Of a stretch of 64,000 nt of DNA, positions 1 to 64,000 are shown in pieces; position 1 is the stretch's first letter; each line of letters begins with the position of its first letter. A program made the translations under genes and the position numbers. The notes beneath the pieces were generated by a model. That model was given only the letters and a program-made list of their open reading frames with translations, was not told the origin of the DNA and did no database searches. The DNA is from Elusimicrobia bacterium GWB2_63_22 (lineage in GTDB: Bacteria > Elusimicrobiota > Elusimicrobia > Elusimicrobiales > UBA9959): positions 30,554 to 94,553 of the forward strand of contig MGUA01000001.1 of assembly GCA_001799735.1 (NCBI GenBank). The letters are read 5' to 3'.

Positions 1-48
1 GGGATCATAAGCGTCCGCTGCCCCCGGATCGTGTTATCCGCCGGCTGG

Positions 49-588
49 TCAGTTAGTACCGCTCTTGCCGGGGTTCCCGGGCCTGTCCATTTTCTCAGGC
101 TTGCCGGATTTCTCCCTCTTCATTTCTTTCATGTCTTTTTCGCCCTTGGCCTTTTTCGCTTTTTTGACCTCGGCGGACATTTTGTGGACCTTGCTCTGCA
201 CCGGCCCGAGTTTCAGGCCGAGCTCTTTGGCCATCCTGCCCCAGCCCATAACGGGCGGGCCCTGGCGCAGCGCCATTACTTTAGCCACGTTGGCGTCGGT
301 GATGCCTCCGGGCAGGCCCTGGGCCAGGCCCAGCGCTATGGAGATCTCGCCGTAGCCCATCTTCTGGTCGCGCAGGCTCTGTACCCGCGCGTTGTCCACG
401 GCAAACTCCGCCTTTATCCTGTCGTTCACGCGCTGAGCCCCCTCGGGCTTAGCCGCGTTTTTGTCCAGCTCGGCGGCCCCTGACTCCAGCTTTTTCTCTT
501 CCCTGGTCTTTTCCTGGGCGAAGGCGGGCATGGCCGCCGCGCAGAGGAAGAGCCCCGCCAGCATCAACTGCAGTTTATTGGTTTTCAT
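49..588 (-). CDS. secreted Lys/Glu-rich hypothetical protein
   Basis: 179-aa ORF with an N-terminal Sec-type signal peptide (MKTNKLQLMLAGLFLCAAAMPAFA/QEK). AAGGA-like SD upstream of the ATG at 588. No family recognised. Confidence 0.55.
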   Translation of the reverse strand: MKTNKLQLMLAGLFLCAAAMPAFAQEKTREEKKLESGAAELDKNAAKPEGAQRVNDRIKAEFAVDNARVQSLRDQKMGYGEISIALGLAQGLPGGITDANVAKVMALRQGPPVMGWGRMAKELGLKLGPVQSKVHKMSAEVKKAKKAKGEKDMKEMKREKSGKPEKMDRPGNPGKSGTN

Positions 589-620
589 TTTTTCCTTATC
601 TTTCCGTCCTGAATCTTTCG

Positions 621-1415
621 CTAAAACTTCAGGCTGAAGCCCGCGCTCAGCCCGGCATCGGGGCTGCCGTCGGACAGGCCGACCGTAAGCCCTCCTGTGA
701 ACTGCAGCCCGTCCGACGCGCCGTAAGAAAGCGTGCCGCTCAGGCTGCGCGGGTCCGCACCCCCGTCGCTTATGGCGCTCTGGGCCTCATAAAGGACGGT
801 AAGCCCCAGATCTTCGCGCAGAGGCCTGTAAAAGCCGATGTCCATGGCCGTCTGGTTGTTGAACTCCACGCCTTCGGGCTCGCCTATAATGGTGTAGTAG
901 GCGTCGGCGAGCAGGGTCCAGCCGGCGGTTATTTCCTTGGCGAACTCAAGCCCCGCGCCCCCGTCCATTTCACCGGTGCCCAGCCCCTTGTCCTCGTCGG
1001 CGGTAGGCAGTTTTATCCTGCCGGCCAGGCCCAGGTCGAAGGCCCCCGGGCCTTCACGGCTGAGCGCGTAGGTGCCGCGCAGCATTATATCCCCCAGGCC
1101 GGCCTCGGAAGAGGCCTCCGCCGCGGGCGGCGCTTTGTCCACCCGCACGGGCTTGCCGCCTACCCAGGTCACCTGCCCCGCGGAGCTCTGGCGCAGGTAC
1201 GGCACCGTCACGGACAGATCCCCGTCGGGGAAGTAGCGCTTGAGCGTGAAGGGGATATAGACGGAATTGGTGCGGTCCGGAGTGCCGTATTTGCCGGTGT
1301 CATAGTTGAACGAAGAACTGAATTTCCATTCCGCGGGGTCGGCCGCTTCCTGCGGCGGCTCGGCGCGGACGCTTGCCGCCGTAAAGATGCAAAGCAGTGC
1401 CAGAATTAATTTCAT
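621..1415 (-). CDS. outer-membrane beta-barrel protein (MetA-pathway/transporter-like OMP)
   Basis: 264 aa with a signal peptide (..FTAASVRA/EPP). Alternating beta-strand pattern and a C-terminal ..GFSLKF aromatic terminus typical of OM barrels. The family guess is from overall resemblance only. Confidence 0.65.
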   Translation of the reverse strand: MKLILALLCIFTAASVRAEPPQEAADPAEWKFSSSFNYDTGKYGTPDRTNSVYIPFTLKRYFPDGDLSVTVPYLRQSSAGQVTWVGGKPVRVDKAPPAAEASSEAGLGDIMLRGTYALSREGPGAFDLGLAGRIKLPTADEDKGLGTGEMDGGAGLEFAKEITAGWTLLADAYYTIIGEPEGVEFNNQTAMDIGFYRPLREDLGLTVLYEAQSAISDGGADPRSLSGTLSYGASDGLQFTGGLTVGLSDGSPDAGLSAGFSLKF

Positions 1416-1612
1416 TGATTTATCTCCCGGCGGACTTTCCGCCCCGTACCTGTTGCCTATAGCGTACCCTTAACGGCCCCGCGGCCGATATGCGTAGTAA
1501 CACCTCCGTCTATCGGTAAAAACCGCAGGGGCTTGCCTGAGCATTATTTGAGGCCCGCACGAGGTTTCCCCAAGGTCCGTGCCTTATACTATTAACATAG
1601 GCGGCAGACATT

Positions 1613-1963
1613 ATGAAAACCATGAAATTTAACACCTTACTGAAACTCGCGGCGGCGATCGGTTTCCTTGGGCTCCCGGCCGTGGCCTTGGCGACCCCCC
1701 CGGCGGCGCCCGGCAGCTCCCTGGCGGCGGGCCTTGCGGACACATACGAAGAAGCAGCCGCCTCACCGGAAAAAGCCCCGCGGTTGCCCCGCCTTGCTTT
1801 GGACAGCGGCGGCTATTCAGAAGATAAACTGGTTAAGAACGAGGAGGGAGCGACGCGCGTAAAGCGGACCTCCAGGCTTCAGGAGCCTGGCGAAGCGATG
1901 GGCGGAGGAGAGGAGAGAAGAGCGGCGGCCGCTAAAAAGGCGGCCGGCGAAGACAAGGAATAA
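1613..1963 (+). CDS. small secreted Ala/Pro/Glu-rich hypothetical protein
   Basis: 116-aa ORF with a signal peptide (MKTMKFNTLLKLAAAIGFLGLPAVALA/TPP) and a low-complexity remainder. TTATACT -10-like box about 20 nt upstream. Confidence 0.4.
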   Translation: MKTMKFNTLLKLAAAIGFLGLPAVALATPPAAPGSSLAAGLADTYEEAAASPEKAPRLPRLALDSGGYSEDKLVKNEEGATRVKRTSRLQEPGEAMGGGEERRAAAAKKAAGEDKE

Positions 1964-1982
1964 AGGCTGGCCCGCGGTCCGG

Positions 1983-2849
1983 CTAACGCTTTGAAGCGTT
2001 TGCCAGGCCGCGGGCCTTGGCGTGCGCGTGGGTAAACTCGGCGCCAAGGTACAGCAGCTGCGCTCCGTAGAAGATCCAGACCGCGACCAGGAGCAGCGAA
2101 CCCGCCGCGCCGAAAGCGGAAGTCGGGTCGCTTTTAGAGAGCCAGATGCCGATGACCAGGTTGCCCAGGGTAAGCAGGACGGAAGTTACGCCCGCGCCTG
2201 TCCACACGTCCCGCCAGGCGATGCGGGTATCGGGCAGGTACTTGTAGACCAGCGCCAGCAGCAGTGTGACGACCCCGAAAGACACTGTAAAGTCCGCGGC
2301 CCGGAGGGCGGCATCCGGCACCGGGAGCCGGGAGTTCATGTAGCTGCCCAGCGCCGAGACCACCGTGCTGGAGACTAGCGCCAGCAGCAGCAGCAAGCCG
2401 GAACCGAGCACGAAGCCGAACGCCATGGCCTGCCGGCGCAGCCAGGCCAGCCAGGGCCTGGGGGCAGGCTCCGCCTTCCATATTTCATTTAGAGCGGATT
2501 GAAGTTCGCTCACCAGGACCGAGGATGTGAGCAGCAGCAGGCCCACGCTGAGCATGGCCGCCCCCAAGCCGCCTTTAGCGGCCGCCACCGGCCCCATAAG
2601 GCTCCTGACCGCCTGCGCGCCCTGGGCCCCGACATAGTAGCGGACCTGCTTTACCACCTCGTCCTGGGCCGACATATCGCCAAAAACTGACCCCGCGATG
2701 GTAACGGCGATAAGCAGTATCGGCGCCAGCGAAAACAGCGCGTAATAGGCCAGCGCGGCTCCCAGGCGGGGCCCATTGTCGGAGAGCCAGGCCTTAAAGG
2801 TCTGCGCAAGCAAGCCCCGGTAACCCGAAAGCAGTGTTTTATAGTCCAT
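1983..2849 (-). CDS. YihY/BrkB (virulence factor BrkB) family membrane protein
   Basis: 288 aa. N-terminus ..FKAWLSDNGPRLGAALAYYALFSLAPILLIAVTIAGSVFG.. and a multi-TM body are characteristic of the YihY/BrkB family. Confidence 0.85.
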   Translation of the reverse strand: MDYKTLLSGYRGLLAQTFKAWLSDNGPRLGAALAYYALFSLAPILLIAVTIAGSVFGDMSAQDEVVKQVRYYVGAQGAQAVRSLMGPVAAAKGGLGAAMLSVGLLLLTSSVLVSELQSALNEIWKAEPAPRPWLAWLRRQAMAFGFVLGSGLLLLLALVSSTVVSALGSYMNSRLPVPDAALRAADFTVSFGVVTLLLALVYKYLPDTRIAWRDVWTGAGVTSVLLTLGNLVIGIWLSKSDPTSAFGAAGSLLLVAVWIFYGAQLLYLGAEFTHAHAKARGLANASKR

Positions 2850-2875
2850 ACAGTACTCCCGCAGCGGGCTTACGC

Positions 2876-3904
2876 TCAGCGCGCCTGGGAAAAAACCCGC
2901 AGCGCGGCTTCCTTCATTCCCCTCAGCGTGAACCCGGCCAGCGTCTCCCCCGGCTTTCGCTCCAATTCCGCCGTGCCCACGCGGTCATAATGGCCCCCGT
3001 CAGCGTTCTGCTTCCCCACCGTAAGCGGGGCCAGGGAAGTCTGCAGGAAAGCCGAGAAGGCGCTCCGCTCCTCGTTCTTTTTGATCCTGATCTTAAGTCC
3101 GCGGTAGCGGGCATAAACCGAGGCTTTAAGACCAGCGCCGCGGATCGCCGCCGAGCCGCGGGCCTCGATGAGCTGCCCGCTCAATTTGATGCCGTCATTC
3201 GGCCCCAGGAACGGGTTAAAAGCGGAGAGGTCCTGCTCCGCAAGGCTTAGCTCCACATCCGCGTCCGGGGACTCCGCGAAGAGCCTGGCCCTGACCTTCA
3301 GGCGGAATTTTCCGGACTCCGCCAGCAGGCCGTCCGCACTGACTTGCGCCTCTTTGCCGCGAAGCCGCGCCGAACTGCCCGCGGGCCCCGCGGCCGCGCT
3401 GATCCCGGATACCTTCAGGCTGCCCGTCCGCCCCGAATGTTCCCGGAGATAAATAAAGGAACCCTGTTTTACGTCTATGCCCTCGATTTCAAGATCGGTC
3501 TGGCGCGCCGCGCCGGCTGCGCCGGCGGGAGGGATGCCAAGCTCTCCCTGTGTTACCGTGACCACGGGCCGGGTTATCTCTATCCGGCCGGCGCGGAGGC
3601 GGCTTTTGAAAAGCGGGAGAAGGGAGAATGGGACGTAGACGCGTTCCGCATCGAAACTGATCACGGTAGCGCCCGGCTCGCCCCGGCTGAAGCTGACGCC
3701 GCGGCTGCTCAGGGCAAGCGGCAGCAGCGAGATCTGGACGCGGTCGAGAGAAAGCACGCAGGTCTTACAGCCGTCCTGCGCGGCCGAAATAAGCCGGCTC
3801 CGGACCAGCGCGGGAACGGCGATCTCCTTAAGGATCATGCCGGCCGCCAGAACAGCCAGCAAAACGAGGTAAAATCGTGCCCCCCGCAGTCTTCTGATTT
3901 TCAT
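2876..3904 (-). CDS. membrane-anchored periplasmic protein (AsmA/DUF748-like architecture)
   Basis: 342 aa with an N-terminal signal anchor (RFYLVLLAVLAAGMIL) and a beta-rich remainder. No diagnostic motif, so the family is uncertain. Confidence 0.5.
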   Translation of the reverse strand: MKIRRLRGARFYLVLLAVLAAGMILKEIAVPALVRSRLISAAQDGCKTCVLSLDRVQISLLPLALSSRGVSFSRGEPGATVISFDAERVYVPFSLLPLFKSRLRAGRIEITRPVVTVTQGELGIPPAGAAGAARQTDLEIEGIDVKQGSFIYLREHSGRTGSLKVSGISAAAGPAGSSARLRGKEAQVSADGLLAESGKFRLKVRARLFAESPDADVELSLAEQDLSAFNPFLGPNDGIKLSGQLIEARGSAAIRGAGLKASVYARYRGLKIRIKKNEERSAFSAFLQTSLAPLTVGKQNADGGHYDRVGTAELERKPGETLAGFTLRGMKEAALRVFSQAR

Positions 3905-3989
3905 AGGTATATGCCCGGAAAAATTAAAAGGGAGACAGCCGTCTCCTGACGCGCCTCTCCCTGTCTCAGACCGTTCTGCGGGAGCCGGC

Positions 3990-4307
3990 CTACCGCATCA
4001 GTTCTCTGCCCAGGTGCGCCCAGGCTCCCTTGAGGTCCATGGTCAACCGGTTCAGCTCTTCCACGCCGACCTTCTGCAGCATGGCGTAGCGCCCGGCGAC
4101 CTCGTCGACGATGCTGTAATACTCCCGCTCGTTAAGCGCCTTAACCTCTTCCACCTTCTCAAGAACTTCGCCTTTGAGCTTAAGCATCCAGCCGGAGACC
4201 TTTTCGCGGTTCGGCTCGTTCTTTTTGCCGTACAGGAAATAGGTTCCCAGCGCGGCCAGGGCGGCGAGCCCGAGGCCGGTTTGTATTGCGGTTTCCGTCT
4301 TAGTCAT
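3990..4307 (-). CDS. YtxH-like small membrane-anchored stress protein (paralog of 38448..38762)
   Basis: Start moved to the ATG at 4307 (MTKTETAIQTGLGLAALAALGTYFLYGKK..), which has an AAGGA SD. One TM followed by a helical tail. High identity to 38448..38762 (GWMLKLKGEVLEKVEEVKALNEREYYSIVDEVAGRYA vs GWMLKLKGEVLEKAEEIKDLNEAEYYKIVDEISGRYA). Confidence 0.65.
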   Translation of the reverse strand: MTKTETAIQTGLGLAALAALGTYFLYGKKNEPNREKVSGWMLKLKGEVLEKVEEVKALNEREYYSIVDEVAGRYAMLQKVGVEELNRLTMDLKGAWAHLGRELMR

Positions 4308-4340
4308 ATTGTGTCCTTGCCGCACTAGCGTCTAAATAAG

Positions 4341-4370
4341 CCGCGCTCCCGCCGCTAAGCAGGAGCGCGG
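4341..4370 (-). terminator. stem-loop after the PorV-OmpA gene
   Basis: CCGCGCTCC (4341-4349) pairs with GGAGCGCGG (4362-4370). On the minus strand it is followed by CTTATTTAGAC. Confidence 0.45.
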
Positions 4371-4390
4371 CCCCCCAAATCTGCTTCGAA

Positions 4391-5842
4391 CTACCTTGCC
4401 ACGGGAGGCGCCGTTAATTCTACGCGCCTGTTGGCCTTGGCGGCGTCGGTGTGCACCAGGTCGGGGAACTCTTCGTACTCGACCGGGCGCATCTCGCCGT
4501 AGCCTACCGTGGTGATCCGCTCAGGCGCGACGCCTTCGCTGATCAGGAATTCCGCTACCGCGGCCGCCCGCTTCTCGCTTAAGGTCTGGTTATACTTTTC
4601 GGTGCCGCTCGCGGAGGCGTAGCCCGCCACGCGGACGTCGCGCTTCGGGTTCTCCTTGATAAGCCGCGCGTTTTCGCGCAGCGCCTCCATGCCCTGGGGC
4701 CTGAGCTCCGCCGAGTCGAACGAGAAGTGCGAATCGTCAAGAACGACCAGCTTTACAACGATGGGCGCGGGGGCGGGCTTAGGGGCCGCTCCGACGAGCG
4801 CGACAGGCGCCGGCGGAGCCTCCACTATGGCCACCGCCACGATGGGCTGCCTTTTTTTGGGGCAGTTGAACTTGAAGGTGAAGCTCACCTTATGAGAGGC
4901 CCCCAGGTCGCCCGAAGGCACCATGGCGTAGTCCAGGGCCACGGTGCGGGTCAGGGTATACCCCAGGCCCAGCGTCAGGCCGGTCAGGCCGCTCAGCTGG
5001 GGGTTGGGATAGTTGACCTGGTAACCGGCGCGGAGGGCAAGAACGTTCTTCTTGTTCTCCGTATTGCCGACCAGGTATTCCGCTCCCACCTGCAGCCGGT
5101 CCATAGCGTCGTTCTGGAGCTCTCCGGAAGCCGCCAGGATGAGGTGCCTGTCCACGGTCCAGGCCGCGCCCAGGCGCAGGCCCGAGACCAGCGAACTGCC
5201 GCCTACCTTGCTGCCAAGGTTGATATTGGAGTAGGTCAGGCCCAGGTCCAGGGCCCTGAACACGTTCCACAGGACGCCCAGGTCGGCGGCATAGCTGTAG
5301 TAGTTCTTTCCCGGGAACTGCGCCTGGTTCACCTTCAGGGCGACGCCGCCGGCGAAGAAGGGCAGTAATTTCTTACCCCAGCCTACGCTGCCGGAAAAGT
5401 TCCTCGGATTGTAATCAGAGGTCTCCAGCCCGGCGTTATCCCTGCCGTCGAAAGTGCCGTAGTCGACGTAGCCGAAGGAGGCGGCGACACCGCCCAGGCT
5501 GCCCCCGTTGCACTCCTTGCCGTTGCACTCTTTCTTGGTCTTTCCCAGGGGCATGCCGAAGACGGCTATCTCCTGGTTGAAGCTGCCGAGGCCGCTATTG
5601 TGGTGCAGCCCGAGCTCCGTGCATCTGATCCGGCTCAGCGCGGCCGGATTCCACAGCAGGGAAGCGGACCCCTGGTCGAGCGCCACTACCGCCGACCCCA
5701 TGGCCGTGGCCCTGGCCGTGCCGCCCGCCTGCTGCAGGGGCAGGGCCTGGGTGCCGGCGGAGTAATCGGTCTCGCCGGCCGAGGCTTGGCCGCAGAGAAG
5801 CGCGGCGCAGATAAACCCGGTTCCTATAGATAATATTTTCAT
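4391..5842 (-). CDS. PorV/PorQ-like beta-barrel fused to a C-terminal OmpA peptidoglycan-binding domain
   Basis: 483 aa with a signal peptide (..LLCGQASA/GETDY). The N-terminal part carries a PorV/PorQ-type signature (GGTARATAMGSAVVALDQGSASLLWNPAALSR), followed by a Pro/Ala linker (APPAPVALVGAAPKPAPAP). The C-terminal OmpA domain reads ..VRVAGYASASGTEKYNQTLSEKRAAAVAEFL..NRRVEL. It lies 28 nt downstream of the cargo gene and has a GGAGAA SD. Confidence 0.8.
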   Translation of the reverse strand: MKILSIGTGFICAALLCGQASAGETDYSAGTQALPLQQAGGTARATAMGSAVVALDQGSASLLWNPAALSRIRCTELGLHHNSGLGSFNQEIAVFGMPLGKTKKECNGKECNGGSLGGVAASFGYVDYGTFDGRDNAGLETSDYNPRNFSGSVGWGKKLLPFFAGGVALKVNQAQFPGKNYYSYAADLGVLWNVFRALDLGLTYSNINLGSKVGGSSLVSGLRLGAAWTVDRHLILAASGELQNDAMDRLQVGAEYLVGNTENKKNVLALRAGYQVNYPNPQLSGLTGLTLGLGYTLTRTVALDYAMVPSGDLGASHKVSFTFKFNCPKKRQPIVAVAIVEAPPAPVALVGAAPKPAPAPIVVKLVVLDDSHFSFDSAELRPQGMEALRENARLIKENPKRDVRVAGYASASGTEKYNQTLSEKRAAAVAEFLISEGVAPERITTVGYGEMRPVEYEEFPDLVHTDAAKANRRVELTAPPVAR

Positions 5843-5870
5843 AGAAGTTCTCCTAAATATGCCGCGCCGC

Positions 5871-8800
5871 TTAATGTCTTACCGCGAACTTCTTCACTTT
5901 TGAGGTGGTAGAATTCGAGCCGCCGTAGTCTTTCTCAAGACGGTAGAGGTAGACGCCCGGGGCCAGCCTGGCCGTATTCAGTACCGAGGTCTGGGCGCCA
6001 GCCGCCTTGGAGTCCTCCAGCTTGGCCACCAGGTCCCCCATCACGTTGTAGATCTTGATGGTGGCGATACCCGGCAGGGCCATGCAGTAGGCGAAAGTCC
6101 CCGTTGCCCCCTTAGCCGGCGACGGATAGAAGAAGTCTTCTCCGCAGGCGGGCACGGCCAGCACGTAGGAATAGGGCACCGTGCAGGTGCCGCTGCTGGT
6201 CACCAGGCTTATGAACACCGAGCCCGCCGTAAGAGACCCGACGAGGGGGTGCCTGGGCGAGACGGCCGTGACCACGGTGGACGCGAGGTTCACCGAATAA
6301 CTGGCCGCGTTGTCGACGCCGAAGACGACGTTGCTGGACATGACCACGCCGAAGAAGCCGGTACCGGTAATGGTAACCGAGGTGCCGCCGGCCGAGTCGC
6401 CGGAGGCGGGGCTGATGCCGGAAATGGTGCAGGAAGCCACCACTACGGGCGCCACCGGGGCGCCGAACACCAGTACCGGGGCGATCTTCGTAACGAAGCC
6501 GTCGGTAGCGTTCTCGGTCCCGGTGCCGTTGAGCAGTTCGGTCCCGGCGGAACCGTCCATTACCGAGCCGTCGGTAGCGGGGAAGAGGTTGGAGGGCGTG
6601 ATGCCCGCCACATAGATGTTATGGAGCGAGTCTATAATGATGCCGTTAGCGCTCTGCTTGCCTGCCGTACCGGGAGAACCTCCCAGGTAGGAGAAGAACG
6701 GCCGGGTCAGCCCGTCGGAATCTATAGCCGCCACGAAGGCAGCCTGGTCCGAAGAGGTGTTGGTCTGTACGGCGCCCGTAATGTTCCTGCTTACGCAGGG
6801 CAGCGAGCAGTCCACCAGGGTATCGTTCCCGGCGACCTCCCAGTTGGCCGACCGGGTCCAACCGGCGATGTAAGCGTCGTCGAGCGAGTCCAGCGCCATG
6901 GAGCGGGCGCGTTCCGCGCCGCCGGCGGCACCCACGTGCGTCGCGTACACCATCTCCAGCGAGCGGTTAATATCGGCTTCCGCGGGATTGAGCCTGAGCA
7001 CGAACGCGTCGTCCGCGCCCTGCAGGGCCTGCTGGTAGGGGACGGCCCTGGAGCCGGGCCCGACTGTCGGCAGGAGCAAATAGGCGGTAGAGGGGAAGTC
7101 CGTAGGGGACACCGTCCAGCCCGCCACAAAGACGTTATAAGGCACCGCGCCGGCATTATTGAGGATAACGGCCGTCGCTTCGTCCTCGGTAGCGCCGTTA
7201 ATATAGGTAGCGTAGAGCAGGGAGGTGCCGTCCGCGGCGACCTGGGCTACGAAACCGTCGGCCCAGACCCCGGCCGTTCTCAGTTCGGAGAAATGCCCGA
7301 GGAAAGCGCCGGTATTGGCCGGCCAGGTGTCCGAGGTGGTTTTACCCACGACCCAGGCCTGGCCCGCGGCGTCAACCGTAATGGCGTTGGCGTTGGTGAC
7401 CGTGTCCGAGGTGCCCATGAGCATGGAATAGACCACGGACGCGCCCGCGGGAGCGATCTTTACCACGAAGGCGGCCTCGGAGGCGGCGCCCATTGTATTA
7501 TAAGGAGCGGCGATCCCGGCGCTGATGGGGAAGTTGGTCGCGAACGTCGTTCCGGTTATATAAGCCGCGCCCAGCGAATCGACCGCGATACCGTTGGCGG
7601 TGTTGGTAAGGATGCCGCTGATGCCGCCCCAACAGGTAGAGTAGACCAGGGCGGGAATATCCGACGGCTGCTCCAGCTGCGCCACAAAGGCCAGCGAGCC
7701 GGTGTTGACGTCGCAGGCCTGCAGCGCGGGCCCGGCTACCGGGAAAGCGGTGCCAAGGCCGGCCGACTGGGTCACGCCGGTGATAAAGACATTGGGCGTG
7801 CTCGCGCTGGAGTTGTCCAGCGCTATGCCATTGGCCTGTTCGGCAAGCGCGCCGCCCAGCCAGGCCAGCCACATGATGCTGGCCCCGTCCGCACTGAGCT
7901 TGGCTACGAAAACGTCCCTGGCGCCGTTATCGGGGCCGGGGGCTGAGACCGCGTTGGTGGAGGCGGGAAAGCCGCCGGCGCCGGTCATGGCCGAGTTAGC
8001 CCAGCCGGTCACATAAGCCTGCTGCGTCGCGTCCACCGCCACGCTCATGATCTCGTCGTCGACGCTGCCGCCGAGGTACGTGCCGTACACGATAGCGGGG
8101 TCGATCACCAGCTGTTTGCTCTTTATATAATTGCCTACTTCGAAGCGGACGTTGTTATTAGACGCCAGCACGAAGTGACCTTTCACAGAAACCCGCTTGC
8201 TGCCCAGGGTCTGGTACAGCTTGGGGGCCTGGTAGGTCAGCTCCCCGCCCTCTACATTGAGGACCAGGTTGCCTTTGGGGTCAAGCCGCATGCCTTTAGC
8301 GCCTTTGAAACCCATGAGGATGCGCCCGGGGTTAGCTCCCGGCGCCACGATAAAGTCATATTCCACGTTCCCCTTGTCGAAACGGTAGACCATGTCGATG
8401 CCGGGGTAGACCTGGGAGAAATTCACCCGGGAATACTGCCGCACGCCGACCTGCCATTTCGCCTTGTCGCTGCCAAGGAAATAGCTGGTGCGGCCGGGCA
8501 GGATGCCCTGGCCCTCGACCGAGGGGCTGGGATTGGCGCCCTTCAGTTTCATGCGCAGCACAAGGGGCGCTTTGGTCTTATCGGCCTTGGCCCTGCGCAG
8601 CACGGTGACGGCTTCCGAAGCGGTCAGGTAGAGGTTGTAGCCGGCGGCGCGGGTAAAGAACTTCACCGAAGCGTCGGTCTGGCCCTTGTTGGCCTCGAAG
8701 TACATGGGGACCTTCAGGGAACCGGGGGCGACCCGGGCCTGGGCGCCTTGCACAGCTTTAGCACCGGTCGGTTGTACCGCGGCCGCATCCTTATTAGAGG

Positions 8801-8909
8801 ACGCAGGTGTCATATTGAACCCGGAGAAGGCGGGGCTTGAAGGCCCGACAACCAGGGTCACTGCTACGAGCAGCCTGCTCATTTGAAGGAACCAATTTAT
8901 CAATCTCAT
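5871..8909 (-). CDS. secreted SBBP beta-propeller-repeat / IPT-TIG protein with T9SS-type C-terminal sorting domain
   Basis: 1012 aa with a signal peptide. Repeated SBBP-like motifs (..AYVTGWANS.., ..AYITGTTFATNFP.., ..NIYVAGITPSNLFP..). IPT/TIG-like segment (CTISGISPASGDSAGGTSVTITGTGF). C-terminal domain FFYPSPAKG..IKIYNVMGDLVAKL..LAPGVYLYRLE..KKFAVRH. Confidence 0.85.
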   Translation of the reverse strand: MRLINWFLQMSRLLVAVTLVVGPSSPAFSGFNMTPASSNKDAAAVQPTGAKAVQGAQARVAPGSLKVPMYFEANKGQTDASVKFFTRAAGYNLYLTASEAVTVLRRAKADKTKAPLVLRMKLKGANPSPSVEGQGILPGRTSYFLGSDKAKWQVGVRQYSRVNFSQVYPGIDMVYRFDKGNVEYDFIVAPGANPGRILMGFKGAKGMRLDPKGNLVLNVEGGELTYQAPKLYQTLGSKRVSVKGHFVLASNNNVRFEVGNYIKSKQLVIDPAIVYGTYLGGSVDDEIMSVAVDATQQAYVTGWANSAMTGAGGFPASTNAVSAPGPDNGARDVFVAKLSADGASIMWLAWLGGALAEQANGIALDNSSASTPNVFITGVTQSAGLGTAFPVAGPALQACDVNTGSLAFVAQLEQPSDIPALVYSTCWGGISGILTNTANGIAVDSLGAAYITGTTFATNFPISAGIAAPYNTMGAASEAAFVVKIAPAGASVVYSMLMGTSDTVTNANAITVDAAGQAWVVGKTTSDTWPANTGAFLGHFSELRTAGVWADGFVAQVAADGTSLLYATYINGATEDEATAVILNNAGAVPYNVFVAGWTVSPTDFPSTAYLLLPTVGPGSRAVPYQQALQGADDAFVLRLNPAEADINRSLEMVYATHVGAAGGAERARSMALDSLDDAYIAGWTRSANWEVAGNDTLVDCSLPCVSRNITGAVQTNTSSDQAAFVAAIDSDGLTRPFFSYLGGSPGTAGKQSANGIIIDSLHNIYVAGITPSNLFPATDGSVMDGSAGTELLNGTGTENATDGFVTKIAPVLVFGAPVAPVVVASCTISGISPASGDSAGGTSVTITGTGFFGVVMSSNVVFGVDNAASYSVNLASTVVTAVSPRHPLVGSLTAGSVFISLVTSSGTCTVPYSYVLAVPACGEDFFYPSPAKGATGTFAYCMALPGIATIKIYNVMGDLVAKLEDSKAAGAQTSVLNTARLAPGVYLYRLEKDYGGSNSTTSKVKKFAVRH

Positions 8910-8953
8910 TTTATTGTCCTCTTTTACCGGTCCGCCACTATTGGCTTGTTTTA

Positions 8954-9019
8954 AGTATAGCCCTTCGCTTGTTCGCTATCTATTCGGAGTTCTGCCCGAA
9001 GCTCTCAGTAGTAATACGG
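8954..9019 (-). promoter_or_regulatory. conserved 66-nt promoter/operator cassette, copy a
   Basis: Gene-strand sequence: CCGTATTACTACTGAGAGCTTCGGGCAGAACTCCGAATAGATAGCGAACAAGCGAAGGGCTATACT. TAGATA, 17 nt, then TATACT. The -10 lies 45 nt upstream of the ATG at 8909. Confidence 0.7.
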
Positions 9020-9076
9020 TGGCAGCGGGGCGGGGCGAACTACGTACTGCCGTTTTTCACGACGGGGAAACGTCCG

Positions 9077-10444
9077 TCACTTCACGCTCATGGTAAAAAG
9101 CACGCGCATGTTGGACTTGGCCGCGGCCGAGTTTATCTTGCCGGGATTAGACTCATAAGTTTCGGGGCGCCTCTCGCCGTAGCCTACGGCGGTGATCCTT
9201 TCCGGCGCGATGCCTTCCGCGATCAGGAACCTGGAAACCGCTATCGCCCTTCTCTCGCTTAACTGCTGGTTATACTCTTCGGTGCCCTGCATCGAGGTAA
9301 AGCCTGCGACGCGCACCGTGGCCTTCGGATTGTCCTTGAGCACCTGGATATTTTTCCTGAGCGCCCGCATCCCGCCCGGCTTAAGCTCCGACTTGTCGAA
9401 GTCGAAATGTGAATCCTTGAGGACGAGTTCCCTGACCACCGGCGCAGGCGCCTGTGCGGCATCCTTGGCCTTTTCCGGGCAATTAAACTTAACGGTCAGG
9501 CTGAGGCGGTGGGAGGAGCCCAGCTCGCCGGCGGATACCAGGGCGTAGTCCAGGGCCATGGAGCGGCTAAAGGTATAGCCCAGACCCATGCTCAACCCGT
9601 CCATGCCGTCCAGCTGGGGATTGGGGAAGTTAACCTGGTAGCCGCCCCGGAGGGCCAGGATACCGGCTTTCTTTTCGATATCCCCGACCAGGTATTCGGC
9701 GCCCAGTTGGACGCGGTCCATGTCGCCGTTCTGCAGCTCCCCTGAAGCCGCCAGGAGCAGCCGCTTGTCCAGGGTCCAGGCCGCGCCCAGGCGCAGGCCC
9801 GAAGCCAGTCCGCTGCCGCCTATCTTGCTGCCTAAATTAACGTTGGAATAGGTAAGGCCCAGGTCCAGGTTAGGGAACAAGGCATACAATACGCCCAGGT
9901 CCGTGGTAAAAGCGTTGTAGCTCTTGAAGGCGAACCGCGACTGATTGCCTTTGAGCACTATACCGCCGGAAAAGCCGGGCAGCAATTCAATACCCCAGCC
10001 CAGGCTGCCGGAAAAATCCCCGGCCTGGTAGTCGCCGGTCGGGACTTCGTTGGCGTCCATGCCGCGGAAACTGCCATAGCTGACGTAGCCAAGAGAGGCT
10101 GCGATACCGCCCAAGGCCCCCCCTTTGCACTCGTCTTTAACTTCTCCCAGGGGCAGGCCGAAGATGACGGTCTCCTGTATAGTCTCGCCAAGGCCGGCAT
10201 TGTGATGAAGGCCGACTTCAGTGCAGCCAAGCCGGCTCAGGCCGGCCGGGTTCCAGAGCAGGGAAGCCGAACCCTGGGGCACCGCCACTACGGCCGAGCC
10301 CATGGCCATGGCCCTGGCCGTTCCCCCCGCCTGCTGCAGGGGCAAAGCTTTGGTGCCGGCCGCGTAATCGGTTTCCACGGCCGCCGCCGGCCCGCAGAGC
10401 AGGGCGGCGGAGACTAAACCTATGCCAATTGATAATATTTTCAT
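9077..10444 (-). CDS. PorV/PorQ-like beta-barrel fused to a C-terminal OmpA domain (paralog of 4391..5842)
   Basis: 455 aa with a signal peptide (..LLCGPAAA/VETDY). PorV-type signature GGTARAMAMGSAVVAVPQGSASLLWNPAGLSR. OmpA domain (..VRVAGFTSMQGTEEYNQQLSERRAIAVSRFL..SNMRVLF). It lies 19 nt downstream of the cargo gene and has a GGGAGAA SD. Confidence 0.8.
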   Translation of the reverse strand: MKILSIGIGLVSAALLCGPAAAVETDYAAGTKALPLQQAGGTARAMAMGSAVVAVPQGSASLLWNPAGLSRLGCTEVGLHHNAGLGETIQETVIFGLPLGEVKDECKGGALGGIAASLGYVSYGSFRGMDANEVPTGDYQAGDFSGSLGWGIELLPGFSGGIVLKGNQSRFAFKSYNAFTTDLGVLYALFPNLDLGLTYSNVNLGSKIGGSGLASGLRLGAAWTLDKRLLLAASGELQNGDMDRVQLGAEYLVGDIEKKAGILALRGGYQVNFPNPQLDGMDGLSMGLGYTFSRSMALDYALVSAGELGSSHRLSLTVKFNCPEKAKDAAQAPAPVVRELVLKDSHFDFDKSELKPGGMRALRKNIQVLKDNPKATVRVAGFTSMQGTEEYNQQLSERRAIAVSRFLIAEGIAPERITAVGYGERRPETYESNPGKINSAAAKSNMRVLFTMSVK

Positions 10445-10463
10445 TTAAATTCTCCCGTCGCTA

Positions 10464-12338
10464 TTAATGCTGCACCACGAACTTCTTAACGTTCGAAACA
10501 TTGGAGCCGCCGTTGTCATAGTTCCGCTCCAGGAGGTAGAGGTAGACTCCGGGCGCGAGCCTGCCGGTATTGAGCGGGGAGTGCTGGCTGCCCGCGATCT
10601 TGTACTCTTCCACTTTGGCCACCAGGTCGCCGATCACGTTATAGACCCGGATCTTGACCCTGCCGGCCGAGGCCATGCAGTACCTGAAGTTGCCGACGGC
10701 CCCTCTGGCCGGAGAAGGAAAGAAGTAGCCCGTCCCGCACAGGTCTTCCCCGGCGGCGAACGAGACCGGGGCGAACTTCGTGACAAAGGCGGTATTTGTG
10801 CCCGTGCCGCGGGTCTGCTGGAACCCGCCCGCCACCAGCGGGAAAGTCCCGGCGAGCGAGCCGGTATAGCCGGTGACATAAATATTCTTAAGGCTGTCCA
10901 GGGCGAGCCCCTGCCCTTTAGTCGGGCCGGTGCCGCCCAGCCAGGTAGAGAAAGCCAGGGGGCCGCCAGTATTGCTCAACACCGTCACGAACGCTTCCGG
11001 CGACCCGATGAAGGTGCTCTGCCCGGCTGCCGGGTTGGAGCCTACGCTGGGGAAGTCCCCGGAGGTAGTATGGCCGGCCACATAGGCGTTGAAAGAGCTG
11101 TCCACCGCGATCCCGGTCGCCCGGTCGTCGGTATTGCCGCCCAGGTAGGTAGCGTACACGCCGTCGCTGTGCCCGCCGCCGTTGCCCATGCGCAGCTTCA
11201 TCACGAAGGCGTCGGGACCGGTAGACATGGTAGTCCGCCCGCCGCCCAGGCCGGGAACGGTAGCGAAGACCGTAGAATTGTCCGGGAAGTCGGCGGAAAA
11301 GGTGTAACCCGTGAGATACACGTCGTTGAGGCTGTCCACCGCTATGGAGTTGCCCTGGTCGTCGTTGGCGCCGCCGATATAAGTCTTGTAGTCAAAGCTG
11401 GACCCGTCGGCCAGCAGCCTGGCCGCGAAAGCGTCGCCTTCGCCGCTGCCGCCGCCCCAGGTAGGCTTAAAAGCCCCCGCGATAGCGGCGTCGGCTAAAC
11501 CGTCCCCGGTGTTGCCGGTAACATAGGCCCTGCCCGAGCCGTCAACGGCTATTCCCCGCCCGTTGGCGAAGCCGGTGCAGCCTAAATAAGTTCCATACAC
11601 CTGCGCGCCGCCCGAGGTGAACTTCATGACGAAAGCCTGGGACGACACGCTGCGCGTGCCCGCGCAGGGAGAAGCGTCCGCAGTGGTAGGGAAAGTAGTA
11701 ATTAAAGCGTTATGAGGCGTATTATCTATAACGGACCCGGCGGTAGCCGTGCCCGTAACGTAAAGGTTCTCGCCCGAGTCTATGGCGATCCCGTTGCCGA
11801 CATCGTCCCCGTCAGCGCCGAACGTAACCCTGAAAGTGGTGGATTGGCCGTCGGCCGCGAAGCCCACAACGAAAGCGTTCAGGCCGGCCAGGACTCCGAC
11901 CGCGCCGGTCATCGGGGCAGAGGCCGGAATGTTCGCGCCGCCGCTGACCGAGCCGGTTATATAGGCCCTGCCAGAAGGGCCGTCCACGGCTATCCCGAGC
12001 CCGGTCTCCTCGGTAGCGCCGCCCAGGTAGGCAGACCAAACTATCGCGGTCCCGGCCGGGTTTATCTTGGTCACGAAGATGTCGTAACCGGCGTTCTTGG
12101 CCGCCTGTATGGGGCCTCCCACCGCGGACGGGAAATCAGGAGAATTTGTGGTCCCGGTCACGTAGGCGTTCTTATTGTCGTCTACGGCGATCGCAAAAGC
12201 CTGGTCCTCTGTAGCGCCGGCACCGCCCAGGAAGCTGGAGTAGGCGATACTCACCGCATGGGCCGGGCCGGTCAGGCCGGCTGTCAGGGTCAGCGCCGCT
12301 ATGGAGCGGCTCAGGAAAATTAACGGGGCAGATCTCAT
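10464..12338 (-). CDS. secreted SBBP beta-propeller-repeat protein with T9SS-type C-terminal sorting domain
   Basis: 624 aa with a signal peptide (..LTGPAHA/VSIAY). Many SBBP motifs (..NAYVTGTTNSPDFP.., ..DVYLTGYTFSADFP.., ..NAYVAGHTTSGDFP..). C-terminal domain YFFPSPARG..VKIRVYNVIGDLVAKV..LAPGVYLYLLE..KKFVVQH. Confidence 0.85.
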   Translation of the reverse strand: MRSAPLIFLSRSIAALTLTAGLTGPAHAVSIAYSSFLGGAGATEDQAFAIAVDDNKNAYVTGTTNSPDFPSAVGGPIQAAKNAGYDIFVTKINPAGTAIVWSAYLGGATEETGLGIAVDGPSGRAYITGSVSGGANIPASAPMTGAVGVLAGLNAFVVGFAADGQSTTFRVTFGADGDDVGNGIAIDSGENLYVTGTATAGSVIDNTPHNALITTFPTTADASPCAGTRSVSSQAFVMKFTSGGAQVYGTYLGCTGFANGRGIAVDGSGRAYVTGNTGDGLADAAIAGAFKPTWGGGSGEGDAFAARLLADGSSFDYKTYIGGANDDQGNSIAVDSLNDVYLTGYTFSADFPDNSTVFATVPGLGGGRTTMSTGPDAFVMKLRMGNGGGHSDGVYATYLGGNTDDRATGIAVDSSFNAYVAGHTTSGDFPSVGSNPAAGQSTFIGSPEAFVTVLSNTGGPLAFSTWLGGTGPTKGQGLALDSLKNIYVTGYTGSLAGTFPLVAGGFQQTRGTGTNTAFVTKFAPVSFAAGEDLCGTGYFFPSPARGAVGNFRYCMASAGRVKIRVYNVIGDLVAKVEEYKIAGSQHSPLNTGRLAPGVYLYLLERNYDNGGSNVSNVKKFVVQH

Positions 12339-12380
12339 TTTAGTTACCTCTTTATTGTTCGGCCTGGTTGGCGTGATTTA

Positions 12381-12447
12381 AGTATAGCCGCGACGCATGT
12401 ACGCTATCTATTAGGAATTCTGCCCGTCCCTCTCGGTAGTATTACGG
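12381..12447 (-). promoter_or_regulatory. conserved promoter/operator cassette, copy b
   Basis: Gene-strand sequence: CCGTAATACTACCGAGAGGGACGGGCAGAATTCCTAATAGATAGCGTACATGCGTCGCGGCTATACT. The -10 lies 43 nt upstream of the ATG at 12338. Confidence 0.7.
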
Positions 12448-12482
12448 AAAGCCAGTCGTTAACAGTCTTCTGTTCCCGTGGG

Positions 12483-14702
12483 TTAGACGCCGCTTAGCGA
12501 ACGCCCGATCTCGACCCAGAGCTTCACATAGTTGGGCGCTCCGGGGGTCGCCGTATTAACGGTAGTGCACATTAAAGTAATGGCCGCTCCTAAGCAAGCG
12601 GCGGACGCGGGAGGCGTCCAGGTCCCCGCCGCGCCGTTAAGCAGCAGCGTGTCGGGAGCGGCGGCGGCAGGGGTGGTGTCGCCAAAACTGATCCCGCCTA
12701 CCGTCCAGGCTGAAGCGACAAAGACCACCAGCTGCCCTTGCCCCACCGCGCCCGAACTGCAGCCGGTGATGGTAGTGACTATGGCGGTGCCGGAGAAGGT
12801 CAGCCCCACGACTCCCGACCCGTCGGCCGCGAAAGAGGTTTCGTTGGTGAGGACCACGGACTGGGACGCGTTAGCATAACCTTTTGCGGTAACAGCGGAG
12901 GTAAAGGTATTCAGCCCGGTAAAGGTCTGGTCGGCCGCCTTCAGGACATCCCCCGTATTCGCCTCTATATTCCCGTTCAATTTCTGGATAGCCTGCAGAA
13001 TCGAATCCGTCGCCGCCACTACCCCGGCGCCCGACACATAGCCGGTAAGCACCTTCGCTATTACAGGCGCGTTCGTAAGGGTGGTCGCGTTGCCTACCGA
13101 AGTAACGTCTCCGGTAAGGTTGGCGTTGGTGGTTACGGTGCCCGCATTGCCGCTGACGCTGCCGACGATGGCGCTGGAGAAGGTCTTTATCCCGCCGATG
13201 GTCTGGTCGCCTATTGTATAGACGCCGTTGGTAACTGTCCCGGCGTTGCCGCTGATGGCAGTCTGGTCGCCGGTGTTGGTGCCGGACAGATTAGCGACCG
13301 CGCCGTTGAACAGCATCGCATTGGTGATGGCGCCGTTGGCGATAGAGGTAGCGTTGCCTACGCTTGTCACCACGCCGGTAAGGTTGGCGTTGGTGGTTAC
13401 GGTGCCCGCATTGCCGCTGACGCTGCCGACTATGGGGCTCGAGAACGTTTTTATCCCGCCGATGGTCTGGTCGCCTATTGTATAGACGCCGTTGGTAACT
13501 GTCCCGGCGTTGCCGCTGATGGTAGTCTGGTCGCCGGTGTTGGTACCGGACAGATTAGCGACCGCCCCGTTGAACAGCATCGCATTGGTAATGGCGCCGT
13601 TGGCTATAGAGGTAGCGTTGCCTACGCTTGTCACCACGCCGGTAAGGTTGGCGTTGGTGGTTACGGTCGCAGCATTGCCGGTTATATTCACCTGGTCGCC
13701 GGTGTTGGTGCCGGACAGATTAGCGACCGCGCCGTTGAACAGCATCGCATTGGTAATGGCGCCGTTGGCGATAGAGGTAGCGTTGCCCACGCTTGTCACC
13801 ACGCCGGTAAGGTCGGCGTTAGTAGTCACGGTGCCCGCGTTGCCGCTGACGCTGCCGACGATGGCGCTGGAGAAGGTCTTTATCCCGCCTATGGTCTGGT
13901 CGCCCACGGTGTAGACGCCGTTGGTGACCGTCCCGGCATTGCCGCTTACTGCGGTCTGGTCGCCGGTGTTGGTGCCGGCCAGGTTCCCGGCGAAGATATT
14001 TCCGCTGAAGGTCGCCCCGGCCAGATTGGCCTTCAGGTTCAGCGCGGCCTGCTGCAGCGTGGACACCGGCTTATCGGCGTCCGAGGTGTTGTTCACGCTG
14101 CCGAGATTCAGCTGGCCCGCGGTAATACCGGTCAGCAGGGAGCCGTCGCCGCTCGCCGACAGCTTGCCGTTGAAAATGTTCCAGTCTACGGAGGTAAGAT
14201 AGCCATCCGAAGCCGCGCCAGCCGCCGGCTTACTGGTGATCGAGGCCCAAGCGGCGCCCTGCGCCCAGGCGGCGGTGCCGCTGTTCACGGAGTAAGCCGC
14301 TGTGGCGCTATTGAGAGAGTATAAGGAGTAAGCCGAAGAAACCACCCGGTAGCGGGGCAGCATTTCGCTGTCGGCCCCGACCGTCACCCCCAGCCAATAG
14401 GCGTTCGAGAAGGGTATCCCGAACGGAGTGACGAGTCCCAGCATGACGCTGTAAATACCGTCACTGTCCGGAGTAACGTTCTGGGTTTCAGACCAAAGGG
14501 ACGCGCCGCCCGAGGCGGCCGCATAGAACTTGAACACCATCGGGACGGAACCGGTGATCGCGGTGCCGGCCGGGTCGGTAAGCTTTCCCTGGAAATTTAT
14601 CAGTTCCGGCACAGCCGCCAGCGCCGGCGTTGCCCCGCCAGCTAAAAGCAGCAGCACGGCCAGCGCCGCGCCTGAAGATATTGTTTTTATATTGCTTTTC
14701 AT
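12483..14702 (-). CDS. secreted tail-fibre-like / adhesin-like repeat protein
   Basis: 739 aa with a signal peptide (..GGATPALA/AVPE). N-terminal ELINFQGKLTDPAGTAITG.. head, as in many fibre-like proteins. Central near-identical A/B repeats (see repeat feature). No T9SS-type CTD. Last gene of the PorV operon. Confidence 0.7.
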   Translation of the reverse strand: MKSNIKTISSGAALAVLLLLAGGATPALAAVPELINFQGKLTDPAGTAITGSVPMVFKFYAAASGGASLWSETQNVTPDSDGIYSVMLGLVTPFGIPFSNAYWLGVTVGADSEMLPRYRVVSSAYSLYSLNSATAAYSVNSGTAAWAQGAAWASITSKPAAGAASDGYLTSVDWNIFNGKLSASGDGSLLTGITAGQLNLGSVNNTSDADKPVSTLQQAALNLKANLAGATFSGNIFAGNLAGTNTGDQTAVSGNAGTVTNGVYTVGDQTIGGIKTFSSAIVGSVSGNAGTVTTNADLTGVVTSVGNATSIANGAITNAMLFNGAVANLSGTNTGDQVNITGNAATVTTNANLTGVVTSVGNATSIANGAITNAMLFNGAVANLSGTNTGDQTTISGNAGTVTNGVYTIGDQTIGGIKTFSSPIVGSVSGNAGTVTTNANLTGVVTSVGNATSIANGAITNAMLFNGAVANLSGTNTGDQTAISGNAGTVTNGVYTIGDQTIGGIKTFSSAIVGSVSGNAGTVTTNANLTGDVTSVGNATTLTNAPVIAKVLTGYVSGAGVVAATDSILQAIQKLNGNIEANTGDVLKAADQTFTGLNTFTSAVTAKGYANASQSVVLTNETSFAADGSGVVGLTFSGTAIVTTITGCSSGAVGQGQLVVFVASAWTVGGISFGDTTPAAAAPDTLLLNGAAGTWTPPASAACLGAAITLMCTTVNTATPGAPNYVKLWVEIGRSLSGV
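13075..13985 (-). repeat. in-frame tandem coding repeats (33-aa A unit + 55-aa B unit; 165/264-nt periodicity)
   Basis: The protein reads A-B-B-A-B-A-B(partial). A = SGNAGTVTNGVYT(V/I)GDQTIGGIKTFSS(A/P)IVGSV. B = SGNAGTVTTNA(D/N)LTG(V/D)VTSVGNATSIANGAITNAMLFNGAVANLSGTNTGDQT. Antisense-frame ORFs restart identically at 13228, 13492 and 13921, giving offsets of 264 and 429 (= 264+165) nt. Confidence 0.85.
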
Positions 14703-14730
14703 AAACTGCCTCCGCTTTATCCCGTTAAAA

Positions 14731-15678
14731 CTATTCCGCGCCCGGCACTCCGAACTCTATCCCCAGCGAGATCCGGTTAACGCTCCCCAGGTCGGTAAAA
14801 GAATTCCACGCGTAATCGATCCGGCAATCTTTCCATTTAAGGCCCAGCCCGGCGGTCAGGCCCGAAAGCGCGCCCAGTTCCTTGATTGTGTCGTCCTTAT
14901 AACCGGCCCGCGCCGCCACTACCACCGTTCCGAACGCGCGGGCGTACTCGGCCCCGGCGTGGATATTGATCTCCCTCTCCGTGTAGTTAAGATCGGACAC
15001 GACCAGCAGATTTTTATGCAGCTGCAGGGCGCCCCCCGCGCGAACCGTCACCGGCAGGGGATCCTCCTCCGCCACGTAACCGGCGTTCGTGCCGAGATTC
15101 TGCACCGACAGCCCCAGGCCCAGCCGGCGGCCCCACGGCTTAAAACCGCTGTAGAGAGCGCCGATGTCGGCGGCAAAGGAATGCGCGGACTCCTCTTCGA
15201 TGCGCGAGGAGATGAATTTAAGATTCGCGCCCAGCGCCAGCCTGTCAAAGCCGCGGGCATAGGAAACCAGCCCCATCACCTCCGACATGTCATAGCTATC
15301 CGAGAGGCGCAGGCCGGTGTTATCGGCTTTCTGGATATCTCCCGTGTTAAGAACGTTGAACGCCGCGCCTACGGTGCCGCCCTTCAGGGGCTGGGCGCAA
15401 GCCAGGTTGGAATAAGTAATATCCCCGAACCACTGGGCGTGCGTTACGGATAATTCCCGGCGGGCCAGGCTGGCCAGGCCGGCAGGATTCCAATAGACAG
15501 AGTTAACGTCGCCGGCCACGCCCGCAAAAGCCTCGCCCATAGCCGCCGGCCGCGCGCCTACGCCCAGCTGCAGGAACTGGAACGCGCTCGTGCCCAGCGC
15601 GCTCTGCGCCGCAGCCGGGCAGGGAGAGCACAGCAGCCCCAGGGCCGCCGCCGTCAGGATCTTTCTTGGAGTCGTCAT
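14731..15678 (-). CDS. PorV/PorQ family outer-membrane beta-barrel protein (stand-alone)
   Basis: Start moved to the ATG at 15678 (MTTPRKILTAAALGLLCSPCPAAA/QSALG), which overlaps the upstream stop as ATGA. Signature SAFQFLQLGVGARPAAMGEAFAGVAGDVNSVYWNPAGLASL. 315 aa. Confidence 0.8.
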   Translation of the reverse strand: MTTPRKILTAAALGLLCSPCPAAAQSALGTSAFQFLQLGVGARPAAMGEAFAGVAGDVNSVYWNPAGLASLARRELSVTHAQWFGDITYSNLACAQPLKGGTVGAAFNVLNTGDIQKADNTGLRLSDSYDMSEVMGLVSYARGFDRLALGANLKFISSRIEEESAHSFAADIGALYSGFKPWGRRLGLGLSVQNLGTNAGYVAEEDPLPVTVRAGGALQLHKNLLVVSDLNYTEREINIHAGAEYARAFGTVVVAARAGYKDDTIKELGALSGLTAGLGLKWKDCRIDYAWNSFTDLGSVNRISLGIEFGVPGAE

Positions 15679-16259
15679 CTTATCACCGCGAATTTGCCTT
15701 TCGCCTTGCTGCCGTCGGGCGAGGTCATGAAATAAAGGTAAACACCGCTCGCCAGTTTCTGCCCGTCGCCATTCGTCACGTTCCATTCGTAATAGTCGAC
15801 CGCGCTGTCGGTCTTGTGCAGCTCGGCCACCCGGCGGCCGGTTATCGCGAAAATTGTGATCCTGGTTTGCGCCGGCAGGTGCTTAAAGGTCATCCGGGCG
15901 GCCTGGAAGCCGCCCGGGCTGTTAGGCTTGAAGGGATTGGGGTAGACGTAGGCGTCGTTCAGATTGGGCGCCGAAAGCGACGGCGCCGCCGCGGGCAGCG
16001 TTGCGAAGGCTCCCGAAATAACATAGTTTGCGCTTTGCGCTCTGCCGGACGCGGCCTGCCCCAGCACCCCGGTCCGCACCTGGTAGCCCGGCGAAACCGT
16101 GCTGGCGCCCCCGTTTACCACCGCGGGCCTGGAAAGGCTGTACTGGGAACTTACCATCACGCCGGCGCCGACCAGCGAGCCGGTCAGCAGGACCACAGCC
16201 GCCGACAGCCGGCTGCCCCGCAGCAGCGGCCTGGTTTTAGGTTCGGAGATACCTGTCAT
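15675..16259 (-). CDS. small protein consisting of a signal anchor plus a T9SS-type C-terminal sorting domain
   Basis: 194 aa. N-terminal anchor (RLSAAVVLLTGSLVGAGVMV). C-terminal domain AYVYPNPFKPNSPGG..ITIFAITGRRVAEL..WNVTNGDGQKLASGVYLYFM..GKFAVIR. The ATG lies 6 nt after the TATACT of cassette c, so the mRNA is possibly leaderless. Confidence 0.7.
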   Translation of the reverse strand: MTGISEPKTRPLLRGSRLSAAVVLLTGSLVGAGVMVSSQYSLSRPAVVNGGASTVSPGYQVRTGVLGQAASGRAQSANYVISGAFATLPAAAPSLSAPNLNDAYVYPNPFKPNSPGGFQAARMTFKHLPAQTRITIFAITGRRVAELHKTDSAVDYYEWNVTNGDGQKLASGVYLYFMTSPDGSKAKGKFAVIR

Positions 16260-16265
16260 GGAACA

Positions 16266-16331
16266 AGTATAGCCCCTGCCAGAAACGGTATCTATTCGGA
16301 ATTATGCCCTGCGGGCTAGGTACTATTACGG
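16266..16331 (-). promoter_or_regulatory. conserved promoter/operator cassette, copy c
   Basis: Gene-strand sequence: CCGTAATAGTACCTAGCCCGCAGGGCATAATTCCGAATAGATACCGTTTCTGGCAGGGGCTATACT, followed by TGTTCC and then the ATG at 16259. Confidence 0.7.
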
Positions 16332-16445
16332 AAAACCGGATAATACCTATAACCCCGCGTACAACTCCGCATAGCGGCGGGCCGCCCTTAAGAGTAAGGT
16401 ATATAGAGAACAAACCGGGGCAAGAACCCCGAACCAAGGAGACCT

Positions 16446-16901
16446 ATGATGAAAATACTGTTAACTTTAGTTTGCCTGCTCGCCGCGGGCTTAAACCCGG
16501 CGGCGGCCCAGACTTCGGGAGCCATCGGGGCCGGCGTGGTCGTCGGAAATCCGACCGGGCTCACCGCCAAGTTCTGGCTCAGCGAAGGGCACGCCCTGGA
16601 TCTCGGTCTGGGGTTCAGCGAACACGTCTCCATCTACGGCGACTACCTGTGGCACAGCTGGAGCGCGCTCCCGCAGCCCGCGGAAGGCAGGCTTCCCGGT
16701 TACCTGGGCCTGGGCGTCCAGATAGGGGATTCTTCCCGCCACGACAGCGGCCTGGGGCTGCGCGCGGTCGCGGGCCTGGCCTACTGGCTGCCGCGCAATC
16801 CCGTGGAGATCTTCCTGGAGGCGGTCCCGGTGCTTGAGTTGTCCGACGATACCGGCCTGCACCTGAGCGCCGCCCTTGGCGTGAGGTACTATTTCAAATG
16901 A
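16446..16901 (+). CDS. small outer-membrane beta-barrel protein
   Basis: 151 aa. AAGGAG SD. Signal peptide (MMKILLTLVCLLAAGLNPAAA/QTS). Gly/aromatic beta-strand pattern ending ..LGVRYYFK. Confidence 0.7.
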   Translation: MMKILLTLVCLLAAGLNPAAAQTSGAIGAGVVVGNPTGLTAKFWLSEGHALDLGLGFSEHVSIYGDYLWHSWSALPQPAEGRLPGYLGLGVQIGDSSRHDSGLGLRAVAGLAYWLPRNPVEIFLEAVPVLELSDDTGLHLSAALGVRYYFK

Positions 16902-17497
16902 CGCCCTGGAAGTTCTCCATCCTGGCCGCGCTGGCCGCGCTGTCTTTAGCCGGCTGCGAGAGCCTGTCTAAACTCAGGCCGTCCGCCGCCCCTCCCCCTG
17001 CCCCGGCAGCTGCGGGGCAGGCGGCCGAAGTTAAAAGCGGGGCCGTGGCGAAGAAAGACTCCCGGCCGCTTTTCGTGATCGGCAGGAACAAGAACGCCAA
17101 CGTGATCCATTACGAAGCCAACCTGGATCCCGACGGCGAACTGAACCCCAAATGGCCTGTGATCGCGTACTGGGTGCTGCATGCCGAGGACGGCCGCCGG
17201 AAGAAGCTTAACTGGCTGGAAAAAAAGAAAGCCTACGGCATAAAGATAAAGCCCGCCTCCTCGCGGGACGGCTACACGCTGACCCTGGCGGCCGCCCCCT
17301 GGATGCCCATGGCCGTAAGGAAAGCCGGCGACGCCGTGCACGTAGAGGCCAAGATCAACGGCCGCACGGCCGTTCTGGAAAAGATGTTCATCCAGGCCCG
17401 CGATAAACTACTGGGCCCGAAAGTGGAATATATCGAACTCTTCGGCAAGGACCTCCTGACGGGGCAAGCCTGCAGCGAGAAGATACTGCCGCGGTAA
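16898..17497 (+). CDS. lipoprotein, DUF4833-like
   Basis: 199 aa. Start overlaps the upstream stop (ATGA). Lipobox LSLAG/C. The core [57 protein letters not shown] resembles DUF4833 proteins; this is recalled from memory, not searched. Confidence 0.6.
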
Positions 17498-17510
17498 CTA
17501 CGGGGGAGAT

Positions 17511-18971
17511 ATGGAAGAAAAGGACAAGAAGCTCACCACTAACGCGGGCGCGCCGGTGCCCGACAACCAGAATATCATGACGGCCGGCAAGCGGGGCCCG
17601 GCCCTGCTGCAGGACGTCTGGTTCCTTGAAAAGCTGGCGCATTTCGACAGGGAGGTTATCCCGGAACGGCGCATGCACGCCAAGGGCTCAGGCGCTTACG
17701 GCACTTTTACCGTAACGCACGACATTACCCGCTACACCAAGGCGAAGATCTTTTCCGAAGTCGGCAAGAAGACGGACCTGTTCGCGCGTTTCTCCATAGT
17801 GGCGGCGGAGCGCGGCGGCGCGGACGCCGAGCGCGACATCCGCGGCTTCGCCCTGAAATTCTACACCGAAGAAGGAAACTGGGACCTGGTGGGCAACAAT
17901 ACGCCGGTCTTCTTCATGCGGGACCCGATGAAGTTCCCGGACCTGAACCACGCCATCAAGCGCGACCCGCGCACCAACCTGCGCAGCGCCAGGAATAACT
18001 GGGATTTCTGGAGTTCGCTGCCCGAGGCGCTGCACCAGGTCACCATCACCATGAGCGACCGCGGCATCCCTTATTCCTTCCGGCACATGCACGGTTTCGG
18101 CAGCCATACTTTCAGTTTTATAAACGCGAAGAATGAAAGGTACTGGGTCAAGTTCATCTTCAAGACGCAGCAGGGCATAAAGAACATTACCGATGAGGAA
18201 GCGGCGGCGCTGATCGGCAAGGACCGGGACAGCAACCAGCGCGACCTCTACGAGAGCATAGAGCGCAAGGATTTTCCGAAATGGACCCTGTTCGTGCAGG
18301 TCCTGACGGAACAGGAAGCGGCTAAACTCCCGTACCACCCCTTCGACCTTACCAAGGTGTGGTTCCACAAGGACGCGCCCCTGATGGAGGTAGGTGTGCT
18401 GGAACTGAACCGCAACCCGGAAAATTACTTCGCCGAGGTGGAGCAGTCGGCTTTCAACCCGGCGAGCATTGTGCCGGGTATAGGTTTTTCCCCCGACAAG
18501 ATGCTGCAGGGGCGGCTGTTCTCCTACGGGGACGCGCAGCGCTACCGCCTGGGGGTGAACCATCACCTCATCCCGGTAAACGCCGCCCGCTGCCCTTTTC
18601 ACAGCTACCACCGCGACGGCGCCATGAGGGTGGACGGCAATCACGGGAGTACCGTCAGCTATGAGCCGAACAGCGCGGGGGAATGGAAGGAGCAGCCCGG
18701 TTTCGCCGAGCCCCCCCTCGACCTGCAAGGCGCGGCCGCCCACTGGGACCACCGCGAGGACACCGATTACTACAGCCAGCCGGGCAAACTTTTCCGGCTG
18801 ATGAACCCGGAGCAGCGCCAGGCGCTGTTCGGGAATACGGCCCGCTCGCTGGGCGACGCCCCCGACGAGATAAAACTGCGGCATATAGCCAACTGCGCCA
18901 AGGCCGACCCGGCCTACGGCGCGGGGGTGGCCGCGGCGCTGGGGCTGCCCTTTACGGAGCGGCAAGACTGA
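17511..18971 (+). CDS. katA: catalase (monofunctional haem catalase, small-subunit type)
   Basis: 486 aa. Hallmark N-terminus ..[59 protein letters not shown].. and ..[17 protein letters not shown].. (proximal Tyr region). Confidence 0.95.
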
Positions 18972-18990
18972 CAAGACCCATAGGAGACTT

Positions 18991-19815
18991 ATGAGCAACA
19001 TCACCACCAAAGACGGCACGCAGATCTATTACAAGGACTGGGGCACAGGCCAGCCCGTTGTCTTCAGCCACGGCTGGCCCCTCAATTCTGACAGCTGGGA
19101 AGCCCAGATGCTGTTCCTGGCCTCCAAGGGCTTCCGCTGCGTCGCTCACGACCGCCGCGGGCATGGCCGCTCAAGCCAGCCCTGGAGCGGCAACGACATG
19201 GACACTTACGCCGACGACCTCTCGGAACTGCTGGAGGCGCTCGGCCTGGCGCAGGCCGCGCTGGTAGGCTTCTCCGCCGGCGGCGGGGAAGTGGCCCGTT
19301 ATATCGGCCGCCACGGCACCCGGCGCGTGGCCAGGGCCGCGCTGATCTCGGCCGTCCCGCCGCTGATGCTGAAAACCAAAGCCAATCCCGGCGGCCTGCC
19401 GATCGAAGTGTTCGACGGCATCCGCAACGGCTCCGTCAGCGACCGCTCCGGGTTCTACAAGAATCTCGCCGCCGGCCCGTTCTTCGGGGCCAACAGGCCC
19501 GGCTCAAAAGTTTCCCAGGGGATGATGGACACGTTCTGGCTGCAGGGGATGCAGGCCGGGCATAAGAACACCTACGACTGCATAAAGGCGTTCTCCGAAA
19601 CGGATTTCACGGAGGACCTTAAAAAGTTCGACGTGCCGACCCTGATAATCCACGGCGACGACGACCAGGTAGTCCCGCTCGGCGCGGCGGGCGCGCTTTC
19701 GGCGAAGCTGGTCAGGAACGCCGAGCTGAAAGTCTACGCGGGCGCGCCCCACGGCCTGGCCTACACGCACAGGGACCGGCTCAACGCCGACCTGCTGGCG
19801 TTCCTTCGCCCCTAG
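18991..19815 (+). CDS. alpha/beta hydrolase, non-haem haloperoxidase / arylesterase type
   Basis: 274 aa. [56 protein letters not shown].. and nucleophile elbow GFSAGGG. Typical of non-haem chloroperoxidase-like hydrolases. Confidence 0.85.
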
Positions 19816-19866
19816 TACGCTCAAGCGTAAGGCAAATTTTCCAGCGGGCGCCGCAGGCAGATTCTT

Positions 19867-20844
19867 ATGAAAAAATCGGAGATGGTTGTTGTTTTTGTGC
19901 TGTTTTTTTCGGCCGGCGCCGGAGCGGCAACCGCGCGGGCGGCCGGGGCCCCGCTGAAGGGCTCGGCGAGCGAGCAGGAAGACGTTAACAATCCCGAAAA
20001 CACCCTGCCTACCTGGGAGCAGCAGTCCTCGCCGCAAAGCGCTTATTTCGGGAAGAAGACCGACAGGCCCGTTTCCGCGCACAAAGTGAACTATTTCGCC
20101 ATCAACCAGTGGCCCGGAGACAACCGCGCCCAGGTCAAGTTCCAGATAAGCATGAAATTCCGCATACTTGAACCGAACCTGTATATCCTTAAATACAATC
20201 TCTTCCCGGGGTATGTCGGTTATACGCAGAAGTCGCTCTGGAACAAAGGCCAGGCCTCCATGCCTTTCGAGGAGAGCAACTATAATCCGGAATTTTTTCT
20301 GGATTACCCGGTCCGTTTCCTGAACATCGGCAGGTTCAAACTGCGCAACATCGTGGTCTGCCTCCTGGAGCACGAATCCAACGGGCTGGACGCGGCCAAG
20401 TCGCGCAGCTGGAACAGGCAGTACGTGCAGCTCAAATTCGGCATCGAGTCGAAAGAAAAACTGAAGATCGCCAACTCCTTCCTGGCCGACAAGGCCTCGC
20501 TGCAGGTCAGGCTCTGGCGCGCCTCCGGCTATTCCGGCCAGGATGAATACCTGCGCTCTATCGGCAGCACCCGCAAGTTTTTAGATTACATGGGGCAGGG
20601 AGAAATCGGGCTAAGCGTCAGGAATTTTCTCTGGAGAGGCAGCCTGAAGAACCACCAGTTGGACGTAAGAACGCCGCTTTTCCGCTATAAGCGCAAGAAC
20701 TCCTATGAATTCCAGTTCCGCCAGCAGCTGCCGCACATGAATTTCGCGCTTTACGCGCAGTACTGGACCGGTTACGGGGAAACGCTCCTGCGCTTCGACC
20801 AGTTCGGACACCGGGCCTTCGCCGGGCTCTCTTTCTCTTATTAG
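19867..20844 (+). CDS. pldA: outer-membrane phospholipase A
   Basis: 325 aa with a signal peptide. OMPLA catalytic motif LLEHESNG..SRSWNRQY. Ends in ..FAGLSFSY, a beta-barrel terminus. Confidence 0.8.
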   Translation: MKKSEMVVVFVLFFSAGAGAATARAAGAPLKGSASEQEDVNNPENTLPTWEQQSSPQSAYFGKKTDRPVSAHKVNYFAINQWPGDNRAQVKFQISMKFRILEPNLYILKYNLFPGYVGYTQKSLWNKGQASMPFEESNYNPEFFLDYPVRFLNIGRFKLRNIVVCLLEHESNGLDAAKSRSWNRQYVQLKFGIESKEKLKIANSFLADKASLQVRLWRASGYSGQDEYLRSIGSTRKFLDYMGQGEIGLSVRNFLWRGSLKNHQLDVRTPLFRYKRKNSYEFQFRQQLPHMNFALYAQYWTGYGETLLRFDQFGHRAFAGLSFSY

Positions 20845-20851
20845 CCCCGGC

Positions 20852-21847
20852 TCATTGCGGACTCCGGTCGAAACCGGGCAGGCCGCGGCGGATAGCTCCG
20901 GGAAAATCCCGGCCGCCGGCCGCCCTCCCACGCTCATTAACCACACTGCGCCTCTTCAGTTCCCGGAACGGGAAGGTCTGGTCCAGAACCCCGAGCTCGT
21001 ACGCCATCTCATCCACGTGCCCGCTGGCCAGGATGCGCCAGTCGAATTTAGCGCCCGGATAGAAAGGCGCGATGTGCTTCCAGATATCGGTGGTGCAGTT
21101 GGCGGTCAGGGCGTTATACCAGCGGGGCCTGGCCTTCAAGCCGTTCACGCTGCCCAGGTAGTCCAGGAAGACCTTGCGGATAAACTCCGGCGACGCCGTA
21201 AGTCGGTACAGGTAGACGTCCTCCCCCTTGCGGTAATTGGTCCTGAGCCGCACCACGTCGCGCTCGTCGGCCACCACATAGGTCAGCTCATACTGCTTAA
21301 AGAAGCCCCTGACGGATGAATACTCCTCGCCTTTTTCCCGCCTGGTCTCGATAGAAAAGACCACGTAGTTATCCCCGCCGAACCCGAAGCTGAGCATGGT
21401 ATGCGCTATGTTAGGCAGCCCCCAGTCGACAAAGAAAAGGTCCAGGCTTTTCAAGGCTCCGAGATCGTAGACCCGGTCATAATGCCGGACCGTATACTCG
21501 CGCTCCGACAGGTAGTCGCAATTACGGATATTATGCAGGGTGACCGAGCTGACGTAAACGTCGGCGTACGGCAGCCTGGCGACGTCCGGCTCCCACTCCC
21601 GGCTATTGCCGGGGGGCAGGGCCAGCCACCAGGCAAGCACGGCCAGGAACGCCGGGGTGAAACAGGCGATCTTCCACCAGCCCTTTTTGGGGAGAAGGGC
21701 GCCGGCCAGCGCCGCAACTATGAAGGCCGCCGCCCCGGCCAGGCGGGCGCCGGCCGGGAGGCCGGAGTAAACTATCGCCATCACGCCCCAGCAGGACAGG
21801 AGCGAAAAGGCGAGCCAGGCAAAAGCGATCTTTACTTTCATAAGCAA
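20852..21847 (-). CDS. DUF4105 (Lnb N-terminal periplasmic domain-like) membrane protein
   Basis: 331 aa with N-terminal TM helices. The core VTLHNIRNCDY..LDLFFVDWGLPNIAHTMLSFGF..VFSIETRREKGEEYSSVRGFFKQYELTYVVADERDVVRLRTNYR matches the DUF4105 pattern as I recall it. Confidence 0.7.
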   Translation of the reverse strand: MLMKVKIAFAWLAFSLLSCWGVMAIVYSGLPAGARLAGAAAFIVAALAGALLPKKGWWKIACFTPAFLAVLAWWLALPPGNSREWEPDVARLPYADVYVSSVTLHNIRNCDYLSEREYTVRHYDRVYDLGALKSLDLFFVDWGLPNIAHTMLSFGFGGDNYVVFSIETRREKGEEYSSVRGFFKQYELTYVVADERDVVRLRTNYRKGEDVYLYRLTASPEFIRKVFLDYLGSVNGLKARPRWYNALTANCTTDIWKHIAPFYPGAKFDWRILASGHVDEMAYELGVLDQTFPFRELKRRSVVNERGRAAGGRDFPGAIRRGLPGFDRSPQ

Positions 21848-21860
21848 GCCTTCTCCCCCG

Positions 21861-24227
21861 TCAGCGACGCCCGTACCATTCCAGCAGAGTGGTGACGACG
21901 TTCCCCTGGGCTTGCGTGCTGGTCAGCTCGGTCTGGATGGCCAGGTTGGAGGCGAGGCGCTTGCGCAGCTGCACCCCCCTGCTCTGGCCGTCGGAACCCA
22001 TCTGCAGCGTGGCGCCGCCGGGGAGCCGGAACTTTATGGAGTAAGTCCTGGAGACCGGGTCATAGCCGACGTACTCCACGGGGGTGGAGGCCAGCAGGTA
22101 GAGCGACGCCAGGCCGAACGCGCTGTTGGAGACCGCAGTCTGCGTATTGGCCGCGCTGGCCTGCTGGTCGGAGTCCAGGTCGCCGGGAGTTTTTCCGAAC
22201 AGCAGCATAGCCATGATGTCGGCCTGATTCATAGGCGGGTCGCTTTCAAACTTGACCCGCGGTTTCTGCGCGGTGCCCAGGAGCCGGATGAAGATCCTGG
22301 CCTCGGCCGTTTTATAGACGATCAGGCCGTCCAGGTCCATGACGGGCGAACCGGCGCGGCCGGTGAAAGTGACATGGTCGACGGAAGCTACCCGGCGGAA
22401 AATATCCACCCTGAACGGCTTTATCTCTATCCTTCCCGCTGTGCCGCCGGGAACCCTGACAGTTACGTCCAGCCCGACCGGTACCGGATCCTTGGCCAGG
22501 TTGGAGTAGAGAATTACGGGCTTGGCGGTCTTGACGCGGAACTCGGCCAGCATGGGCGGCGGCAAGATTTTGGCGTCCGGTTTGCGAGCCTCGGCACGGG
22601 CCAGGTCGGCCTTGTCCGCCTCCGCGCCGGTCTTTATACGGCTGTCCGGAACGAAAGCGGCCATCCCCTTGAGGTCGAACCGCGGCAGCTGCAGCGCGAC
22701 CTCCTGCAGCAGCACGTCAGTCTCGTTCTTAAAAGAACGCCCGGGAGCCCAAAGCCCCGCGGCCGTCAGTTTTCCCTTTGCCTCGAACTTAAGCGCCTGC
22801 CGCCCCTGTGCCAGCCCGCTGACCAGCGCGTACTCCAGCTCCTGCACCTCCTTGCCGGAATCTCCGGCTCCTTTAAGCGAGAGGGCCAGCGGCCCGTGAA
22901 AGACGTTGAGCGGCGCGGGGACCGAATATCTGGTGCGGGCCAGGTACGCTACCAGGTCCTCGAACCTGGCCACCTTAAGCCCGAACTCCAGCCTGTGGCT
23001 GACCTTGAGCTCCCCCAGCCGGCTGGCGCGGCCGGAAACTCTGGCGTCGAAGCCGCCTTGAAACTCATACCAGGCCTTGACCGGCTTTACGGTCAGCCGC
23101 ACCTCGCTGTTAAAATGGTCCCGCTCGAGTATCCCGGGGGTGGAAAGGGCGCTGACGGTCAGCCGCCCTTCCAGCGTTTTGCCCAGGATCCGCCCCGCGC
23201 CCTTTACGCCGAAGATCGCTGTCTCCACTTCGAAGGCGGTATCCAGCTTCAGCCTGTCCCAGTCGGTGGAATCTTTCTTGAGCAGGGCCTCCAGGGCGAA
23301 CCGTTTGAGCTGGACGCTCTTGACCGGCCCCGACGTCACCCAGACTCCCCCCGACCCGCTCAAGCGCAGGTCCTGCCCCCTTTGAGAGCCGGTAGCGGAC
23401 GCCGACAAGCGCCGCCCCGGCAGCCGGGCCTTCGCGTTAAGGCTGAAGGCCAGGGCGTCGGGCCCGCTGCCCCGCACGCTTGCCTGAAAACTGCCGTCTA
23501 CCCCCTCCGCCTTTAGCCGCCCTTGTGCTTCTAAATAGGTAAGTTCACGGCCTTTGAGCAGGTCGGAATCCAGCGTGGCCTCGCCGCTGTAGTGCCTGGT
23601 AACGGTCCCGGAACTTTGCTCCACTTTCACCTTTAGCGCCACCGGCCCCGGAGAGCCCGGATCGAGGCTAAGATGGATCTCCGCCTTCACGGTGCCGCCG
23701 ACCCCGATAATAGTGTTGCCCGGCAGGTCCACCTTCAGCGCCTCCAGCGTAAAGCCGCGCAGGGCGGCCGGCAGCAGGCCGGGCAGGCTGGTCGGCAGGC
23801 CGGCGCTCTTTTTAGGGGCTGCGCCGGGGCGGGCAACGGTGCGGTCCAGGGTAAAACGGTCTCCGGAAACGGAGAACCTGGAGATCTTCTTCAATTTCGC
23901 GCCCCAGAAATAAAGACGCACGCTAGCCAGCACGTCCAGGTCTTTAACGCAACCCTCAATCCCCTCGGCCGCGTTCTCGAAGCAGAGGTCGCGGACCCGG
24001 AGGCCGATCTGTTTTTCAGAAAAACCGGAGGAACTTATGTCGAAGTTGAAGGCCGTCCAGCGCGGTTGCCAGGGAGCGCCGAACACCTGCACGGCCCGCG
24101 CTACGGTGCGTGAGGTCAGGAACCATTGCGGCTGCGCGATAAGCGCGACCGCGGCCAGCGCCAGCCCGGCAAGCAGCGCGCCGAGCGTGGCGAGGAGGAT
24201 CAGCAGGAGTTTCTTTAACAGGCGCAT
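21861..24227 (-). CDS. tamB: TamB-like translocation and assembly module protein (DUF490 C-terminus)
   Basis: Start moved to the ATG at 24227 (MRLLKKLLLILLATLGALLAGLALAAV.. signal anchor), which overlaps the tamA stop (TGATG). 788 aa. C-terminus ..YSIKFRLPGGATLQMGSDGQSRGVQLRKRLASNLAIQTELTS..TLLEWYGRR is DUF490-like. Confidence 0.75.
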   Translation of the reverse strand: MRLLKKLLLILLATLGALLAGLALAAVALIAQPQWFLTSRTVARAVQVFGAPWQPRWTAFNFDISSSGFSEKQIGLRVRDLCFENAAEGIEGCVKDLDVLASVRLYFWGAKLKKISRFSVSGDRFTLDRTVARPGAAPKKSAGLPTSLPGLLPAALRGFTLEALKVDLPGNTIIGVGGTVKAEIHLSLDPGSPGPVALKVKVEQSSGTVTRHYSGEATLDSDLLKGRELTYLEAQGRLKAEGVDGSFQASVRGSGPDALAFSLNAKARLPGRRLSASATGSQRGQDLRLSGSGGVWVTSGPVKSVQLKRFALEALLKKDSTDWDRLKLDTAFEVETAIFGVKGAGRILGKTLEGRLTVSALSTPGILERDHFNSEVRLTVKPVKAWYEFQGGFDARVSGRASRLGELKVSHRLEFGLKVARFEDLVAYLARTRYSVPAPLNVFHGPLALSLKGAGDSGKEVQELEYALVSGLAQGRQALKFEAKGKLTAAGLWAPGRSFKNETDVLLQEVALQLPRFDLKGMAAFVPDSRIKTGAEADKADLARAEARKPDAKILPPPMLAEFRVKTAKPVILYSNLAKDPVPVGLDVTVRVPGGTAGRIEIKPFRVDIFRRVASVDHVTFTGRAGSPVMDLDGLIVYKTAEARIFIRLLGTAQKPRVKFESDPPMNQADIMAMLLFGKTPGDLDSDQQASAANTQTAVSNSAFGLASLYLLASTPVEYVGYDPVSRTYSIKFRLPGGATLQMGSDGQSRGVQLRKRLASNLAIQTELTSTQAQGNVVTTLLEWYGRR

Positions 24228-25984
24228 CAGAACTCCTTGCCCAGGCTGAGGAAGAACCGCCACTGGGGCTGCATCAGCACCTCGGCCGCCGGGTCCCGCC
24301 GCCATACGATGCCCCGGGCCACCGTGGTCCGGATGGAGCCGACAGGGGAAGCCCAGCGGAGGCCGAACCCGGGAGAGAAATAGACGTTCGGGTCCAGGCG
24401 GGCGGAGCTCCTTCCGCCCATCGCTGCGTCCAGAAAAATAAGCGGCTGCAGGCCGTGCGGCAGCACGTCCCCCAGCCTGAGCTCCACGCCGTCATAAACC
24501 GCGGTCAGCAGGCCCAAAGGGTCAGCAGGAACTTTGTTCAGCCCCGCCCCGCGCAGATCGGAATCTCCCCCCATGAAAATACGCATTCCCAACGGGATCT
24601 CACCCTCGGCCAGCAGCGAGTTCTTTACCAGCGTGGTCTGTACCAGGTAGCGCGTGGCCAGCACCAGGGCCGGGGGCGTATACCCGCCCAGGTTCCAGAT
24701 ATGCTCGCCCTGCAGGCTCAGGAGATGCGCCGTTATGCGCGACTCCAGCCCCGCTATCATCGACTGCGACTTAAAGTTGACGCGCCACCCCGCCTGCGGC
24801 TCTCCCGCGTAATATTCGAACCTGTGGTCGCGCAGTTCCAGCCGGGCGGCTGCGGCCGGGTAGCTGGTGACGGGCCCCAGTCCCCGGATAGTGTGCTCAT
24901 ATTCCAGCGCCGGGCCCGCCGAGAATTCGCCGCGCAGGCTCCTGCTGTCCCAGCTGAAGCCCGGCAGCAGGGCGAACTCCGAATGGATGGCCTCGTACTG
25001 CGGTTCGTTGAGCCGCCCGAAGGTCAGCGCCGGCATAAGGTAAAGCCGGGAGGCTTTGCCCATGAAGTAGCGGAAATCCGCGACCGCCGTCTGCTCCCGG
25101 TAGGAAGTGTAGACCGAGACGCCCATTGAATTGCTGCGCGCGCCCAGGCGGGAATTAAGCCACTGCGCCTTGCCGATGAAGAACCCTTCCGTGTCGAAAC
25201 CGACGCCGAGCTTGTAGAGCTGCGGCTTGCCCGCTACCACCCGCTCGGTGATTACCATGCCGGCCGTGGAGCAGTCCACCTCGAAGTAGGCGTTCAGGAA
25301 AAGAGAATCGCCCACGGTCCGCCGCGCGGTCAGGTCCAGGAGCCTGGCATCGAAACGCTGGCCGCGTCTGAAGGCTTCGTAGCGGGAGAAGATCTGGGGG
25401 TAGACCTCGCCGGTTCTCTTGGGGCGGATGTGCTCGAAGCGGTAAATTTCTCCCGGCCGGACTTCCGCCGTCAGCTCGCCGGTGGTTCCGTTGCCCCGCA
25501 TGTCTATTTCCGGGCAGGCGTAGCCCCGGTTCTGCAGGGCGCCCTGCAGTGCCGTCTTGGCCTTGTCGAGCAGCCTGGGGGTCATGGCCTGACCTTTTAT
25601 TTTTCGCAGTTTCTTAAGTTTTATTTCCGCGGGCAGCCCGGTCTGGGTGAAGGAGCGAACGACGGTCTTCAAACCCGGGTCCACTTTTAGAACGTCCGGC
25701 CCCGGTTCGAACCTGGGCTCCTGGTAGCCCCGCTGCTGAAGGAAGGCCTTTAAAAAATTTTCCGCCTGGTTGAAAGGGATCTGCCCCCAGCCTTCGGTAG
25801 CGGCGTCGCCGCAGACCAGGCGGATCTCCATGGCGTTAAGAATTATCTTCTCCCCTCCGACGAACCGGATCTGCGGGCAGGGGCCGTAGCCGCCGCCGGC
25901 CGCGGCGGGCGCGGCGCAGGGAGCCGTAAGCACGGTTAAGGCCAGCAGGACCGGCCAGACAGCGGAATTACCTGTAGGGGACAT
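24227..25984 (-). CDS. tamA: TamA/BamA (Omp85) family outer-membrane protein
   Basis: Start moved to the ATG at 25984 (MSPTGNSAVWPVLLALTVLTAPCAAPAAA..). 585 aa. POTRA-like N-terminus and an Omp85 barrel ending ..PQWRFFLSLGKEF. Paired with tamB. Confidence 0.75.
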   Translation of the reverse strand: MSPTGNSAVWPVLLALTVLTAPCAAPAAAGGGYGPCPQIRFVGGEKIILNAMEIRLVCGDAATEGWGQIPFNQAENFLKAFLQQRGYQEPRFEPGPDVLKVDPGLKTVVRSFTQTGLPAEIKLKKLRKIKGQAMTPRLLDKAKTALQGALQNRGYACPEIDMRGNGTTGELTAEVRPGEIYRFEHIRPKRTGEVYPQIFSRYEAFRRGQRFDARLLDLTARRTVGDSLFLNAYFEVDCSTAGMVITERVVAGKPQLYKLGVGFDTEGFFIGKAQWLNSRLGARSNSMGVSVYTSYREQTAVADFRYFMGKASRLYLMPALTFGRLNEPQYEAIHSEFALLPGFSWDSRSLRGEFSAGPALEYEHTIRGLGPVTSYPAAAARLELRDHRFEYYAGEPQAGWRVNFKSQSMIAGLESRITAHLLSLQGEHIWNLGGYTPPALVLATRYLVQTTLVKNSLLAEGEIPLGMRIFMGGDSDLRGAGLNKVPADPLGLLTAVYDGVELRLGDVLPHGLQPLIFLDAAMGGRSSARLDPNVYFSPGFGLRWASPVGSIRTTVARGIVWRRDPAAEVLMQPQWRFFLSLGKEF

Positions 25985-26037
25985 AAAAGCGGTGGCGGCG
26001 CAGAGACGCCGGGGGTGCTGCCCGGGGCCCGGCTCTG

Positions 26038-27090
26038 CTATGCCGGCGGAGCGTGCCTGACCGGGGTCGCCGGGCCCAGCAGCACGGCTATCCAGCGGGT
26101 GCTTTCGTGGTTCTCGCAGGCGAACTTCAGGGCCATGGTAAGCGGTATGCACAGGACCGCGCCGATCAGACCGAGCATACTCCCCCAGAAGATCAGCGAC
26201 AGGAAGACTGCCAGCGTGGACAGGGATAGCTTCATACCCATGAGCTTCGGCTCTACTACATTGCCAAGAATGAAGTTAACCGCCACATAGCCGGCGGCTA
26301 CCAGCGCGGCCCGGCCGGGCCCGAACTGCACAAGGGTAAGGCTGACGGCGGGGATGCCCGCTATGATAGACCCGACATGGGGGATGTAGAGGAGCAGGAA
26401 AGCCAGGAACCCCCAGAGAACGGGGGAACCTATGCCGAGGACGGCCAGCCAGACGCCTATCAGGACGCCCGCGGTAACGGCCAGGGCCGTCTTTACCAGC
26501 ATGTAGCGCTGAATATCGCCTACGAACCTGGTAAATTCCGGGAAAGCCTGCCGCGGATCGCCGAGTACGGCGCGCAGCTTGACCGGGAAGCTGGAGGCTT
26601 CCAGCAGGATGAACATCACGGACAGCAGGATCAGCACGAAGTTGGAAAGCGCCGCGACCACCCCACCCAGCATGCCAGCGAAAAGTTTCATTACCGTAGC
26701 CGGGTTCAAATATTCGAGCAGCATACCCTCGGTGACGGGGATGCCTTTGCCCGCCAGCAGGGCGGCCAGGGACGCGGCTTCCGCCTGCATACGCGCCTGG
26801 TAGGCCGGCATTGCGTCGCCAAACCCGCTCAGGGACGTGCCTACAAGCAGACCGACCAGCAGCAGAACGGCCATCATGGCCGCCACTACCAGCAGCACGG
26901 CGGCTATGGCAGGAACACGCTTGCGTTCCAGCCAGAGCACCAGCGGCGTGCCCAGCAGCGCCAGGAAAACGGAGACCAGCGACGACACCAGGGCCGACTG
27001 CGCCTGGTTGAGGCCCCAGATAACTATGACCAGCGCGGCCGCGACAAGCAGGAAGCGTGTTCCGCCGGGGAAATCATTCTTTTGGTTCAT
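26038..27090 (-). CDS. AI-2E family transporter (PerM/UPF0118)
   Basis: Start moved to the ATG at 27090, which has a GGAGG SD 8 nt upstream. 350 aa, polytopic. ..LLLYIPHVGSIIAGIPAVSLTLVQFG..FILGNVVEPKLMGMKLSLSTLAVFLSLIFWGSMLGLIGAVLCIPLT.. is typical of AI-2E transporters. Confidence 0.8.
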   Translation of the reverse strand: MNQKNDFPGGTRFLLVAAALVIVIWGLNQAQSALVSSLVSVFLALLGTPLVLWLERKRVPAIAAVLLVVAAMMAVLLLVGLLVGTSLSGFGDAMPAYQARMQAEAASLAALLAGKGIPVTEGMLLEYLNPATVMKLFAGMLGGVVAALSNFVLILLSVMFILLEASSFPVKLRAVLGDPRQAFPEFTRFVGDIQRYMLVKTALAVTAGVLIGVWLAVLGIGSPVLWGFLAFLLLYIPHVGSIIAGIPAVSLTLVQFGPGRAALVAAGYVAVNFILGNVVEPKLMGMKLSLSTLAVFLSLIFWGSMLGLIGAVLCIPLTMALKFACENHESTRWIAVLLGPATPVRHAPPA

Positions 27091-27341
27091 GGAGCACGCC
27101 TCCTTTTGCCCAGGCAGCCTTATTGACCGGCCCCGGCAAGTTTTCACGCCGGGCTGGAACGCTTCAAAAGGACCGGCGGCCGTCAGCAGGGATTTCGCCC
27201 CGGCCGCGCCGAAAGGAGCGTCCAGATATTCTCCCGCGGCTTCGGGCGGGCGCGTGGCCGCGCCGGCCGCGCGCGCGGCGTCATCGCAGAAAGCACTACA
27301 GCACGGGCGACTATATCTCTCATTTGGGCCTGTACACTTCC

Positions 27342-28106
27342 TCAGGACGCTTCTACGGTCATCAGGTTCTTTACTTTCTTCACGCCGTTAACGTCTTTTA
27401 CCAGCCTGGTCACCAGGGCCTTCTGGGCTTCGGTGGCGGCCCGGCCGCCCACGGTAACCACGCCGCGCCTTACCGCCACCGTGGTGTAGAGCGCGTTGGT
27501 GGAATGATGCAGCAGCAGGGCCATCCGGACCAGGGCGGCTACGGACACGTCGTCGATCTTTTCTTTAGTCGTCCGGGCTTCCTTCTCCACGGGCACGGCC
27601 ACCAGCATCTCGTTCTTAACTTCTTTTACGCCTTCTACATCCCTGGCGTATTCGCTGGTCAGATCTTTTTGCGCCAGGCTTGTGGCGCGGCCGCGCAGCG
27701 TAACGATGCCGTCCTTTACGTCCACTTCCGTGTTCTTGGCGCTCACGCTGCGGTGGAACAGGAGCGTGGCTTTCACTTTTTCCTGGAACCAGGCGTCCGA
27801 GTTAGCGGTCGGCGGGGCGCCTTTGACTTCCAGCCTGTTGTCCACGCTCCTGACGCCGGCGATATCCGCCAGGGTCACCTCGGCCAGGGACTTATGGAAG
27901 CTTTCGTTGATAATGCCGGTCAGGGTAACGGCGCCGTCCCTGGATTCTATTTTAATATCGTCCCCGGTAAGGTAGTTCTGGAACACATACGACTGCCTGG
28001 CCGAAGAGATGATAAAAACGTCCATTCTTGACGCCTGCGCGGGCGCGCTGAACGCCAGCAATACCGCCGCCGCCGCCGACAAGGACACGGAATACATTGT
28101 TTTCAT
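27342..28106 (-). CDS. periplasmic BON-domain protein (OsmY-like, three BON repeats)
   Basis: 254 aa with a signal peptide (..AFSAPAQA/SRMD). Repeated BON pattern (..VTLTGIINES..AGVRSVDNRLEV; ..VTLRGRATS..VEGVKEVKNEM; ..VTVGGRAAT..VNGVKKVKNLM). Paralog of 38842..39609. Confidence 0.85.
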   Translation of the reverse strand: MKTMYSVSLSAAAAVLLAFSAPAQASRMDVFIISSARQSYVFQNYLTGDDIKIESRDGAVTLTGIINESFHKSLAEVTLADIAGVRSVDNRLEVKGAPPTANSDAWFQEKVKATLLFHRSVSAKNTEVDVKDGIVTLRGRATSLAQKDLTSEYARDVEGVKEVKNEMLVAVPVEKEARTTKEKIDDVSVAALVRMALLLHHSTNALYTTVAVRRGVVTVGGRAATEAQKALVTRLVKDVNGVKKVKNLMTVEAS

Positions 28107-28167
28107 GTTACGCTCTCCTGATTGCTCTTGTTTTAATTTTTAGACACCGCTAAAACCCTGTTAATCC

Positions 28168-28233
28168 AGTATAGCCCTTCGCCGCAGGCGCAGCTATTAG
28201 GACTTCTGCCCCGGAGCCTAGGTAGTATTACTG
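28168..28233 (-). promoter_or_regulatory. conserved promoter/operator cassette, copy d
   Basis: Gene-strand sequence: CAGTAATACTACCTAGGCTCCGGGGCAGAAGTCCTAATAGCTGCGCCTGCGGCGAAGGGCTATACT. The -10 lies 62 nt upstream of the BON gene ATG at 28106. Confidence 0.65.
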
Positions 28234-28256
28234 AAGCCCGGCCGGCGCCGCGGCCG

Positions 28257-29972
28257 CTATTTTTGCTCCCCGCAGTTCTTGCTCCCCGGCTTCGGGTCCC
28301 TGGCGAAAGTCTGGAACTGGGCAGTCAGCTCGGCGGCCCATTTCACGGCGCTCAGTATATGCCCTATCTCGGCCTTTGTCGGGCTGGACGCGGCGGTGCC
28401 CTCATCCAGCAGGGTCGCGTAGCCGTTGATCACGGCCAGCGCGTTGTTGAAGTCGTGCGCCATGGGCAAGGCGGCTTTTTTCAGGGCTTCCGCGGCCTTG
28501 GCCCCGGCCAGCTCGCCTTCCGTTTTTTTGATCCCGGTTATGTCGCGGGCCACCCCCAGCACCCCTATCAGTTCGCCGCCGGCATTGCGCAAGGGCGTCC
28601 TGACGGTATTGAAAGAATGGCTGCCGGCCGGCAGCACCCGGTCATAAGTCCGGCTGATGGTCTTGCCGGTGCGGATCACTTCCCGGTCCGCCAGGGTAGA
28701 GGTCCGCGCCGCTGCCGGGGAGAATATCTCGGCGTCGGTTTTGCCGAGCACGCCCTTCCGGGTCAGCTGGAAAGAATCGGCGCAAGCCTTGTTGACCTTT
28801 ACATAGCGGCCTATCAGGTCCTTTATAAAAATAGCGTCGCCGGAGGTTTCAAAAATATTCCGGAACATAGCCTCGTTCTCTTTCAGCAGCGCCGCGGCGC
28901 CCGCTTTCCGGCCCACATCGCGAACCACGCCGGTTATCAGCGCCGGTTTGCCTCCGGACTTAACTATCCCGCTTTTCTGCTCCATGAAAAAGTAGCCGGC
29001 GCTCTTTTTACGCAGCCGGTAGGAGATCATCGGCAGGGTCCGGCCGGTTTCCCGGGCATTGGCCAGGGCTTTTACCGCCATCTCCCGGTCCTGCGGGTGC
29101 ACCAGGTCGAAGATGCTGCGGCCCAGCAGGTCTTTAGACCGGTAGCCGTAAGCCGAGACCCTGGGACTCGCGTAAACTATTTTTCCGGCCATGTCGGCGG
29201 AGTAAACGATGTCCTGCGAGGAGGAGATTATGGCCAGCAGCGCGTCATGCTCCCTGCGCCGGCCGGCCTCGTCGAGTTTGCGTTTGAGCAGCAGCGCGTA
29301 GACGCGGGCCAGCCGGCTGACGGTGCGCAGTTCATCGGCGGAATAATCCCCGCGCGGCTCGGACAGCGCCAGTATGCCCAGCAGTTCGCGGCCGTAGACC
29401 GCCGGAACACCGAGGAATTTATGCGCTTTAACCCGCGCGGCGGAGGGCGCATAATTGGCCAGCAAAGGCTTTTTCCTTTTCAGGACGCGGCCCCAGAGCC
29501 CCGCGAAGTACGGTGAAACCAGAAAGCTTTTTTTTGCCGGCCGCGTTTTGCGCGCCTTGCCGTAAAGCGCCACCGCCACGATCCGCCCCGTAACGCCATC
29601 CCGGTAGCCCGCTACGCCGAACCTGCTGCCGGTAAGGCGGCACGCCTCGGCCAGCACCGCCCCGGCGAGTTCCTTGAAGGAAACGCCGGGATCCGTCAGG
29701 AAGAGCTCTTCCAGGCCGTTAACCGAAGCGGACACCCCTTGCGCCCGGCTCAGTTTTGCCTCGCGCTGCCGGCGCGAAGGTCCGAAGGAGCTCTTGTTTC
29801 CGGCTCCGCCCCTTTCCTCAGGGTCGGCCGGCGCCGAGGGCAGGAACGAAAGCCGCGCCTGCTGGGCGTAGGCGTAGATCCCGCCGGCGCGCAGCGCGGC
29901 GCTGAGCCGCCTGGTTTTTGCCAGGGCCAGCGCGCGCACGGCGCGCGCCGATCTTTTTAAATTTTCAGACAT
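28257..29972 (-). CDS. GAF/PAS sensor protein with HisKA-like DHp domain but no HATPase domain
   Basis: Start moved to the ATG at 29972 (MSENLKRSARA..), which has a GGGAAGGGAAG SD. 571 aa with two PAS-like segments. H-box LPMAHDFNNALAVINGYATLL. The protein ends about 55 aa later (..FARDPKPGSKNCGEQK) without N/G1/G2 boxes. Confidence 0.75.
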   Translation of the reverse strand: MSENLKRSARAVRALALAKTRRLSAALRAGGIYAYAQQARLSFLPSAPADPEERGGAGNKSSFGPSRRQREAKLSRAQGVSASVNGLEELFLTDPGVSFKELAGAVLAEACRLTGSRFGVAGYRDGVTGRIVAVALYGKARKTRPAKKSFLVSPYFAGLWGRVLKRKKPLLANYAPSAARVKAHKFLGVPAVYGRELLGILALSEPRGDYSADELRTVSRLARVYALLLKRKLDEAGRRREHDALLAIISSSQDIVYSADMAGKIVYASPRVSAYGYRSKDLLGRSIFDLVHPQDREMAVKALANARETGRTLPMISYRLRKKSAGYFFMEQKSGIVKSGGKPALITGVVRDVGRKAGAAALLKENEAMFRNIFETSGDAIFIKDLIGRYVKVNKACADSFQLTRKGVLGKTDAEIFSPAAARTSTLADREVIRTGKTISRTYDRVLPAGSHSFNTVRTPLRNAGGELIGVLGVARDITGIKKTEGELAGAKAAEALKKAALPMAHDFNNALAVINGYATLLDEGTAASSPTKAEIGHILSAVKWAAELTAQFQTFARDPKPGSKNCGEQK

Positions 29973-30011
29973 TATCTTCCCTTCCCATTGTTCCGAAGTT
30001 GGCCTGAGTTT

Positions 30012-30077
30012 AGTATATCCCATGCCGGGCAGCGGGGCCATTGGGAGTTATGCCAGTACCGCTAGGTAGTAGTACGG
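30012..30077 (-). promoter_or_regulatory. conserved promoter/operator cassette, copy e
   Basis: Gene-strand sequence: CCGTACTACTACCTAGCGGTACTGGCATAACTCCCAATGGCCCCGCTGCCCGGCATGGGATATACT. The -10 lies 40 nt upstream of the ATG at 29972. Confidence 0.6.
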
Positions 30078-30088
30078 GGCGGAGCGGT

Positions 30089-30733
30089 TCATTTAAGGGA
30101 GGTCAGCCCGTGCTGAAGAGCGTATTTGGTAAGGCCGGCGACCGTAAGGATATTGAGTTTATGCGACAGGTGTTCCCGGTGCGTTTCAGCCGTCCGGGTG
30201 CCTATGCCGAGTTTCGCAGCGACGCCTTTGTTGGAGAGCCCTTCGGCCAGCAAAGTCAGCACCTCCACCTCACGGCACGTCAGCGCGGCGCCGCCCGGCT
30301 GGCCCGGCGAAGACTGCAGGACGGCATGCATGCCGCGGGGAAAACTCGACCCGCCCCGGAAGACCCGCTCTATCGCGTCGAACAAGTCCGACAGCGGCTG
30401 GTCTTTCGTCACGTAGCCCCGGGCGCCGCAGCGGGCCATGCGGCCCACGTATTCTTCGCTGGAATGGATGCTGAAAGCTATGAGCCCGCACCTGGGAACG
30501 AGACGGCGCAGGCGCAGCGCCAGTTCTCCTCCGTCCATAAGGGGCAGATTGACGTCCAGGATGATAACGTCGGGCGACAGCTTCCTGACCTTGCGCAGGG
30601 TCTCCCGTGCGTCGGAAGCTTCCCCCACCACCGCGACGGAGCGGCTTGCGAGATAGGAGCGCACGCCTGCGCGCACTGTCGGGTGATCGTCCACTAAAAA
30701 AACCCTGATCTTTTTCCGCTTTTCGTCCGTCAC
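30089..30733 (-). CDS. NarL/LuxR-family response regulator (REC + HTH)
   Basis: GTG start at 30733 with an AAGGGGA SD, 14 nt after the OMP stop. 214 aa. REC (KIRVFLVDDHPTVRAGV..VIILDVNLP..GYVTKD) and LuxR HTH (LTCREVEVLTLLAEGLSNKGVAAKLGIGTRTAETHREHLSHKL). Confidence 0.85.
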   Translation of the reverse strand: MTDEKRKKIRVFLVDDHPTVRAGVRSYLASRSVAVVGEASDARETLRKVRKLSPDVIILDVNLPLMDGGELALRLRRLVPRCGLIAFSIHSSEEYVGRMARCGARGYVTKDQPLSDLFDAIERVFRGGSSFPRGMHAVLQSSPGQPGGAALTCREVEVLTLLAEGLSNKGVAAKLGIGTRTAETHREHLSHKLNILTVAGLTKYALQHGLTSLK

Positions 30734-30747
30734 GTCGTTGTCCCCTT

Positions 30748-31332
30748 TCAAAAAGAATAATTCACCGCGGCGGTTAACATGTAACCTTTGTCGGTTAAAT
30801 TCCTGCCCAGGGGATGCGCCAGGTCCTGGGAATTTATATCCTCGGTCCACAGGTAGCGGTAGGAGCCCCCGAAAGACCACGCGGTATTAAGGAAGTACTC
30901 CACTCCCCCGCCCGCATGGGGCCCGAAACGAAAATCCGTCCTGTCCGCCGGGGCGTAGACGTGGGTGTAATACCAGCCGCCCCCCGCCAGGATATATGGC
31001 GCGAGCCTGTAGCCGTGCGGCATTAGATAGGCGAGGACCGACAGCTGGATCGGTATCACGTCCACTTTCGCTTCGGGGAAACTTTCCTGGCGCAGGTCCG
31101 CCGATAACTCCAGGGCCCACCGCCGCGTAAGATGATAGCGCGCCTGCGCCCCTTCCGAGAACTCGCCGCTGCCGGCGCCCCTGCTGCGGTAATAGGCGGC
31201 GCGCCCCCCGAGAGACAGGCCGGCCCGCGGACCGCGGCTCTCTTCGGGTTCGGCTTGCGCGCAGGCCGCCGCGGCGGGCAAAAGCCCGGCCGCCAGGATA
31301 ATAACGGCGGTCAAGTGTTTATAAAAAGTCAT
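30748..31332 (-). CDS. small (8-strand-type) outer-membrane beta-barrel protein
   Basis: Start moved to the ATG at 31332 (MTFYKHLTAVIILAAGLLPAAAACAQA/EPE). 194 aa, ending ..MLTAAVNYSF. Paralog of 37629..38213. The 5' part of the 326-aa track ORF is an alternative frame of the upstream REC gene. Confidence 0.75.
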   Translation of the reverse strand: MTFYKHLTAVIILAAGLLPAAAACAQAEPEESRGPRAGLSLGGRAAYYRSRGAGSGEFSEGAQARYHLTRRWALELSADLRQESFPEAKVDVIPIQLSVLAYLMPHGYRLAPYILAGGGWYYTHVYAPADRTDFRFGPHAGGGVEYFLNTAWSFGGSYRYLWTEDINSQDLAHPLGRNLTDKGYMLTAAVNYSF

Positions 31333-31379
31333 AGATAGATCCCTGCTCCGCAGCCCGGTATACCAGGTGCCGCAAATAG

Positions 31380-31445
31380 AGCATACCGCATGGGGCAGGC
31401 CCTGCCAATGCGGAATTATACCCGGGCTGGAGTGGAATATTACGG
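31380..31445 (-). promoter_or_regulatory. conserved promoter/operator cassette, copy f
   Basis: Gene-strand sequence: CCGTAATATTCCACTCCAGCCCGGGTATAATTCCGCATTGGCAGGGCCTGCCCCATGCGGTATGCT. TTGGCA, 17 nt, then TATGCT. The -10 lies 48 nt upstream of the ATG at 31332. Confidence 0.65.
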
Positions 31446-31475
31446 AGGAGGAGGAAGGCTGCGGCAGGAGGCGCG

Positions 31476-31931
31476 CTACCTGGTTTTTTTGCGGGGGCTC
31501 TTCTTCCCGGCGGGAACGGCTTGGTCCATGCCGGCGGGGAAATACAGGCCGCCCCGGGAGACCTGCACAATGGCGTCGAACAGTTCCGAAGTGGGCTGGC
31601 TCTTCATAACATAGCCGCGGGCGCCGCTGCGCGCCATCCGCACCACGTATTCCTCGCTGGAATGGATGCTGAAAGCGATGATCCTGGACCTGGGGACGAG
31701 CCGGCGCAGGTTGTCGGCGACTTCCCACCCGACCATGGAAGGCAGGTTGACGTCCAGGACTATCACTTCGGGCGCCAGCTTCTGTACCTTGCGAAAGGCC
31801 TCGGGGGCGTCGGCGGCATCCCCCACCACCTCTATATCCCGGCTAGCCAGGTAGGTACGCACGCCTTCCCGCACGATCGGATGGTCGTCGATAAGGAAAA
31901 CTCTGATCTTTTTTTGTTTTTCTTTTTTCAT
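31476..31931 (-). CDS. single-domain (REC-only) response regulator, NarL-family receiver without HTH
   Basis: 151 aa from the ATG at 31931 (MKKEKQKKIRVFLIDDHPIVREGV..). Collinear with the two flanking LuxR regulators up to ..VSRGGLYFPAGM. It then ends in a short basic tail (DQAVPAGKKSPRKKTR) instead of the HTH. Confidence 0.75.
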   Translation of the reverse strand: MKKEKQKKIRVFLIDDHPIVREGVRTYLASRDIEVVGDAADAPEAFRKVQKLAPEVIVLDVNLPSMVGWEVADNLRRLVPRSRIIAFSIHSSEEYVVRMARSGARGYVMKSQPTSELFDAIVQVSRGGLYFPAGMDQAVPAGKKSPRKKTR

Positions 31932-31998
31932 ACCCGGCTGAAGGCGGCCTGACAATGCTGCGGCAGGGCGGCAAACACCTCAATACTGCCCAGGCGTT

Positions 31999-32682
31999 TT
32001 ACTGCTTGGGTTTATCCGGCAGGCCCAGCGAGGTCAGGCCGTGCTGGATGGCGTACTTCGTAAGGCCGGCGATGGTCATAATACCGAGCTTATGCGAGAG
32101 GTGCTCGCGGTGCGTTTCGGCGGTCCTCACGCTTATTCCCAGTTTCCGGGCCACCTCTTTATTGGCCAGGCCCTCGGCCAGGAGGGCCAGCACTTCGCGC
32201 TCGCGCACGGTCAGCACCACCGTGTTCGCCTCGTCGGGGGACGGCTTGGACTCCGGCGAAAGGATGGCGTCTGTCATAGACGCGGGGAAATAGATGCCGC
32301 CCTGGTAGACGTGCTTGATGGCCTCCACCAGCTTGGCCGTGGGCGCGTCCTTGGTCACGTAGCCATGGGCGCCGCAGCGGGCCATCCGCACCACGTGCTC
32401 CTGGCTGTCATGCACGCTGAAAGCGATGATCTTGGCGCGGGGGGCCGTCTGGCGCAGCTTGCGGGCCAGCTCGCCTCCGTCGAGGGAAGGCAGGTTGACG
32501 TCCAGGACGATAACCTCGGGCGCCAGCTTCTTCACCTTGCGCAGGGCCTCCGCGGCGTCGGCGGCTTCCCCCACCAGCAGGACCGCCGACTGGGTGGCCA
32601 GGAAGGAGCGCACCCCCTCGCGCACTACGGGGTGGTCGTCCACCAGTAATACTTTAATTTTGGGCTCACTTTTCTTTTTCAT
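31999..32682 (-). CDS. NarL/LuxR-family response regulator (REC + HTH), cognate of the upstream kinase
   Basis: 227 aa. The ATG at 32682 overlaps the HK stop (ATGA). REC (KIKVLLVDDHPVVREGV..VIVLDVNLP..GYVTKD) and HTH (LTVREREVLALLAEGLANKEVARKLGISVRTAETHREHLSHKL). Confidence 0.9.
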   Translation of the reverse strand: MKKKSEPKIKVLLVDDHPVVREGVRSFLATQSAVLLVGEAADAAEALRKVKKLAPEVIVLDVNLPSLDGGELARKLRQTAPRAKIIAFSVHDSQEHVVRMARCGAHGYVTKDAPTAKLVEAIKHVYQGGIYFPASMTDAILSPESKPSPDEANTVVLTVREREVLALLAEGLANKEVARKLGISVRTAETHREHLSHKLGIMTIAGLTKYAIQHGLTSLGLPDKPKQ

Positions 32683-35600
32683 AAGGCGTCTCCATCCTGT
32701 CGCGTTAAGGGAACGCGGACCGTGAGAGTGGTCCCGCCCCCCGGAGTGGAATCCAGTTCTATCGTGCCGCCGGCCAATTCTGCCCTCTCGCGCATGCTCC
32801 CCAGGCCGATGCCATTGCCGGCCGCCTGCCGGCTGGCGCCGGGGGTGAACCCGACCCCGTTGTCGCGCACGCTTAAAACTATTTTCTTCCCTTCCCGGGA
32901 GAGGGTGACGGCGGCCACGCTGGCCTTGGAATGTTTCCCCACATTATTGAGCGCCTCCTGCGCGATGCGGAACAGCGCCAGTTCCAGCTCGGGAGAGATC
33001 TGCGAAGGAACGTTCCCGGCCTTAAGCGTGACAGGTACTCCCGCCCGCTCCTTGAACTGCCGGCAAAGCGTGCGCAGGGCCGGCTCCAGGCCCAGGTCCA
33101 CCAGCTCCGAAGGCATCAGGTTCTGGGAGACGCGGCGGATCTCCGAAATGGCGTGGCTCAGGAACCCGCCCACTTTCGAAATGTTCTCCGCGTCTTTTTT
33201 GTTCAAAGCCATTTCCCCGGGCAGGGACTCCAGCCTGAACTTAATGCCTGAAAGTATCTGGCCGACGCCGTCATGAAGCTCCCGGGAAAGGCGCTTGCGC
33301 TCCGTTTCCTGGGCGGAGATCACGCGCGAGTGCAGGCGGTGCAGCTCCCGCTCGGCGCCCTTGCGCTCCGTGATATCCCGTTCGGTGGTGGCGACTTCCA
33401 CCGGCCGCCCCCTGTCATCGCGCAGGACGGTTACCGTCAGCAGCACGTCCAGGGTCCGGCCGCCTTTTGTGCAGCGCTGGGCCTCTATGGGAGCCGCCGA
33501 GACCCGGACCAGTTCCCGCGCCTTTATAAGCTTATTTTTCGGCATCAGCCGCCTGATGCTCATCGCCAGGGCTTCCTTTTCGCTATAGCCGTACATCTTC
33601 TGCGCGCCTTTGTTCCAGGCGAGTATGCGGTCCTTGAGGTCGCAGATAATGACCGCGTCGTTGGAATCCAGCACGGAATTGGCCAGCCGCAGGGTGTTTT
33701 TCTCCGCGAGCTTGCGCTCCCGCTCGGCCTGCTTCTGCTCCGTAATGTCGCGTTCCGTCTCGGCGACTTCCACCGGGCGGCCCTTCTCATCGCGCAGCAC
33801 GGTTACGGTCAGCAGCACGTCCAGGACCCGGCCGTCCCTGGCCCTGCGCCGGGTCTCTATCGGCCCCGCCGAAACACGGACCAGATCCTTAGCCCTCATC
33901 CGCGTCTTTTCCGGCATCAGGCGGCTGATATTCATCCCCAGGGCTTCTTTTTCGCTATAGCCGTACATCCGCTGCGCGCCTTTATTCCAGGCGGTGATGC
34001 GGCCCTTCAGGTCTATGATGATGACGGCGTCGTTGGAATCCAGCACCAGCGTGGCCAGCCGCAGCAGGTTCTTTTCCGCGAGTTTCCGGTCCTGTATATC
34101 CACCAGCGCCAGCACGGCGCCTTCAGTCCTGCTTTTTTCGGCCTTGTTCTTGTCGGTCCGGTAGGGCCGGATAAAAAGGTAATACCACTTGCCCCGCGTA
34201 TCGGCGACTTCCAGCTTCTGGACCTGGCCGGTCTTGATCACGTTTAGGAGCCGCTGTTTTAGATCGGGGACGAGCAGGGGCAGTTTGACCTCCGTGATAT
34301 GCCGCCCTATCTTGTCCGGGGAGAGGTCCAGAGCTTCGGCCGCCGGGGGCGTGAAGCGGCGGATGGTCAGGTCGGCCCCCAGCAGGACGACGGGGATGTC
34401 GATATTGGCCAGCAGGTTGGAGAAATCGCTGTTGGAGCGATTCAGGATCTGGTTCGCGTCTCCCAGCTCCTCGGTAGACGTGATAAGTTCCTCGTTGGCG
34501 GACTGCAGCTCTTCCTTGGAGGTTTCGAACTCTTCGTTGACGCTCTGCAGTTCTTCGTTGTTGGAAAGCAGCTCCTCGTTGGAGGATTTAAGCCGCGAAT
34601 TGGTAGACTCCTGCTCCTCTATAATGGCCTTTAGATGTTCCGCGGAGACCGCCAGGTCCTCTTTAAGCTGGACGACGCGGCGGCTGTCTTTTTCCCCCGG
34701 CGCCGCGGCGGCAGGCTTCTGGCCGGGAGCGGGGGCTAACAGTTCCTCGAACAGGATGAGGAAATGACTGGAGCCGTTGACCGGCAGCACCTCGACCTGG
34801 ATACGCCCGGGCCCGCCCCCGGGTTTAGGCAGGGATATCTCCTTGCGCACGGCGCAGGCGGTTTTTTTAGCCACGTGGATGGCCGTCCGCAGTTCCAGCA
34901 GCAGCCCGCTTGAGGCCATGCGGCGCAGGTTCAGGCTCGGGCGGCCGGGCGCGGGCCGCAGGTAGGCAGAAATATTTCCCAGGAACCGCAGTATCTCCAG
35001 TTCGCCGTTCACGATGACGCCGTTGGGGATATAGCGCGCGGGCAGGATACTGTCCAGCTCTCCCCGCAGGTCGGCTTCCTCCTGCGCCTGTTTTACCTGC
35101 CCCCGCTCCCCGTAGTAGGGGAGCTTAAAGGCGGGCTCCGTTTCCAGGAAACGGCCGGACTTAAAGAAATCGAGGCGCGACGCGGAAGCCGTCGTCCGCT
35201 CGGAAAAGACTTTTCTCTTCGCTTTCACAGGGGAAAAACCGCCGAAGAATTCCCCGGTGGTCTCCGAGTGCCCGAGCATGAGGATGCCATGGGGCTTTAA
35301 AGCGTATTGGAAGATCCGCATGGCTTTTTCCTGCAGGGCCGGGCCAAGGTAGATCAGGAGGTTCCTGCAGCTGATCAGGTCCAGGTTGGTGAAAGGCGGG
35401 TCCTGCACCAGGTTCTTGGCCGCAAAGACGCAGCGCTCGCGGATGGCCGGCACTATGCGGTAGCCGTCCCTGGTTTCAGTAAAGAAGCGCCGCAGCCGCT
35501 CGGGCGAAACGTGCGCCTTGATCTTTTTAGGATAAAGCCCCGCGCGGGCTTTTTCTATAACGGCGGGGTTCACATCCGTGGCGAAGACCTGGAAGGGCGT

Positions 35601-36605
35601 CTGGGAAACTTTGGGCCCCAGGAATTCCACCAGGTTAATGGCGTGGGAATAGACCTCTTCCCCGGTAGAGCAGCCCGGGACCCAGATGCGTATCGGTTCA
35701 TTGGCCCTCCTGTTCTTGAGCAGGCGAGGGTAGATAGTTCTCTTTAATTCCCTGAAGGATTCCGGTTCCCGGAAGAACGACGTCACGCAGATCAGGATGT
35801 CGCGGTAGAGCTGCTCCAGTTCGGCGGCGTCCGAGGCCAGCAGGCGGAAGTATTTCTCAGGGTCATGGATACGCCGCAGCGCCATGCGCCTCTGGATGCG
35901 CCGGCGCAGGGTGCTGCGCTTATAAAGTTCGAACTCTACTCCCTTGGCGGTGCGCAGCAGGTCCAGGATGCCGGTCAGCGGGTCTTCCGCCGGTTTGGCC
36001 GCCAGTCCTGCCCCGGCCGGGCCCGGCCCGCCAGGGCGGGCGGGGCTGATCCTTTTACCTATCTCTGCCGGGGAAAGAATGAAGTCCACCGAACCGGCCT
36101 CTACCGCGGAATGGGGCATGCTGAGGTGGGAGGCTGTTTTCTCGCTCTGCGCGAAAGTGGTCCCGCCGCCAGCCTTGATCGCCTTCAGGCCTTCGGTCCC
36201 GTCCGACCCCTCGCCCGACAGGAGTACGCCTATGGCGTTGGTTTTTTGGTCCGCGGCCAGGGAATAAAAAAAACTGTCTATGGGGTTGCGCCAGTCGGCC
36301 TTGTGCCCGAATTCAGAAAGGCGGAGAACGCCCTGTTTTATCTGCATCGCCCGGTTGGGCGCTATGATGTAGATCCGGTCGGGCTGGACCCGCTCCCCGT
36401 TTTTAACTTCGCTGACCGGGAGTTTAGTACTGTGCGCCAGGATCTCGGCCAAATGACTCTCATATTGGGGCGCAAGATGGGGCACCAGCACGAACGCTAT
36501 GCCTGGCTGTGCCGGCAGAGCGCTCAGGAGCTCCTCGAAAGCCTTAAGCCCGCCGGCGGAAGCGCCGACAGCGGCGATCCGGAAAGTCGCGGTTTTTTTT
36601 CGCAT
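32679..36605 (-). CDS. CheB-CheR-PAS-PAS-HisKA_3-HATPase multidomain sensor histidine kinase
   Basis: About 1308 aa from the ATG at 36605; the track ORF starts at a TTG at 36629. Domains seen: CheB-like methylesterase N-terminus (RIAAVGASAGGLKAFEELL); CheR-like methyltransferase (IRIWVPGCSTGEEVYS); coiled coil (SNEELLSNNEELQSVNEEFETSKEELQSANEEL); two PAS; NarX-type H-box (LSRELHDGVGQILS); ATPase (GNGIGLGSMRERAELAGG). Confidence 0.85.
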   Translation of the reverse strand: MRKKTATFRIAAVGASAGGLKAFEELLSALPAQPGIAFVLVPHLAPQYESHLAEILAHSTKLPVSEVKNGERVQPDRIYIIAPNRAMQIKQGVLRLSEFGHKADWRNPIDSFFYSLAADQKTNAIGVLLSGEGSDGTEGLKAIKAGGGTTFAQSEKTASHLSMPHSAVEAGSVDFILSPAEIGKRISPARPGGPGPAGAGLAAKPAEDPLTGILDLLRTAKGVEFELYKRSTLRRRIQRRMALRRIHDPEKYFRLLASDAAELEQLYRDILICVTSFFREPESFRELKRTIYPRLLKNRRANEPIRIWVPGCSTGEEVYSHAINLVEFLGPKVSQTPFQVFATDVNPAVIEKARAGLYPKKIKAHVSPERLRRFFTETRDGYRIVPAIRERCVFAAKNLVQDPPFTNLDLISCRNLLIYLGPALQEKAMRIFQYALKPHGILMLGHSETTGEFFGGFSPVKAKRKVFSERTTASASRLDFFKSGRFLETEPAFKLPYYGERGQVKQAQEEADLRGELDSILPARYIPNGVIVNGELEILRFLGNISAYLRPAPGRPSLNLRRMASSGLLLELRTAIHVAKKTACAVRKEISLPKPGGGPGRIQVEVLPVNGSSHFLILFEELLAPAPGQKPAAAAPGEKDSRRVVQLKEDLAVSAEHLKAIIEEQESTNSRLKSSNEELLSNNEELQSVNEEFETSKEELQSANEELITSTEELGDANQILNRSNSDFSNLLANIDIPVVLLGADLTIRRFTPPAAEALDLSPDKIGRHITEVKLPLLVPDLKQRLLNVIKTGQVQKLEVADTRGKWYYLFIRPYRTDKNKAEKSRTEGAVLALVDIQDRKLAEKNLLRLATLVLDSNDAVIIIDLKGRITAWNKGAQRMYGYSEKEALGMNISRLMPEKTRMRAKDLVRVSAGPIETRRRARDGRVLDVLLTVTVLRDEKGRPVEVAETERDITEQKQAERERKLAEKNTLRLANSVLDSNDAVIICDLKDRILAWNKGAQKMYGYSEKEALAMSIRRLMPKNKLIKARELVRVSAAPIEAQRCTKGGRTLDVLLTVTVLRDDRGRPVEVATTERDITERKGAERELHRLHSRVISAQETERKRLSRELHDGVGQILSGIKFRLESLPGEMALNKKDAENISKVGGFLSHAISEIRRVSQNLMPSELVDLGLEPALRTLCRQFKERAGVPVTLKAGNVPSQISPELELALFRIAQEALNNVGKHSKASVAAVTLSREGKKIVLSVRDNGVGFTPGASRQAAGNGIGLGSMRERAELAGGTIELDSTPGGGTTLTVRVPLTRQDGDAL
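33336..34079 (-). repeat. tandem duplication of a 124-aa PAS module (2 x 372 nt) inside the kinase gene
   Basis: Copy 1 is 34079->33708 (AEKNLLRLATLVLDSNDAVIIIDLKGRITAWNKGAQRMYGYSEKEALGMN..). Copy 2 is 33707->33336 (AEKNTLRLANSVLDSNDAVIICDLKDRILAWNKGAQKMYGYSEKEALAMS..). The corresponding Ala codons are exactly 372 nt apart. Confidence 0.85.
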
Positions 36606-36634
36606 ACAGTTTTTGGAACTTACCCCCAAAGGTA

Positions 36635-36672
36635 AGTATATAGCAAATGCATATATAAAGCAATGCGGATCT
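36635..36672 (-). promoter_or_regulatory. partial copy of the cassette (core promoter only) upstream of the CheB-CheR-HK operon
   Basis: TATACT (36640->36635), 20 nt, then TCCGCATTG (36669->36661). This is the same register and 9/9 identity with copy f. The distal CCGTAATACTACC element is absent. Confidence 0.4.
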
Positions 36673-36800
36673 GGAGGGAGGGCAGCGGGTCCGGCGGCAA
36701 CCGGGGGGCGGGAAAGCGGGGGTTTTGGGGGAAATTCAGCCGGTTTTCCCGCACGCCCTGCGGTTGCGGGGTGTGCGGTACGGTAAGCGGCAGGAGAAGG

Positions 36801-36968
36801 CTACCGGTGTCCAGTAAGAACTTCTCTTGCCGTGGTGTAGGCGAGGGCGGTTTTAATGCGGTCAGCCCTGTCCTGGGACGCGCCCAGCTTGCCATCCTTA
36901 ATAAGACCGAGGGAAACCACCATCCACACCTTAAACTCTTTCTTTATCACTTCATTCAGAATAGTCAT
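36801..36968 (-). CDS. small hypothetical protein (55 aa)
   Basis: ATG at 36968 preceded by a strong GAGGTGGA SD. MTILNEVIKKEFKVWMVVSLGLIKDGKLGASQDRADRIKTALAYTTAREVLTGHR. Lies in a lower-GC patch. No family recognised. Confidence 0.45.
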   Translation of the reverse strand: MTILNEVIKKEFKVWMVVSLGLIKDGKLGASQDRADRIKTALAYTTAREVLTGHR

Positions 36969-37250
36969 AATTCCACCTCTTAACTCACCCCCGACGAGCC
37001 TTACCCTTGTTCCTGTTAATATGATACCCCCCCCGCGCCTGGAGGCGCTATGCGTGGTTGTACTCGCGCATACGAGTAACCTCGGCAACAGTTTCCGAGT
37101 ATAAAGACAAGCGCCGCCGATTTTTGTATGATAGTTGCGGGGAAGGGTTTTTATCAATTAAACGCGGCCGGAAGCCTCAGGTGCAGAAAACTTCACCAGC
37201 GGCTGTCCGTTATATGTATTGCCGGGTTTGCCCCGCTAACAGGAGGCGGT

Positions 37251-37595
37251 ATGAGGTCCAAGACGGAACTGTCAAAAGCGCTCAACAACTGCAGACGCAG
37301 GGTCGGGGGTAATTACGGTCTTAAAGAAAAGCGCAGGAGCACCCTCATACGGGTGATAGGCATAGCCCAGTTCAACCGCGAGGCCGCCTTAAGATACAGC
37401 AAGGCGATGGATGAATACCAGTACAAGGTCCGCCAGGAAGTCCCTTCCCGCGCGATGTACTTCCTCTATGACAAGAACCATAAAGAGCGGCGCACCGGCT
37501 ATGTGCTGGTCTACGGCAACTCCGGGCACAAGTGGTTCGCCCGCAAGCGGGAGGCCGCCGCGGCGCTGCTGGCCATGGTGTCGTCGAACAAGTAA
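37251..37595 (+). CDS. hypothetical basic protein (114 aa)
   Basis: ATG at 37251 with an AGGAGG SD 5 nt upstream. MRSKTELSKALNNCRRRVGGNYGLKEKRRSTLIRVIG... No family recognised. Confidence 0.5.
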   Translation: MRSKTELSKALNNCRRRVGGNYGLKEKRRSTLIRVIGIAQFNREAALRYSKAMDEYQYKVRQEVPSRAMYFLYDKNHKERRTGYVLVYGNSGHKWFARKREAAAALLAMVSSNK

Positions 37596-37628
37596 TACCC
37601 CGGCCCCAAGGCCGGGGTATCCCCCCGG

Positions 37629-38213
37629 CTAAAACAGCAGGTTCAGCGCGATCGTGACCATCGAACCGGCGTCCTGGTAATCCTTGTCCAGCGCGGCGGC
37701 GTCGTGGGACATTATGCTTTCCAGCCAGACGTACCGGTAGGCCCCGTCCAGGGACAGGGAACTGCCCAGCATTACCTCGAGGCCGGCTCCGGCATGCAGG
37801 CCGAACCGCGAGGTATCGTGCTCATAGCCGAGCGGACCGTCCACACTGGAATAATACAGGCCCGCCCCCCCGAGCAGGTAAGGGCTGACCGCGCTGCCTG
37901 GCGTAAGGTACGCCAGCAGGCTCGCCTGGACAGGATAAGTTTTAATGGTAGTGAGAGGGCCGAAGTCGTTCTTGAGGTAATCTATCGACGCCTCGAACCC
38001 GAATGCGGACGACAAGTGCAGCTTGAGCTGGGCGCCGGGAGCCCAGGCCCCGTCGTCAGCGTCCTTGGGGGTGGCATACGTGGCCCTGGGGCCTATCGAC
38101 AGCACCCTGTCCCCTACCCCGCCCTCCGCGAAGGCGGCCGCCTGCAAACCCAGCAGCAGCGCCGCCATCGCGAACAAAGCCCCGGCCTTTTTAGTGCGAT
38201 TATTGTTTTTCAT
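37629..38213 (-). CDS. small (8-strand-type) outer-membrane beta-barrel protein (paralog of 30748..31332)
   Basis: 194 aa with a signal peptide (..LLLGLQAAAFA/EGG), ending ..MVTIALNLLF. Shares ..LLAYL(T/M)P..PY(L/I)LGG(A/G)G.. and ..HAG(A/G)G(L/V)E.. with the paralog. Confidence 0.8.
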   Translation of the reverse strand: MKNNNRTKKAGALFAMAALLLGLQAAAFAEGGVGDRVLSIGPRATYATPKDADDGAWAPGAQLKLHLSSAFGFEASIDYLKNDFGPLTTIKTYPVQASLLAYLTPGSAVSPYLLGGAGLYYSSVDGPLGYEHDTSRFGLHAGAGLEVMLGSSLSLDGAYRYVWLESIMSHDAAALDKDYQDAGSMVTIALNLLF

Positions 38214-38259
38214 ATTATAACTCCTTGATCTGTCGTCCGCCGTTCAGCGGCTTCCTTAA

Positions 38260-38325
38260 AGCATAAGCCTTATCCGGCGCCCGCAGATATTAGGAATTAT
38301 CCCGTCCCGCTCGGTAGTATTACGG
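38260..38325 (-). promoter_or_regulatory. conserved promoter/operator cassette, copy g
   Basis: Gene-strand sequence: CCGTAATACTACCGAGCGGGACGGGATAATTCCTAATATCTGCGGGCGCCGGATAAGGCTTATGCT. The -10 lies 47 nt upstream of the ATG at 38213. Confidence 0.65.
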
Positions 38326-38377
38326 TAGGTTCCCGTAGAAATCCGCATATCGGCTTCGGGGAGCCAAAGGGTATAGT
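38311..38377 (+). promoter_or_regulatory. divergent partial cassette sharing the distal element of copy g; candidate promoter of the YtxH-like/BON genes
   Basis: Plus strand: TCGGTAGTATTACGGTAGGTTCCCGTAGAAATCCGCATATCGGCTTCGGGGAGCCAAAGGGTATAGT. GTAGAAATCCGCATATC resembles the core GGCAGAATTCCTAATAG. TATAGT at 38372-38377 lies 70 nt upstream of the ATG at 38448. Confidence 0.4.
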
Positions 38378-38447
38378 ATCAGCAGGAAGACGGCGCCGCA
38401 GCCGGAAAGGGCGCTGTCTCCACACTGGTACTCTATAAGGAAACACT

Positions 38448-38762
38448 ATGACCAAAACAGAAAAACTCATCGGGGCGGGCGTCGGCGTGGCGGCCTTGGC
38501 CGCGCTGGGAACTTACCTGTTCTACGGAGCGAGGGGAGAGAAGAACCGCCAGGCCATAGCCGGCTGGATGCTGAAGCTGAAAGGCGAGGTATTGGAAAAA
38601 GCGGAAGAGATCAAGGACCTCAACGAGGCAGAGTATTACAAGATCGTAGACGAAATCTCCGGGCGCTACGCGAGGCTGGGAAAAGTGGGCGCCGAGGAAC
38701 TAAAACACCTTACCGGCGAGCTCAAGAACGCCTGGACGCACCTGAACAAGGAACTTCAGTAG
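38448..38762 (+). CDS. YtxH-like small membrane-anchored stress protein
   Basis: 104 aa. AAGGAAAC SD. One TM (LIGAGVGVAALAALGTYLFYG) plus a helical tail. Paralog of 3990..4307. Confidence 0.7.
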   Translation: MTKTEKLIGAGVGVAALAALGTYLFYGARGEKNRQAIAGWMLKLKGEVLEKAEEIKDLNEAEYYKIVDEISGRYARLGKVGAEELKHLTGELKNAWTHLNKELQ

Positions 38763-38841
38763 GCAGCCGCCTTTTCCGGCGCCGCGCCTGAGCGCCGGCG
38801 CCGGAAAAAATACGGGACAGTCGCACCGGGAGAACATAATT

Positions 38842-39609
38842 ATGAAAATACTTTCCGCTATCTCTGCAATCGCGGCCGGAGCTGCCCTGCTGGCTTTCAG
38901 CGTGCCCGCCGGCGCTTCCCCGGACAGCCGCATAGAAGCGGCCGCCCGGGAGTCGTATGTCTTCAGGACCTACCTGAAGGAAGACGAGATCAAGATAGAG
39001 TCCAGGGAAGGCGTGGTCACGCTGACCGGGACCGTTTCGGAAAATTCCCGCAGCGCCCTGGCCGGGGAGACTATAGCGAGCCTCCGCGGAGTGAAGGCCG
39101 TCGAGAACAAGTTGACGGTTAAAGGCGAACCCTCCTCCAGCCTGGACGCGTGGCTGAGCGACAAATTAAAGATCTCGCTGCTGTTCCACCGCAGCGTGAA
39201 CGCCGGCAAAGCCGAGGTCACCGTAAAAGACGGGGTAGTGACGCTGCGCGGCTACGCAAGCAGCCAGGCCCAGAAGGACCTGACCACCGAATACGCCAAG
39301 GACATCGACGGCGTGAAGGAAGTCCTGAACGAGATGGTAGTAACCGAGGCCTCAAAAAATGAGCCCAGGACCCCCCGCCAGAAGATAGACGACGCCTCCA
39401 TCACCGGCCAGGTCCGCCTGGCGCTGCTGCTGCACCGCTCCACCAGCGTGCTCTCCACCACCGTCGCCGTCAAGCGCGGCGTGGTCACTGTGGGCGGCAA
39501 GGCCAAGAACGCGGCCGAAATTGCCCTGGTCACCAAGCTGGTGGAAGACATAAACGGCGTCAAGCGGGTAAAGAACCTGATGATGCTGGAAGCCGCCGCC
39601 GGGAACTGA
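38842..39609 (+). CDS. periplasmic BON-domain protein (OsmY-like, three BON repeats)
   Basis: 255 aa with a signal peptide (..AFSVPAGA/SPDS) and three BON repeats. Collinear paralog of 27342..28106. Confidence 0.85.
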   Translation: MKILSAISAIAAGAALLAFSVPAGASPDSRIEAAARESYVFRTYLKEDEIKIESREGVVTLTGTVSENSRSALAGETIASLRGVKAVENKLTVKGEPSSSLDAWLSDKLKISLLFHRSVNAGKAEVTVKDGVVTLRGYASSQAQKDLTTEYAKDIDGVKEVLNEMVVTEASKNEPRTPRQKIDDASITGQVRLALLLHRSTSVLSTTVAVKRGVVTVGGKAKNAAEIALVTKLVEDINGVKRVKNLMMLEAAAGN

Positions 39610-39635
39610 CCGCAGCGTTCCGCAGCCGCAAAATT

Positions 39636-39669
39636 AAAAGGCCGGTCTTCTCGCGAAGACCGGCCTTTT
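39636..39669. terminator. bidirectional rho-independent terminator; left copy of the island-flanking palindrome
   Basis: AAAAGGCCGGTCTTC-TCGC-GAAGACCGGCCTTTT, a 15-bp stem with A/T runs on both sides. Lies between the convergent genes ending at 39609 (+) and 39692 (-). Confidence 0.8.
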
Positions 39670-39691
39670 GCGTCCCTTGATAACTCGGGGG

Positions 39692-40243
39692 TTAAAGTAT
39701 TTTCCGGTAGAGGTCGCAAATCTTATCTTTATGCGTTACGCCTCGTTCTTCAACCTGAAAGGCATTGTTGGTTAAAACCCTCAGTGAACAGGTATTGGCC
39801 GGCAAGACAAACGCGTAAAGGCTTTTATACCCCGCCCGCCTGGCCACCTCGCAAAGCAACACCACCGCGGGGGTAATTATCCCGGAATGTTTTTCACTCG
39901 CCCAGTAGCCTATCTCCGCGCCCTCAAGCTCGGGGGATTTAATATCCACGGTCCCGCAAATCTCCCGGGAAGCGTCCAGGACCAGGAATACGAAGTGAGA
40001 GCGCTCGGCCCAACCTTTCGCTGCCCAATTAAGAAAACTCTCAGCCTTCTCTGAAGAATAGGGCGTCCCTTTAAACACAGGCTGGAATAGAATACCGTAA
40101 ACCGCGGCCTCGTTGCAGATGGACCGGACCCTCTCCACGTTGTCTTTACTCGCCTCTATGGAATCCCCCCTTACAAGCGTGTAAGGCCGGGCCGTTTTCC
40201 GGTTCATAAACTCTTCCGATATAAATTGAGTTAAAAGATTCAT
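39692..40243 (-). CDS. GNAT family N-acetyltransferase (RimJ/RimL-like)
   Basis: 183 aa. ..VFLVLDASREICGTVDIKSPELEGAEIGYWASEKHSGIITPAVVLLCEVARRAGYKSLYAFVLPANTCSLRVLTNNAF.. fits the Acetyltransf_3-type pattern. The start could instead be Met13. Confidence 0.65.
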   Translation of the reverse strand: MNLLTQFISEEFMNRKTARPYTLVRGDSIEASKDNVERVRSICNEAAVYGILFQPVFKGTPYSSEKAESFLNWAAKGWAERSHFVFLVLDASREICGTVDIKSPELEGAEIGYWASEKHSGIITPAVVLLCEVARRAGYKSLYAFVLPANTCSLRVLTNNAFQVEERGVTHKDKICDLYRKIL

Positions 40244-40530
40244 TCTTAAATCCGCAAGTAAGCCTAGCCCGCTCCGTGCCTGTTAAGCGCCCGGATCTCG
40301 GACACCAACCGCATCTTTTCAGCCAGCATTCTCTCGGTATACCGCCCGTTCCTCTGCGTAACTGCCTTATACCGCGACACCAGCATTTCCGCATGCGGCT
40401 TTTTGATTATAAAACATTCTTTTGGTTCGGCCACCAAAGCCAGGACGGTAGCGTCTGGCCCCTTAACGGCCGCCGCCCCCCGCCCTGGCCCCTCTTAATC
40501 ATCAGCCCTGTTCTACTTCAAGAACCCGGG

Positions 40531-40809
40531 CTACTGCCCTTTTGTAAGGAAACATTTTCTCTGGACATAGCTCCCTAACACGCCCCCTCCCCATGGCAGC
40601 CCCACAACAAAGAGCGTAGATAGCATTTCCGAAGCGATATTAATTTTGTGCCATATCACCGCAAGCGCTAGCAGCCCGCCAATGATTACCCCGACAATCC
40701 CGCCTAATCTGTCCTTCACTCTTGTTTCAGAAGTATTCATAGAATTTCCCATTATTATGAGTTTTAAACTATTCCCGCTGGCTTTGTCAACCGATTCCCT
40801 TAAATTCAC
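40531..40809 (-). CDS. small membrane protein, hypothetical
   Basis: 92-aa ORF with two hydrophobic helices (GGIVGVIIGGLLALAVIW; MLSTLFVVGLPWGGGVL). AT-rich codons. Start uncertain. Confidence 0.3.
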   Translation of the reverse strand: MNLRESVDKASGNSLKLIIMGNSMNTSETRVKDRLGGIVGVIIGGLLALAVIWHKINIASEMLSTLFVVGLPWGGGVLGSYVQRKCFLTKGQ

Positions 40810-40832
40810 TCGCAGTTTTTTGCTCCCAAAGA

Positions 40833-41546
40833 TTATCCGTGGGTGGGCTCACAGTCCGCACTCATCTCAAGGCAGATCGGGGTGGATGTGCAAACCGGGA
40901 CGACAGTGCACACCAAATTACAGACGGCGGCGCCTGCGCCGCAAACCCACTGCGGAGTGCCAGCGACATAGCTGGCTATATGGCATGTCACTTGGCCAGC
41001 GGTGCAGACAGTTTTGCAGTCGTTTTTATCCACGCAGGTCTGCGTCGTGCCCCATCTCACACAGCCGCAGCGGGATGACGCGGACTTGTCCGCGTTCCAA
41101 GGGAAATCATAGTCAGACCCTTCAGTTACGCTGATAAAATCCAACTTCTGCTCAGGGGTTCCCTCTTTGAGCAATCGCGCCGCGCTAGCGCTTATGACGA
41201 ACTTGCGATGGTTATTGGCATAGTTGATGGCATATCCGATGGTTTCGTCCATTGATGCGATTTCGGCGGGGCTGAAGACTCTCTGAGCCAAACCGCGGCG
41301 CATATTGGGAATACTCTTAAAATTAGAGTAGGCCTCTGTTTTCGCAGGAGCGACCACCTCGGGCTTTGGCTCCCCGCAGTTCAGAGCGCCGCTTTGGCGG
41401 GAATCCGGGCTTTTTACGGCTTCCATAAAATCCACCTGTTTAAAAGTGCCCTTATCGAAGTCAACATTGAATCCCTGCGCATTTAGGCCAGAGACCGTAC
41501 CGATTATTACCGTGACTATCGCTATTAGTATGTTTCGGTTTTTCAT
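40833..41546 (-). CDS. secreted protein with a Cys-rich C-terminal domain (12 Cys in the last 78 aa)
   Basis: 237 aa with a signal peptide (MKNRNILIAIVTVIIGTVSGLNA/QGF) and an AAGGA SD. C-terminus SSRCGCVRWGTTQTCVDKNDCKTVCTAGQVTCHIASYVAGTPQWVCGAGAAVCNLVCTVVPVCTSTPICLEMSADCEPTHG. Preceded by a sigma54-type promoter. Confidence 0.7.
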   Translation of the reverse strand: MKNRNILIAIVTVIIGTVSGLNAQGFNVDFDKGTFKQVDFMEAVKSPDSRQSGALNCGEPKPEVVAPAKTEAYSNFKSIPNMRRGLAQRVFSPAEIASMDETIGYAINYANNHRKFVISASAARLLKEGTPEQKLDFISVTEGSDYDFPWNADKSASSRCGCVRWGTTQTCVDKNDCKTVCTAGQVTCHIASYVAGTPQWVCGAGAAVCNLVCTVVPVCTSTPICLEMSADCEPTHG

Positions 41547-41627
41547 GAGATATTTCCTTAATCCGTCCTTCTATTCAAGATACCGCCGGAATTTCCCCCG
41601 CCGGTTTGCCCTACACCCTTGTACAAA

Positions 41628-41642
41628 GCAATTTTTATGCCA
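41628..41642 (-). promoter_or_regulatory. sigma54 (-24/-12) promoter for the Cys-rich protein gene
   Basis: Minus strand: TGGCATAAAAATTGC(T). GG and GC sit in the exact consensus register of TGGCAC-N5-TTGCW. About 80 nt upstream of the ATG at 41546 and divergent from the sigma54 activator gene. Confidence 0.7.
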
Positions 41643-41838
41643 AACACAGAGTATATGGGATAATTGCGCGGAGATATCTAATTTTCACGTCGTTATATGC
41701 GCCATTTTGGAAAGCTTTCCGCCTCTTGCGCAGGAACGAAAACAGCTCCCAGAAGGTACTAATATCAAACCACTTGGTCTGACATTAGGACGATGTCGCC
41801 CGGTTTTGCTACAATTCCTGGTATCTAACCGGGGGCTT

Positions 41839-43194
41839 ATGAGCAGACTGAATATCCTTGTAGTAGAAGACGACCCGCTCTCACGCGAGGTTATGGACAA
41901 CAATCTGGCGGGCCATGCCGTGGACTTCGCTTCTGATAAGGCTGCGGCAGAGCGCAAGCTAAAGGCCGGGCATTACGATATCTGCTTCTTGGACCTCCTC
42001 CTGGGAGATAATGATGATTACTCGGGTTTGAAGCTTATCCCGCTGGCGGTCTCTAAGGGGGTCTATTCCGTGGTAATGTCCAGTTGCGATACAGAAGAGA
42101 CCATAAGCCGCGCTTACGCGCTTGGCTGTAAGGAATTCTATGTAAAGGGCAACGAGCAGCAGAACTTGGCGGCCATCATAGCCAGATATATGCGCGATGA
42201 CGGAGGCAAGAAGGCTCAGCAAATCTTTTCAGGGGACTTCATCACCAACGACCCAGAGACCCGCTCGCTGGTGTCCGAGGCCCTGAAATACGCGGCCACG
42301 GAGTTGCCTCTGATGATATTGGGACCTTCCGGCACAGGTAAGACCACCCTGGCGCAACTACTGCACGGGCATTCAGGCCGCGCCGGAGATTTTGTAGCCA
42401 TAAACTGCGCGGCCTATACCGAAGATCTCCTGGAGTCCGAGTTGTTCGGCTATAAACGTGGCTCCTTCACAGGCGCGCATGAGAACCGCAAAGGTAAATT
42501 GGCACAGGCTGACAAAGGCACGCTATTCCTCGACGAGATAGGTGCCATGAGCCAGAACATGCAGGTAAAACTGCTCAAGGCCATAGAGGAGAAGTCCTTC
42601 TACCCCCTTGGCGCGGACAAGCCAGAGTATTCCAATTTTCGCGTGATAAGCGCCACTCTGGAGAACGTACAGAAACTGTTGGCAGAGGGAAAACTGCGCT
42701 TCGACTTCTTTCAGCGCGTGCACGGCATGACCATAGGGCTAAAACCGCTGGCTCAGCGGAAGTGCGACATTCTGCCGCTCATGCAGGCTTTTACAAAGGG
42801 CAAGAAGCGGCTGGCCTTCGAGCTGGCGGCGCGCGACCACCTGCTGGCCCACAATTGGCCGGGCAATACGCGGGAGCTGAAACGCTTTGTGGAACTTATA
42901 GGAGCCGGTACCCAGGGCGCGGTAACGCTGGAGACTGTGCGCCGCCACATCACTCCCGCCGCGGCGCCGCGCCAGGGGATCACGGAACCAGTAACGCAGG
43001 CGCAGTATGATTATGCGCTTGAACACGGGCTTTCCGCCGCCGTGGACCGTTTTACGGAAGGGCTTATTGCCCGCAATCTAAGCGAGAACGACGGCAAGAA
43101 AGCCGCCGCCCTCGCCCAGCTAAAAATATCGAAATGCCTTTTATATGCCGCGCTTGCCAAGGCGCGCAAGGCGGAGGAAAACCACAATGGCTGA
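41839..43194 (+). CDS. sigma54-dependent response regulator (NtrC family: REC + AAA+ + HTH)
   Basis: Start at the ATG at 41839 (MSRLNILVVEDDPLSREV..), 451 aa. REC with ..ICFLDLLLG... Walker A GPSGTGKT. Sigma54-contact loop ELFGYKRGSFTGA. Walker B TLFLDEIG. ..WPGNTRELKRFVE... C-terminal HTH-like AALAQLKISKCLLYAALAKA. Confidence 0.9.
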   Translation: MSRLNILVVEDDPLSREVMDNNLAGHAVDFASDKAAAERKLKAGHYDICFLDLLLGDNDDYSGLKLIPLAVSKGVYSVVMSSCDTEETISRAYALGCKEFYVKGNEQQNLAAIIARYMRDDGGKKAQQIFSGDFITNDPETRSLVSEALKYAATELPLMILGPSGTGKTTLAQLLHGHSGRAGDFVAINCAAYTEDLLESELFGYKRGSFTGAHENRKGKLAQADKGTLFLDEIGAMSQNMQVKLLKAIEEKSFYPLGADKPEYSNFRVISATLENVQKLLAEGKLRFDFFQRVHGMTIGLKPLAQRKCDILPLMQAFTKGKKRLAFELAARDHLLAHNWPGNTRELKRFVELIGAGTQGAVTLETVRRHITPAAAPRQGITEPVTQAQYDYALEHGLSAAVDRFTEGLIARNLSENDGKKAAALAQLKISKCLLYAALAKARKAEENHNG

Positions 43195-43369
43195 TGTAGA
43201 AAAGATTTACCACAACCTGAAGTCGCGGGCCGTGGGACTAAAGAGCGCCGCGGAACTGCTGCCCAACTGCGCCCCGGAAAAGCGCGATAAGGTTATAGCT
43301 CTCATGCGCGACGCCGCTAAGGAGATCGAGAGGCTGCTGACGGAACTGGAAGCCGGTCCCAGGCCCTAA
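43187..43369 (+). CDS. 60-aa stand-alone DHp/H-box-like mini-protein (hypothetical phosphotransfer or kinase-modulating protein)
   Basis: ATG at 43187 with a GGAGG SD 9 nt upstream; it overlaps the activator's 3' end by 8 nt. MADVEKIYHNLKSRAVGLKSAAELLPNCAPEKRDKVIALMRDAAKEIERLLTELEAGPRP. IYHNLKSRAVGL resembles an H-box (hxH[DN]hK[ST]P). Predicted helical hairpin. Confidence 0.5.
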   Translation: MADVEKIYHNLKSRAVGLKSAAELLPNCAPEKRDKVIALMRDAAKEIERLLTELEAGPRP

Positions 43370-45390
43370 GCCCAGGGCGGAGCTTTTGTAATTACCTTCA
43401 GCCAGGGCAGGTGCGCGAACTTTTCCGGCGGGTGGGCGGTGGCAAGGCAAATGTTGGTAAAGCCCTTCTCTTTTAGCTGAACGGCTATATCCTCGCCCTT
43501 CATGTTTTCCCCAAGGTCGGAATCAACATAGAGCGGGATGTCCTTGGGAAAAGTCCCCAAGGCCGAAAAGAATTCATCCGGTTTAGTAAACGCTCTCAGG
43601 CCAACGCCGTGCGCTTCTGCCGCCATCTCCCAAGTCATATGCGTCAGGGCATCATCGTCCAGCAGGACCGCCTGCGCCGGGGTTGTGGGCACGCTTATCG
43701 AAATCGGCACATATTCTGCCATTCCCTTTGCCATCAGCCGAACTTTCAAGCGGGCGCACTCTTCGATGACCCGTTTCTCCTCGCTGCGGCTCGTGACAAG
43801 AATGGTGCGGGCGCATAGCCCCAGCTCTTCTGCCAGGCTGAGCCCGGTTTCTTTATATCCTGAAAGCTCATAATCAAAAAGACAGACGGCGGCTTTCGCT
43901 TTCTCCAGTTCCGCCCTGGCCCAGGCGCGCAACGGCTCCGGCTCGCGGAAATATAATGTCTCAATGCTATGCGCTCCGAGGCGGGCGGCCTCAAAACGGT
44001 CGCGCCATAGCTGATGAATGCCTGTATCATCGTCCAGCACTATCGCCGGCCTGCCGGGAACGAGCTCGATTGCGGCCACAAAGCCGTCTGGCGCTTCCGC
44101 CCTTGGCAGTTTTATGGCTACGGTAGTGCCTTTGCCGGGAGTTGATGTTATTGTCAGGCTGCCGCCCCAGCTCTCTGCCGTGGTCTTGGCGTGGTACAAA
44201 CCGAGGCCGGAGCCGCCGGCTTTGCCGTGCGTCTCTCCGCGCTGTCCCAGCCGGGACAATATCTCCGGGGGGATGCCTTTGCCGCTATCCGTTATTGTCA
44301 GGACGATAAAATTATCTTCCGGTATCACCCTCACGTCCACTTTCCCCTTATCGCCCAGGGCCTCGGCAGCATTGTTTAGCAAGTTTGAAAGCATACGTCC
44401 GAATTCCACCGACTGCACCTTGGCGAACAGGCCATAGGACTGCCGCGAGAACTCAAAGTCGATAGTAATGCCAGGTTTTTCCCCATATTGCAGGCGCTTT
44501 TCGGTAATCACCGGCTCAATGAGACTTGAAAGCAAGCGGATTTCCATGGGGCTGGTGTTGCCTGCGGCCGGGGTACCGGTTTGTCGGCGGTTCTTTTCCA
44601 AGAGGCCGTTGGCCACGTCGCGGATGCGGTTGACGGCATGGCGCACTACGACGCGCTGCTGTTCGGGGAGCTGCTCCATGTTTTTAAGCGCGGCATCCAG
44701 GGCGAATACGGGCGAGCGGATATCATGCGCCACCTGGGCGGCCATACTTACCATCGCGTCTACGACAGATTTTTCCTGGATGAGTTGTATATGGGCCAGG
44801 TTTTTACGTCGGAGCTCGTCCATTTCATATATATCCAGCGCAACATCAGAGTTGAGGCCCTGACTTAAAGGGGTTAAGACTTCGGTTTTAAACCGTTTTT
44901 GCAACTTGGATATCGTGAGGACTACAGCTGAAAGCGTCACGACCATAATAACCATCAAAACCAAAAGTGGTTCAAAAGCCGTTAATGGCGATAAGACCAC
45001 AAGGAGATCCAAGCCTTGCACTCCTATCAGTTGTTTTCGTATAGACCACCTATGGAGATTCCCCGATGAAAGGCGGCAATACTCTAGCGGCCCAGGTGGG
45101 TATGAAATTTCGGCTGAAGAACCCGAGCATAATGCGACAAAGACCAGGTCTGGATTTCCCAGTGCCGATACAAAGGTGGACTCGATAAGTGATCTATTTG
45201 ATTGCTGGACACCCATACTTACAGTCGCCTGCATCTGCCCGATGCTTTCGAGTTGGCTCGTATATCGGTTATACGCGAAGTAGCTAAGGTATAAAGTCTG
45301 GGCGATAACCGTCAGGAACATCAGCCGGATTACAGGCTGCCTGGCGTGACAGTTAACCCAGGCTGACAGATTTGTCATAGTGCGCGCCAT
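43366..45390 (-). CDS. hybrid sensor histidine kinase (2 TM sensor + HisKA + HATPase + two receiver-like domains)
   Basis: 674 aa. H-box MAAQVAHDIRSPVFALDAALKNM. N box LSNLLNNAAEAL. G boxes DSGKGIP and GGSGLGLYHA. Two C-terminal REC-like segments (AIVLDDDTG..CLFDYELSG; AVLLDDDAL..LYVDSDLG). The kinase core is paralogous to 55962..57749. Confidence 0.85.
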   Translation of the reverse strand: MARTMTNLSAWVNCHARQPVIRLMFLTVIAQTLYLSYFAYNRYTSQLESIGQMQATVSMGVQQSNRSLIESTFVSALGNPDLVFVALCSGSSAEISYPPGPLEYCRLSSGNLHRWSIRKQLIGVQGLDLLVVLSPLTAFEPLLVLMVIMVVTLSAVVLTISKLQKRFKTEVLTPLSQGLNSDVALDIYEMDELRRKNLAHIQLIQEKSVVDAMVSMAAQVAHDIRSPVFALDAALKNMEQLPEQQRVVVRHAVNRIRDVANGLLEKNRRQTGTPAAGNTSPMEIRLLSSLIEPVITEKRLQYGEKPGITIDFEFSRQSYGLFAKVQSVEFGRMLSNLLNNAAEALGDKGKVDVRVIPEDNFIVLTITDSGKGIPPEILSRLGQRGETHGKAGGSGLGLYHAKTTAESWGGSLTITSTPGKGTTVAIKLPRAEAPDGFVAAIELVPGRPAIVLDDDTGIHQLWRDRFEAARLGAHSIETLYFREPEPLRAWARAELEKAKAAVCLFDYELSGYKETGLSLAEELGLCARTILVTSRSEEKRVIEECARLKVRLMAKGMAEYVPISISVPTTPAQAVLLDDDALTHMTWEMAAEAHGVGLRAFTKPDEFFSALGTFPKDIPLYVDSDLGENMKGEDIAVQLKEKGFTNICLATAHPPEKFAHLPWLKVITKAPPWA

Positions 45391-45411
45391 CTAACCTCTG
45401 AAGAGATAAAG

Positions 45412-45434
45412 CCCGGCCGGAGAAGCCGGCCGGG
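45412..45434 (-). terminator. stem-loop between the SBP and HK genes (terminator or attenuator)
   Basis: CCCGGCCGG-AGAAG-CCGGCCGGG. On the minus strand it is followed by CTTTATCTCTTC. Confidence 0.45.
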
Positions 45435-45439
45435 AGCAA

Positions 45440-46993
45440 TTACCGCGGTGTAAAATCCAGGATACTTAAGTTATGCCGGCCGAGGAAGGAGTCCCTTAGA
45501 TGGAGCCGGTCGGCATTATAGGCCACCCGTCTGTTGAGATATCCGAGGTGGACGTATGGGATATCTTTCAGGATATCCCTGGAAACGGCTTCGTAATGCG
45601 ATCCCAATTTTGCCAGGTCCAGCAGCTCCCGCCCGGTTTCCATGCCGTCGCAGACGGCTTTCCGCTCTGTTATCGGAGAGAATATCGCACCATGCCGGCC
45701 GAGCAGATGATAAAGCCCATCCGGATCTCCATCGGATACGGAAGCTCCCATAGGCATAATATCGGGGGTGAATTTTTTGTAGTACATTTCCCAGAAGTCT
45801 TTGGCCGAAAAATCAAACCTCGTGGTATCGGCCAGCTTAACGCCGTTTTTACGCAATACCTCCGCAAGCCATTCCCAGCCAAGGGGTCCCGCTGCCAGGA
45901 ACAGCGGGGTTTTCTCCGTAGCTTTAATAAACAGCCCTATATGCCGCTCGCCGTCGCGGATAGCCGCCTGCACTTCCGTATCGGGAATGCGCCCGGACTG
46001 GAATTGGAGGAAACTTTGAGGGTCGCTTTCAAATCCGCGCGCGTTGAACGCCTCTTTTGCCTGCCCTATATTTTTCCAGACCAGCGCCTGGAACGCCGAG
46101 CGGTTTCTGGGATTTGAGAACAGGCGCCCCTGCAACCCGTTAAGATTGATTATTAAATGCATGCCTTCCTGGCCGGAAGAACATTTTATGGGGGCGAGCT
46201 TGCCTTCATCACACCCCGGCATCAACGCCATTTCCGCTATCAGATAAGCGTCTATTTCTTTGGACTGCAATTTATTTAGGGCAATCTTCGACGGGATATT
46301 GAGAATTTTTACATGTTTCAGGCCGGGTGCTTTCCCCGCGTAGTACGGGTTCGGCACAAGAGTCAGTACCTGGTCGGTCTCCGTAATTACATACGGCCCT
46401 GTTCCGATTGGGATGTCCCCAACCATTTTATATACGGAAAAGCGGCCGCCCGTGAACCGTTGTAGTGTGCGACGGACGGGTTTTTCGAACTCCAGCTCCA
46501 GCGTATCACCGGAGAGGACCCGGACTCCGGAGATTTCACCTGTGGCTTTAAAATCGTGATATCCTTTCAGATTGGATAAGCCGTCAGCCAGAGAGCTGTT
46601 GCTCGATTTAGCTTCTAGGCGTAGCCCGTCTTCCCAAGATCTCTTGAAATCCCCTGCCTGAAGATATGAGCCGTCCGAGAAGCGGAGGTCGGTGTTTATC
46701 TTAAAGCGCAGGATGCGCCTGTCCTGGCTCAACTCCCAGGACTTGGCTGCCGCGGGGGCTATCAGCCCTTTGTCTTCGGTCTTAACAAGTGCATTGAATT
46801 GGTATGCGATGACGGCGTCACCGATAAGGGTATGCTGCAAAGGCGGGACTATGGTGCCCCAATAACTGGGAACGCCGACAGTGTATATAGTTTCGGACAT
46901 AGCTGAATGTTTCCTCCATAGGATAATGATGGAACACAAAAAGAAAACCCCCGCTATTAGCAGGGGGAACGACCATTTCCTGCTGGAAGTCAT
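45440..46993 (-). CDS. membrane-anchored family-5 (peptide/nickel type) solute-binding protein, orphan (no permease/ATPase genes nearby)
   Basis: 517 aa with an N-terminal signal anchor (KWSFPLLIAGVFFLCSIIILW). Body typical of SBP_bac_5 (..LVKTEDKGLIAPAAAKSWELSQDRRILRFKINTDLRFSDGSYLQAGDFKRSWE.., ..GTGPYVITE..). No ABC transporter genes within the block. Confidence 0.7.
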   Translation of the reverse strand: MTSSRKWSFPLLIAGVFFLCSIIILWRKHSAMSETIYTVGVPSYWGTIVPPLQHTLIGDAVIAYQFNALVKTEDKGLIAPAAAKSWELSQDRRILRFKINTDLRFSDGSYLQAGDFKRSWEDGLRLEAKSSNSSLADGLSNLKGYHDFKATGEISGVRVLSGDTLELEFEKPVRRTLQRFTGGRFSVYKMVGDIPIGTGPYVITETDQVLTLVPNPYYAGKAPGLKHVKILNIPSKIALNKLQSKEIDAYLIAEMALMPGCDEGKLAPIKCSSGQEGMHLIINLNGLQGRLFSNPRNRSAFQALVWKNIGQAKEAFNARGFESDPQSFLQFQSGRIPDTEVQAAIRDGERHIGLFIKATEKTPLFLAAGPLGWEWLAEVLRKNGVKLADTTRFDFSAKDFWEMYYKKFTPDIMPMGASVSDGDPDGLYHLLGRHGAIFSPITERKAVCDGMETGRELLDLAKLGSHYEAVSRDILKDIPYVHLGYLNRRVAYNADRLHLRDSFLGRHNLSILDFTPR

Positions 46994-47073
46994 AGGTCAG
47001 GAGGGTTACAGATTATGCGGCTGTCAGGTTGTAATATACGGGACCTTTAACCGGCTGATAGGGGATAAAGCGT

Positions 47074-47256
47074 TCACTGTCCCCGCTTGGGACCGTGAAT
47101 GCCGCTGTCGATAGCGGATTCCGCCAATACCTCATCGGCGGCGTTGCCCGCTCTGATTTGAGCGCTGCTTAGCGCAGACTGGGCGGCAAAAGAAACCGAT
47201 GCCAGCGGTATCATTGCCAGCAGCAGCAAACAGCACTTCTTGGTCAGGTTGATCAT
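47074..47256 (-). CDS. 60-aa secreted peptide (candidate signal or RiPP-like precursor)
   Basis: AGGGGAA SD 6-7 nt upstream of the ATG at 47256, 31 nt downstream of the rSAM gene. MINLTKKCCLLLLAMIPLASVSFA/AQSALSSAQIRAGNAADEVLAESAIDSGIHGPKRGQ. Confidence 0.55.
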   Translation of the reverse strand: MINLTKKCCLLLLAMIPLASVSFAAQSALSSAQIRAGNAADEVLAESAIDSGIHGPKRGQ

Positions 47257-47287
47257 AATCGTTCCCCTATTTCAGAGTATACTAAAT

Positions 47288-48313
47288 TCACAACCAGCAG
47301 CCGGGGTCTTTTTTTAGAAAACTCCCGTATGAGACAAAAGACGCATTGCGGTCTCCTCCACATCGATCGTAAAACATACAGGAACCACAGCCTTCTATCG
47401 CCCCGGCCCGCAAAGCCTTCATTATTGGGTGGTTGAGAAACAGATTCTCCAGGCCCTGTTCAAGGATATTGCCGAGCTTAAAGTCCGCCCGGCTCGTTAC
47501 CTTCAGGTTCCCATGACAGTCGATGATCAATCCTTGGAAACCAGCTTTCCCGTGCGCTCCCAGCTCCGGAGACAGAAGGATGAATAGCGGCAGGTTGGTT
47601 GCCGTGGGAATTGAAGTTTTACGAGAAAGAGCCAGTATCTCCTGGTAGGCCGCCCGCAATTCTAAAGCGGTAAGAGCGGAATCCTCCCCAGTCTCCTGCA
47701 GCGCTTTGCCTTTGCCTTGCGGCACGAACCTGGTAAAATTCATTGCTGCCGCGCCGGCATCGGCAGCCGTATTAAAAAACTCCGGTATCCATGCGGCCGT
47801 ATTTTTAGACAGCACCGCCTGTAACTGCACAGCCACGCCGGAATTATTAAGCGATTGGATACCTTTCACTGCCCTTTCAAAATTACCTGCCCCCCTGATA
47901 ACGTCATGCCGCACGGCATCCGGGCCGTCCACGGAGATTTGGGTAATGACGTCATACCGCTTCATCGCTGATACAACAGCAGCAGAGAGGCTGGTCCCAT
48001 TGGTCAAAACGGTGATGCCTACGCCGGGCCATCTTGAGCTTAATTCCTCTAAGATAGGAAGAAACAGCAGGCTCAATGTGGGTTCTCCTCCACTTATTCC
48101 AAAATGCGGCTTTAGATACAATCTATCTGCTAACTCCGAGTATTGGTCCAGAATTCTGCGCCAATCTGAAAGCGATAGGATTTCTTCAGCCGCCCCATGC
48201 GGTTGATAGCAGTGGGTGCAATTGAGATTGCAGGCATTGGTGATATCGAGCTGGGCGCTGAGGAACTTTTGACTCCCGGTGAATTTTAGTAAGTTTTTGA
48301 TGAGCCAGTTCAT
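47288..48313 (-). CDS. radical SAM enzyme with a C-terminal SPASM/twitch-type auxiliary cluster domain
   Basis: Start moved to the ATG at 48313 (MNWLIKNLL..), 341 aa. CxxxCxxC motif DITNACNLNCTHCY. GGEPT SAM-binding motif. C-terminal IIDCHGNL..GCGSCMFYDRCGG..DPGCW cysteine cluster. Confidence 0.85.
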   Translation of the reverse strand: MNWLIKNLLKFTGSQKFLSAQLDITNACNLNCTHCYQPHGAAEEILSLSDWRRILDQYSELADRLYLKPHFGISGGEPTLSLLFLPILEELSSRWPGVGITVLTNGTSLSAAVVSAMKRYDVITQISVDGPDAVRHDVIRGAGNFERAVKGIQSLNNSGVAVQLQAVLSKNTAAWIPEFFNTAADAGAAAMNFTRFVPQGKGKALQETGEDSALTALELRAAYQEILALSRKTSIPTATNLPLFILLSPELGAHGKAGFQGLIIDCHGNLKVTSRADFKLGNILEQGLENLFLNHPIMKALRAGAIEGCGSCMFYDRCGGDRNASFVSYGSFLKKDPGCWL

Positions 48314-48320
48314 TTTGATA

Positions 48321-48359
48321 CCGATAAAAAAAGAGAAAGCGATGTATATTGTCGCTTTC
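48321..48359 (-). terminator. canonical intrinsic terminator 8 nt upstream of the rSAM start codon (terminator of upstream genes and/or attenuator)
   Basis: Minus strand: GAAAGCGA-CAATATACA-TCGCTTTC followed by TCTTTTTTTATCGG, then TATCAAA-ATG (48313). Confidence 0.75.
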
Positions 48360-48530
48360 CCTGGATACACCGGATTAAGGTCCGGTCGTGGATGCCCGGG
48401 GGCCAATTCCCCCGATTACAAGGAAACTACAAATAGAGTCTAGCTGACAGAGGTTGCGGGCGGAAGGGCCTTTAGGCCTACGCGGAACTGGGCCCTCAAT
48501 TTCCGGATCAGGCAGGCAAAGCCAGGACTT

Positions 48531-48887
48531 TTAGAAACGCAGATATTTTCTAAAGGGCGCGACAAACCACTCATTAGGGAAGAACGGCGACCCCTCAACT
48601 TTCTTATCTGCAAGAGATGAAATGTGCCGTTCAATATCCTCCCCAAACAAAAAACCGGCTTCCTCTGCTAATGGGAACCAATCCTCCTCTGTCATTGGAG
48701 GATTTGCGGTGTCATGCTGAGAAAGATAAATCTGTTTCAGACGGGTGTAAAAGCTAAACCTTCTATCAAATAGCGCATTTTGCCTTTCCCGCTCTGTTGT
48801 CCACCATTGCAACCCGGCAAAGACAAGACCGACAACGGCAACGACAGGGGCCAAGCAGGCAGACAGCAAAGCAATATAGTCATTCAT
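48531..48887 (-). CDS. membrane-anchored hypothetical protein
   Basis: 118 aa with an N-terminal TM (IALLSACLAPVVAVVGLVFAGL) and a cytoplasmic tail. No family recognised. Confidence 0.5.
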   Translation of the reverse strand: MNDYIALLSACLAPVVAVVGLVFAGLQWWTTERERQNALFDRRFSFYTRLKQIYLSQHDTANPPMTEEDWFPLAEEAGFLFGEDIERHISSLADKKVEGSPFFPNEWFVAPFRKYLRF

Positions 48888-48919
48888 GCGGACGCTCCCA
48901 TATTAAAACCCGGATTTGT

Positions 48920-49510
48920 TCAAGACCCTGAAGACGCGAACTCCTTAACATAAACAAGACCCAGTCCGACGAACAAAAGCATTAGGCAGAGCATAAAGAC
49001 ATCGCCAAGGCCAAACGTTGAAGATATCGTGGCGCTCGGATCAATTACCCTAGCGAACTTTGGGTTAGACGGAAGATATCTTATCGGGAACCTGGTGCCT
49101 ACAGGATACTGCTTATCTAAATCCAATTTCGTAGAGTAGACCTCATACGTGAGTGTGTGGGTATCATGAAACCGGACTCGCCCCCTTCGTCCGCTAGTTA
49201 CAGTTCTTTCATAACCGGCCACAACGGCAACCGACTTAATCCCCTGCGCATACAACTCATAGTCGTATTTTATCGTTGTATACCATAAAAACGCCATCAC
49301 ACCTGCCAGGACCAGAAAAAATCCCGCTTTAATCAACACCGCGCTATCTCGTCCCTTATCCATCAGAATATTGTCGGTCACGATATATATCGCCACTATA
49401 CCGGCGAGAACAATACAGACTAGAAGCTCTACGCCGATGACATTCTTAAGATAGAGCAAGACCGAAAGGCCCAATGCGGCAATAAAACCCAAAAGCAATT
49501 TTACCTTCAT
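48920..49510 (-). CDS. DUF3592-like membrane protein
   Basis: Start moved to the ATG at 49510 (AGGGGA SD), 196 aa. Several TM helices flank a soluble beta-rich insert (VAGYERTVTSGRRGRVRFHDTHTLTYEVYSTKLDLDKQYPVGTRFPIRYLPSNP), as in DUF3592 proteins (recalled from memory). Confidence 0.55.
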   Translation of the reverse strand: MKVKLLLGFIAALGLSVLLYLKNVIGVELLVCIVLAGIVAIYIVTDNILMDKGRDSAVLIKAGFFLVLAGVMAFLWYTTIKYDYELYAQGIKSVAVVAGYERTVTSGRRGRVRFHDTHTLTYEVYSTKLDLDKQYPVGTRFPIRYLPSNPKFARVIDPSATISSTFGLGDVFMLCLMLLFVGLGLVYVKEFASSGS

Positions 49511-49626
49511 AATTTTTATTCCCCTAAACCTTAGAAAGCATTCTATCAAGAGCGAAATCAGCACCGACTTCAAAGCCCAGCAAAGCCATCGCCGGGAGGA
49601 CTCCCTCGGCATCCTGAGCGACAGAG

Positions 49627-49845
49627 CTAGAAGAAGTCTTTCAAATCGGTCTTGTATACCTTCAATATCTGCTTAAGCTCCACCACATCCACACGTCTTT
49701 CCCTGCGTTCTATTTTGGAGACATAAGACTGAGGCTTTTTAAGTTTCTGCGCAGCCTGAACCTGAGTTATCCCGGCCTCCAGTCTCACTTTTTTAAGTTT
49801 CGCAATAAACGCCTCATATTCTTTAGAGTATATTGATTCGCCCAT
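49627..49845 (-). CDS. XRE-family helix-turn-helix transcriptional regulator (72 aa)
   Basis: ATG at 49845. ..LKKVRLEAGITQVQAAQKLKKPQSYVSKIERRERRVDVVELKQILKVY.. is a canonical HTH_3/XRE motif. The ATG lies 6 nt after a TATACT box, so the mRNA is probably leaderless. Confidence 0.85.
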   Translation of the reverse strand: MGESIYSKEYEAFIAKLKKVRLEAGITQVQAAQKLKKPQSYVSKIERRERRVDVVELKQILKVYKTDLKDFF

Positions 49846-49893
49846 GAAAACAGTATATAACCTATTTAAGGATAGCCCAAGATAGGTTATAAT
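49846..49893. promoter_or_regulatory. divergent promoter/operator region of the XRE gene
   Basis: TATACT (49857->49852, minus). A 10-bp perfect inverted repeat, TATAACCTAT (49856-49865) and ATAGGTTATA (49882-49891), with a 16-nt spacer. TATAAT on the plus strand at 49888-49893, facing the unassigned GC-rich segment. Confidence 0.6.
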
Positions 49894-50271
49894 ATATACA
49901 GGGCAGAAGGAAAGAAGAGTCAGACAACAGCAAAGATTGATGGGCGGGGGCGATAATTTTCTTTTTTGTACGGACGCCGAAGGCGGATCGGGGGGTGGAG
50001 CGCAGCGACACCGCAGTGCGGCCGTGCCAAGGCCCACGTTTATTGGGCCGGCCGGCCGCGCAGAGGAGGTTGTTGTAAGATGCAGAACTCCTTGGGAGCA
50101 GGTGCAAGGCGCGCTAGTGCCGCCGCCCTGCGAACCCTCTAACGTGCGGCGAGGAGCAGTGCGGGGCCGCGTAGTGGCCACGCCTGCGACGGCATCTCGC
50201 GGATAGGGAACTCCTTATTCGATTCCCTCCGGATGTTCGTCGAAGAAGCGTCTAACATCGACCAACAGCCC

Positions 50272-50323
50272 CCACCATTTAAACGGCCGGTCTTCTTGCG
50301 AAGACCGGCCGTTTAAATGGTGG
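50272..50323. terminator. long palindromic terminator at the ssrA 3' end; right copy of the island-flanking palindrome
   Basis: CCACCATTTAAACGGCCGGTCTTC-TTGC-GAAGACCGGCCGTTTAAATGGTGG, with a 24-bp potential stem. The right arm includes the CCA end of the tmRNA. Confidence 0.75.
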
Positions 50324-50669
50324 AGGTGCCGGGAGTTGCACCCGGGTCCGTAAACCGCTTGCAGGAACCGCTACAGGCTTAGCCCTGAGTTTGTCTCGGA
50401 CGGCATAAGTTCAAGGCGACAATGCCGGCCCAGCTCCGTGTTGTCTTAAGCCGACGCGGGACGAAGCGCGCCCCCGGCGACAGCAGCCTGAATTTAACGC
50501 AGTACAGTCCGCTCAGGCGGGCAGACTATAAGCGAGGCACACTTAGGCGTGCGCCCAGGCCAGCTCGTTGGAGTTGGCTTTTGTTTTTTTGACCCTGTTT
50601 TACATGGCCTGGTCAACCATGACCTGCTGATCCTGCAGAACAAGTTCACGTCGAACCTAGTTCACCCCC
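50318..50669 (-). ncRNA. ssrA: tmRNA (ssrA), about 352 nt
   Basis: Minus strand 5' end: GGGGGTGAACTAGGTTCGACG (50669->). The 3' end is GGACCCGGGTGCAACTCCCGGCACCTCCACCA (->50318), comprising a T-arm and acceptor. The acceptor pairs GGGGGUG with CACCUCC and includes the G3:U wobble. An A-rich stretch precedes the tag frame GCC AAC TCC AAC GAG CTG GCC TGG GCG CAC GCC TAA (50578->50543), which encodes ANSNELAWAHA. Confidence 0.9.
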
Positions 50670-50940
50670 GCTTGTCGAACCTTGCGCACGAAGCGCAAGG
50701 CGGATTTACTCAATCCGCCCGGCCTTCGTCGGCCGGGTTCTCCGCAAGGGGAACCCAGGTTCCCCGTTTCATCGCCGCTACGCCTTTCGCCTTACGGCGA
50801 CGGCTTCGCTGAACCCCTCCTTGGAGGAATTGCGGAACTTATAACAATTGGGTTCTCAAAGAGCAATACTTACAGGGATATTTTAGCAGTTTAATCAGGG
50901 GGGAGGACAGGGTCCTAAGGGCAATTAAGGGCGGGGCGGG

Positions 50941-50969
50941 TTGATAAAAATGCGGCCTACCGCTATAAT
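50941..50969 (+). promoter_or_regulatory. sigma70-type promoter of the cNMP-binding protein gene
   Basis: TTGATA, 17 nt, then TATAAT. AAGGA SD before the ATG at 51003. Confidence 0.7.
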
Positions 50970-51002
50970 AGATGGACCCGGACGGTTCAGCAAGGACGCA
51001 AT

Positions 51003-51497
51003 ATGAAACAGCAAGAACTAGAGAATCTGAAAACCATGCCTTTTTTTAGCGGTTTTTCAGAGACATCTTTCACCAAATTCTTCAAAGCCTTCAACAGGCT
51101 CTCGCTCGCCAAAAACGACATCCTGTTCCGCGAAGGCGCGGAGGGCGACACGTTCTTCATCATCCTTTCCGGCGAGATGGTCATAGAAAAGCGCGTGGAC
51201 AAGGCCGGCGGCAGGTTCAAGAAACTCGCCCTGATGAACCGCGGCGACTTTTTCGGGGAGATGGCGGTGATGGAAACCCAGCCGCGCTTCGCCCAGGCGC
51301 GCGCCGCGCAGGACAGCGAACTGGTGGAGCTCAGCCGGCAGCGCCTGCTGGACTTCATCAAGGACTGCCCCCAGGAAGGGGCCGGGCTGCTCATAGAGCT
51401 GCTCCGCGTCATCCTCGGGCGCCTGCGCCACACCTCCAACGAACTGATGACCGCCCACAACTTCATGGAAGTCCTGGCCAAATACAAGCACAGATAG
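51003..51497 (+). CDS. cyclic nucleotide-binding domain protein (no DNA-binding domain)
   Basis: 164 aa. cNMP-binding fold motifs ..LFREGAEGDTFFIILSGEMVIEK.. and ..NRGDFFGEMAVME..RFAQARA... Confidence 0.8.
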   Translation: MKQQELENLKTMPFFSGFSETSFTKFFKAFNRLSLAKNDILFREGAEGDTFFIILSGEMVIEKRVDKAGGRFKKLALMNRGDFFGEMAVMETQPRFAQARAAQDSELVELSRQRLLDFIKDCPQEGAGLLIELLRVILGRLRHTSNELMTAHNFMEVLAKYKHR

Positions 51498-51498
51498 G

Positions 51499-54400
51499 TT
51501 AAAACAGCGCCGCTGCCGCGGCCGCTATATCCGAAAGCGGATCGTCCACCGAAGAAATTTTAATCCCGTCGCCCGCCCGGGAGGGCAGGAAAGAGAGCCT
51601 GTTGCCGAAGGCCTGCCGCCAGCCGGCCACGGCCTTGGGCGGCACGTTGGCGCCGGGCGAGAAGAAGATCTCCAGGTCCGTTTCCTTCTGCGTCACCGCC
51701 CGCACCGCTTTTTTAGCCAGCACTTTCTTCAGCCGGATGATCTCCACCAGGTTCTTGAGCGGCGCGGGGGCCGGCCCGGAAATATCCTCAAAGTTTTTCA
51801 TTACCGCGGCGAGCTCGGGCTCCTTGGCGTTGAGCAGCTTCTTGTAGAAGTTCAGGCGCTCCATGTCGTCGCCCACGTAATCCTCGGGGATGAAGGCCGG
51901 CACCAGCACGTCCATCTTGGGCTCGGGCAGCTCGGCCGCTCCGGCGCGGCCCTTTATGCGGTCTATCTCGCCGTTGAGCAGCTTGATGTACATCTCGAGA
52001 CCTATTGAATTTATGAAGCCGTGCTGCCGCACGCCCAGCAGCTCGCCGGCGCCGCGGATCTCCAGGTCGCGCATGGCCAGGCGGAAGCCCGAGCCCAGCT
52101 CGGTGAATTCCTCCAGCGCCGAGAGGCGCCTCACCGCGTCCTCGCTGATAGGCGGCGGGTCGCCCGCGGCCGGGGCGATGGCCGCGGCCTTCTTCTGCAG
52201 CTTGCCGGCGGCGCCCTTCATCCAGCCGGGGTAATACAGGTAGCAGTAGGCCTTCTGCTTCTCGCGGCCTATGCGCCCGCGCAGCTGGTACAGCTGGGCC
52301 AGGCCCATCTCGTGGGCGTTCTCCACTATCATGGTGTTCACCGTCGGGATGTCCAGGCCGGACTCAATGATGGTGGTGGCCATCAGCATGTCGTATTTGC
52401 GGTTGAGGAAATCCCACATCTGCTTTTCCACCGCTTCGGCCTTCATCTGGCCGTGGATCACCGCGATGCGCAGCTCGGGCATGAGCTTCTTCAGATAGGC
52501 CTGCCGGCTGTCTATGGTCTGCACGCGGTTGTGCACGTAGTACACCTGGCCGCCGCGGGCGAGTTCGTAGGTGACGGCCTCGGCCGCGCCCTTCTCGGTG
52601 AAGGGCCGCACGAAGGTGGAGATGGCCTGCCGCCCGACGGGGGCGCTCTCGATGACCGACATGGACTTAAGCGAAGAAAGCGACTGGTAGAGCGTGCGCG
52701 GGATAGGCGTGGCGCTCATCAAGAGGCAGTGCACGCCCTTGGCGGCGGCCTTTATCTTGTCCTTGTCCTTCACGCCGAAGCGGTGCTCCTCGTCGGCCAC
52801 CATCAGGCCGAGGGCGGCGAACTCTACGTCCTTCTGCAGCAGGCGGTGCGTGCCCACTATGATGTCTATCTTCCCGCGCGCGAGGTCCGCCAGGATCTTT
52901 TTCTGGTCGGCCGGGGCCACAAAGCGGGAGATCACGCGGATGTTGACCGGGAAGCCGGCGAAGCGCTTGGAGAAATTGTGAAAGTGCTGGTCGGCGAGGA
53001 TGGTGGTGGGCACCAGGATGGCGGCCTGCTTGCCGTTGGCCACGGCGCGCATGGCGGCGCGCATGGCCACCTCGGTCTTGCCGAAGCCCACGTCGCCGGC
53101 CACCAGCCGGTTCATCGGCAGCTCCAGCTCCAGGTCCGCCATCACCTCGGCGATCGCCCTGGTCTGGTCCGGGGTCTCGTCGAAAGGGAAAGAGGCCGCG
53201 AACTCCTCCTCCAGGTGGCCGCCGTGCGGGAGCGCGGCCGTCTTGAGCGCGGCGCGTTCGGCCTCGAGCTTTAAAATGTCCAGCGCCAGCGCCTCCACCT
53301 CTTTCTTGACCCGGGTCTTCATCTCGGTCCAGGTCTTGGTGTCCATGTGGGACAGGCGCGGGGCCTTGCCCTCGGAGCTGATATATTTCTGCACGCGGCT
53401 GAAGTCGTGCAGCGGCACCAGGAGCTTGTCGCCGCGGGCGTATTCCAGGTACAGGCAGTCGGAATCCTCCACCTGCTCGCCCCAGGCGTTGCGGAAAAAG
53501 GCCTTCTTGATGCCGAGGTAGCGGCCCACGCCGTAATCCTCGTGCACTATGAAGTCGCCGACCTTCAGGTCGGTCCACTTGAAGAATTTGTTCTTGGGCT
53601 TGATCGAGGCCGGGTCGAAGCGGTAGCGGCGGCGGAACAGTTCGGACGAGGTGATGACCGCCGTCCGCGACGGCAGGTGCACGAAGCCCTCTTCTATATA
53701 GCCGGTGGAGAGGGAGACCAGGCCGCCGGCCCCGGCGTCGGCCAGGGACTCGGCCAGCCGCTCGGTCTCGCCGCGGTTGATGCAGAAAAGCTTTACGACG
53801 GCGCCGGCTTTCTTCAGGCGCTTCAGTTCGCCGGCCAGCAGGGCGATGTCGGAATTAAAGTTAAGGTTGGAGACGGCGCCGAAATCCTCGTCGGCTTCCC
53901 CGTCCTCCCTGAGACCGAAAGTATAAAGCCCGTCAGGCGCTAAGCCGCCCTCCACGGCCTCGTCCAGAAACACCTTCCAGCCTTTTACGGCGTGGGCGCA
54001 GAGGGGCTTGCCGGGCCCGCCGAACTTATTGGGCGGCACGTCCACGCTCATCAAAAAATCAGAGGTATGCTGCGTGTCTATCTCGAACCAGCGGATGCTT
54101 TCGAGCTTCTTGTCGGAGAAGAACAGCCGCACCGGTTTGTCAAAGCCGGGCGAGTAAAAATCCACCACCGAGCCGCGCGCGGCGAACTGCCCCTTCTCTT
54201 CCACGAAGGAGACGCGCTCGTAGCCGGCCTTGATAAACAGGTCCAGCGCCACCGCGCGCTCGTAGGAGTAGCCCTGTTTGAAGGAGAAGCGCAGGTCGGA
54301 ATATTCCTCGCCAGCCATCAGCGCCTCGGAGAAGGCCTCCGGCGTGGCGATGTGAAAATAGAAACGGCCCTGCTCCGGGGAATATAGCGCGCGCATGGCC

Positions 54401-54621
54401 TTGGCCCGCTCGCTCAGGTCCCCGCCCCAGAGACAGACCTCGAAAGGCGGCAGGCCGGGCAGCAGCCCCGCAAGAGAATTAAAAGCGTGCTGCCAGGAGG
54501 AGAGCACGTCGTCGCCCGCGGCCGCCACCAGCAGATGGGACGGCGCGCGTTCGTACTCTTTGAGCGCGAACCAGGCTTTGGCGCTGATATTGGGAACGCC
54601 TTTGACCGCCTTGGCTATCAT
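51499..54621 (-). CDS. mfd: transcription-repair coupling factor Mfd
   Basis: Start moved to the ATG at 54621 to avoid overlap with alr, 1040 aa. ..GDFIVHEDYGVGRYLG.. (RNAP-interacting/CarD-like). Helicase motifs DVGFGKTEVAMRAA and DEEHRFGV. TRG motif ..QLRGRIGR... Confidence 0.95.
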   Translation of the reverse strand: MIAKAVKGVPNISAKAWFALKEYERAPSHLLVAAAGDDVLSSWQHAFNSLAGLLPGLPPFEVCLWGGDLSERAKAMRALYSPEQGRFYFHIATPEAFSEALMAGEEYSDLRFSFKQGYSYERAVALDLFIKAGYERVSFVEEKGQFAARGSVVDFYSPGFDKPVRLFFSDKKLESIRWFEIDTQHTSDFLMSVDVPPNKFGGPGKPLCAHAVKGWKVFLDEAVEGGLAPDGLYTFGLREDGEADEDFGAVSNLNFNSDIALLAGELKRLKKAGAVVKLFCINRGETERLAESLADAGAGGLVSLSTGYIEEGFVHLPSRTAVITSSELFRRRYRFDPASIKPKNKFFKWTDLKVGDFIVHEDYGVGRYLGIKKAFFRNAWGEQVEDSDCLYLEYARGDKLLVPLHDFSRVQKYISSEGKAPRLSHMDTKTWTEMKTRVKKEVEALALDILKLEAERAALKTAALPHGGHLEEEFAASFPFDETPDQTRAIAEVMADLELELPMNRLVAGDVGFGKTEVAMRAAMRAVANGKQAAILVPTTILADQHFHNFSKRFAGFPVNIRVISRFVAPADQKKILADLARGKIDIIVGTHRLLQKDVEFAALGLMVADEEHRFGVKDKDKIKAAAKGVHCLLMSATPIPRTLYQSLSSLKSMSVIESAPVGRQAISTFVRPFTEKGAAEAVTYELARGGQVYYVHNRVQTIDSRQAYLKKLMPELRIAVIHGQMKAEAVEKQMWDFLNRKYDMLMATTIIESGLDIPTVNTMIVENAHEMGLAQLYQLRGRIGREKQKAYCYLYYPGWMKGAAGKLQKKAAAIAPAAGDPPPISEDAVRRLSALEEFTELGSGFRLAMRDLEIRGAGELLGVRQHGFINSIGLEMYIKLLNGEIDRIKGRAGAAELPEPKMDVLVPAFIPEDYVGDDMERLNFYKKLLNAKEPELAAVMKNFEDISGPAPAPLKNLVEIIRLKKVLAKKAVRAVTQKETDLEIFFSPGANVPPKAVAGWRQAFGNRLSFLPSRAGDGIKISSVDDPLSDIAAAAAALF

Positions 54622-54670
54622 TGCCTTAATGATATAATTTTGTGAGTAAGGCGGACAGCCGCGCGAACAT

Positions 54671-55744
54671 ATGCTGAAATGGGTTGAAATAGATCTAAAG
54701 ACGCTGGCCGGGAACGCCCGGGCCATCAAGGGTGCGCTCAGGCCCGGCGTCCGGTTCATGGCCGTGGTGAAGGCCGACGGCTACGGCCACGGGGCGCTTC
54801 AGGTTTCCAGGACCGCGCTGGCCGCCGGGGCGGACTGCCTGGGCGTGCTGACTGCCGAGGAGGGCGCCGCGCTGCGCACCGGCCTGCCCCGCGCGGAAAT
54901 ACACCTGCTGGCCCCGTCCCTGCCCGAAGAAGCCGCCGCCATAGTAAAATACGGCCTCATTCCCACCGCCGACTCCCTTACCTTTGTAAAGGCCCTGTCC
55001 AAGGCGGCTAAAAAAGCCGCCCCTTACCACATAGACATAGACCTGGGCCTCGGCCGCTGGGGCGTAAAACCGGCGGAGGCGGAGGCTTTTCTGCGCGCGG
55101 CCCTGAAACAGCGCAAGGCGCTGCCCTACGGCCTTTCGGCCCACCTGGCCTACCGCCCGGCGCAGAACATGATAGAGGCGGAAGAAAAGCTCTCCTCGTT
55201 CAGCGCCCTGGCTGAAAGGTTGCGGGCGCTGGCCCCCGGCCTTAAAGCCCACGCGGCCAACAGCTCCATACTCTGCGATTTTCCCCACTGGCAGTTGGAT
55301 ATGGTGCGCGCCGGCAACCTGCTGTACGGCATCTATCCTACCGACGTCTACCAGAAGAAGCGGCAGGGGCCGCCGCTGCCCGGCCTGGGCAGGCCCTGGC
55401 AGCTCTACGCCAGGATAATTTCTGTGAGGAATGTTAAGAAGGGCGAGTCCATCGGCTACGCCTCGGAGTTCACCGCGCCGGATGCGATGCGCCTGGCCAC
55501 CATTCCCGCCGGCTACTCCGACGGCCTTACCATGGAGCCGACCGAGAACCACATCCGCGTGACCGCCGGCTTCAATTACTGGGGTCTTATCAACGGCAAG
55601 AAAGCCTACTTCACGGGCCGCACCGGCATCGCCCATACTTTACTCGACGTCACCAACATCCCCGAAGCCAGACCTGGCACGCCGGTAGCGCTGCATGTGC
55701 GGCGCACCGCCACCAATTCCAGAATCCCCCGCGTTTACAAATAG
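54671..55744 (+). CDS. alr: alanine racemase
   Basis: 357 aa. PLP-lysine motif AVVKADGYGHG. C-terminal ..PAGYSDG.. region. Confidence 0.9.
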   Translation: MLKWVEIDLKTLAGNARAIKGALRPGVRFMAVVKADGYGHGALQVSRTALAAGADCLGVLTAEEGAALRTGLPRAEIHLLAPSLPEEAAAIVKYGLIPTADSLTFVKALSKAAKKAAPYHIDIDLGLGRWGVKPAEAEAFLRAALKQRKALPYGLSAHLAYRPAQNMIEAEEKLSSFSALAERLRALAPGLKAHAANSSILCDFPHWQLDMVRAGNLLYGIYPTDVYQKKRQGPPLPGLGRPWQLYARIISVRNVKKGESIGYASEFTAPDAMRLATIPAGYSDGLTMEPTENHIRVTAGFNYWGLINGKKAYFTGRTGIAHTLLDVTNIPEARPGTPVALHVRRTATNSRIPRVYK

Positions 55745-55907
55745 CCGTAAGGCCGAACCTGCCCGCCGGAACGCAAAACACGCTCGGCCACACCGTGGCC
55801 TCGCTCGGTATTCGCCCGCCGCGCTTATGCAAGCGGCGGGCTCAACGACGGTTTTGCTAACCCGGCGGGCAGGTCCAGCCGGGGCATTCGCAATCGCCCC
55901 TCCTTGC

Positions 55908-55945
55908 AAAAAAAGAAGCGCCTGAAGGAGGCGCTTTGATTGTTT
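55908..55945. terminator. bidirectional rho-independent terminator between alr and the histidine kinase gene
   Basis: AAAAAAAAG-AAGCGCC-TGAAGGA-GGCGCTT-TGATTGTTTATT. There is a T8 run on the minus strand (HK) and a T-rich tail on the plus strand (alr). Confidence 0.7.
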
Positions 55946-55961
55946 ATTAGCTCGTGTTTTC

Positions 55962-57749
55962 TTATGCGGACGGAAGTTCGGACAGGGGGAGAGAGATCGT
56001 TACCGTCGTGCCTTTGCCGGGCTCGGAGGAGATGGCCAGGGAGCCGCCCCAGGCCTCGACGGCGGTGCGGGCGTGGTACAAACCGAGGCCGGAGCCGCCG
56101 GCCTTGCCGTGGGTTTCCCCCCGGCCGCCCAGGCGGCCCAGCAGTTCGGCCGGTATACCCTTGCCGTCGTCGCGCACGGTTATCGCGGCAAGACTGCCCC
56201 GCCGGGCCAGCCCGACGGCCACCCGGCCGCCCCGCTCCAGCGCTTCCACTGAATTATTGACGAGGTTGGACAGCAGGCGGCCGAACCCTGCCGGGTCCAC
56301 GCGCGCGCGCAGGCCGGAGGCCCCGGCGGCGAAAGCCATTTCTATGGCCACGCCGGCGGCGCCGCGGTACTGCAGGCGTTTTTCCTCTATCACGGGGACG
56401 ATCAGCCCGGGCAGGAGCTGCGGCGCGAGCTGCCCCGCCGCGAGCGGCGGCTCTACCGCTCCCTGACGATTTTTTTTCAACAGGTCGTCGGCGATGTCGC
56501 GGATGCGCCCCGCGGCGGCGCTTATCAGTTCGCGCTTCTCCTCGGGCAGCCCGGTTACGTCCTTCAAGGCGGTGTCCAGGGCGGCCAGCGGGCTGCGGAT
56601 ATCGTGCGCCACCTGCGCCGCCAGCGCGGACAGCGCCGCCAGCCGTGTCTGCGAGCGGATAGTATCGTAGGCCGCTTTAAGCTTTTCCGCGAACAGTTCC
56701 GCCTCGTAGATAGCCACGCGGTAAGCCGGCCTGGCCCCGTCCGCGGCCCCAGCGTTAACGCTGCCGAGCAGCAGGTAGATGTCCTCCGAGATCCTGAAAG
56801 CTATGAGGTTGGCCACCGACCAGAGGCCGAAGAAGACGAGCAGAATGGTGGTCAGCTGGAAAGCATCCTTGCTGATGAAGATCTGCAGCAGGGAAAGCGA
56901 CAGCAGCAGCGCCAGGTTGAAGAGCAGCACCAGCAGCACCAGCCTGACCCTGGCGCTGTTCCACCTGGCGAAGGGCGCGCTGCCTGAGGAACTGTAGGCC
57001 TGCGCGGCCAGGATCAGCAGCAGGCCGCAAAGCCAGCCGTATTCCTGTACCGGGATGCCAGGGGCGGCCGCGTTCAGCGCGATATAGTAGCCGATGGCCA
57101 GCGACGAGATGGAGATCAGCGCAAGGCCGTGCGTCATGGCCAGCCAATACCTGGACCGGGCCTTCATGCCCAGCAGCAGCGCCAGCGGGAATACCGCGGA
57201 TTCGGCCAGGCGGTTGAGGACGGCATTGGCGTAGAAAAAAGGCGTGGCGTGGTTGCCGGAGCGGAAGAACGGGATTATCAGGTACTGGATGGAGATGAAC
57301 GTGATCACCGCGGACGCGGCGGCCAGGATGACTTTTTCCGCGGTCTCCAGTTTATCGAGCACGCGCAGGCTGCTGTACAGGTAGGCCGCGGTCATGAACC
57401 GGCACAGGGTGTAGAAGGCCTCCTGCGCCATGAAAGCCCAGGCCGGGAAGCTGGGGACCTGGTGGCCGACCATGTAGAAGGTGTCGCCGGCCAGCAGCGC
57501 CACGGCGGCCACCCGCCACCAGCGCGCCCCGGGAGCGTTATGGCGGAAGGCGAAGAACGCTATGAACAGGTCCGCGAACACTTCCAGCGGCAGGATGTAC
57601 CGGTTCCAGCCGGCTTTAGAGAAAAGGGAGAATACTATCCCGGCGGTAAGCGCCAGCGCCGGCAGCAGGGCGGGGAGGGAGACCTTTTCCCGCTCGAAAG
57701 CGTCGGAGGGCGCCTGGTCAGGCGGGAGAAAGGTGGAATTATTGTTCAT
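55962..57749 (-). CDS. polytopic membrane sensor histidine kinase (orphan)
   Basis: 595 aa with about 8 N-terminal TM helices. H-box LAAQVAHDIRSPLAALDTALKDV. N box LSNLVNNSVEAL. G boxes DDGKGIP and GGSGLGLYHA. No adjacent response regulator. Confidence 0.85.
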   Translation of the reverse strand: MNNNSTFLPPDQAPSDAFEREKVSLPALLPALALTAGIVFSLFSKAGWNRYILPLEVFADLFIAFFAFRHNAPGARWWRVAAVALLAGDTFYMVGHQVPSFPAWAFMAQEAFYTLCRFMTAAYLYSSLRVLDKLETAEKVILAAASAVITFISIQYLIIPFFRSGNHATPFFYANAVLNRLAESAVFPLALLLGMKARSRYWLAMTHGLALISISSLAIGYYIALNAAAPGIPVQEYGWLCGLLLILAAQAYSSSGSAPFARWNSARVRLVLLVLLFNLALLLSLSLLQIFISKDAFQLTTILLVFFGLWSVANLIAFRISEDIYLLLGSVNAGAADGARPAYRVAIYEAELFAEKLKAAYDTIRSQTRLAALSALAAQVAHDIRSPLAALDTALKDVTGLPEEKRELISAAAGRIRDIADDLLKKNRQGAVEPPLAAGQLAPQLLPGLIVPVIEEKRLQYRGAAGVAIEMAFAAGASGLRARVDPAGFGRLLSNLVNNSVEALERGGRVAVGLARRGSLAAITVRDDGKGIPAELLGRLGGRGETHGKAGGSGLGLYHARTAVEAWGGSLAISSEPGKGTTVTISLPLSELPSA

Positions 57750-57774
57750 GCGCGGCGGCCGGCCCCCAGGCGGA

Positions 57775-59922
57775 TCAATGCTGCACGTCGCAGAATTCCT
57801 TGGGCTCGGTGCCCTTCATAAAGGATTCCAGGATCTTCTTCTTGCAGGTGGGCAGGGCCAACTTGCCGGTCTCCTGGTCCACCGTCACAAAAACTATACC
57901 CTCGGGCACGGGGAAGTCGCGCACCGGCTGGTCCTTGAGCACGCTCTCCATGATCTCGGTCCACCAGGCCACTGTCAGCGAGCTGGTCCAGTCCTTTATC
58001 GGGATGGAGCCGTAATCGTCGTAGCCCATCCAGGCGCCCGCGGTCAGGTCCGGCGTCATGCCGATGAACCACATATCCTTGGAGTCCTGACTGGTGCCGG
58101 TCTTGCCTGCCATCGGCCGCTTGAGCCGCGAGGCGTAGGAACCGGTGCCGCGCTGCACCACGCCCTTCATCATGTTCACCAGCACATAGGACAGCTGCGG
58201 CGAAAAGCTTTCAGTCTCCTCGGGCACGGCCTCTTCCAGCACGCGGCCGGAATTATCCGTCACGCGCAGCACGCCGAAAGGCGCGGCGTGGATACCGCCG
58301 TTGGCGAAGGTGGAGAAAGAGCTGGTCATCTCGATAGGGCTCACCAGCGAAGTGCCGAGGCCTATGGAAGGGACCGCCTCGAGGTTGCGCTTTATGCCGG
58401 CGCGGTGGCCCACGTCGGCCACCAGCGTGGGCCCGACCCGGGTGACCAGGTAGATGGACGCCAGGTTCCTGGACAGCTCCAGGCCGCGCCGCATGGTGAT
58501 GCGGCCCTGCGTCTTGCCGTCAAAATCGCTGGGGACCCAGATCTTGAAATCCTTGTTGCCCACGAAGGGCTGTATGGCCAGGTCTATGGCGTACTGGTCG
58601 GTGGCGCCTTCCAGCAGGCGCCAGTCCTTGCCGTCGTAGTAGTAGGCCATCGGCGAGTCTTCCACTATGCTCGCCGGGGTGTAGCCGTTCATCAGGGCGG
58701 CCATCCAGACCAGCGGCTTGAAGGTGGACCCGGCCTGGCGCGCGGCCTGCGTGACGCGGTTGAACTTGCTGTCGCGGTAGTTGCGGCCGCCGATCATGGC
58801 CTTGATGGCGCCGGTCCTGGTGTCGAGGATCACAAAGGCGCCCTGCAGGCTGACCGAGGACCTGACCACGGCGTCCTCGTCGTCCTTGTTCTCTTCTTTT
58901 TCCTTCGCGTCCTCCGCGGCGCGGTTCTTCTCGGCGTCCTGGTCGTACTTGGCCAGGTGCCGCTCCATGATCTCTTCGGCCGGCACCTGCATGGCCAGGT
59001 CCAGTGTGGTGTAGATTTTCATGCCGCCCTTCCAGAGCTGGGCGACGCCGTACTTGGGCTCGAGCTGCTGGCGCACGTACTCCACGAAATAGGCGGCGTG
59101 GCTGGCCAGCAGGGTGGACTTCTCGGCCGGGATGGGCTCGGCGGCCGCGGCCTCGGCTTCCTTGTCCGTGATATAGCCCTCGGCCCGCATGCGCTGCAGC
59201 ACCAGGCGGCGGCGGTGCCGGGCGGTTTCGGGGTTGATGAAAGGTGAGTAGTTGCCGGGGGACGGGATCAGCCCCGTCAGCAGCGCGCATTCGCCCAGCG
59301 TCATCTCGGAGACGTCCTTGCCGAAATAGAGCTTGGAGGCCGACTGCACGCCGTAGACGCCGTGCCCGAAAAAGATCTGGTTAAGGTAGAGGGCGAGGAT
59401 CTCCGGCTTGGAGAAGTTGCGCTCTATCTGCAGCGCCAGCACTATCTCCTTGATCTTGCGGACATAGGACTTTTCCGGCTTGAGGAAGATGCCGCGCGAC
59501 AGCTGCTGCGTGATGGTGGAACCGCCGGCGGCGCGCCGGTGGGCGATAATGTTGCGCAGCTGGGCGCGCATGATGCCGCGCGGCGAGATGCCCCAGTGGC
59601 GGAAGAAGTTACGGTCCTCCATCGCGATGACGGCGTTCTGCATGTCCACGGGGATCTTGGAGAGCGGCAGCATGGCCCGCTTCTCCACCGAGAATTCGGC
59701 TATCACCTGGTTGTTGATGTCGTAGACGTAGGTGGTCAGCGACGGCGTGTATTCGTCCAGCTTGTCTATGGAGGGGATGTCGGTGAGGATCTTGCGCATC
59801 AGCACCGCCGCCAGCAGGATGCCGGCCGCGGAGACCACGCCTATGAGGTAGACCGCCTTGAGCACCAGCTCGCGGGCCGAAAGCCCGTCAAGGTAGTCGA
59901 GGAACCTGCGTATGAAATCCAT
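57775..59922 (-). CDS. mrcA: penicillin-binding protein 1A (bifunctional glycosyltransferase/transpeptidase)
   Basis: 715 aa with a signal anchor. GT51 motifs ..AVIAMEDRNFFRHWGISPRG..GGSTITQQL..RKIKE... Transpeptidase motifs STFKP, SRN and KTGT. Confidence 0.9.
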   Translation of the reverse strand: MDFIRRFLDYLDGLSARELVLKAVYLIGVVSAAGILLAAVLMRKILTDIPSIDKLDEYTPSLTTYVYDINNQVIAEFSVEKRAMLPLSKIPVDMQNAVIAMEDRNFFRHWGISPRGIMRAQLRNIIAHRRAAGGSTITQQLSRGIFLKPEKSYVRKIKEIVLALQIERNFSKPEILALYLNQIFFGHGVYGVQSASKLYFGKDVSEMTLGECALLTGLIPSPGNYSPFINPETARHRRRLVLQRMRAEGYITDKEAEAAAAEPIPAEKSTLLASHAAYFVEYVRQQLEPKYGVAQLWKGGMKIYTTLDLAMQVPAEEIMERHLAKYDQDAEKNRAAEDAKEKEENKDDEDAVVRSSVSLQGAFVILDTRTGAIKAMIGGRNYRDSKFNRVTQAARQAGSTFKPLVWMAALMNGYTPASIVEDSPMAYYYDGKDWRLLEGATDQYAIDLAIQPFVGNKDFKIWVPSDFDGKTQGRITMRRGLELSRNLASIYLVTRVGPTLVADVGHRAGIKRNLEAVPSIGLGTSLVSPIEMTSSFSTFANGGIHAAPFGVLRVTDNSGRVLEEAVPEETESFSPQLSYVLVNMMKGVVQRGTGSYASRLKRPMAGKTGTSQDSKDMWFIGMTPDLTAGAWMGYDDYGSIPIKDWTSSLTVAWWTEIMESVLKDQPVRDFPVPEGIVFVTVDQETGKLALPTCKKKILESFMKGTEPKEFCDVQH

Positions 59923-60008
59923 GGCCTTAATTATATTAAATTATCCGGAGCCCGGTTTCCCGGCCCTGCTTTCCCCGGCGGCGCCAAAAATGATACATTT
60001 AGCCTACT

Positions 60009-60812
60009 ATGAAAAAACTTTTTGCGTTACTCGGGACGGCGGCCCTGCTGGCCGCCTGTTCGGGCAAGGACGGCAAGGTAGTGGCGCGCGTCGGCTCCGA
60101 AAAGATAACGGAGAGCTACCTGCAGGAGAAGTTCGCGGAGATCAGCCCGGCCGCGCAGGAATACCTGGCCTCCAAGCCCGGCCGCAAGCAGTTCCTGGAC
60201 GTGCTCATCCACGAGCGCCTGATGCTGCTGGCCGCCCGCAAGAGCCGCGTGGCCTCCGGCGACGACTACAAGGCCCGGATGCGCCAGAAAGAGGCCGAAA
60301 TGAAGACCACCCTGGAGTCCTACAGGGAATTCCTGCTGACCCGCATGTGGATAGAGGACATGCGCGAAGGCGAGCTGAAGGTCACCGACGTGGAAGTAAA
60401 GGATTATTACCAGAAATACCCGTACAAGGTCTCCCTCGCCCACATCCTCCTGCCCAGCTACGAGGAGGCCGAGAAAGTGGTTAAGCGGCTCAAGGCCGGG
60501 GCGGATTTCGACCGGACCGCCAAGGAATACTCCCTGGACAAGGAGACCGTGCGCCTGCCGCCCGTGATGTACGGGGAGTTCCTCCCCGAGCTCGAGGACA
60601 TGGCCTTCAAGATGCGCACCGGGGAGACCCAGGGGATAGTGAAGACCCAGCTGGGCTTCCATATCATAAAGAAGCTTTCGCAGGAGAAGGCGGACGAGGC
60701 CCAGGCGATGGACCGGGTCCGCAAGATCCTGGAGAAGAAAAAATTCGACGCTTACCTGGCCAAGTTCCAGGAAAAGAACAAAGTGGAGGTCTTAGATGAG
60801 AACTATAAATAA
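60009..60812 (+). CDS. parvulin-type peptidyl-prolyl isomerase lipoprotein (PrsA/PpiC-like)
   Basis: 267 aa. Lipobox LLAA/C. PpiC domain (..VSLAHILL..EAEKVVKRLKAGADFDRTAKEYS..GEFLPELEDMAFKMRTGETQGIVKTQLGFHIIK). Confidence 0.8.
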   Translation: MKKLFALLGTAALLAACSGKDGKVVARVGSEKITESYLQEKFAEISPAAQEYLASKPGRKQFLDVLIHERLMLLAARKSRVASGDDYKARMRQKEAEMKTTLESYREFLLTRMWIEDMREGELKVTDVEVKDYYQKYPYKVSLAHILLPSYEEAEKVVKRLKAGADFDRTAKEYSLDKETVRLPPVMYGEFLPELEDMAFKMRTGETQGIVKTQLGFHIIKKLSQEKADEAQAMDRVRKILEKKKFDAYLAKFQEKNKVEVLDENYK

Positions 60813-61902
60813 ATTCATAGCCGCCGCGGCCCTGTGCGCCGCCGCCATTCCCGCCCAGGCCAAGGTGGTGGAGGAACTCGCCGCGCGCGTCAACAACGAG
60901 CCGGTGACCATCTCCGACTACAAGCGAGCCAAGGAGGCCCTGACGGAGCAGTACGCCGCCGCGATGCCCGACTTCTTCAAGCAGAAGGACGCCGAGGCCC
61001 AGATAGAGAAGGCCGCCCTGGACAAGCTGGTGGACGAGGCGCTGCTGCGGCAGAAAGCCGAAGCCCTCAAGATAAAGGTTTACGAGCGGGAGCTGGAGGC
61101 CGGCGTGGGCGAGATCCGCAAGCGCTTCTCGCGCTCCCCGGACGGCGCGCAACTCTCCACCGAGAAGGCCGAGGCGGCCTTCCGCGGCGAGCTCAAGCGG
61201 GAAGGCGTGACCATGGAGGAATTCCGCGAGCGCATCCGCAAGCAGCTGATGGTGCAGAAGCTGGTGCAGGACGCCGTTAAAACCCGCGTGAAGATGCCCT
61301 CCGAAGCCGAGGTTAAAGCTTATTTCGACAACATCAACCTGGCCCTGAAGGGCGAGGAAGCCTCCATAAAGGGCCTGGACGCGGAAGCCATGCAGGACCT
61401 GCTGGCCGTAGCCGGGCGCTTCAAGGAGATCACCGCCGAACGCCTGCGCCTGCGCCACATACTGGTAAAGGTCAAGGAAGGCGCCGCGCCCGAAGAGAAG
61501 AAGGCCGCCCAGGCCAAGGCCGCCGCGCTCCGCAAGGACATGGACGGCGAGCTGGCCTTCGACGAGGCCGTGGAGAAGAATTCGGACGACCAGGAGAGCG
61601 CCCGCCGCGGCGGGGACCTGGGCTACGTGGTCAAAGGGATGCTGCCGGCCGAAATAGAGGCCGCCGCCTTCAAGATGCAGGTCGGCGAGAATTCCCAGCC
61701 GGTGGAGAGCAAGTTCGGCTGGCATATCCTGCGCCTGGAAGAGAAGCGCGCCGCGCAGAGGCTGCGCTTCGAGACCGTCAAGGAAGACCTTGAGCAGGTG
61801 CTGGCGCAGAACGGCTTCGCCACCGAGCTCGGCGGGTACATAAAGGACCTGCGCAAGGACGCCAAAATTCAGGTTTTCCTGGGCGAGAAGAAAGCCGACT
61901 GA
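60796..61902 (+). CDS. SurA-like periplasmic chaperone / parvulin PPIase
   Basis: 368 aa with a signal peptide (..AAAIPAQA/KVVE). SurA_N-like start (ARVNNEPVTISDYKRA). Parvulin domain (LRHILVKV..GGDLGYVVKGMLPAEIEAAAFKMQVGENSQPVESKFGWHILRLEEKR). Confidence 0.8.
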   Translation: MRTINKFIAAAALCAAAIPAQAKVVEELAARVNNEPVTISDYKRAKEALTEQYAAAMPDFFKQKDAEAQIEKAALDKLVDEALLRQKAEALKIKVYERELEAGVGEIRKRFSRSPDGAQLSTEKAEAAFRGELKREGVTMEEFRERIRKQLMVQKLVQDAVKTRVKMPSEAEVKAYFDNINLALKGEEASIKGLDAEAMQDLLAVAGRFKEITAERLRLRHILVKVKEGAAPEEKKAAQAKAAALRKDMDGELAFDEAVEKNSDDQESARRGGDLGYVVKGMLPAEIEAAAFKMQVGENSQPVESKFGWHILRLEEKRAAQRLRFETVKEDLEQVLAQNGFATELGGYIKDLRKDAKIQVFLGEKKAD

Positions 61903-61963
61903 CGGCTCAGGCCGCAACCGGCCGCGGAAGGCTCCCGCCCTCCGCGGCCGTAATTTTAATACC

Positions 61964-62902
61964 GTGAAACCTTCCATCCTCATAACCGCCGGCGACCCGT
62001 ACGGCATAGGCCCAGAAATAACGGTGCGTGCCCTCAGGGATCCCGCCGTGCGGCGGGCCTGCAGCCCGGCCGTCATAGGCGACACCGCCGCCCTGCGGCG
62101 CGCCGGCTGGACGGCGGCCCTGTGCCCGCTTTTTCCCGAGGACGTCCGGGGGCGCCTGCCGCGCAGGCCTGGCCCCAGCGCCGCGGGCGGCGAGGCTTCC
62201 CTGCACGCCGTAACCGGCGCCTGGGCGCTCATGAAAAGCCGCGCTTTCGCCGCGCTGGTCACCGCCCCTGTCTGCAAGGAGTCCTGGGCGCTCGCCGGGG
62301 CGCCCGCGCCGGCGCACACGGACCTGTTCCGGCTGCTGGGGGGCAGGGAACCGCTCATGCTCTTCTCCCGCGGCTCCGTAAACGCCGCGCTGGTCACGGA
62401 ACACCTGCCGGTAAAAGATCTCGCCCGCAGGCTCACCGGGCCGCTGCTGAAGACAAAAGCCCGCCTTTTCGCCGGGGCGCTGGAGGCGCTCGGTCTAAAA
62501 CGGCCGACAATTACCCTCTGCGCGCTTAACCCGCACGCCGGGGACGGCGGCGTTATCGGGTCGGAGGAACTCCGGACGCTGGCGCCCGCCGCCAGGGCGC
62601 TGCGGCGCGGCGGCATGGATATAACCCTGCCCGTCCCTTCTGACGCCGCCTGGGCCAGGCACCTGGCCGGGGAGAGCGACGGCATCCTCTGCCTTTACCA
62701 CGACCAGGCCCTGGTCCCGCTCAAGGTAGCGCCCGGAGACGCCCCGGCCGTACACTGGACCTGGGGCCTGCCCTTCCCCCGCACCTCCCCCGCGCACGGC
62801 ACGGCCTTCGACATAGCGGGCAGGAACAAGGCCGACGCCTCCGGCATGGCGGGAGCTATAATTTTCGCCGCCAAACTTGCGGCCCGGGGAGCGCGGTCAT
62901 GA
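61964..62902 (+). CDS. pdxA: 4-hydroxythreonine-4-phosphate dehydrogenase
   Basis: 312 aa. MKPSILITAGDPYGIGPEI.., ..ALNPHAGDGG.., ..YHDQALVPLK.. and ..SPAHGTAFDIAG.. are PdxA hallmarks. Confidence 0.9.
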   Translation: MKPSILITAGDPYGIGPEITVRALRDPAVRRACSPAVIGDTAALRRAGWTAALCPLFPEDVRGRLPRRPGPSAAGGEASLHAVTGAWALMKSRAFAALVTAPVCKESWALAGAPAPAHTDLFRLLGGREPLMLFSRGSVNAALVTEHLPVKDLARRLTGPLLKTKARLFAGALEALGLKRPTITLCALNPHAGDGGVIGSEELRTLAPAARALRRGGMDITLPVPSDAAWARHLAGESDGILCLYHDQALVPLKVAPGDAPAVHWTWGLPFPRTSPAHGTAFDIAGRNKADASGMAGAIIFAAKLAARGARS

Positions 62903-63510
62903 TAGAACTCATCGGCTACATCGCCTCGGCGCTGGTGGCCGTTTCGCTGCTGACCAGCAACGTGCTGCGCCTGCGCGTGCTCAACCTCGCCGGGGCGGCG
63001 GTGTTCGTGGTCTACGCGGGCATCACGCAAGCCTGGCCGGTGCTGGCGGTAAACCTGTTCGTGGCCGCCATAGACCTCTGGCACATAGTGGTCCTGCGGG
63101 CCAGGAAGGACATCTTCAAACTCATGCAGGTCTCCAACTCCGACCCGCTGCTGGCCAACTTCCTGGCCTACCACGCGCGCGGCATCTGGCAGTTCTTCCC
63201 GGATTTCGACCTGGCCGCGCTGAAGGCGCCGCGCTGCATCTTCATCCTGCGCAACCTCCTGCCGGTAGGCCTGTTCGTCTATTCCGAAGAGCGCCCGGCG
63301 ATAAGGATACACCTCGACTATGTGGCCGAGGACTACAGGGACCTCAAGAGCGCGCGCTACCTGTTCAACAGGCCGCAGAACCCGGAGCTGTTCGCGGGCT
63401 TCACGCATTTCGAGGCGGCGGGCAGCTCCCCCAGGCACGCGGACTACCTGCGCCGGGTGGGCTTCGCCGAGGAAGAGGGACGGAAGGGATTTTTCAGGAA
63501 AAGTATCTGA
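62899..63510 (+). CDS. membrane protein, YgjV-like N-terminus with an uncharacterised C-terminal domain
   Basis: 203 aa. Start overlaps the pdxA stop (ATGA). Three N-terminal TM helices (IGYIASALVAVSLL.., LNLAGAAVFVVYAGI.., VLAVNLFVAAIDLWHIVVL). Family call is tentative. Confidence 0.55.
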   Translation: MIELIGYIASALVAVSLLTSNVLRLRVLNLAGAAVFVVYAGITQAWPVLAVNLFVAAIDLWHIVVLRARKDIFKLMQVSNSDPLLANFLAYHARGIWQFFPDFDLAALKAPRCIFILRNLLPVGLFVYSEERPAIRIHLDYVAEDYRDLKSARYLFNRPQNPELFAGFTHFEAAGSSPRHADYLRRVGFAEEEGRKGFFRKSI

Positions 63511-63513
63511 CGG

Positions 63514-63990
63514 CTACGGCACCTGCTGCAGGCGCACCGGCACGCCCTTGGGCACCGGCGCCATGGCGTAGGCCTCGCGCGTATCGCTGGAGGTTTCGGC
63601 CGCCATCGCCAGGGGGTTGACGCGGTATTTCACCAAGGTCTCTTTTTTGCCCGGCTCCACGCCGGCCACGCTGAAGATGCCGCTCGGGAAGTCGGAGAGC
63701 GAGACCAGGATCAGCATGTTGAAAACCTTGAAATCCAGCTCGCGGGCCTTCACCTTCCTGGAGGAGATAAAAGCCGTCCAGGTCTCCGAGGTCTTGAAGA
63801 TCTTGTAGTCCACCGGGGCGCTCAGCATGGTCAGGCCTTCCTGGCCGGGCCTGCGGCCCAGTTCCGGCATGGTGGACACGTAGAGAAGCTTGGTTTCTTT
63901 GCCGGCCGGCCCGCCCACCGTTATCTTCTTGTCGAAATCGGAGTCTTTAAGGGCGATAGGGGCCGGCTTCTTCTTATCCCCCCCGCTCAT
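63514..63990 (-). CDS. hypothetical protein (5' end possibly beyond the window)
   Basis: 158-aa ORF from the ATG at 63990. The frame stays open to the window edge, so the true start may lie upstream. No family recognised. Confidence 0.45.
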   Translation of the reverse strand: MSGGDKKKPAPIALKDSDFDKKITVGGPAGKETKLLYVSTMPELGRRPGQEGLTMLSAPVDYKIFKTSETWTAFISSRKVKARELDFKVFNMLILVSLSDFPSGIFSVAGVEPGKKETLVKYRVNPLAMAAETSSDTREAYAMAPVPKGVPVRLQQVP

Positions 63991-64000
63991 CTCGGTGAGC

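What the first reader, a model, noticed from the sequence alone, without database searches (positions are those of the whole stretch)
40833..48359. Island-borne candidate peptide-signalling circuit: rSAM/SPASM enzyme, secreted 60-aa peptide, orphan SBP, hybrid HK, DHp mini-protein, sigma54 activator and a sigma54-driven Cys-rich output
Within 7.5 kb of lower-GC DNA the minus strand encodes, in order:
- a radical SAM enzyme with a SPASM/twitch-type Cys cluster (48313->47288);
- a 60-aa peptide with a Sec-type signal sequence, 31 nt downstream (47256->47074);
- a membrane-anchored family-5 solute-binding protein with no ABC permease or ATPase genes anywhere nearby (46993->45440);
- a hybrid histidine kinase with a periplasmic loop and two receiver-like domains (45390->43366).

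Convergent with these are an NtrC-type sigma54 activator with an intact receiver (41839..43194) and an overlapping 60-aa H-box-like mini-protein (43187..43369). Divergent from the activator, behind a textbook -24/-12 promoter, lies a secreted protein with 12 Cys in its last 78 residues (41546->40833).

The gene logic reads like a self-contained sense-and-respond module: modified or secreted peptide, then SBP co-receptor, then HK and a possible phosphorelay, then the sigma54 EBP, then the Cys-rich effector. Alternatively the rSAM enzyme may cross-link the Cys-rich domain, as in ranthipeptide or sactipeptide chemistry. I know of no described system with this composition. Every functional link here is inference from adjacency.
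Basis: inference. Interest (0 to 1): 0.85.

Follow-up and report, generated by a model that had tools for sequence, protein, structure and literature searches.

The report
Deoxyguanosine-gated peptide-signalling cassette driving Cys-rich cargo

Summary
In 17 of 17 orthologous loci with enough flank (Elusimicrobia, Bdellovibrionota), the rSAM gene has the orphan family-5 SBP and the histidine kinase beside it. None of 94 outgroup rSAM loci has an SBP. A small secreted ORF follows the rSAM gene wherever that interval was read.

New findings:
1. A full-length 2'-dG-II riboswitch (RF03165, 85 bits) lies directly upstream of the rSAM gene. Its terminator overlaps P1, so it reads as an ON switch. 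It recurs in 10 of 13 Elusimicrobia-type modules. This class was known only from 12 unassignable metagenomic fragments.
2. The promoter TGGCATAAAAATTGCT recurs nearly unchanged in eight other genomes. It precedes Cys-rich secreted proteins with small membrane partners, Rce1/CPBP proteases, or (L171) a Cys-rich RiPP cluster with its own rSAM maturase.
3. The HK tail holds two divergent receiver domains, and the 60-aa mini-protein is DHp-like.
4. A 36-nt repeat bounds a 10.6-kb island beside the tmRNA gene.

Best model: 2'-dG gates a peptide-pheromone-like phosphorelay (LuxPQ-LuxU-LuxO logic) that drives bacteriocin-like cargo. The biochemical links remain inferred. The idea that this rSAM cross-links the Cys-rich protein is disfavoured.

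The parts
39634..39669 (.). Left copy of the 36-nt direct repeat (a hairpin); proposed left border of the island
   Evidence: 92% identical to 50279-50314. The GC trough starts here.
40531..40809 (-). Small 2-TM membrane protein ('orf92'), co-transcribed partner of the Cys-rich protein. The true start is probably an internal ATG near 40740-40752.
   Evidence: Clustered with homologues that directly follow Cys-rich genes in L161, L162 and L165 (two copies). A 65-aa TM ORF occupies the same position in L172/L173.
40833..41546 (-). Secreted Cys-rich output protein: signal peptide, a [VI]xFDG motif, a helical core and a C-terminal domain with 12 Cys
   Evidence: 6 invariant Cys across 19 family members. 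Only 30 representatives among 1.84 billion proteins. No Pfam, NCBIfam or PDB fold match.
41627..41642 (-). Sigma54 -24/-12 promoter TGGCATAAAAATTGCT driving the Cys-rich protein and orf92
   Evidence: Identical or 1-2 nt variant sites precede the cargo genes in L001, L161, L163, L165, L168, L170 (four sites), L171 and L172/L173.
41839..43194 (+). NtrC-type sigma54 enhancer-binding protein (REC, AAA+ with a GSFTGA loop, C-terminal HTH-like tail)
   Evidence: Clustered in 10 loci, with further Pfam-annotated copies in L167 and L171.
43187..43369 (+). 60-aa DHp-like mini-protein with an invariant His (H-[ND]-[LIV]-[KR]-[SG]); overlaps the EBP stop codon
   Evidence: Seven homologues, six of which were aligned, always at the EBP 3' end. 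hhalign to the HK DHp gives 78.8%, E=1.6e-5. pN/pS 0.19-0.46.
43366..45390 (-). Hybrid sensor histidine kinase: 2 TM helices with a ~85-aa periplasmic loop, DHp (AHDIRSP), HATPase_c and two divergent REC-like modules (444-566 and 570-674)
45440..46993 (-). Membrane-anchored orphan family-5 solute-binding protein, the presumed co-receptor of the HK
   Evidence: Present in 17 of 17 ingroup loci and 0 of 94 outgroup loci. No ABC ATPase in the window.
47074..47256 (-). 60-aa secreted precursor: signal-like N-terminus ...P[LI]xxV[SA]FA|A, then the conserved core [QKR]S[AS]Lxx[AEN]Q[IL][RN]xGxAxD and a variable tail
   Evidence: A small ORF with this N-terminus follows the rSAM gene in every locus read. 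pN/pS 0.12-0.17.
47288..48313 (-). Radical SAM enzyme of the SPASM/twitch type: CX3CX2C plus one auxiliary-cluster Cys set (C309, C312, C318, C339); no RRE domain
48326..48361 (-). Intrinsic terminator (GGGAAAGCGA...TCGCTTTCTC plus a T-run). Its 5' arm is the 3' strand of riboswitch P1, which makes it the expression platform of an ON switch.
   Evidence: The same design occurs in 7 of the 9 loci analysed, and a similar hairpin plus T-run follows the L171 aptamer.
48356..48426 (-). 2'-dG-II purine-riboswitch aptamer
   Evidence: Rfam RF03165: 85.4 bits (gathering score 60), model positions 1-71 of 71. 12 of 21 pairs show compensatory changes across 9 loci.
48437..48496 (-). Conserved sigma70-like promoter (TTCCGC-N17-TAGACT) preceded by repeated AGGCCC motifs
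   Evidence: Read from the sequences. Conserved in L001, L161, L167, L168 and L171. Function inferred.
48531..50181 (-). Island cargo not conserved with the cassette: a 118-aa ORF, a DUF3592-like membrane protein and an XRE-type HTH protein
   Evidence: Absent from the other loci.
50279..50314 (.). Right copy of the 36-nt repeat; the hairpin directly after the tmRNA 3' end
50318..50669 (-). tmRNA gene (ssrA), the probable island integration site

Best explanation
This is a portable regulatory cassette that works as a nucleoside-gated peptide-signal phosphorelay.

1. Input. A sigma70-like promoter transcribes a leader that carries a 2'-dG-II riboswitch. Without ligand, a terminator forms that uses the 3' strand of P1. 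With 2'-deoxyguanosine bound, P1 holds that strand and transcription reads through into rSAM-peptide-SBP-HK. This is shown from structure and conservation. Ligand identity follows from family membership.

2. Signal. The cytoplasmic SPASM/twitch radical SAM enzyme modifies the adjacent small precursor before the precursor is exported by Sec, as anSME does for sulfatases. This step is inferred.

3. Sensing. In the periplasm the matured peptide is bound by the membrane-anchored orphan family-5 SBP, which modulates the hybrid histidine kinase. This step is inferred, by analogy with LuxP-LuxQ, CBP-ChiS and ChvE-VirA.

4. Relay. Phosphate passes from the HK His to the HK receiver module(s), then to the DHp-like 60-aa mini-protein His, then to the receiver of the sigma54 activator. 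The domain identities are shown. The order of transfer is inferred.

5. Output. The activator switches on a conserved sigma54 promoter, TGGCATAAAAATTGCT. That promoter drives variable Cys-rich secreted cargo: here the 237-aa Cys-rich protein with its small membrane partner, and elsewhere Rce1/CPBP proteases or a Cys-rich RiPP cluster. The promoter-cargo association is shown by conservation. Dependence on this activator is inferred.

The cargo most resembles bacteriocin-plus-immunity sets. The whole would then link DNA-breakdown signals and a self-made peptide to antagonistic or protective secreted products.
For: - Co-occurrence: SBP and HK lie next to the rSAM gene in 17 of 17 ingroup loci, 16 of them in strict rSAM-SBP-HK order. 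Among 94 outgroup rSAM loci there are 0 SBP, 4 HK and 2 EBP (maps).
- Small ORF: one with the same signal-like N-terminus follows the rSAM gene in every locus read, and it is under purifying selection.
- rSAM class: the nearest solved relatives are peptide- or protein-modifying SPASM/twitch enzymes. By sequence, SkfB 1.7e-22 and anSME 3e-17. By structure, Foldseek TM 0.63-0.74 to SkfB, SuiB, anSME, PqqE and CteB.
- Paralogous modules put another peptide-modifying enzyme class in the same slot: YcaO at 37 bits against a cut-off of 25.7, followed by SBP-HK in L165.
- Riboswitch: 85 bits over the full model, with covariation in 12 of 21 pairs. The terminator overlaps P1 in 7 of 9 loci. It is present in 10 of 13 Elusimicrobia-type modules, with a degenerate copy in an eleventh.
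- Relay parts: REC-like modules at 95% and 84.5%; DHp-like mini-protein at 79% with its His aligned.
- Output: near-identical sigma54 promoters precede Cys-rich proteins, CPBP proteases and, in L171, four Cys-rich precursors plus a 464-aa rSAM/SPASM maturase and an HExxH protease.
- In L002 and L003 a sigma54 promoter precedes the EBP-first operon, which fits autoinduction.
- The SBP is orphan: no ABC ATPase signature in 64 kb.
Against: - No experiment links any two parts.
- The mature peptide has no Cys, Trp or Tyr, so no known SPASM cross-link chemistry is obvious.
- The enzyme lacks an RRE domain and keeps only one auxiliary Cys set.
- The region conserved across both phyla in the small ORF is mainly the signal-like N-terminus, which could be generic signal-peptide architecture.
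- A Sec-exported peptide would stay in the periplasm of a diderm cell unless it crosses the outer membrane, so cell-to-cell signalling is unproven.
- No UAS common to all the sigma54 promoters was found.
- Autoregulation was seen in only 2 of 4 EBP-first loci.
- The cargo function is unknown: no fold match.
- Two Elusimicrobia-type modules (L163 and the first module of L166) lack the riboswitch.
Confidence: 0.45

Rival explanations
1. The SBP-HK-EBP unit senses an external ligand, such as environmental oligopeptides, muropeptides or metal chelates, as other family-5 SBPs do. The small secreted protein is only a periplasmic accessory (an adaptor, inhibitor or chaperone of the SBP/HK), and the rSAM enzyme matures it or another envelope protein. 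In this reading there is no self-produced signal.
For: The nearest solved SBP relatives bind peptides, murein tripeptide or nickel chelates. The small ORFs of Bdellovibrionota-type loci are 73-130 aa and highly variable, more like small proteins than pheromones. Precedents exist for SBP-controlled hybrid kinases that sense nutrients, for example CBP-ChiS (PMC12704726). The peptide would remain periplasmic after Sec export.
Against: The strict enzyme-small ORF-SBP-HK order, and the swap of rSAM for YcaO in a paralogous module, are typical of modified-peptide systems. The post-signal core is strongly conserved within Elusimicrobia. A sigma54 promoter precedes the whole operon in L002 and L003, which fits autoinduction.
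Confidence: 0.25
2. The radical SAM enzyme acts on a small molecule rather than a peptide. That molecule could be 2'-deoxyguanosine or a derivative, because ON riboswitches often control enzymes that consume their ligand. The product would be the signal sensed by the SBP-HK pair.
For: The riboswitch is an ON switch placed directly before the rSAM gene. Nucleotide-acting rSAM enzymes (MoaA, viperin, BlsE) appear among the structural and sequence neighbours. The enzyme has no RRE and only one auxiliary cluster.
Against: The top neighbours are peptide or protein modifiers. The Bdellovibrionota versions keep the enzyme without any riboswitch. A small ORF always lies between the enzyme and the SBP. 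Family-5 SBPs are not known nucleoside binders (my own knowledge).
Confidence: 0.08
3. One reading: the cassette rSAM enzyme cross-links the Cys-rich C-terminal domain of the 237-aa protein, with sacti- or ranthipeptide-like thioether chemistry.
For: The Cys-rich domain has a conserved Cys pattern. SPASM enzymes make thioethers. In L171 Cys-rich peptides are indeed rSAM substrates.
Against: No homologue of the Cys-rich protein was found in any Bdellovibrionota-type locus that has the rSAM. Its position relative to the rSAM gene varies. In L171 the Cys-rich precursors have their own 464-aa PapB/geopeptide-like maturase in addition to the cassette rSAM. The protein carries a Sec signal, so periplasmic disulfides are the simpler explanation for the Cys pattern.
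Confidence: 0.05
4. The genes are neighbours by accident of island assembly and do not form one functional unit.
For: The segment is a low-GC island with unrelated cargo: GNAT, DUF3592 and an XRE-type protein.
Against: Synteny is kept across two phyla at 40-65% protein identity, with a clean outgroup control. The promoter and riboswitch are conserved.
Confidence: 0.02

Closest known systems
Vibrio LuxP-LuxQ / LuxU / LuxO quorum-sensing phosphorelay
   Same: A periplasmic solute-binding protein acts as co-receptor of a hybrid histidine kinase. A small His-containing phosphotransfer protein follows, then a REC-AAA+ sigma54 activator that drives sigma54 promoters. The window EBP scores 165 bits against the LuxO model.
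   Different: LuxP is not a family-5 SBP and binds AI-2, not a peptide. LuxU is an Hpt domain, whereas the mini-protein here is DHp-like with no Hpt match. The LuxO cut-off of 800 bits is not met. The outputs here are secreted Cys-rich products, not sRNAs. A riboswitch gates the sensor operon.
ComQXPA (Bacillus) and Agr (Staphylococcus) modified-peptide pheromone operons; three-component regulation of class II bacteriocins (inducing peptide, HK, RR)
   Same: The operon logic is modifying enzyme, precursor, sensor kinase, then regulator. The outputs include bacteriocin-like peptides with immunity-type membrane proteins or CPBP proteases. Autoinduction is likely in some loci.
   Different: There is no sequence homology. 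The hosts are diderm phyla. The modifier is a radical SAM enzyme. Export is apparently by Sec. The peptide is sensed through an SBP co-receptor rather than directly by a polytopic HK. The regulator is a sigma54 EBP.
2'-dG-II riboswitch class (Rfam RF03165; Weinberg et al. 2017; structure in PMC6847200)
   Same: Full-length match above the gathering score. It has the G-C junction-proximal P1 pair, a C at the U51-equivalent position and a 5-nt J3/1.
   Different: The published members were 12 metagenomic fragments with no phylum assignment. [quoted passage not shown] Here the host is Elusimicrobia and the controlled operon is rSAM-peptide-SBP-HK.
SPASM/twitch radical SAM peptide and protein modifiers (SkfB, anSME, SuiB, PqqE, MftC)
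   Same: CX3CX2C core, a C-terminal auxiliary Fe-S Cys motif, an adjacent small substrate-like ORF, and best structural and sequence matches to these enzymes. Like anSME it lacks an RRE, and its presumed substrate carries a Sec signal.
   Different: It is below every curated NCBIfam cut-off. Only 4 conserved C-terminal Cys are present, against 7-8 in a full SPASM domain. The substrate has no Cys, Trp, Tyr or sulfatase motif, so the chemistry is unknown.
CBP-ChiS (Vibrio) and ChvE-VirA (Agrobacterium) SBP-controlled hybrid kinases
   Same: A periplasmic binding protein controls a hybrid sensor kinase. CBP-ChiS is documented in PMC12704726. That CBP belongs to SBP family 5 is my own knowledge.
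   Different: Those SBPs bind nutrients and also serve ABC transporters. Here the SBP is membrane-anchored, has no transporter nearby and is encoded next to a peptide-maturation pair.

Membership tests
2'-dG-II riboswitch (RF03165) | Covariance-model score at or above the Rfam gathering score, over the full three-stem junction | tested here: met
   85.4 bits against a gathering score of 60, model positions 1-71 of 71. It wins the clan competition over the general purine family.
2'-dG-II riboswitch (RF03165) | Base pairs supported by covariation | tested here: met
   12 of 21 pairs have compensatory changes. 94.7% of cells are paired, against at most 62% for the slid controls.
2'-dG-II riboswitch (RF03165) | Class-specific core per PMC6847200: U22/C51/C74 equivalents, a G-C junction-proximal P1 pair and a 2-nt insertion in J3/1 | tested here: met
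   Read from alignment A2. G8-C64 is invariant, J2/3 is ..AUCCACG with the C conserved, and J3/1 is 5 nt ending in C. U9 is present in 8 of the 9 aligned sequences; L161 has A.
2'-dG-II riboswitch (RF03165) | Selective binding of 2'-deoxyguanosine | not testable with these tools
   Needs in-line probing or ITC.
Radical SAM / SPASM RiPP maturase | CX3CX2C radical SAM cluster motif | tested here: met
   C28, C32 and C35 are invariant in 24 sequences. Pfam Radical_SAM 71 bits.
Radical SAM / SPASM RiPP maturase | Full 7-8 Cys SPASM motif with two auxiliary clusters | tested here: not met
   Only C309, C312, C318 and C339 are invariant. This fits a single auxiliary cluster, that is, a twitch-like or partial SPASM domain.
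Radical SAM / SPASM RiPP maturase | RRE/PqqD-like leader-recognition domain, fused or encoded nearby | tested here: not met
   The rSAM core starts at about residue 17-24, with no extra domain in the model. No PqqD hit was found in the cassette.
Radical SAM / SPASM RiPP maturase | Adjacent precursor peptide that the enzyme modifies | tested here: inconclusive
   The adjacent small ORF is universal. Modification itself cannot be tested here.
Radical SAM / SPASM RiPP maturase | Membership of a curated NCBIfam maturase family | tested here: not met
   The best hits are 103-108 bits, against cut-offs of 265-500.
LuxPQ-LuxU-LuxO type phosphorelay | Hybrid HK carrying a receiver domain | tested here: met
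   hhalign gives 95.3% and 84.5% to the EBP receivers, with the DD/D/T-S/K positions aligned.
LuxPQ-LuxU-LuxO type phosphorelay | Hpt-domain phosphotransfer protein | tested here: not met
   No Hpt hit in Pfam at E<=10 or in a PDB profile search. The mini-protein is DHp-like instead.
LuxPQ-LuxU-LuxO type phosphorelay | REC-AAA+ sigma54 activator equivalent to LuxO | tested here: not met
   The architecture is met, but the LuxO equivalog scores 165 bits against a cut-off of 800.
SBP family 5 ABC-transporter receptor (Opp/Dpp/Nik) | SBP_bac_5 domain | tested here: met
   110 bits against a cut-off of 32.
SBP family 5 ABC-transporter receptor (Opp/Dpp/Nik) | Encoded with cognate permease and ATPase genes, or an equivalog of a named transporter SBP | tested here: not met
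   No ABC ATPase signature in 64 kb. No transporter genes lie next to the cassette in the Pfam-annotated related loci. NCBIfam equivalogs score 26-50 bits against cut-offs of 393-1098.
tmRNA-targeted genomic island | Insertion next to the ssrA 3' end, flanked by direct repeats, with deviant composition | tested here: met
   The 36-nt repeat at 92% identity, one copy directly after the tmRNA gene, and the GC trough.
tmRNA-targeted genomic island | Integrase gene inside the island | tested here: not met
   No integrase domain among the island ORFs scanned.

The most novel reading that the evidence does not exclude
This is a previously undescribed class of cell-cell (or kin or damage) signalling system in diderm bacteria. 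A radical-SAM-matured, Sec-exported peptide pheromone is read by an orphan SBP, a hybrid HK, a free-standing DHp mini-protein and a sigma54 EBP, and the relay turns on interchangeable Cys-rich RiPP or bacteriocin cargo. In Elusimicrobia the whole sensor is licensed by intracellular 2'-deoxyguanosine. That would give the rare 2'-dG-II riboswitch class its first physiological role: coupling DNA breakdown to antagonism.
Probability: 0.3. Interest if true: 0.9.

Novelty: new variant of a known kind. Interest (0 to 1): 0.8.

Why it matters
1. It gives a host phylum (Elusimicrobia) and a complete, recurrent gene context for the 2'-dG-II riboswitch class. That class was previously known only from a dozen unassignable metagenomic fragments, and its biology is unexplained.

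2. It defines a conserved, uncurated radical SAM clade with an obligate small secreted partner, an orphan SBP and a kinase. It is a tractable candidate for a modified-peptide signalling system in Gram-negative-type phyla, where such systems are barely known.

3. The near-invariant sigma54 promoter marks a regulon of novel Cys-rich secreted proteins and RiPPs. That is useful for natural-product mining and as a ready-made reporter.

4. The free-standing 60-aa DHp-like protein would be an unusually minimal phosphorelay component.

Each link can be tested directly with standard assays.

Tried and rejected
- Hpt identity for the mini-protein. The HxxK(S/G) motif suggested it, but Pfam at E<=10 and a PDB profile search gave nothing. 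The DHp comparison fitted better.
- Fold assignment of the Cys-rich protein. The AF2 model was only partly confident (pLDDT 67) and Foldseek against the PDB found nothing with E<0.8.
- The metagenome scan with the rSAM alignment was swamped by AhbD/NirJ-like paralogues and gave only 3 orthologous loci.
- The word-indexed searches for the Cys-rich protein and for the peptide found almost only themselves.
- No single upstream activator sequence common to all the conserved sigma54 promoters was found. There were only subgroup-specific palindromes.
- No canonical sigma54 site lies upstream of the riboswitch. The GGCAC...CGCA element there has the wrong spacing, so it was read as part of a sigma70-like promoter (my own reading of the sequences).
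- A sulfatase-type (C/S)x(P/A)xR motif in the peptide: absent.
- Plasmid-borne copies of the rSAM gene: none.
- The primary paper for 2'-dG-II (Weinberg et al. 2017) is not held. Its gene associations are cited second-hand from PMC8872408 and PMC5473149.
- Literature searches for the cassette returned nothing relevant.

Full report
**Observation.** Pfam and NCBIfam confirm most domain calls:
- a radical SAM enzyme whose best matches are SPASM families, all far below their curated cut-offs;
- an SBP_bac_5 protein;
- a kinase with a weak HisKA hit and a clear HATPase_c hit;
- a REC plus Sigma54_activat activator.

The two 60-aa ORFs and the Cys-rich protein match no family. GC drops to 0.45-0.57 between 40 and 50 kb, against about 0.62 in the flanks. 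The sigma54 site TGGCATAAAAATTGCT at 41642..41627(-) is the only match with <=1 mismatch in the window. It lies 81 nt upstream of the Cys-rich start codon. No ABC ATPase signature exists anywhere in the 64 kb.

Rfam finds a full-length 2'-dG-II purine riboswitch aptamer (RF03165, 85.4 bits, gathering score 60) at 48356-48426(-). It ends 42 nt upstream of the rSAM ATG at 48313. Rfam also finds a tmRNA gene at 50318-50669(-).

The aptamer is followed by a hairpin, GGGAAAGCGA...TCGCTTTCTC, and a T-run. The 5' arm of that hairpin is the 3' strand of P1. Ligand-stabilised P1 should therefore prevent termination, which makes this an ON switch.

A 36-nt direct repeat (92% identical) has one copy directly after the tmRNA 3' end (50279-50314) and one at 39634-39669. 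Together they bracket exactly the low-GC 10.6 kb. No integrase lies inside.

The identical database proteins P0121 and P0122 carry NCBI names from Elusimicrobia bacterium GWB2_63_22. The host is therefore an Elusimicrobium. The same name is attached to a 61%-identical rSAM paralogue, P0035, so the genome probably has at least two cassettes.

**Co-occurrence.** The rSAM enzyme has more than 100 full-length relatives at 47-87% identity. Those that carry a name are from Elusimicrobia or Bdellovibrionales MAGs; most carry no name. I fetched 13 orthologous genome loci, 3 metagenome loci and 11 exact-protein loci.
- SBP and HK homologues lie beside the rSAM gene in 17 of 17 loci with enough flank, 16 of them in strict rSAM-SBP-HK order.
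- Among 94 loci of the distant AhbD/NirJ-like paralogues, none has an SBP, 4 have an HK and 2 have an EBP.
- A small ORF follows the rSAM gene in every locus read.
- Across both phyla this ORF shares a signal-peptide-like N-terminus: K/R, a hydrophobic run, then P[LI]xx[VI][SA][FY]A|A.
- Within Elusimicrobia the next ~18 residues are also conserved ([QKR]S[AS]Lxx[AEN]Q[IL][RN]xGxAxD), and the tail varies.
- Close homologues show pN/pS of 0.12-0.17.

Two architectures exist. Elusimicrobia-type loci have riboswitch-rSAM-peptide-SBP-HK, with the EBP and mini-protein convergent or nearby. Bdellovibrionota-type loci have no riboswitch, and four of them (L002, L003, L004, L007) have an EBP gene directly upstream on the same strand.

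**Riboswitch association.** The aptamer precedes the cassette in the window and in L001, L013, L161, L167, L168, L169, L170 and L171. It also precedes the second module of L166. That is 10 of 13 distinct Elusimicrobia-type modules. L165 has degenerate copies, and L163 and the first module of L166 have none.

Across nine loci, 12 of 21 pairs show compensatory changes and 94.7% of cells pair, against at most 62% in the slid controls. The P1-overlapping terminator is present in 7 of the 9 loci analysed.

The literature reports that this class was known from 12 metagenomic sequences that could not be assigned to a phylum (PMC5473149). [quoted passage not shown] The structural hallmarks described in PMC6847200 are present here. 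I found no paper that connects the class with a radical SAM or kinase operon.

**The relay.** Pfam does not detect receivers in the HK tail. Profile comparison with the cassette EBP receivers does:
- Module 1 (residues 444-566) gives 95.3%, E=2e-8.
- Module 2 (residues 570-674) gives 84.5%, E=7e-6.
- The acidic pair, the acceptor Asp, the Thr/Ser and the Lys are all aligned.
- Many orthologues keep only module 2.

The mini-protein has seven homologues, always at the 3' end of the EBP gene, and six of them were aligned. I first suspected an Hpt domain, but nothing supported that. hhalign instead places its invariant His on the HK phospho-acceptor His across both helices (78.8%, E=1.6e-5). The control against REC gives 0.05%.

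**The enzyme.** AlphaFold with 24 homologues gives pLDDT 83.6. The best PDB matches by sequence profile and by Foldseek are SkfB, SuiB, anSME, BlsE, PqqE, CteB, TigE and ChlB. These are mostly peptide or protein modifiers. Only four C-terminal Cys are invariant, which fits one auxiliary cluster. There is no RRE.

anSME is a useful analogue, because it modifies unfolded Sec substrates before export (my own knowledge). A paralogous module in L165 has a YcaO-domain enzyme (37 bits, cut-off 25.7) in the enzyme slot ahead of SBP-HK. Two unrelated peptide-modifying enzyme classes in one slot supports a modified-peptide function.

**The output.** The promoter TGGCATAAAAATTGCT, spacer included, recurs identically or with 1-2 changes. 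It precedes:
- Cys-rich homologues in L001, L161, L163, L165 and L172/L173;
- a related 290-aa protein in L168;
- four operons in L170, which encode small membrane proteins, Rce1/CPBP proteases and Cys-rich proteins;
- four small ORFs in L171.

The secreted cargo proteins share a signal peptide and a [VI]xFDG motif. Each Cys-rich protein seen to its 3' end, except the one in L170, is followed by a small two-TM protein, here 40531-40809(-).

The L171 ORFs are four precursors with a common leader and Cys-rich cores. They are followed by a TPR protein, a 464-aa rSAM/SPASM enzyme whose best matches are geopeptide, TIGR04463 and PapB-ranthipeptide maturases, and an HExxH intramembrane protease of RiPP type.

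The regulatory cassette is therefore portable and drives variable Cys-rich secreted cargo that looks like bacteriocin-plus-immunity sets. The Cys-rich family is rare, with 30 representatives in 1.84 billion, and its fold matches nothing solved.

The cargo is variable, no Cys-rich homologue was found in the Bdellovibrionota loci, and in L171 the cargo brings its own maturase.

**Mechanism and rivals.** The best-supported chain has these steps:
1. 2'-dG acts through the riboswitch as an ON switch.
2. The sensor operon is expressed.
3. The rSAM enzyme matures the precursor.
4. The precursor is exported by Sec.
5. The SBP binds the peptide and modulates the hybrid HK.
6. Phosphate passes through the receiver module(s) and the DHp mini-protein to the EBP.
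7. The conserved sigma54 promoters switch on the cargo.

What is shown: the parts, their conservation, the switch design and the promoter-cargo link. What is inferred: the substrate of the enzyme, the ligand of the SBP, the order of phosphotransfer and the cargo function.

In L002 and L003 a good sigma54 promoter with upstream palindromes precedes the EBP-first operon. This fits autoinduction, but L004 and L007 lack it.

The main rival is that the SBP senses an external ligand and the small protein is an accessory. I give it 0.25. Weaker rivals are a small-molecule substrate for the rSAM enzyme (0.08) and cross-linking of the Cys-rich protein (0.05).

**Comparison and novelty.** Functionally the relay resembles LuxPQ-LuxU-LuxO, and the operon logic resembles ComQXPA, Agr or three-component bacteriocin regulation. 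It is a member of none of these. The SBP family differs from LuxP, there is no Hpt, no equivalog cut-off is met and there is no homology to Com or Agr. It is a true member of the 2'-dG-II riboswitch class.

I rate it a new variant of a known kind: a modified-peptide plus phosphorelay circuit with unusual parts (rSAM, Sec export, an orphan family-5 SBP, a free DHp mini-protein, sigma54) and a riboswitch gate.

Interest is high for three reasons. It gives the first host and coherent biology for a rare riboswitch class. It defines an uncurated, widespread rSAM-peptide-sensor family in poorly studied phyla. And every link can be tested by simple experiments.

Noticed in passing
window 39634-39669 and 50279-50314; tmRNA 50318-50669(-): A 36-nt hairpin-forming direct repeat (92% identical) brackets the 10.6-kb low-GC segment. 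One copy is the hairpin right after the tmRNA 3' end. This looks like an ssrA-targeted island, but no integrase is inside.
   Followed up: partly
L165:1765-1835 and L165:9881-9951: Two near-identical degenerate 2'-dG-II-like aptamers (37-39 bits, below the gathering score). J2/3 is changed to UAUCUAUG and there are broken pairs in P2 and P3. One precedes the rSAM gene, and the other lies downstream of a sigma54 promoter ahead of a 204-aa secreted protein. They could be decaying copies or a variant with altered specificity.
   Followed up: partly
L167:8762-9814 and L169:8594-9661: ~350-aa proteins that contain only the sigma54 DNA-binding domain (Sigma54_DBD, 57 bits in L167), with no detectable core-binding or activator-interacting regions. 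They sit between the EBP and the riboswitch. They might compete for -24/-12 sites.
   Followed up: no
window 48437-48496(-); same position in L001, L161, L167, L168, L171: A conserved sigma70-like promoter (TT[CA]CGC-N17-TA[AG]ACT) ends about 8 nt before the aptamer. It is preceded by repeated AGGCCC motifs (GGGCCCA-N9-TAGGCCCAAAGGCMCTT), possibly an operator for an unknown regulator.
   Followed up: partly
L165:3688-8022(-); L166:13023-17654(-); L167:14563-17561(+): Paralogous sensor modules lie beside the main cassette: small ORF-YcaO-SBP-HK in L165, riboswitch-peptide-SBP-rSAM-HK in L166, and SBP-HK in L167. These genomes appear to keep several such channels.
   Followed up: partly
L171:8221-12669: A sigma54-driven RiPP cluster: four precursors (61-79 aa) with the leader MNxSHI[IV]KxLN..LTL..A.DRMEFEALP and Cys-rich cores, a TPR protein, a 464-aa rSAM/SPASM enzyme (geopeptide/TIGR04463/PapB-like, below cut-offs) and an HExxH membrane protease. 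No curated family matches the precursors.
   Followed up: partly
L167:4058-6987, L170:927-3919; L168:17686-18381, L170:10827-11477 and 13853-14587: Pairs of M16 peptidases lie next to the cassette in two loci. Rce1/CPBP intramembrane proteases lie within the sigma54-driven cargo regions in two loci.
   Followed up: no
L169:1-6831; L002:10498-13994; L007:2487-6027: Type IV secretion or conjugation genes (TraC/VirB4, VirB8, TrbC) lie within 10 kb of the cassette in L169, and genes clustering with them lie near the cassette in L002 and L007. This hints that the cassette travels on conjugative elements. No copy was found in the plasmid collection.
   Followed up: partly
precursor N-termini: window 47233-47238(-) and homologues: A Cys at the boundary of the n- and h-regions of the signal-like segment (K-x-C-[CL]-L-L) is conserved in most Elusimicrobia-type precursors, but in none of the Bdellovibrionota ones. 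That is unusual for a generic Sec signal peptide and is unexplained.
   Followed up: no
L161:1887 (and L162): In these aptamers the J1/2 position equivalent to ligand-contacting U22 is A instead of U, although the score (76.7 bits) is still above the gathering score.
   Followed up: no
window 41446-43194(+) and 47288-48406(-): The longest-ORF calls are artefacts. The EBP starts at 41839 (MSRLNILVV), not 41446. The rSAM gene starts at ATG 48313, because the TTG at 48406 would lie inside the riboswitch aptamer.
   Followed up: yes
L171:615-971: A stand-alone receiver-domain protein is encoded just upstream of the riboswitch. This may relate to the 'signal receiver domain' listed in the literature for this riboswitch class, although here it lies upstream of the aptamer and is not controlled by it.
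   Followed up: no
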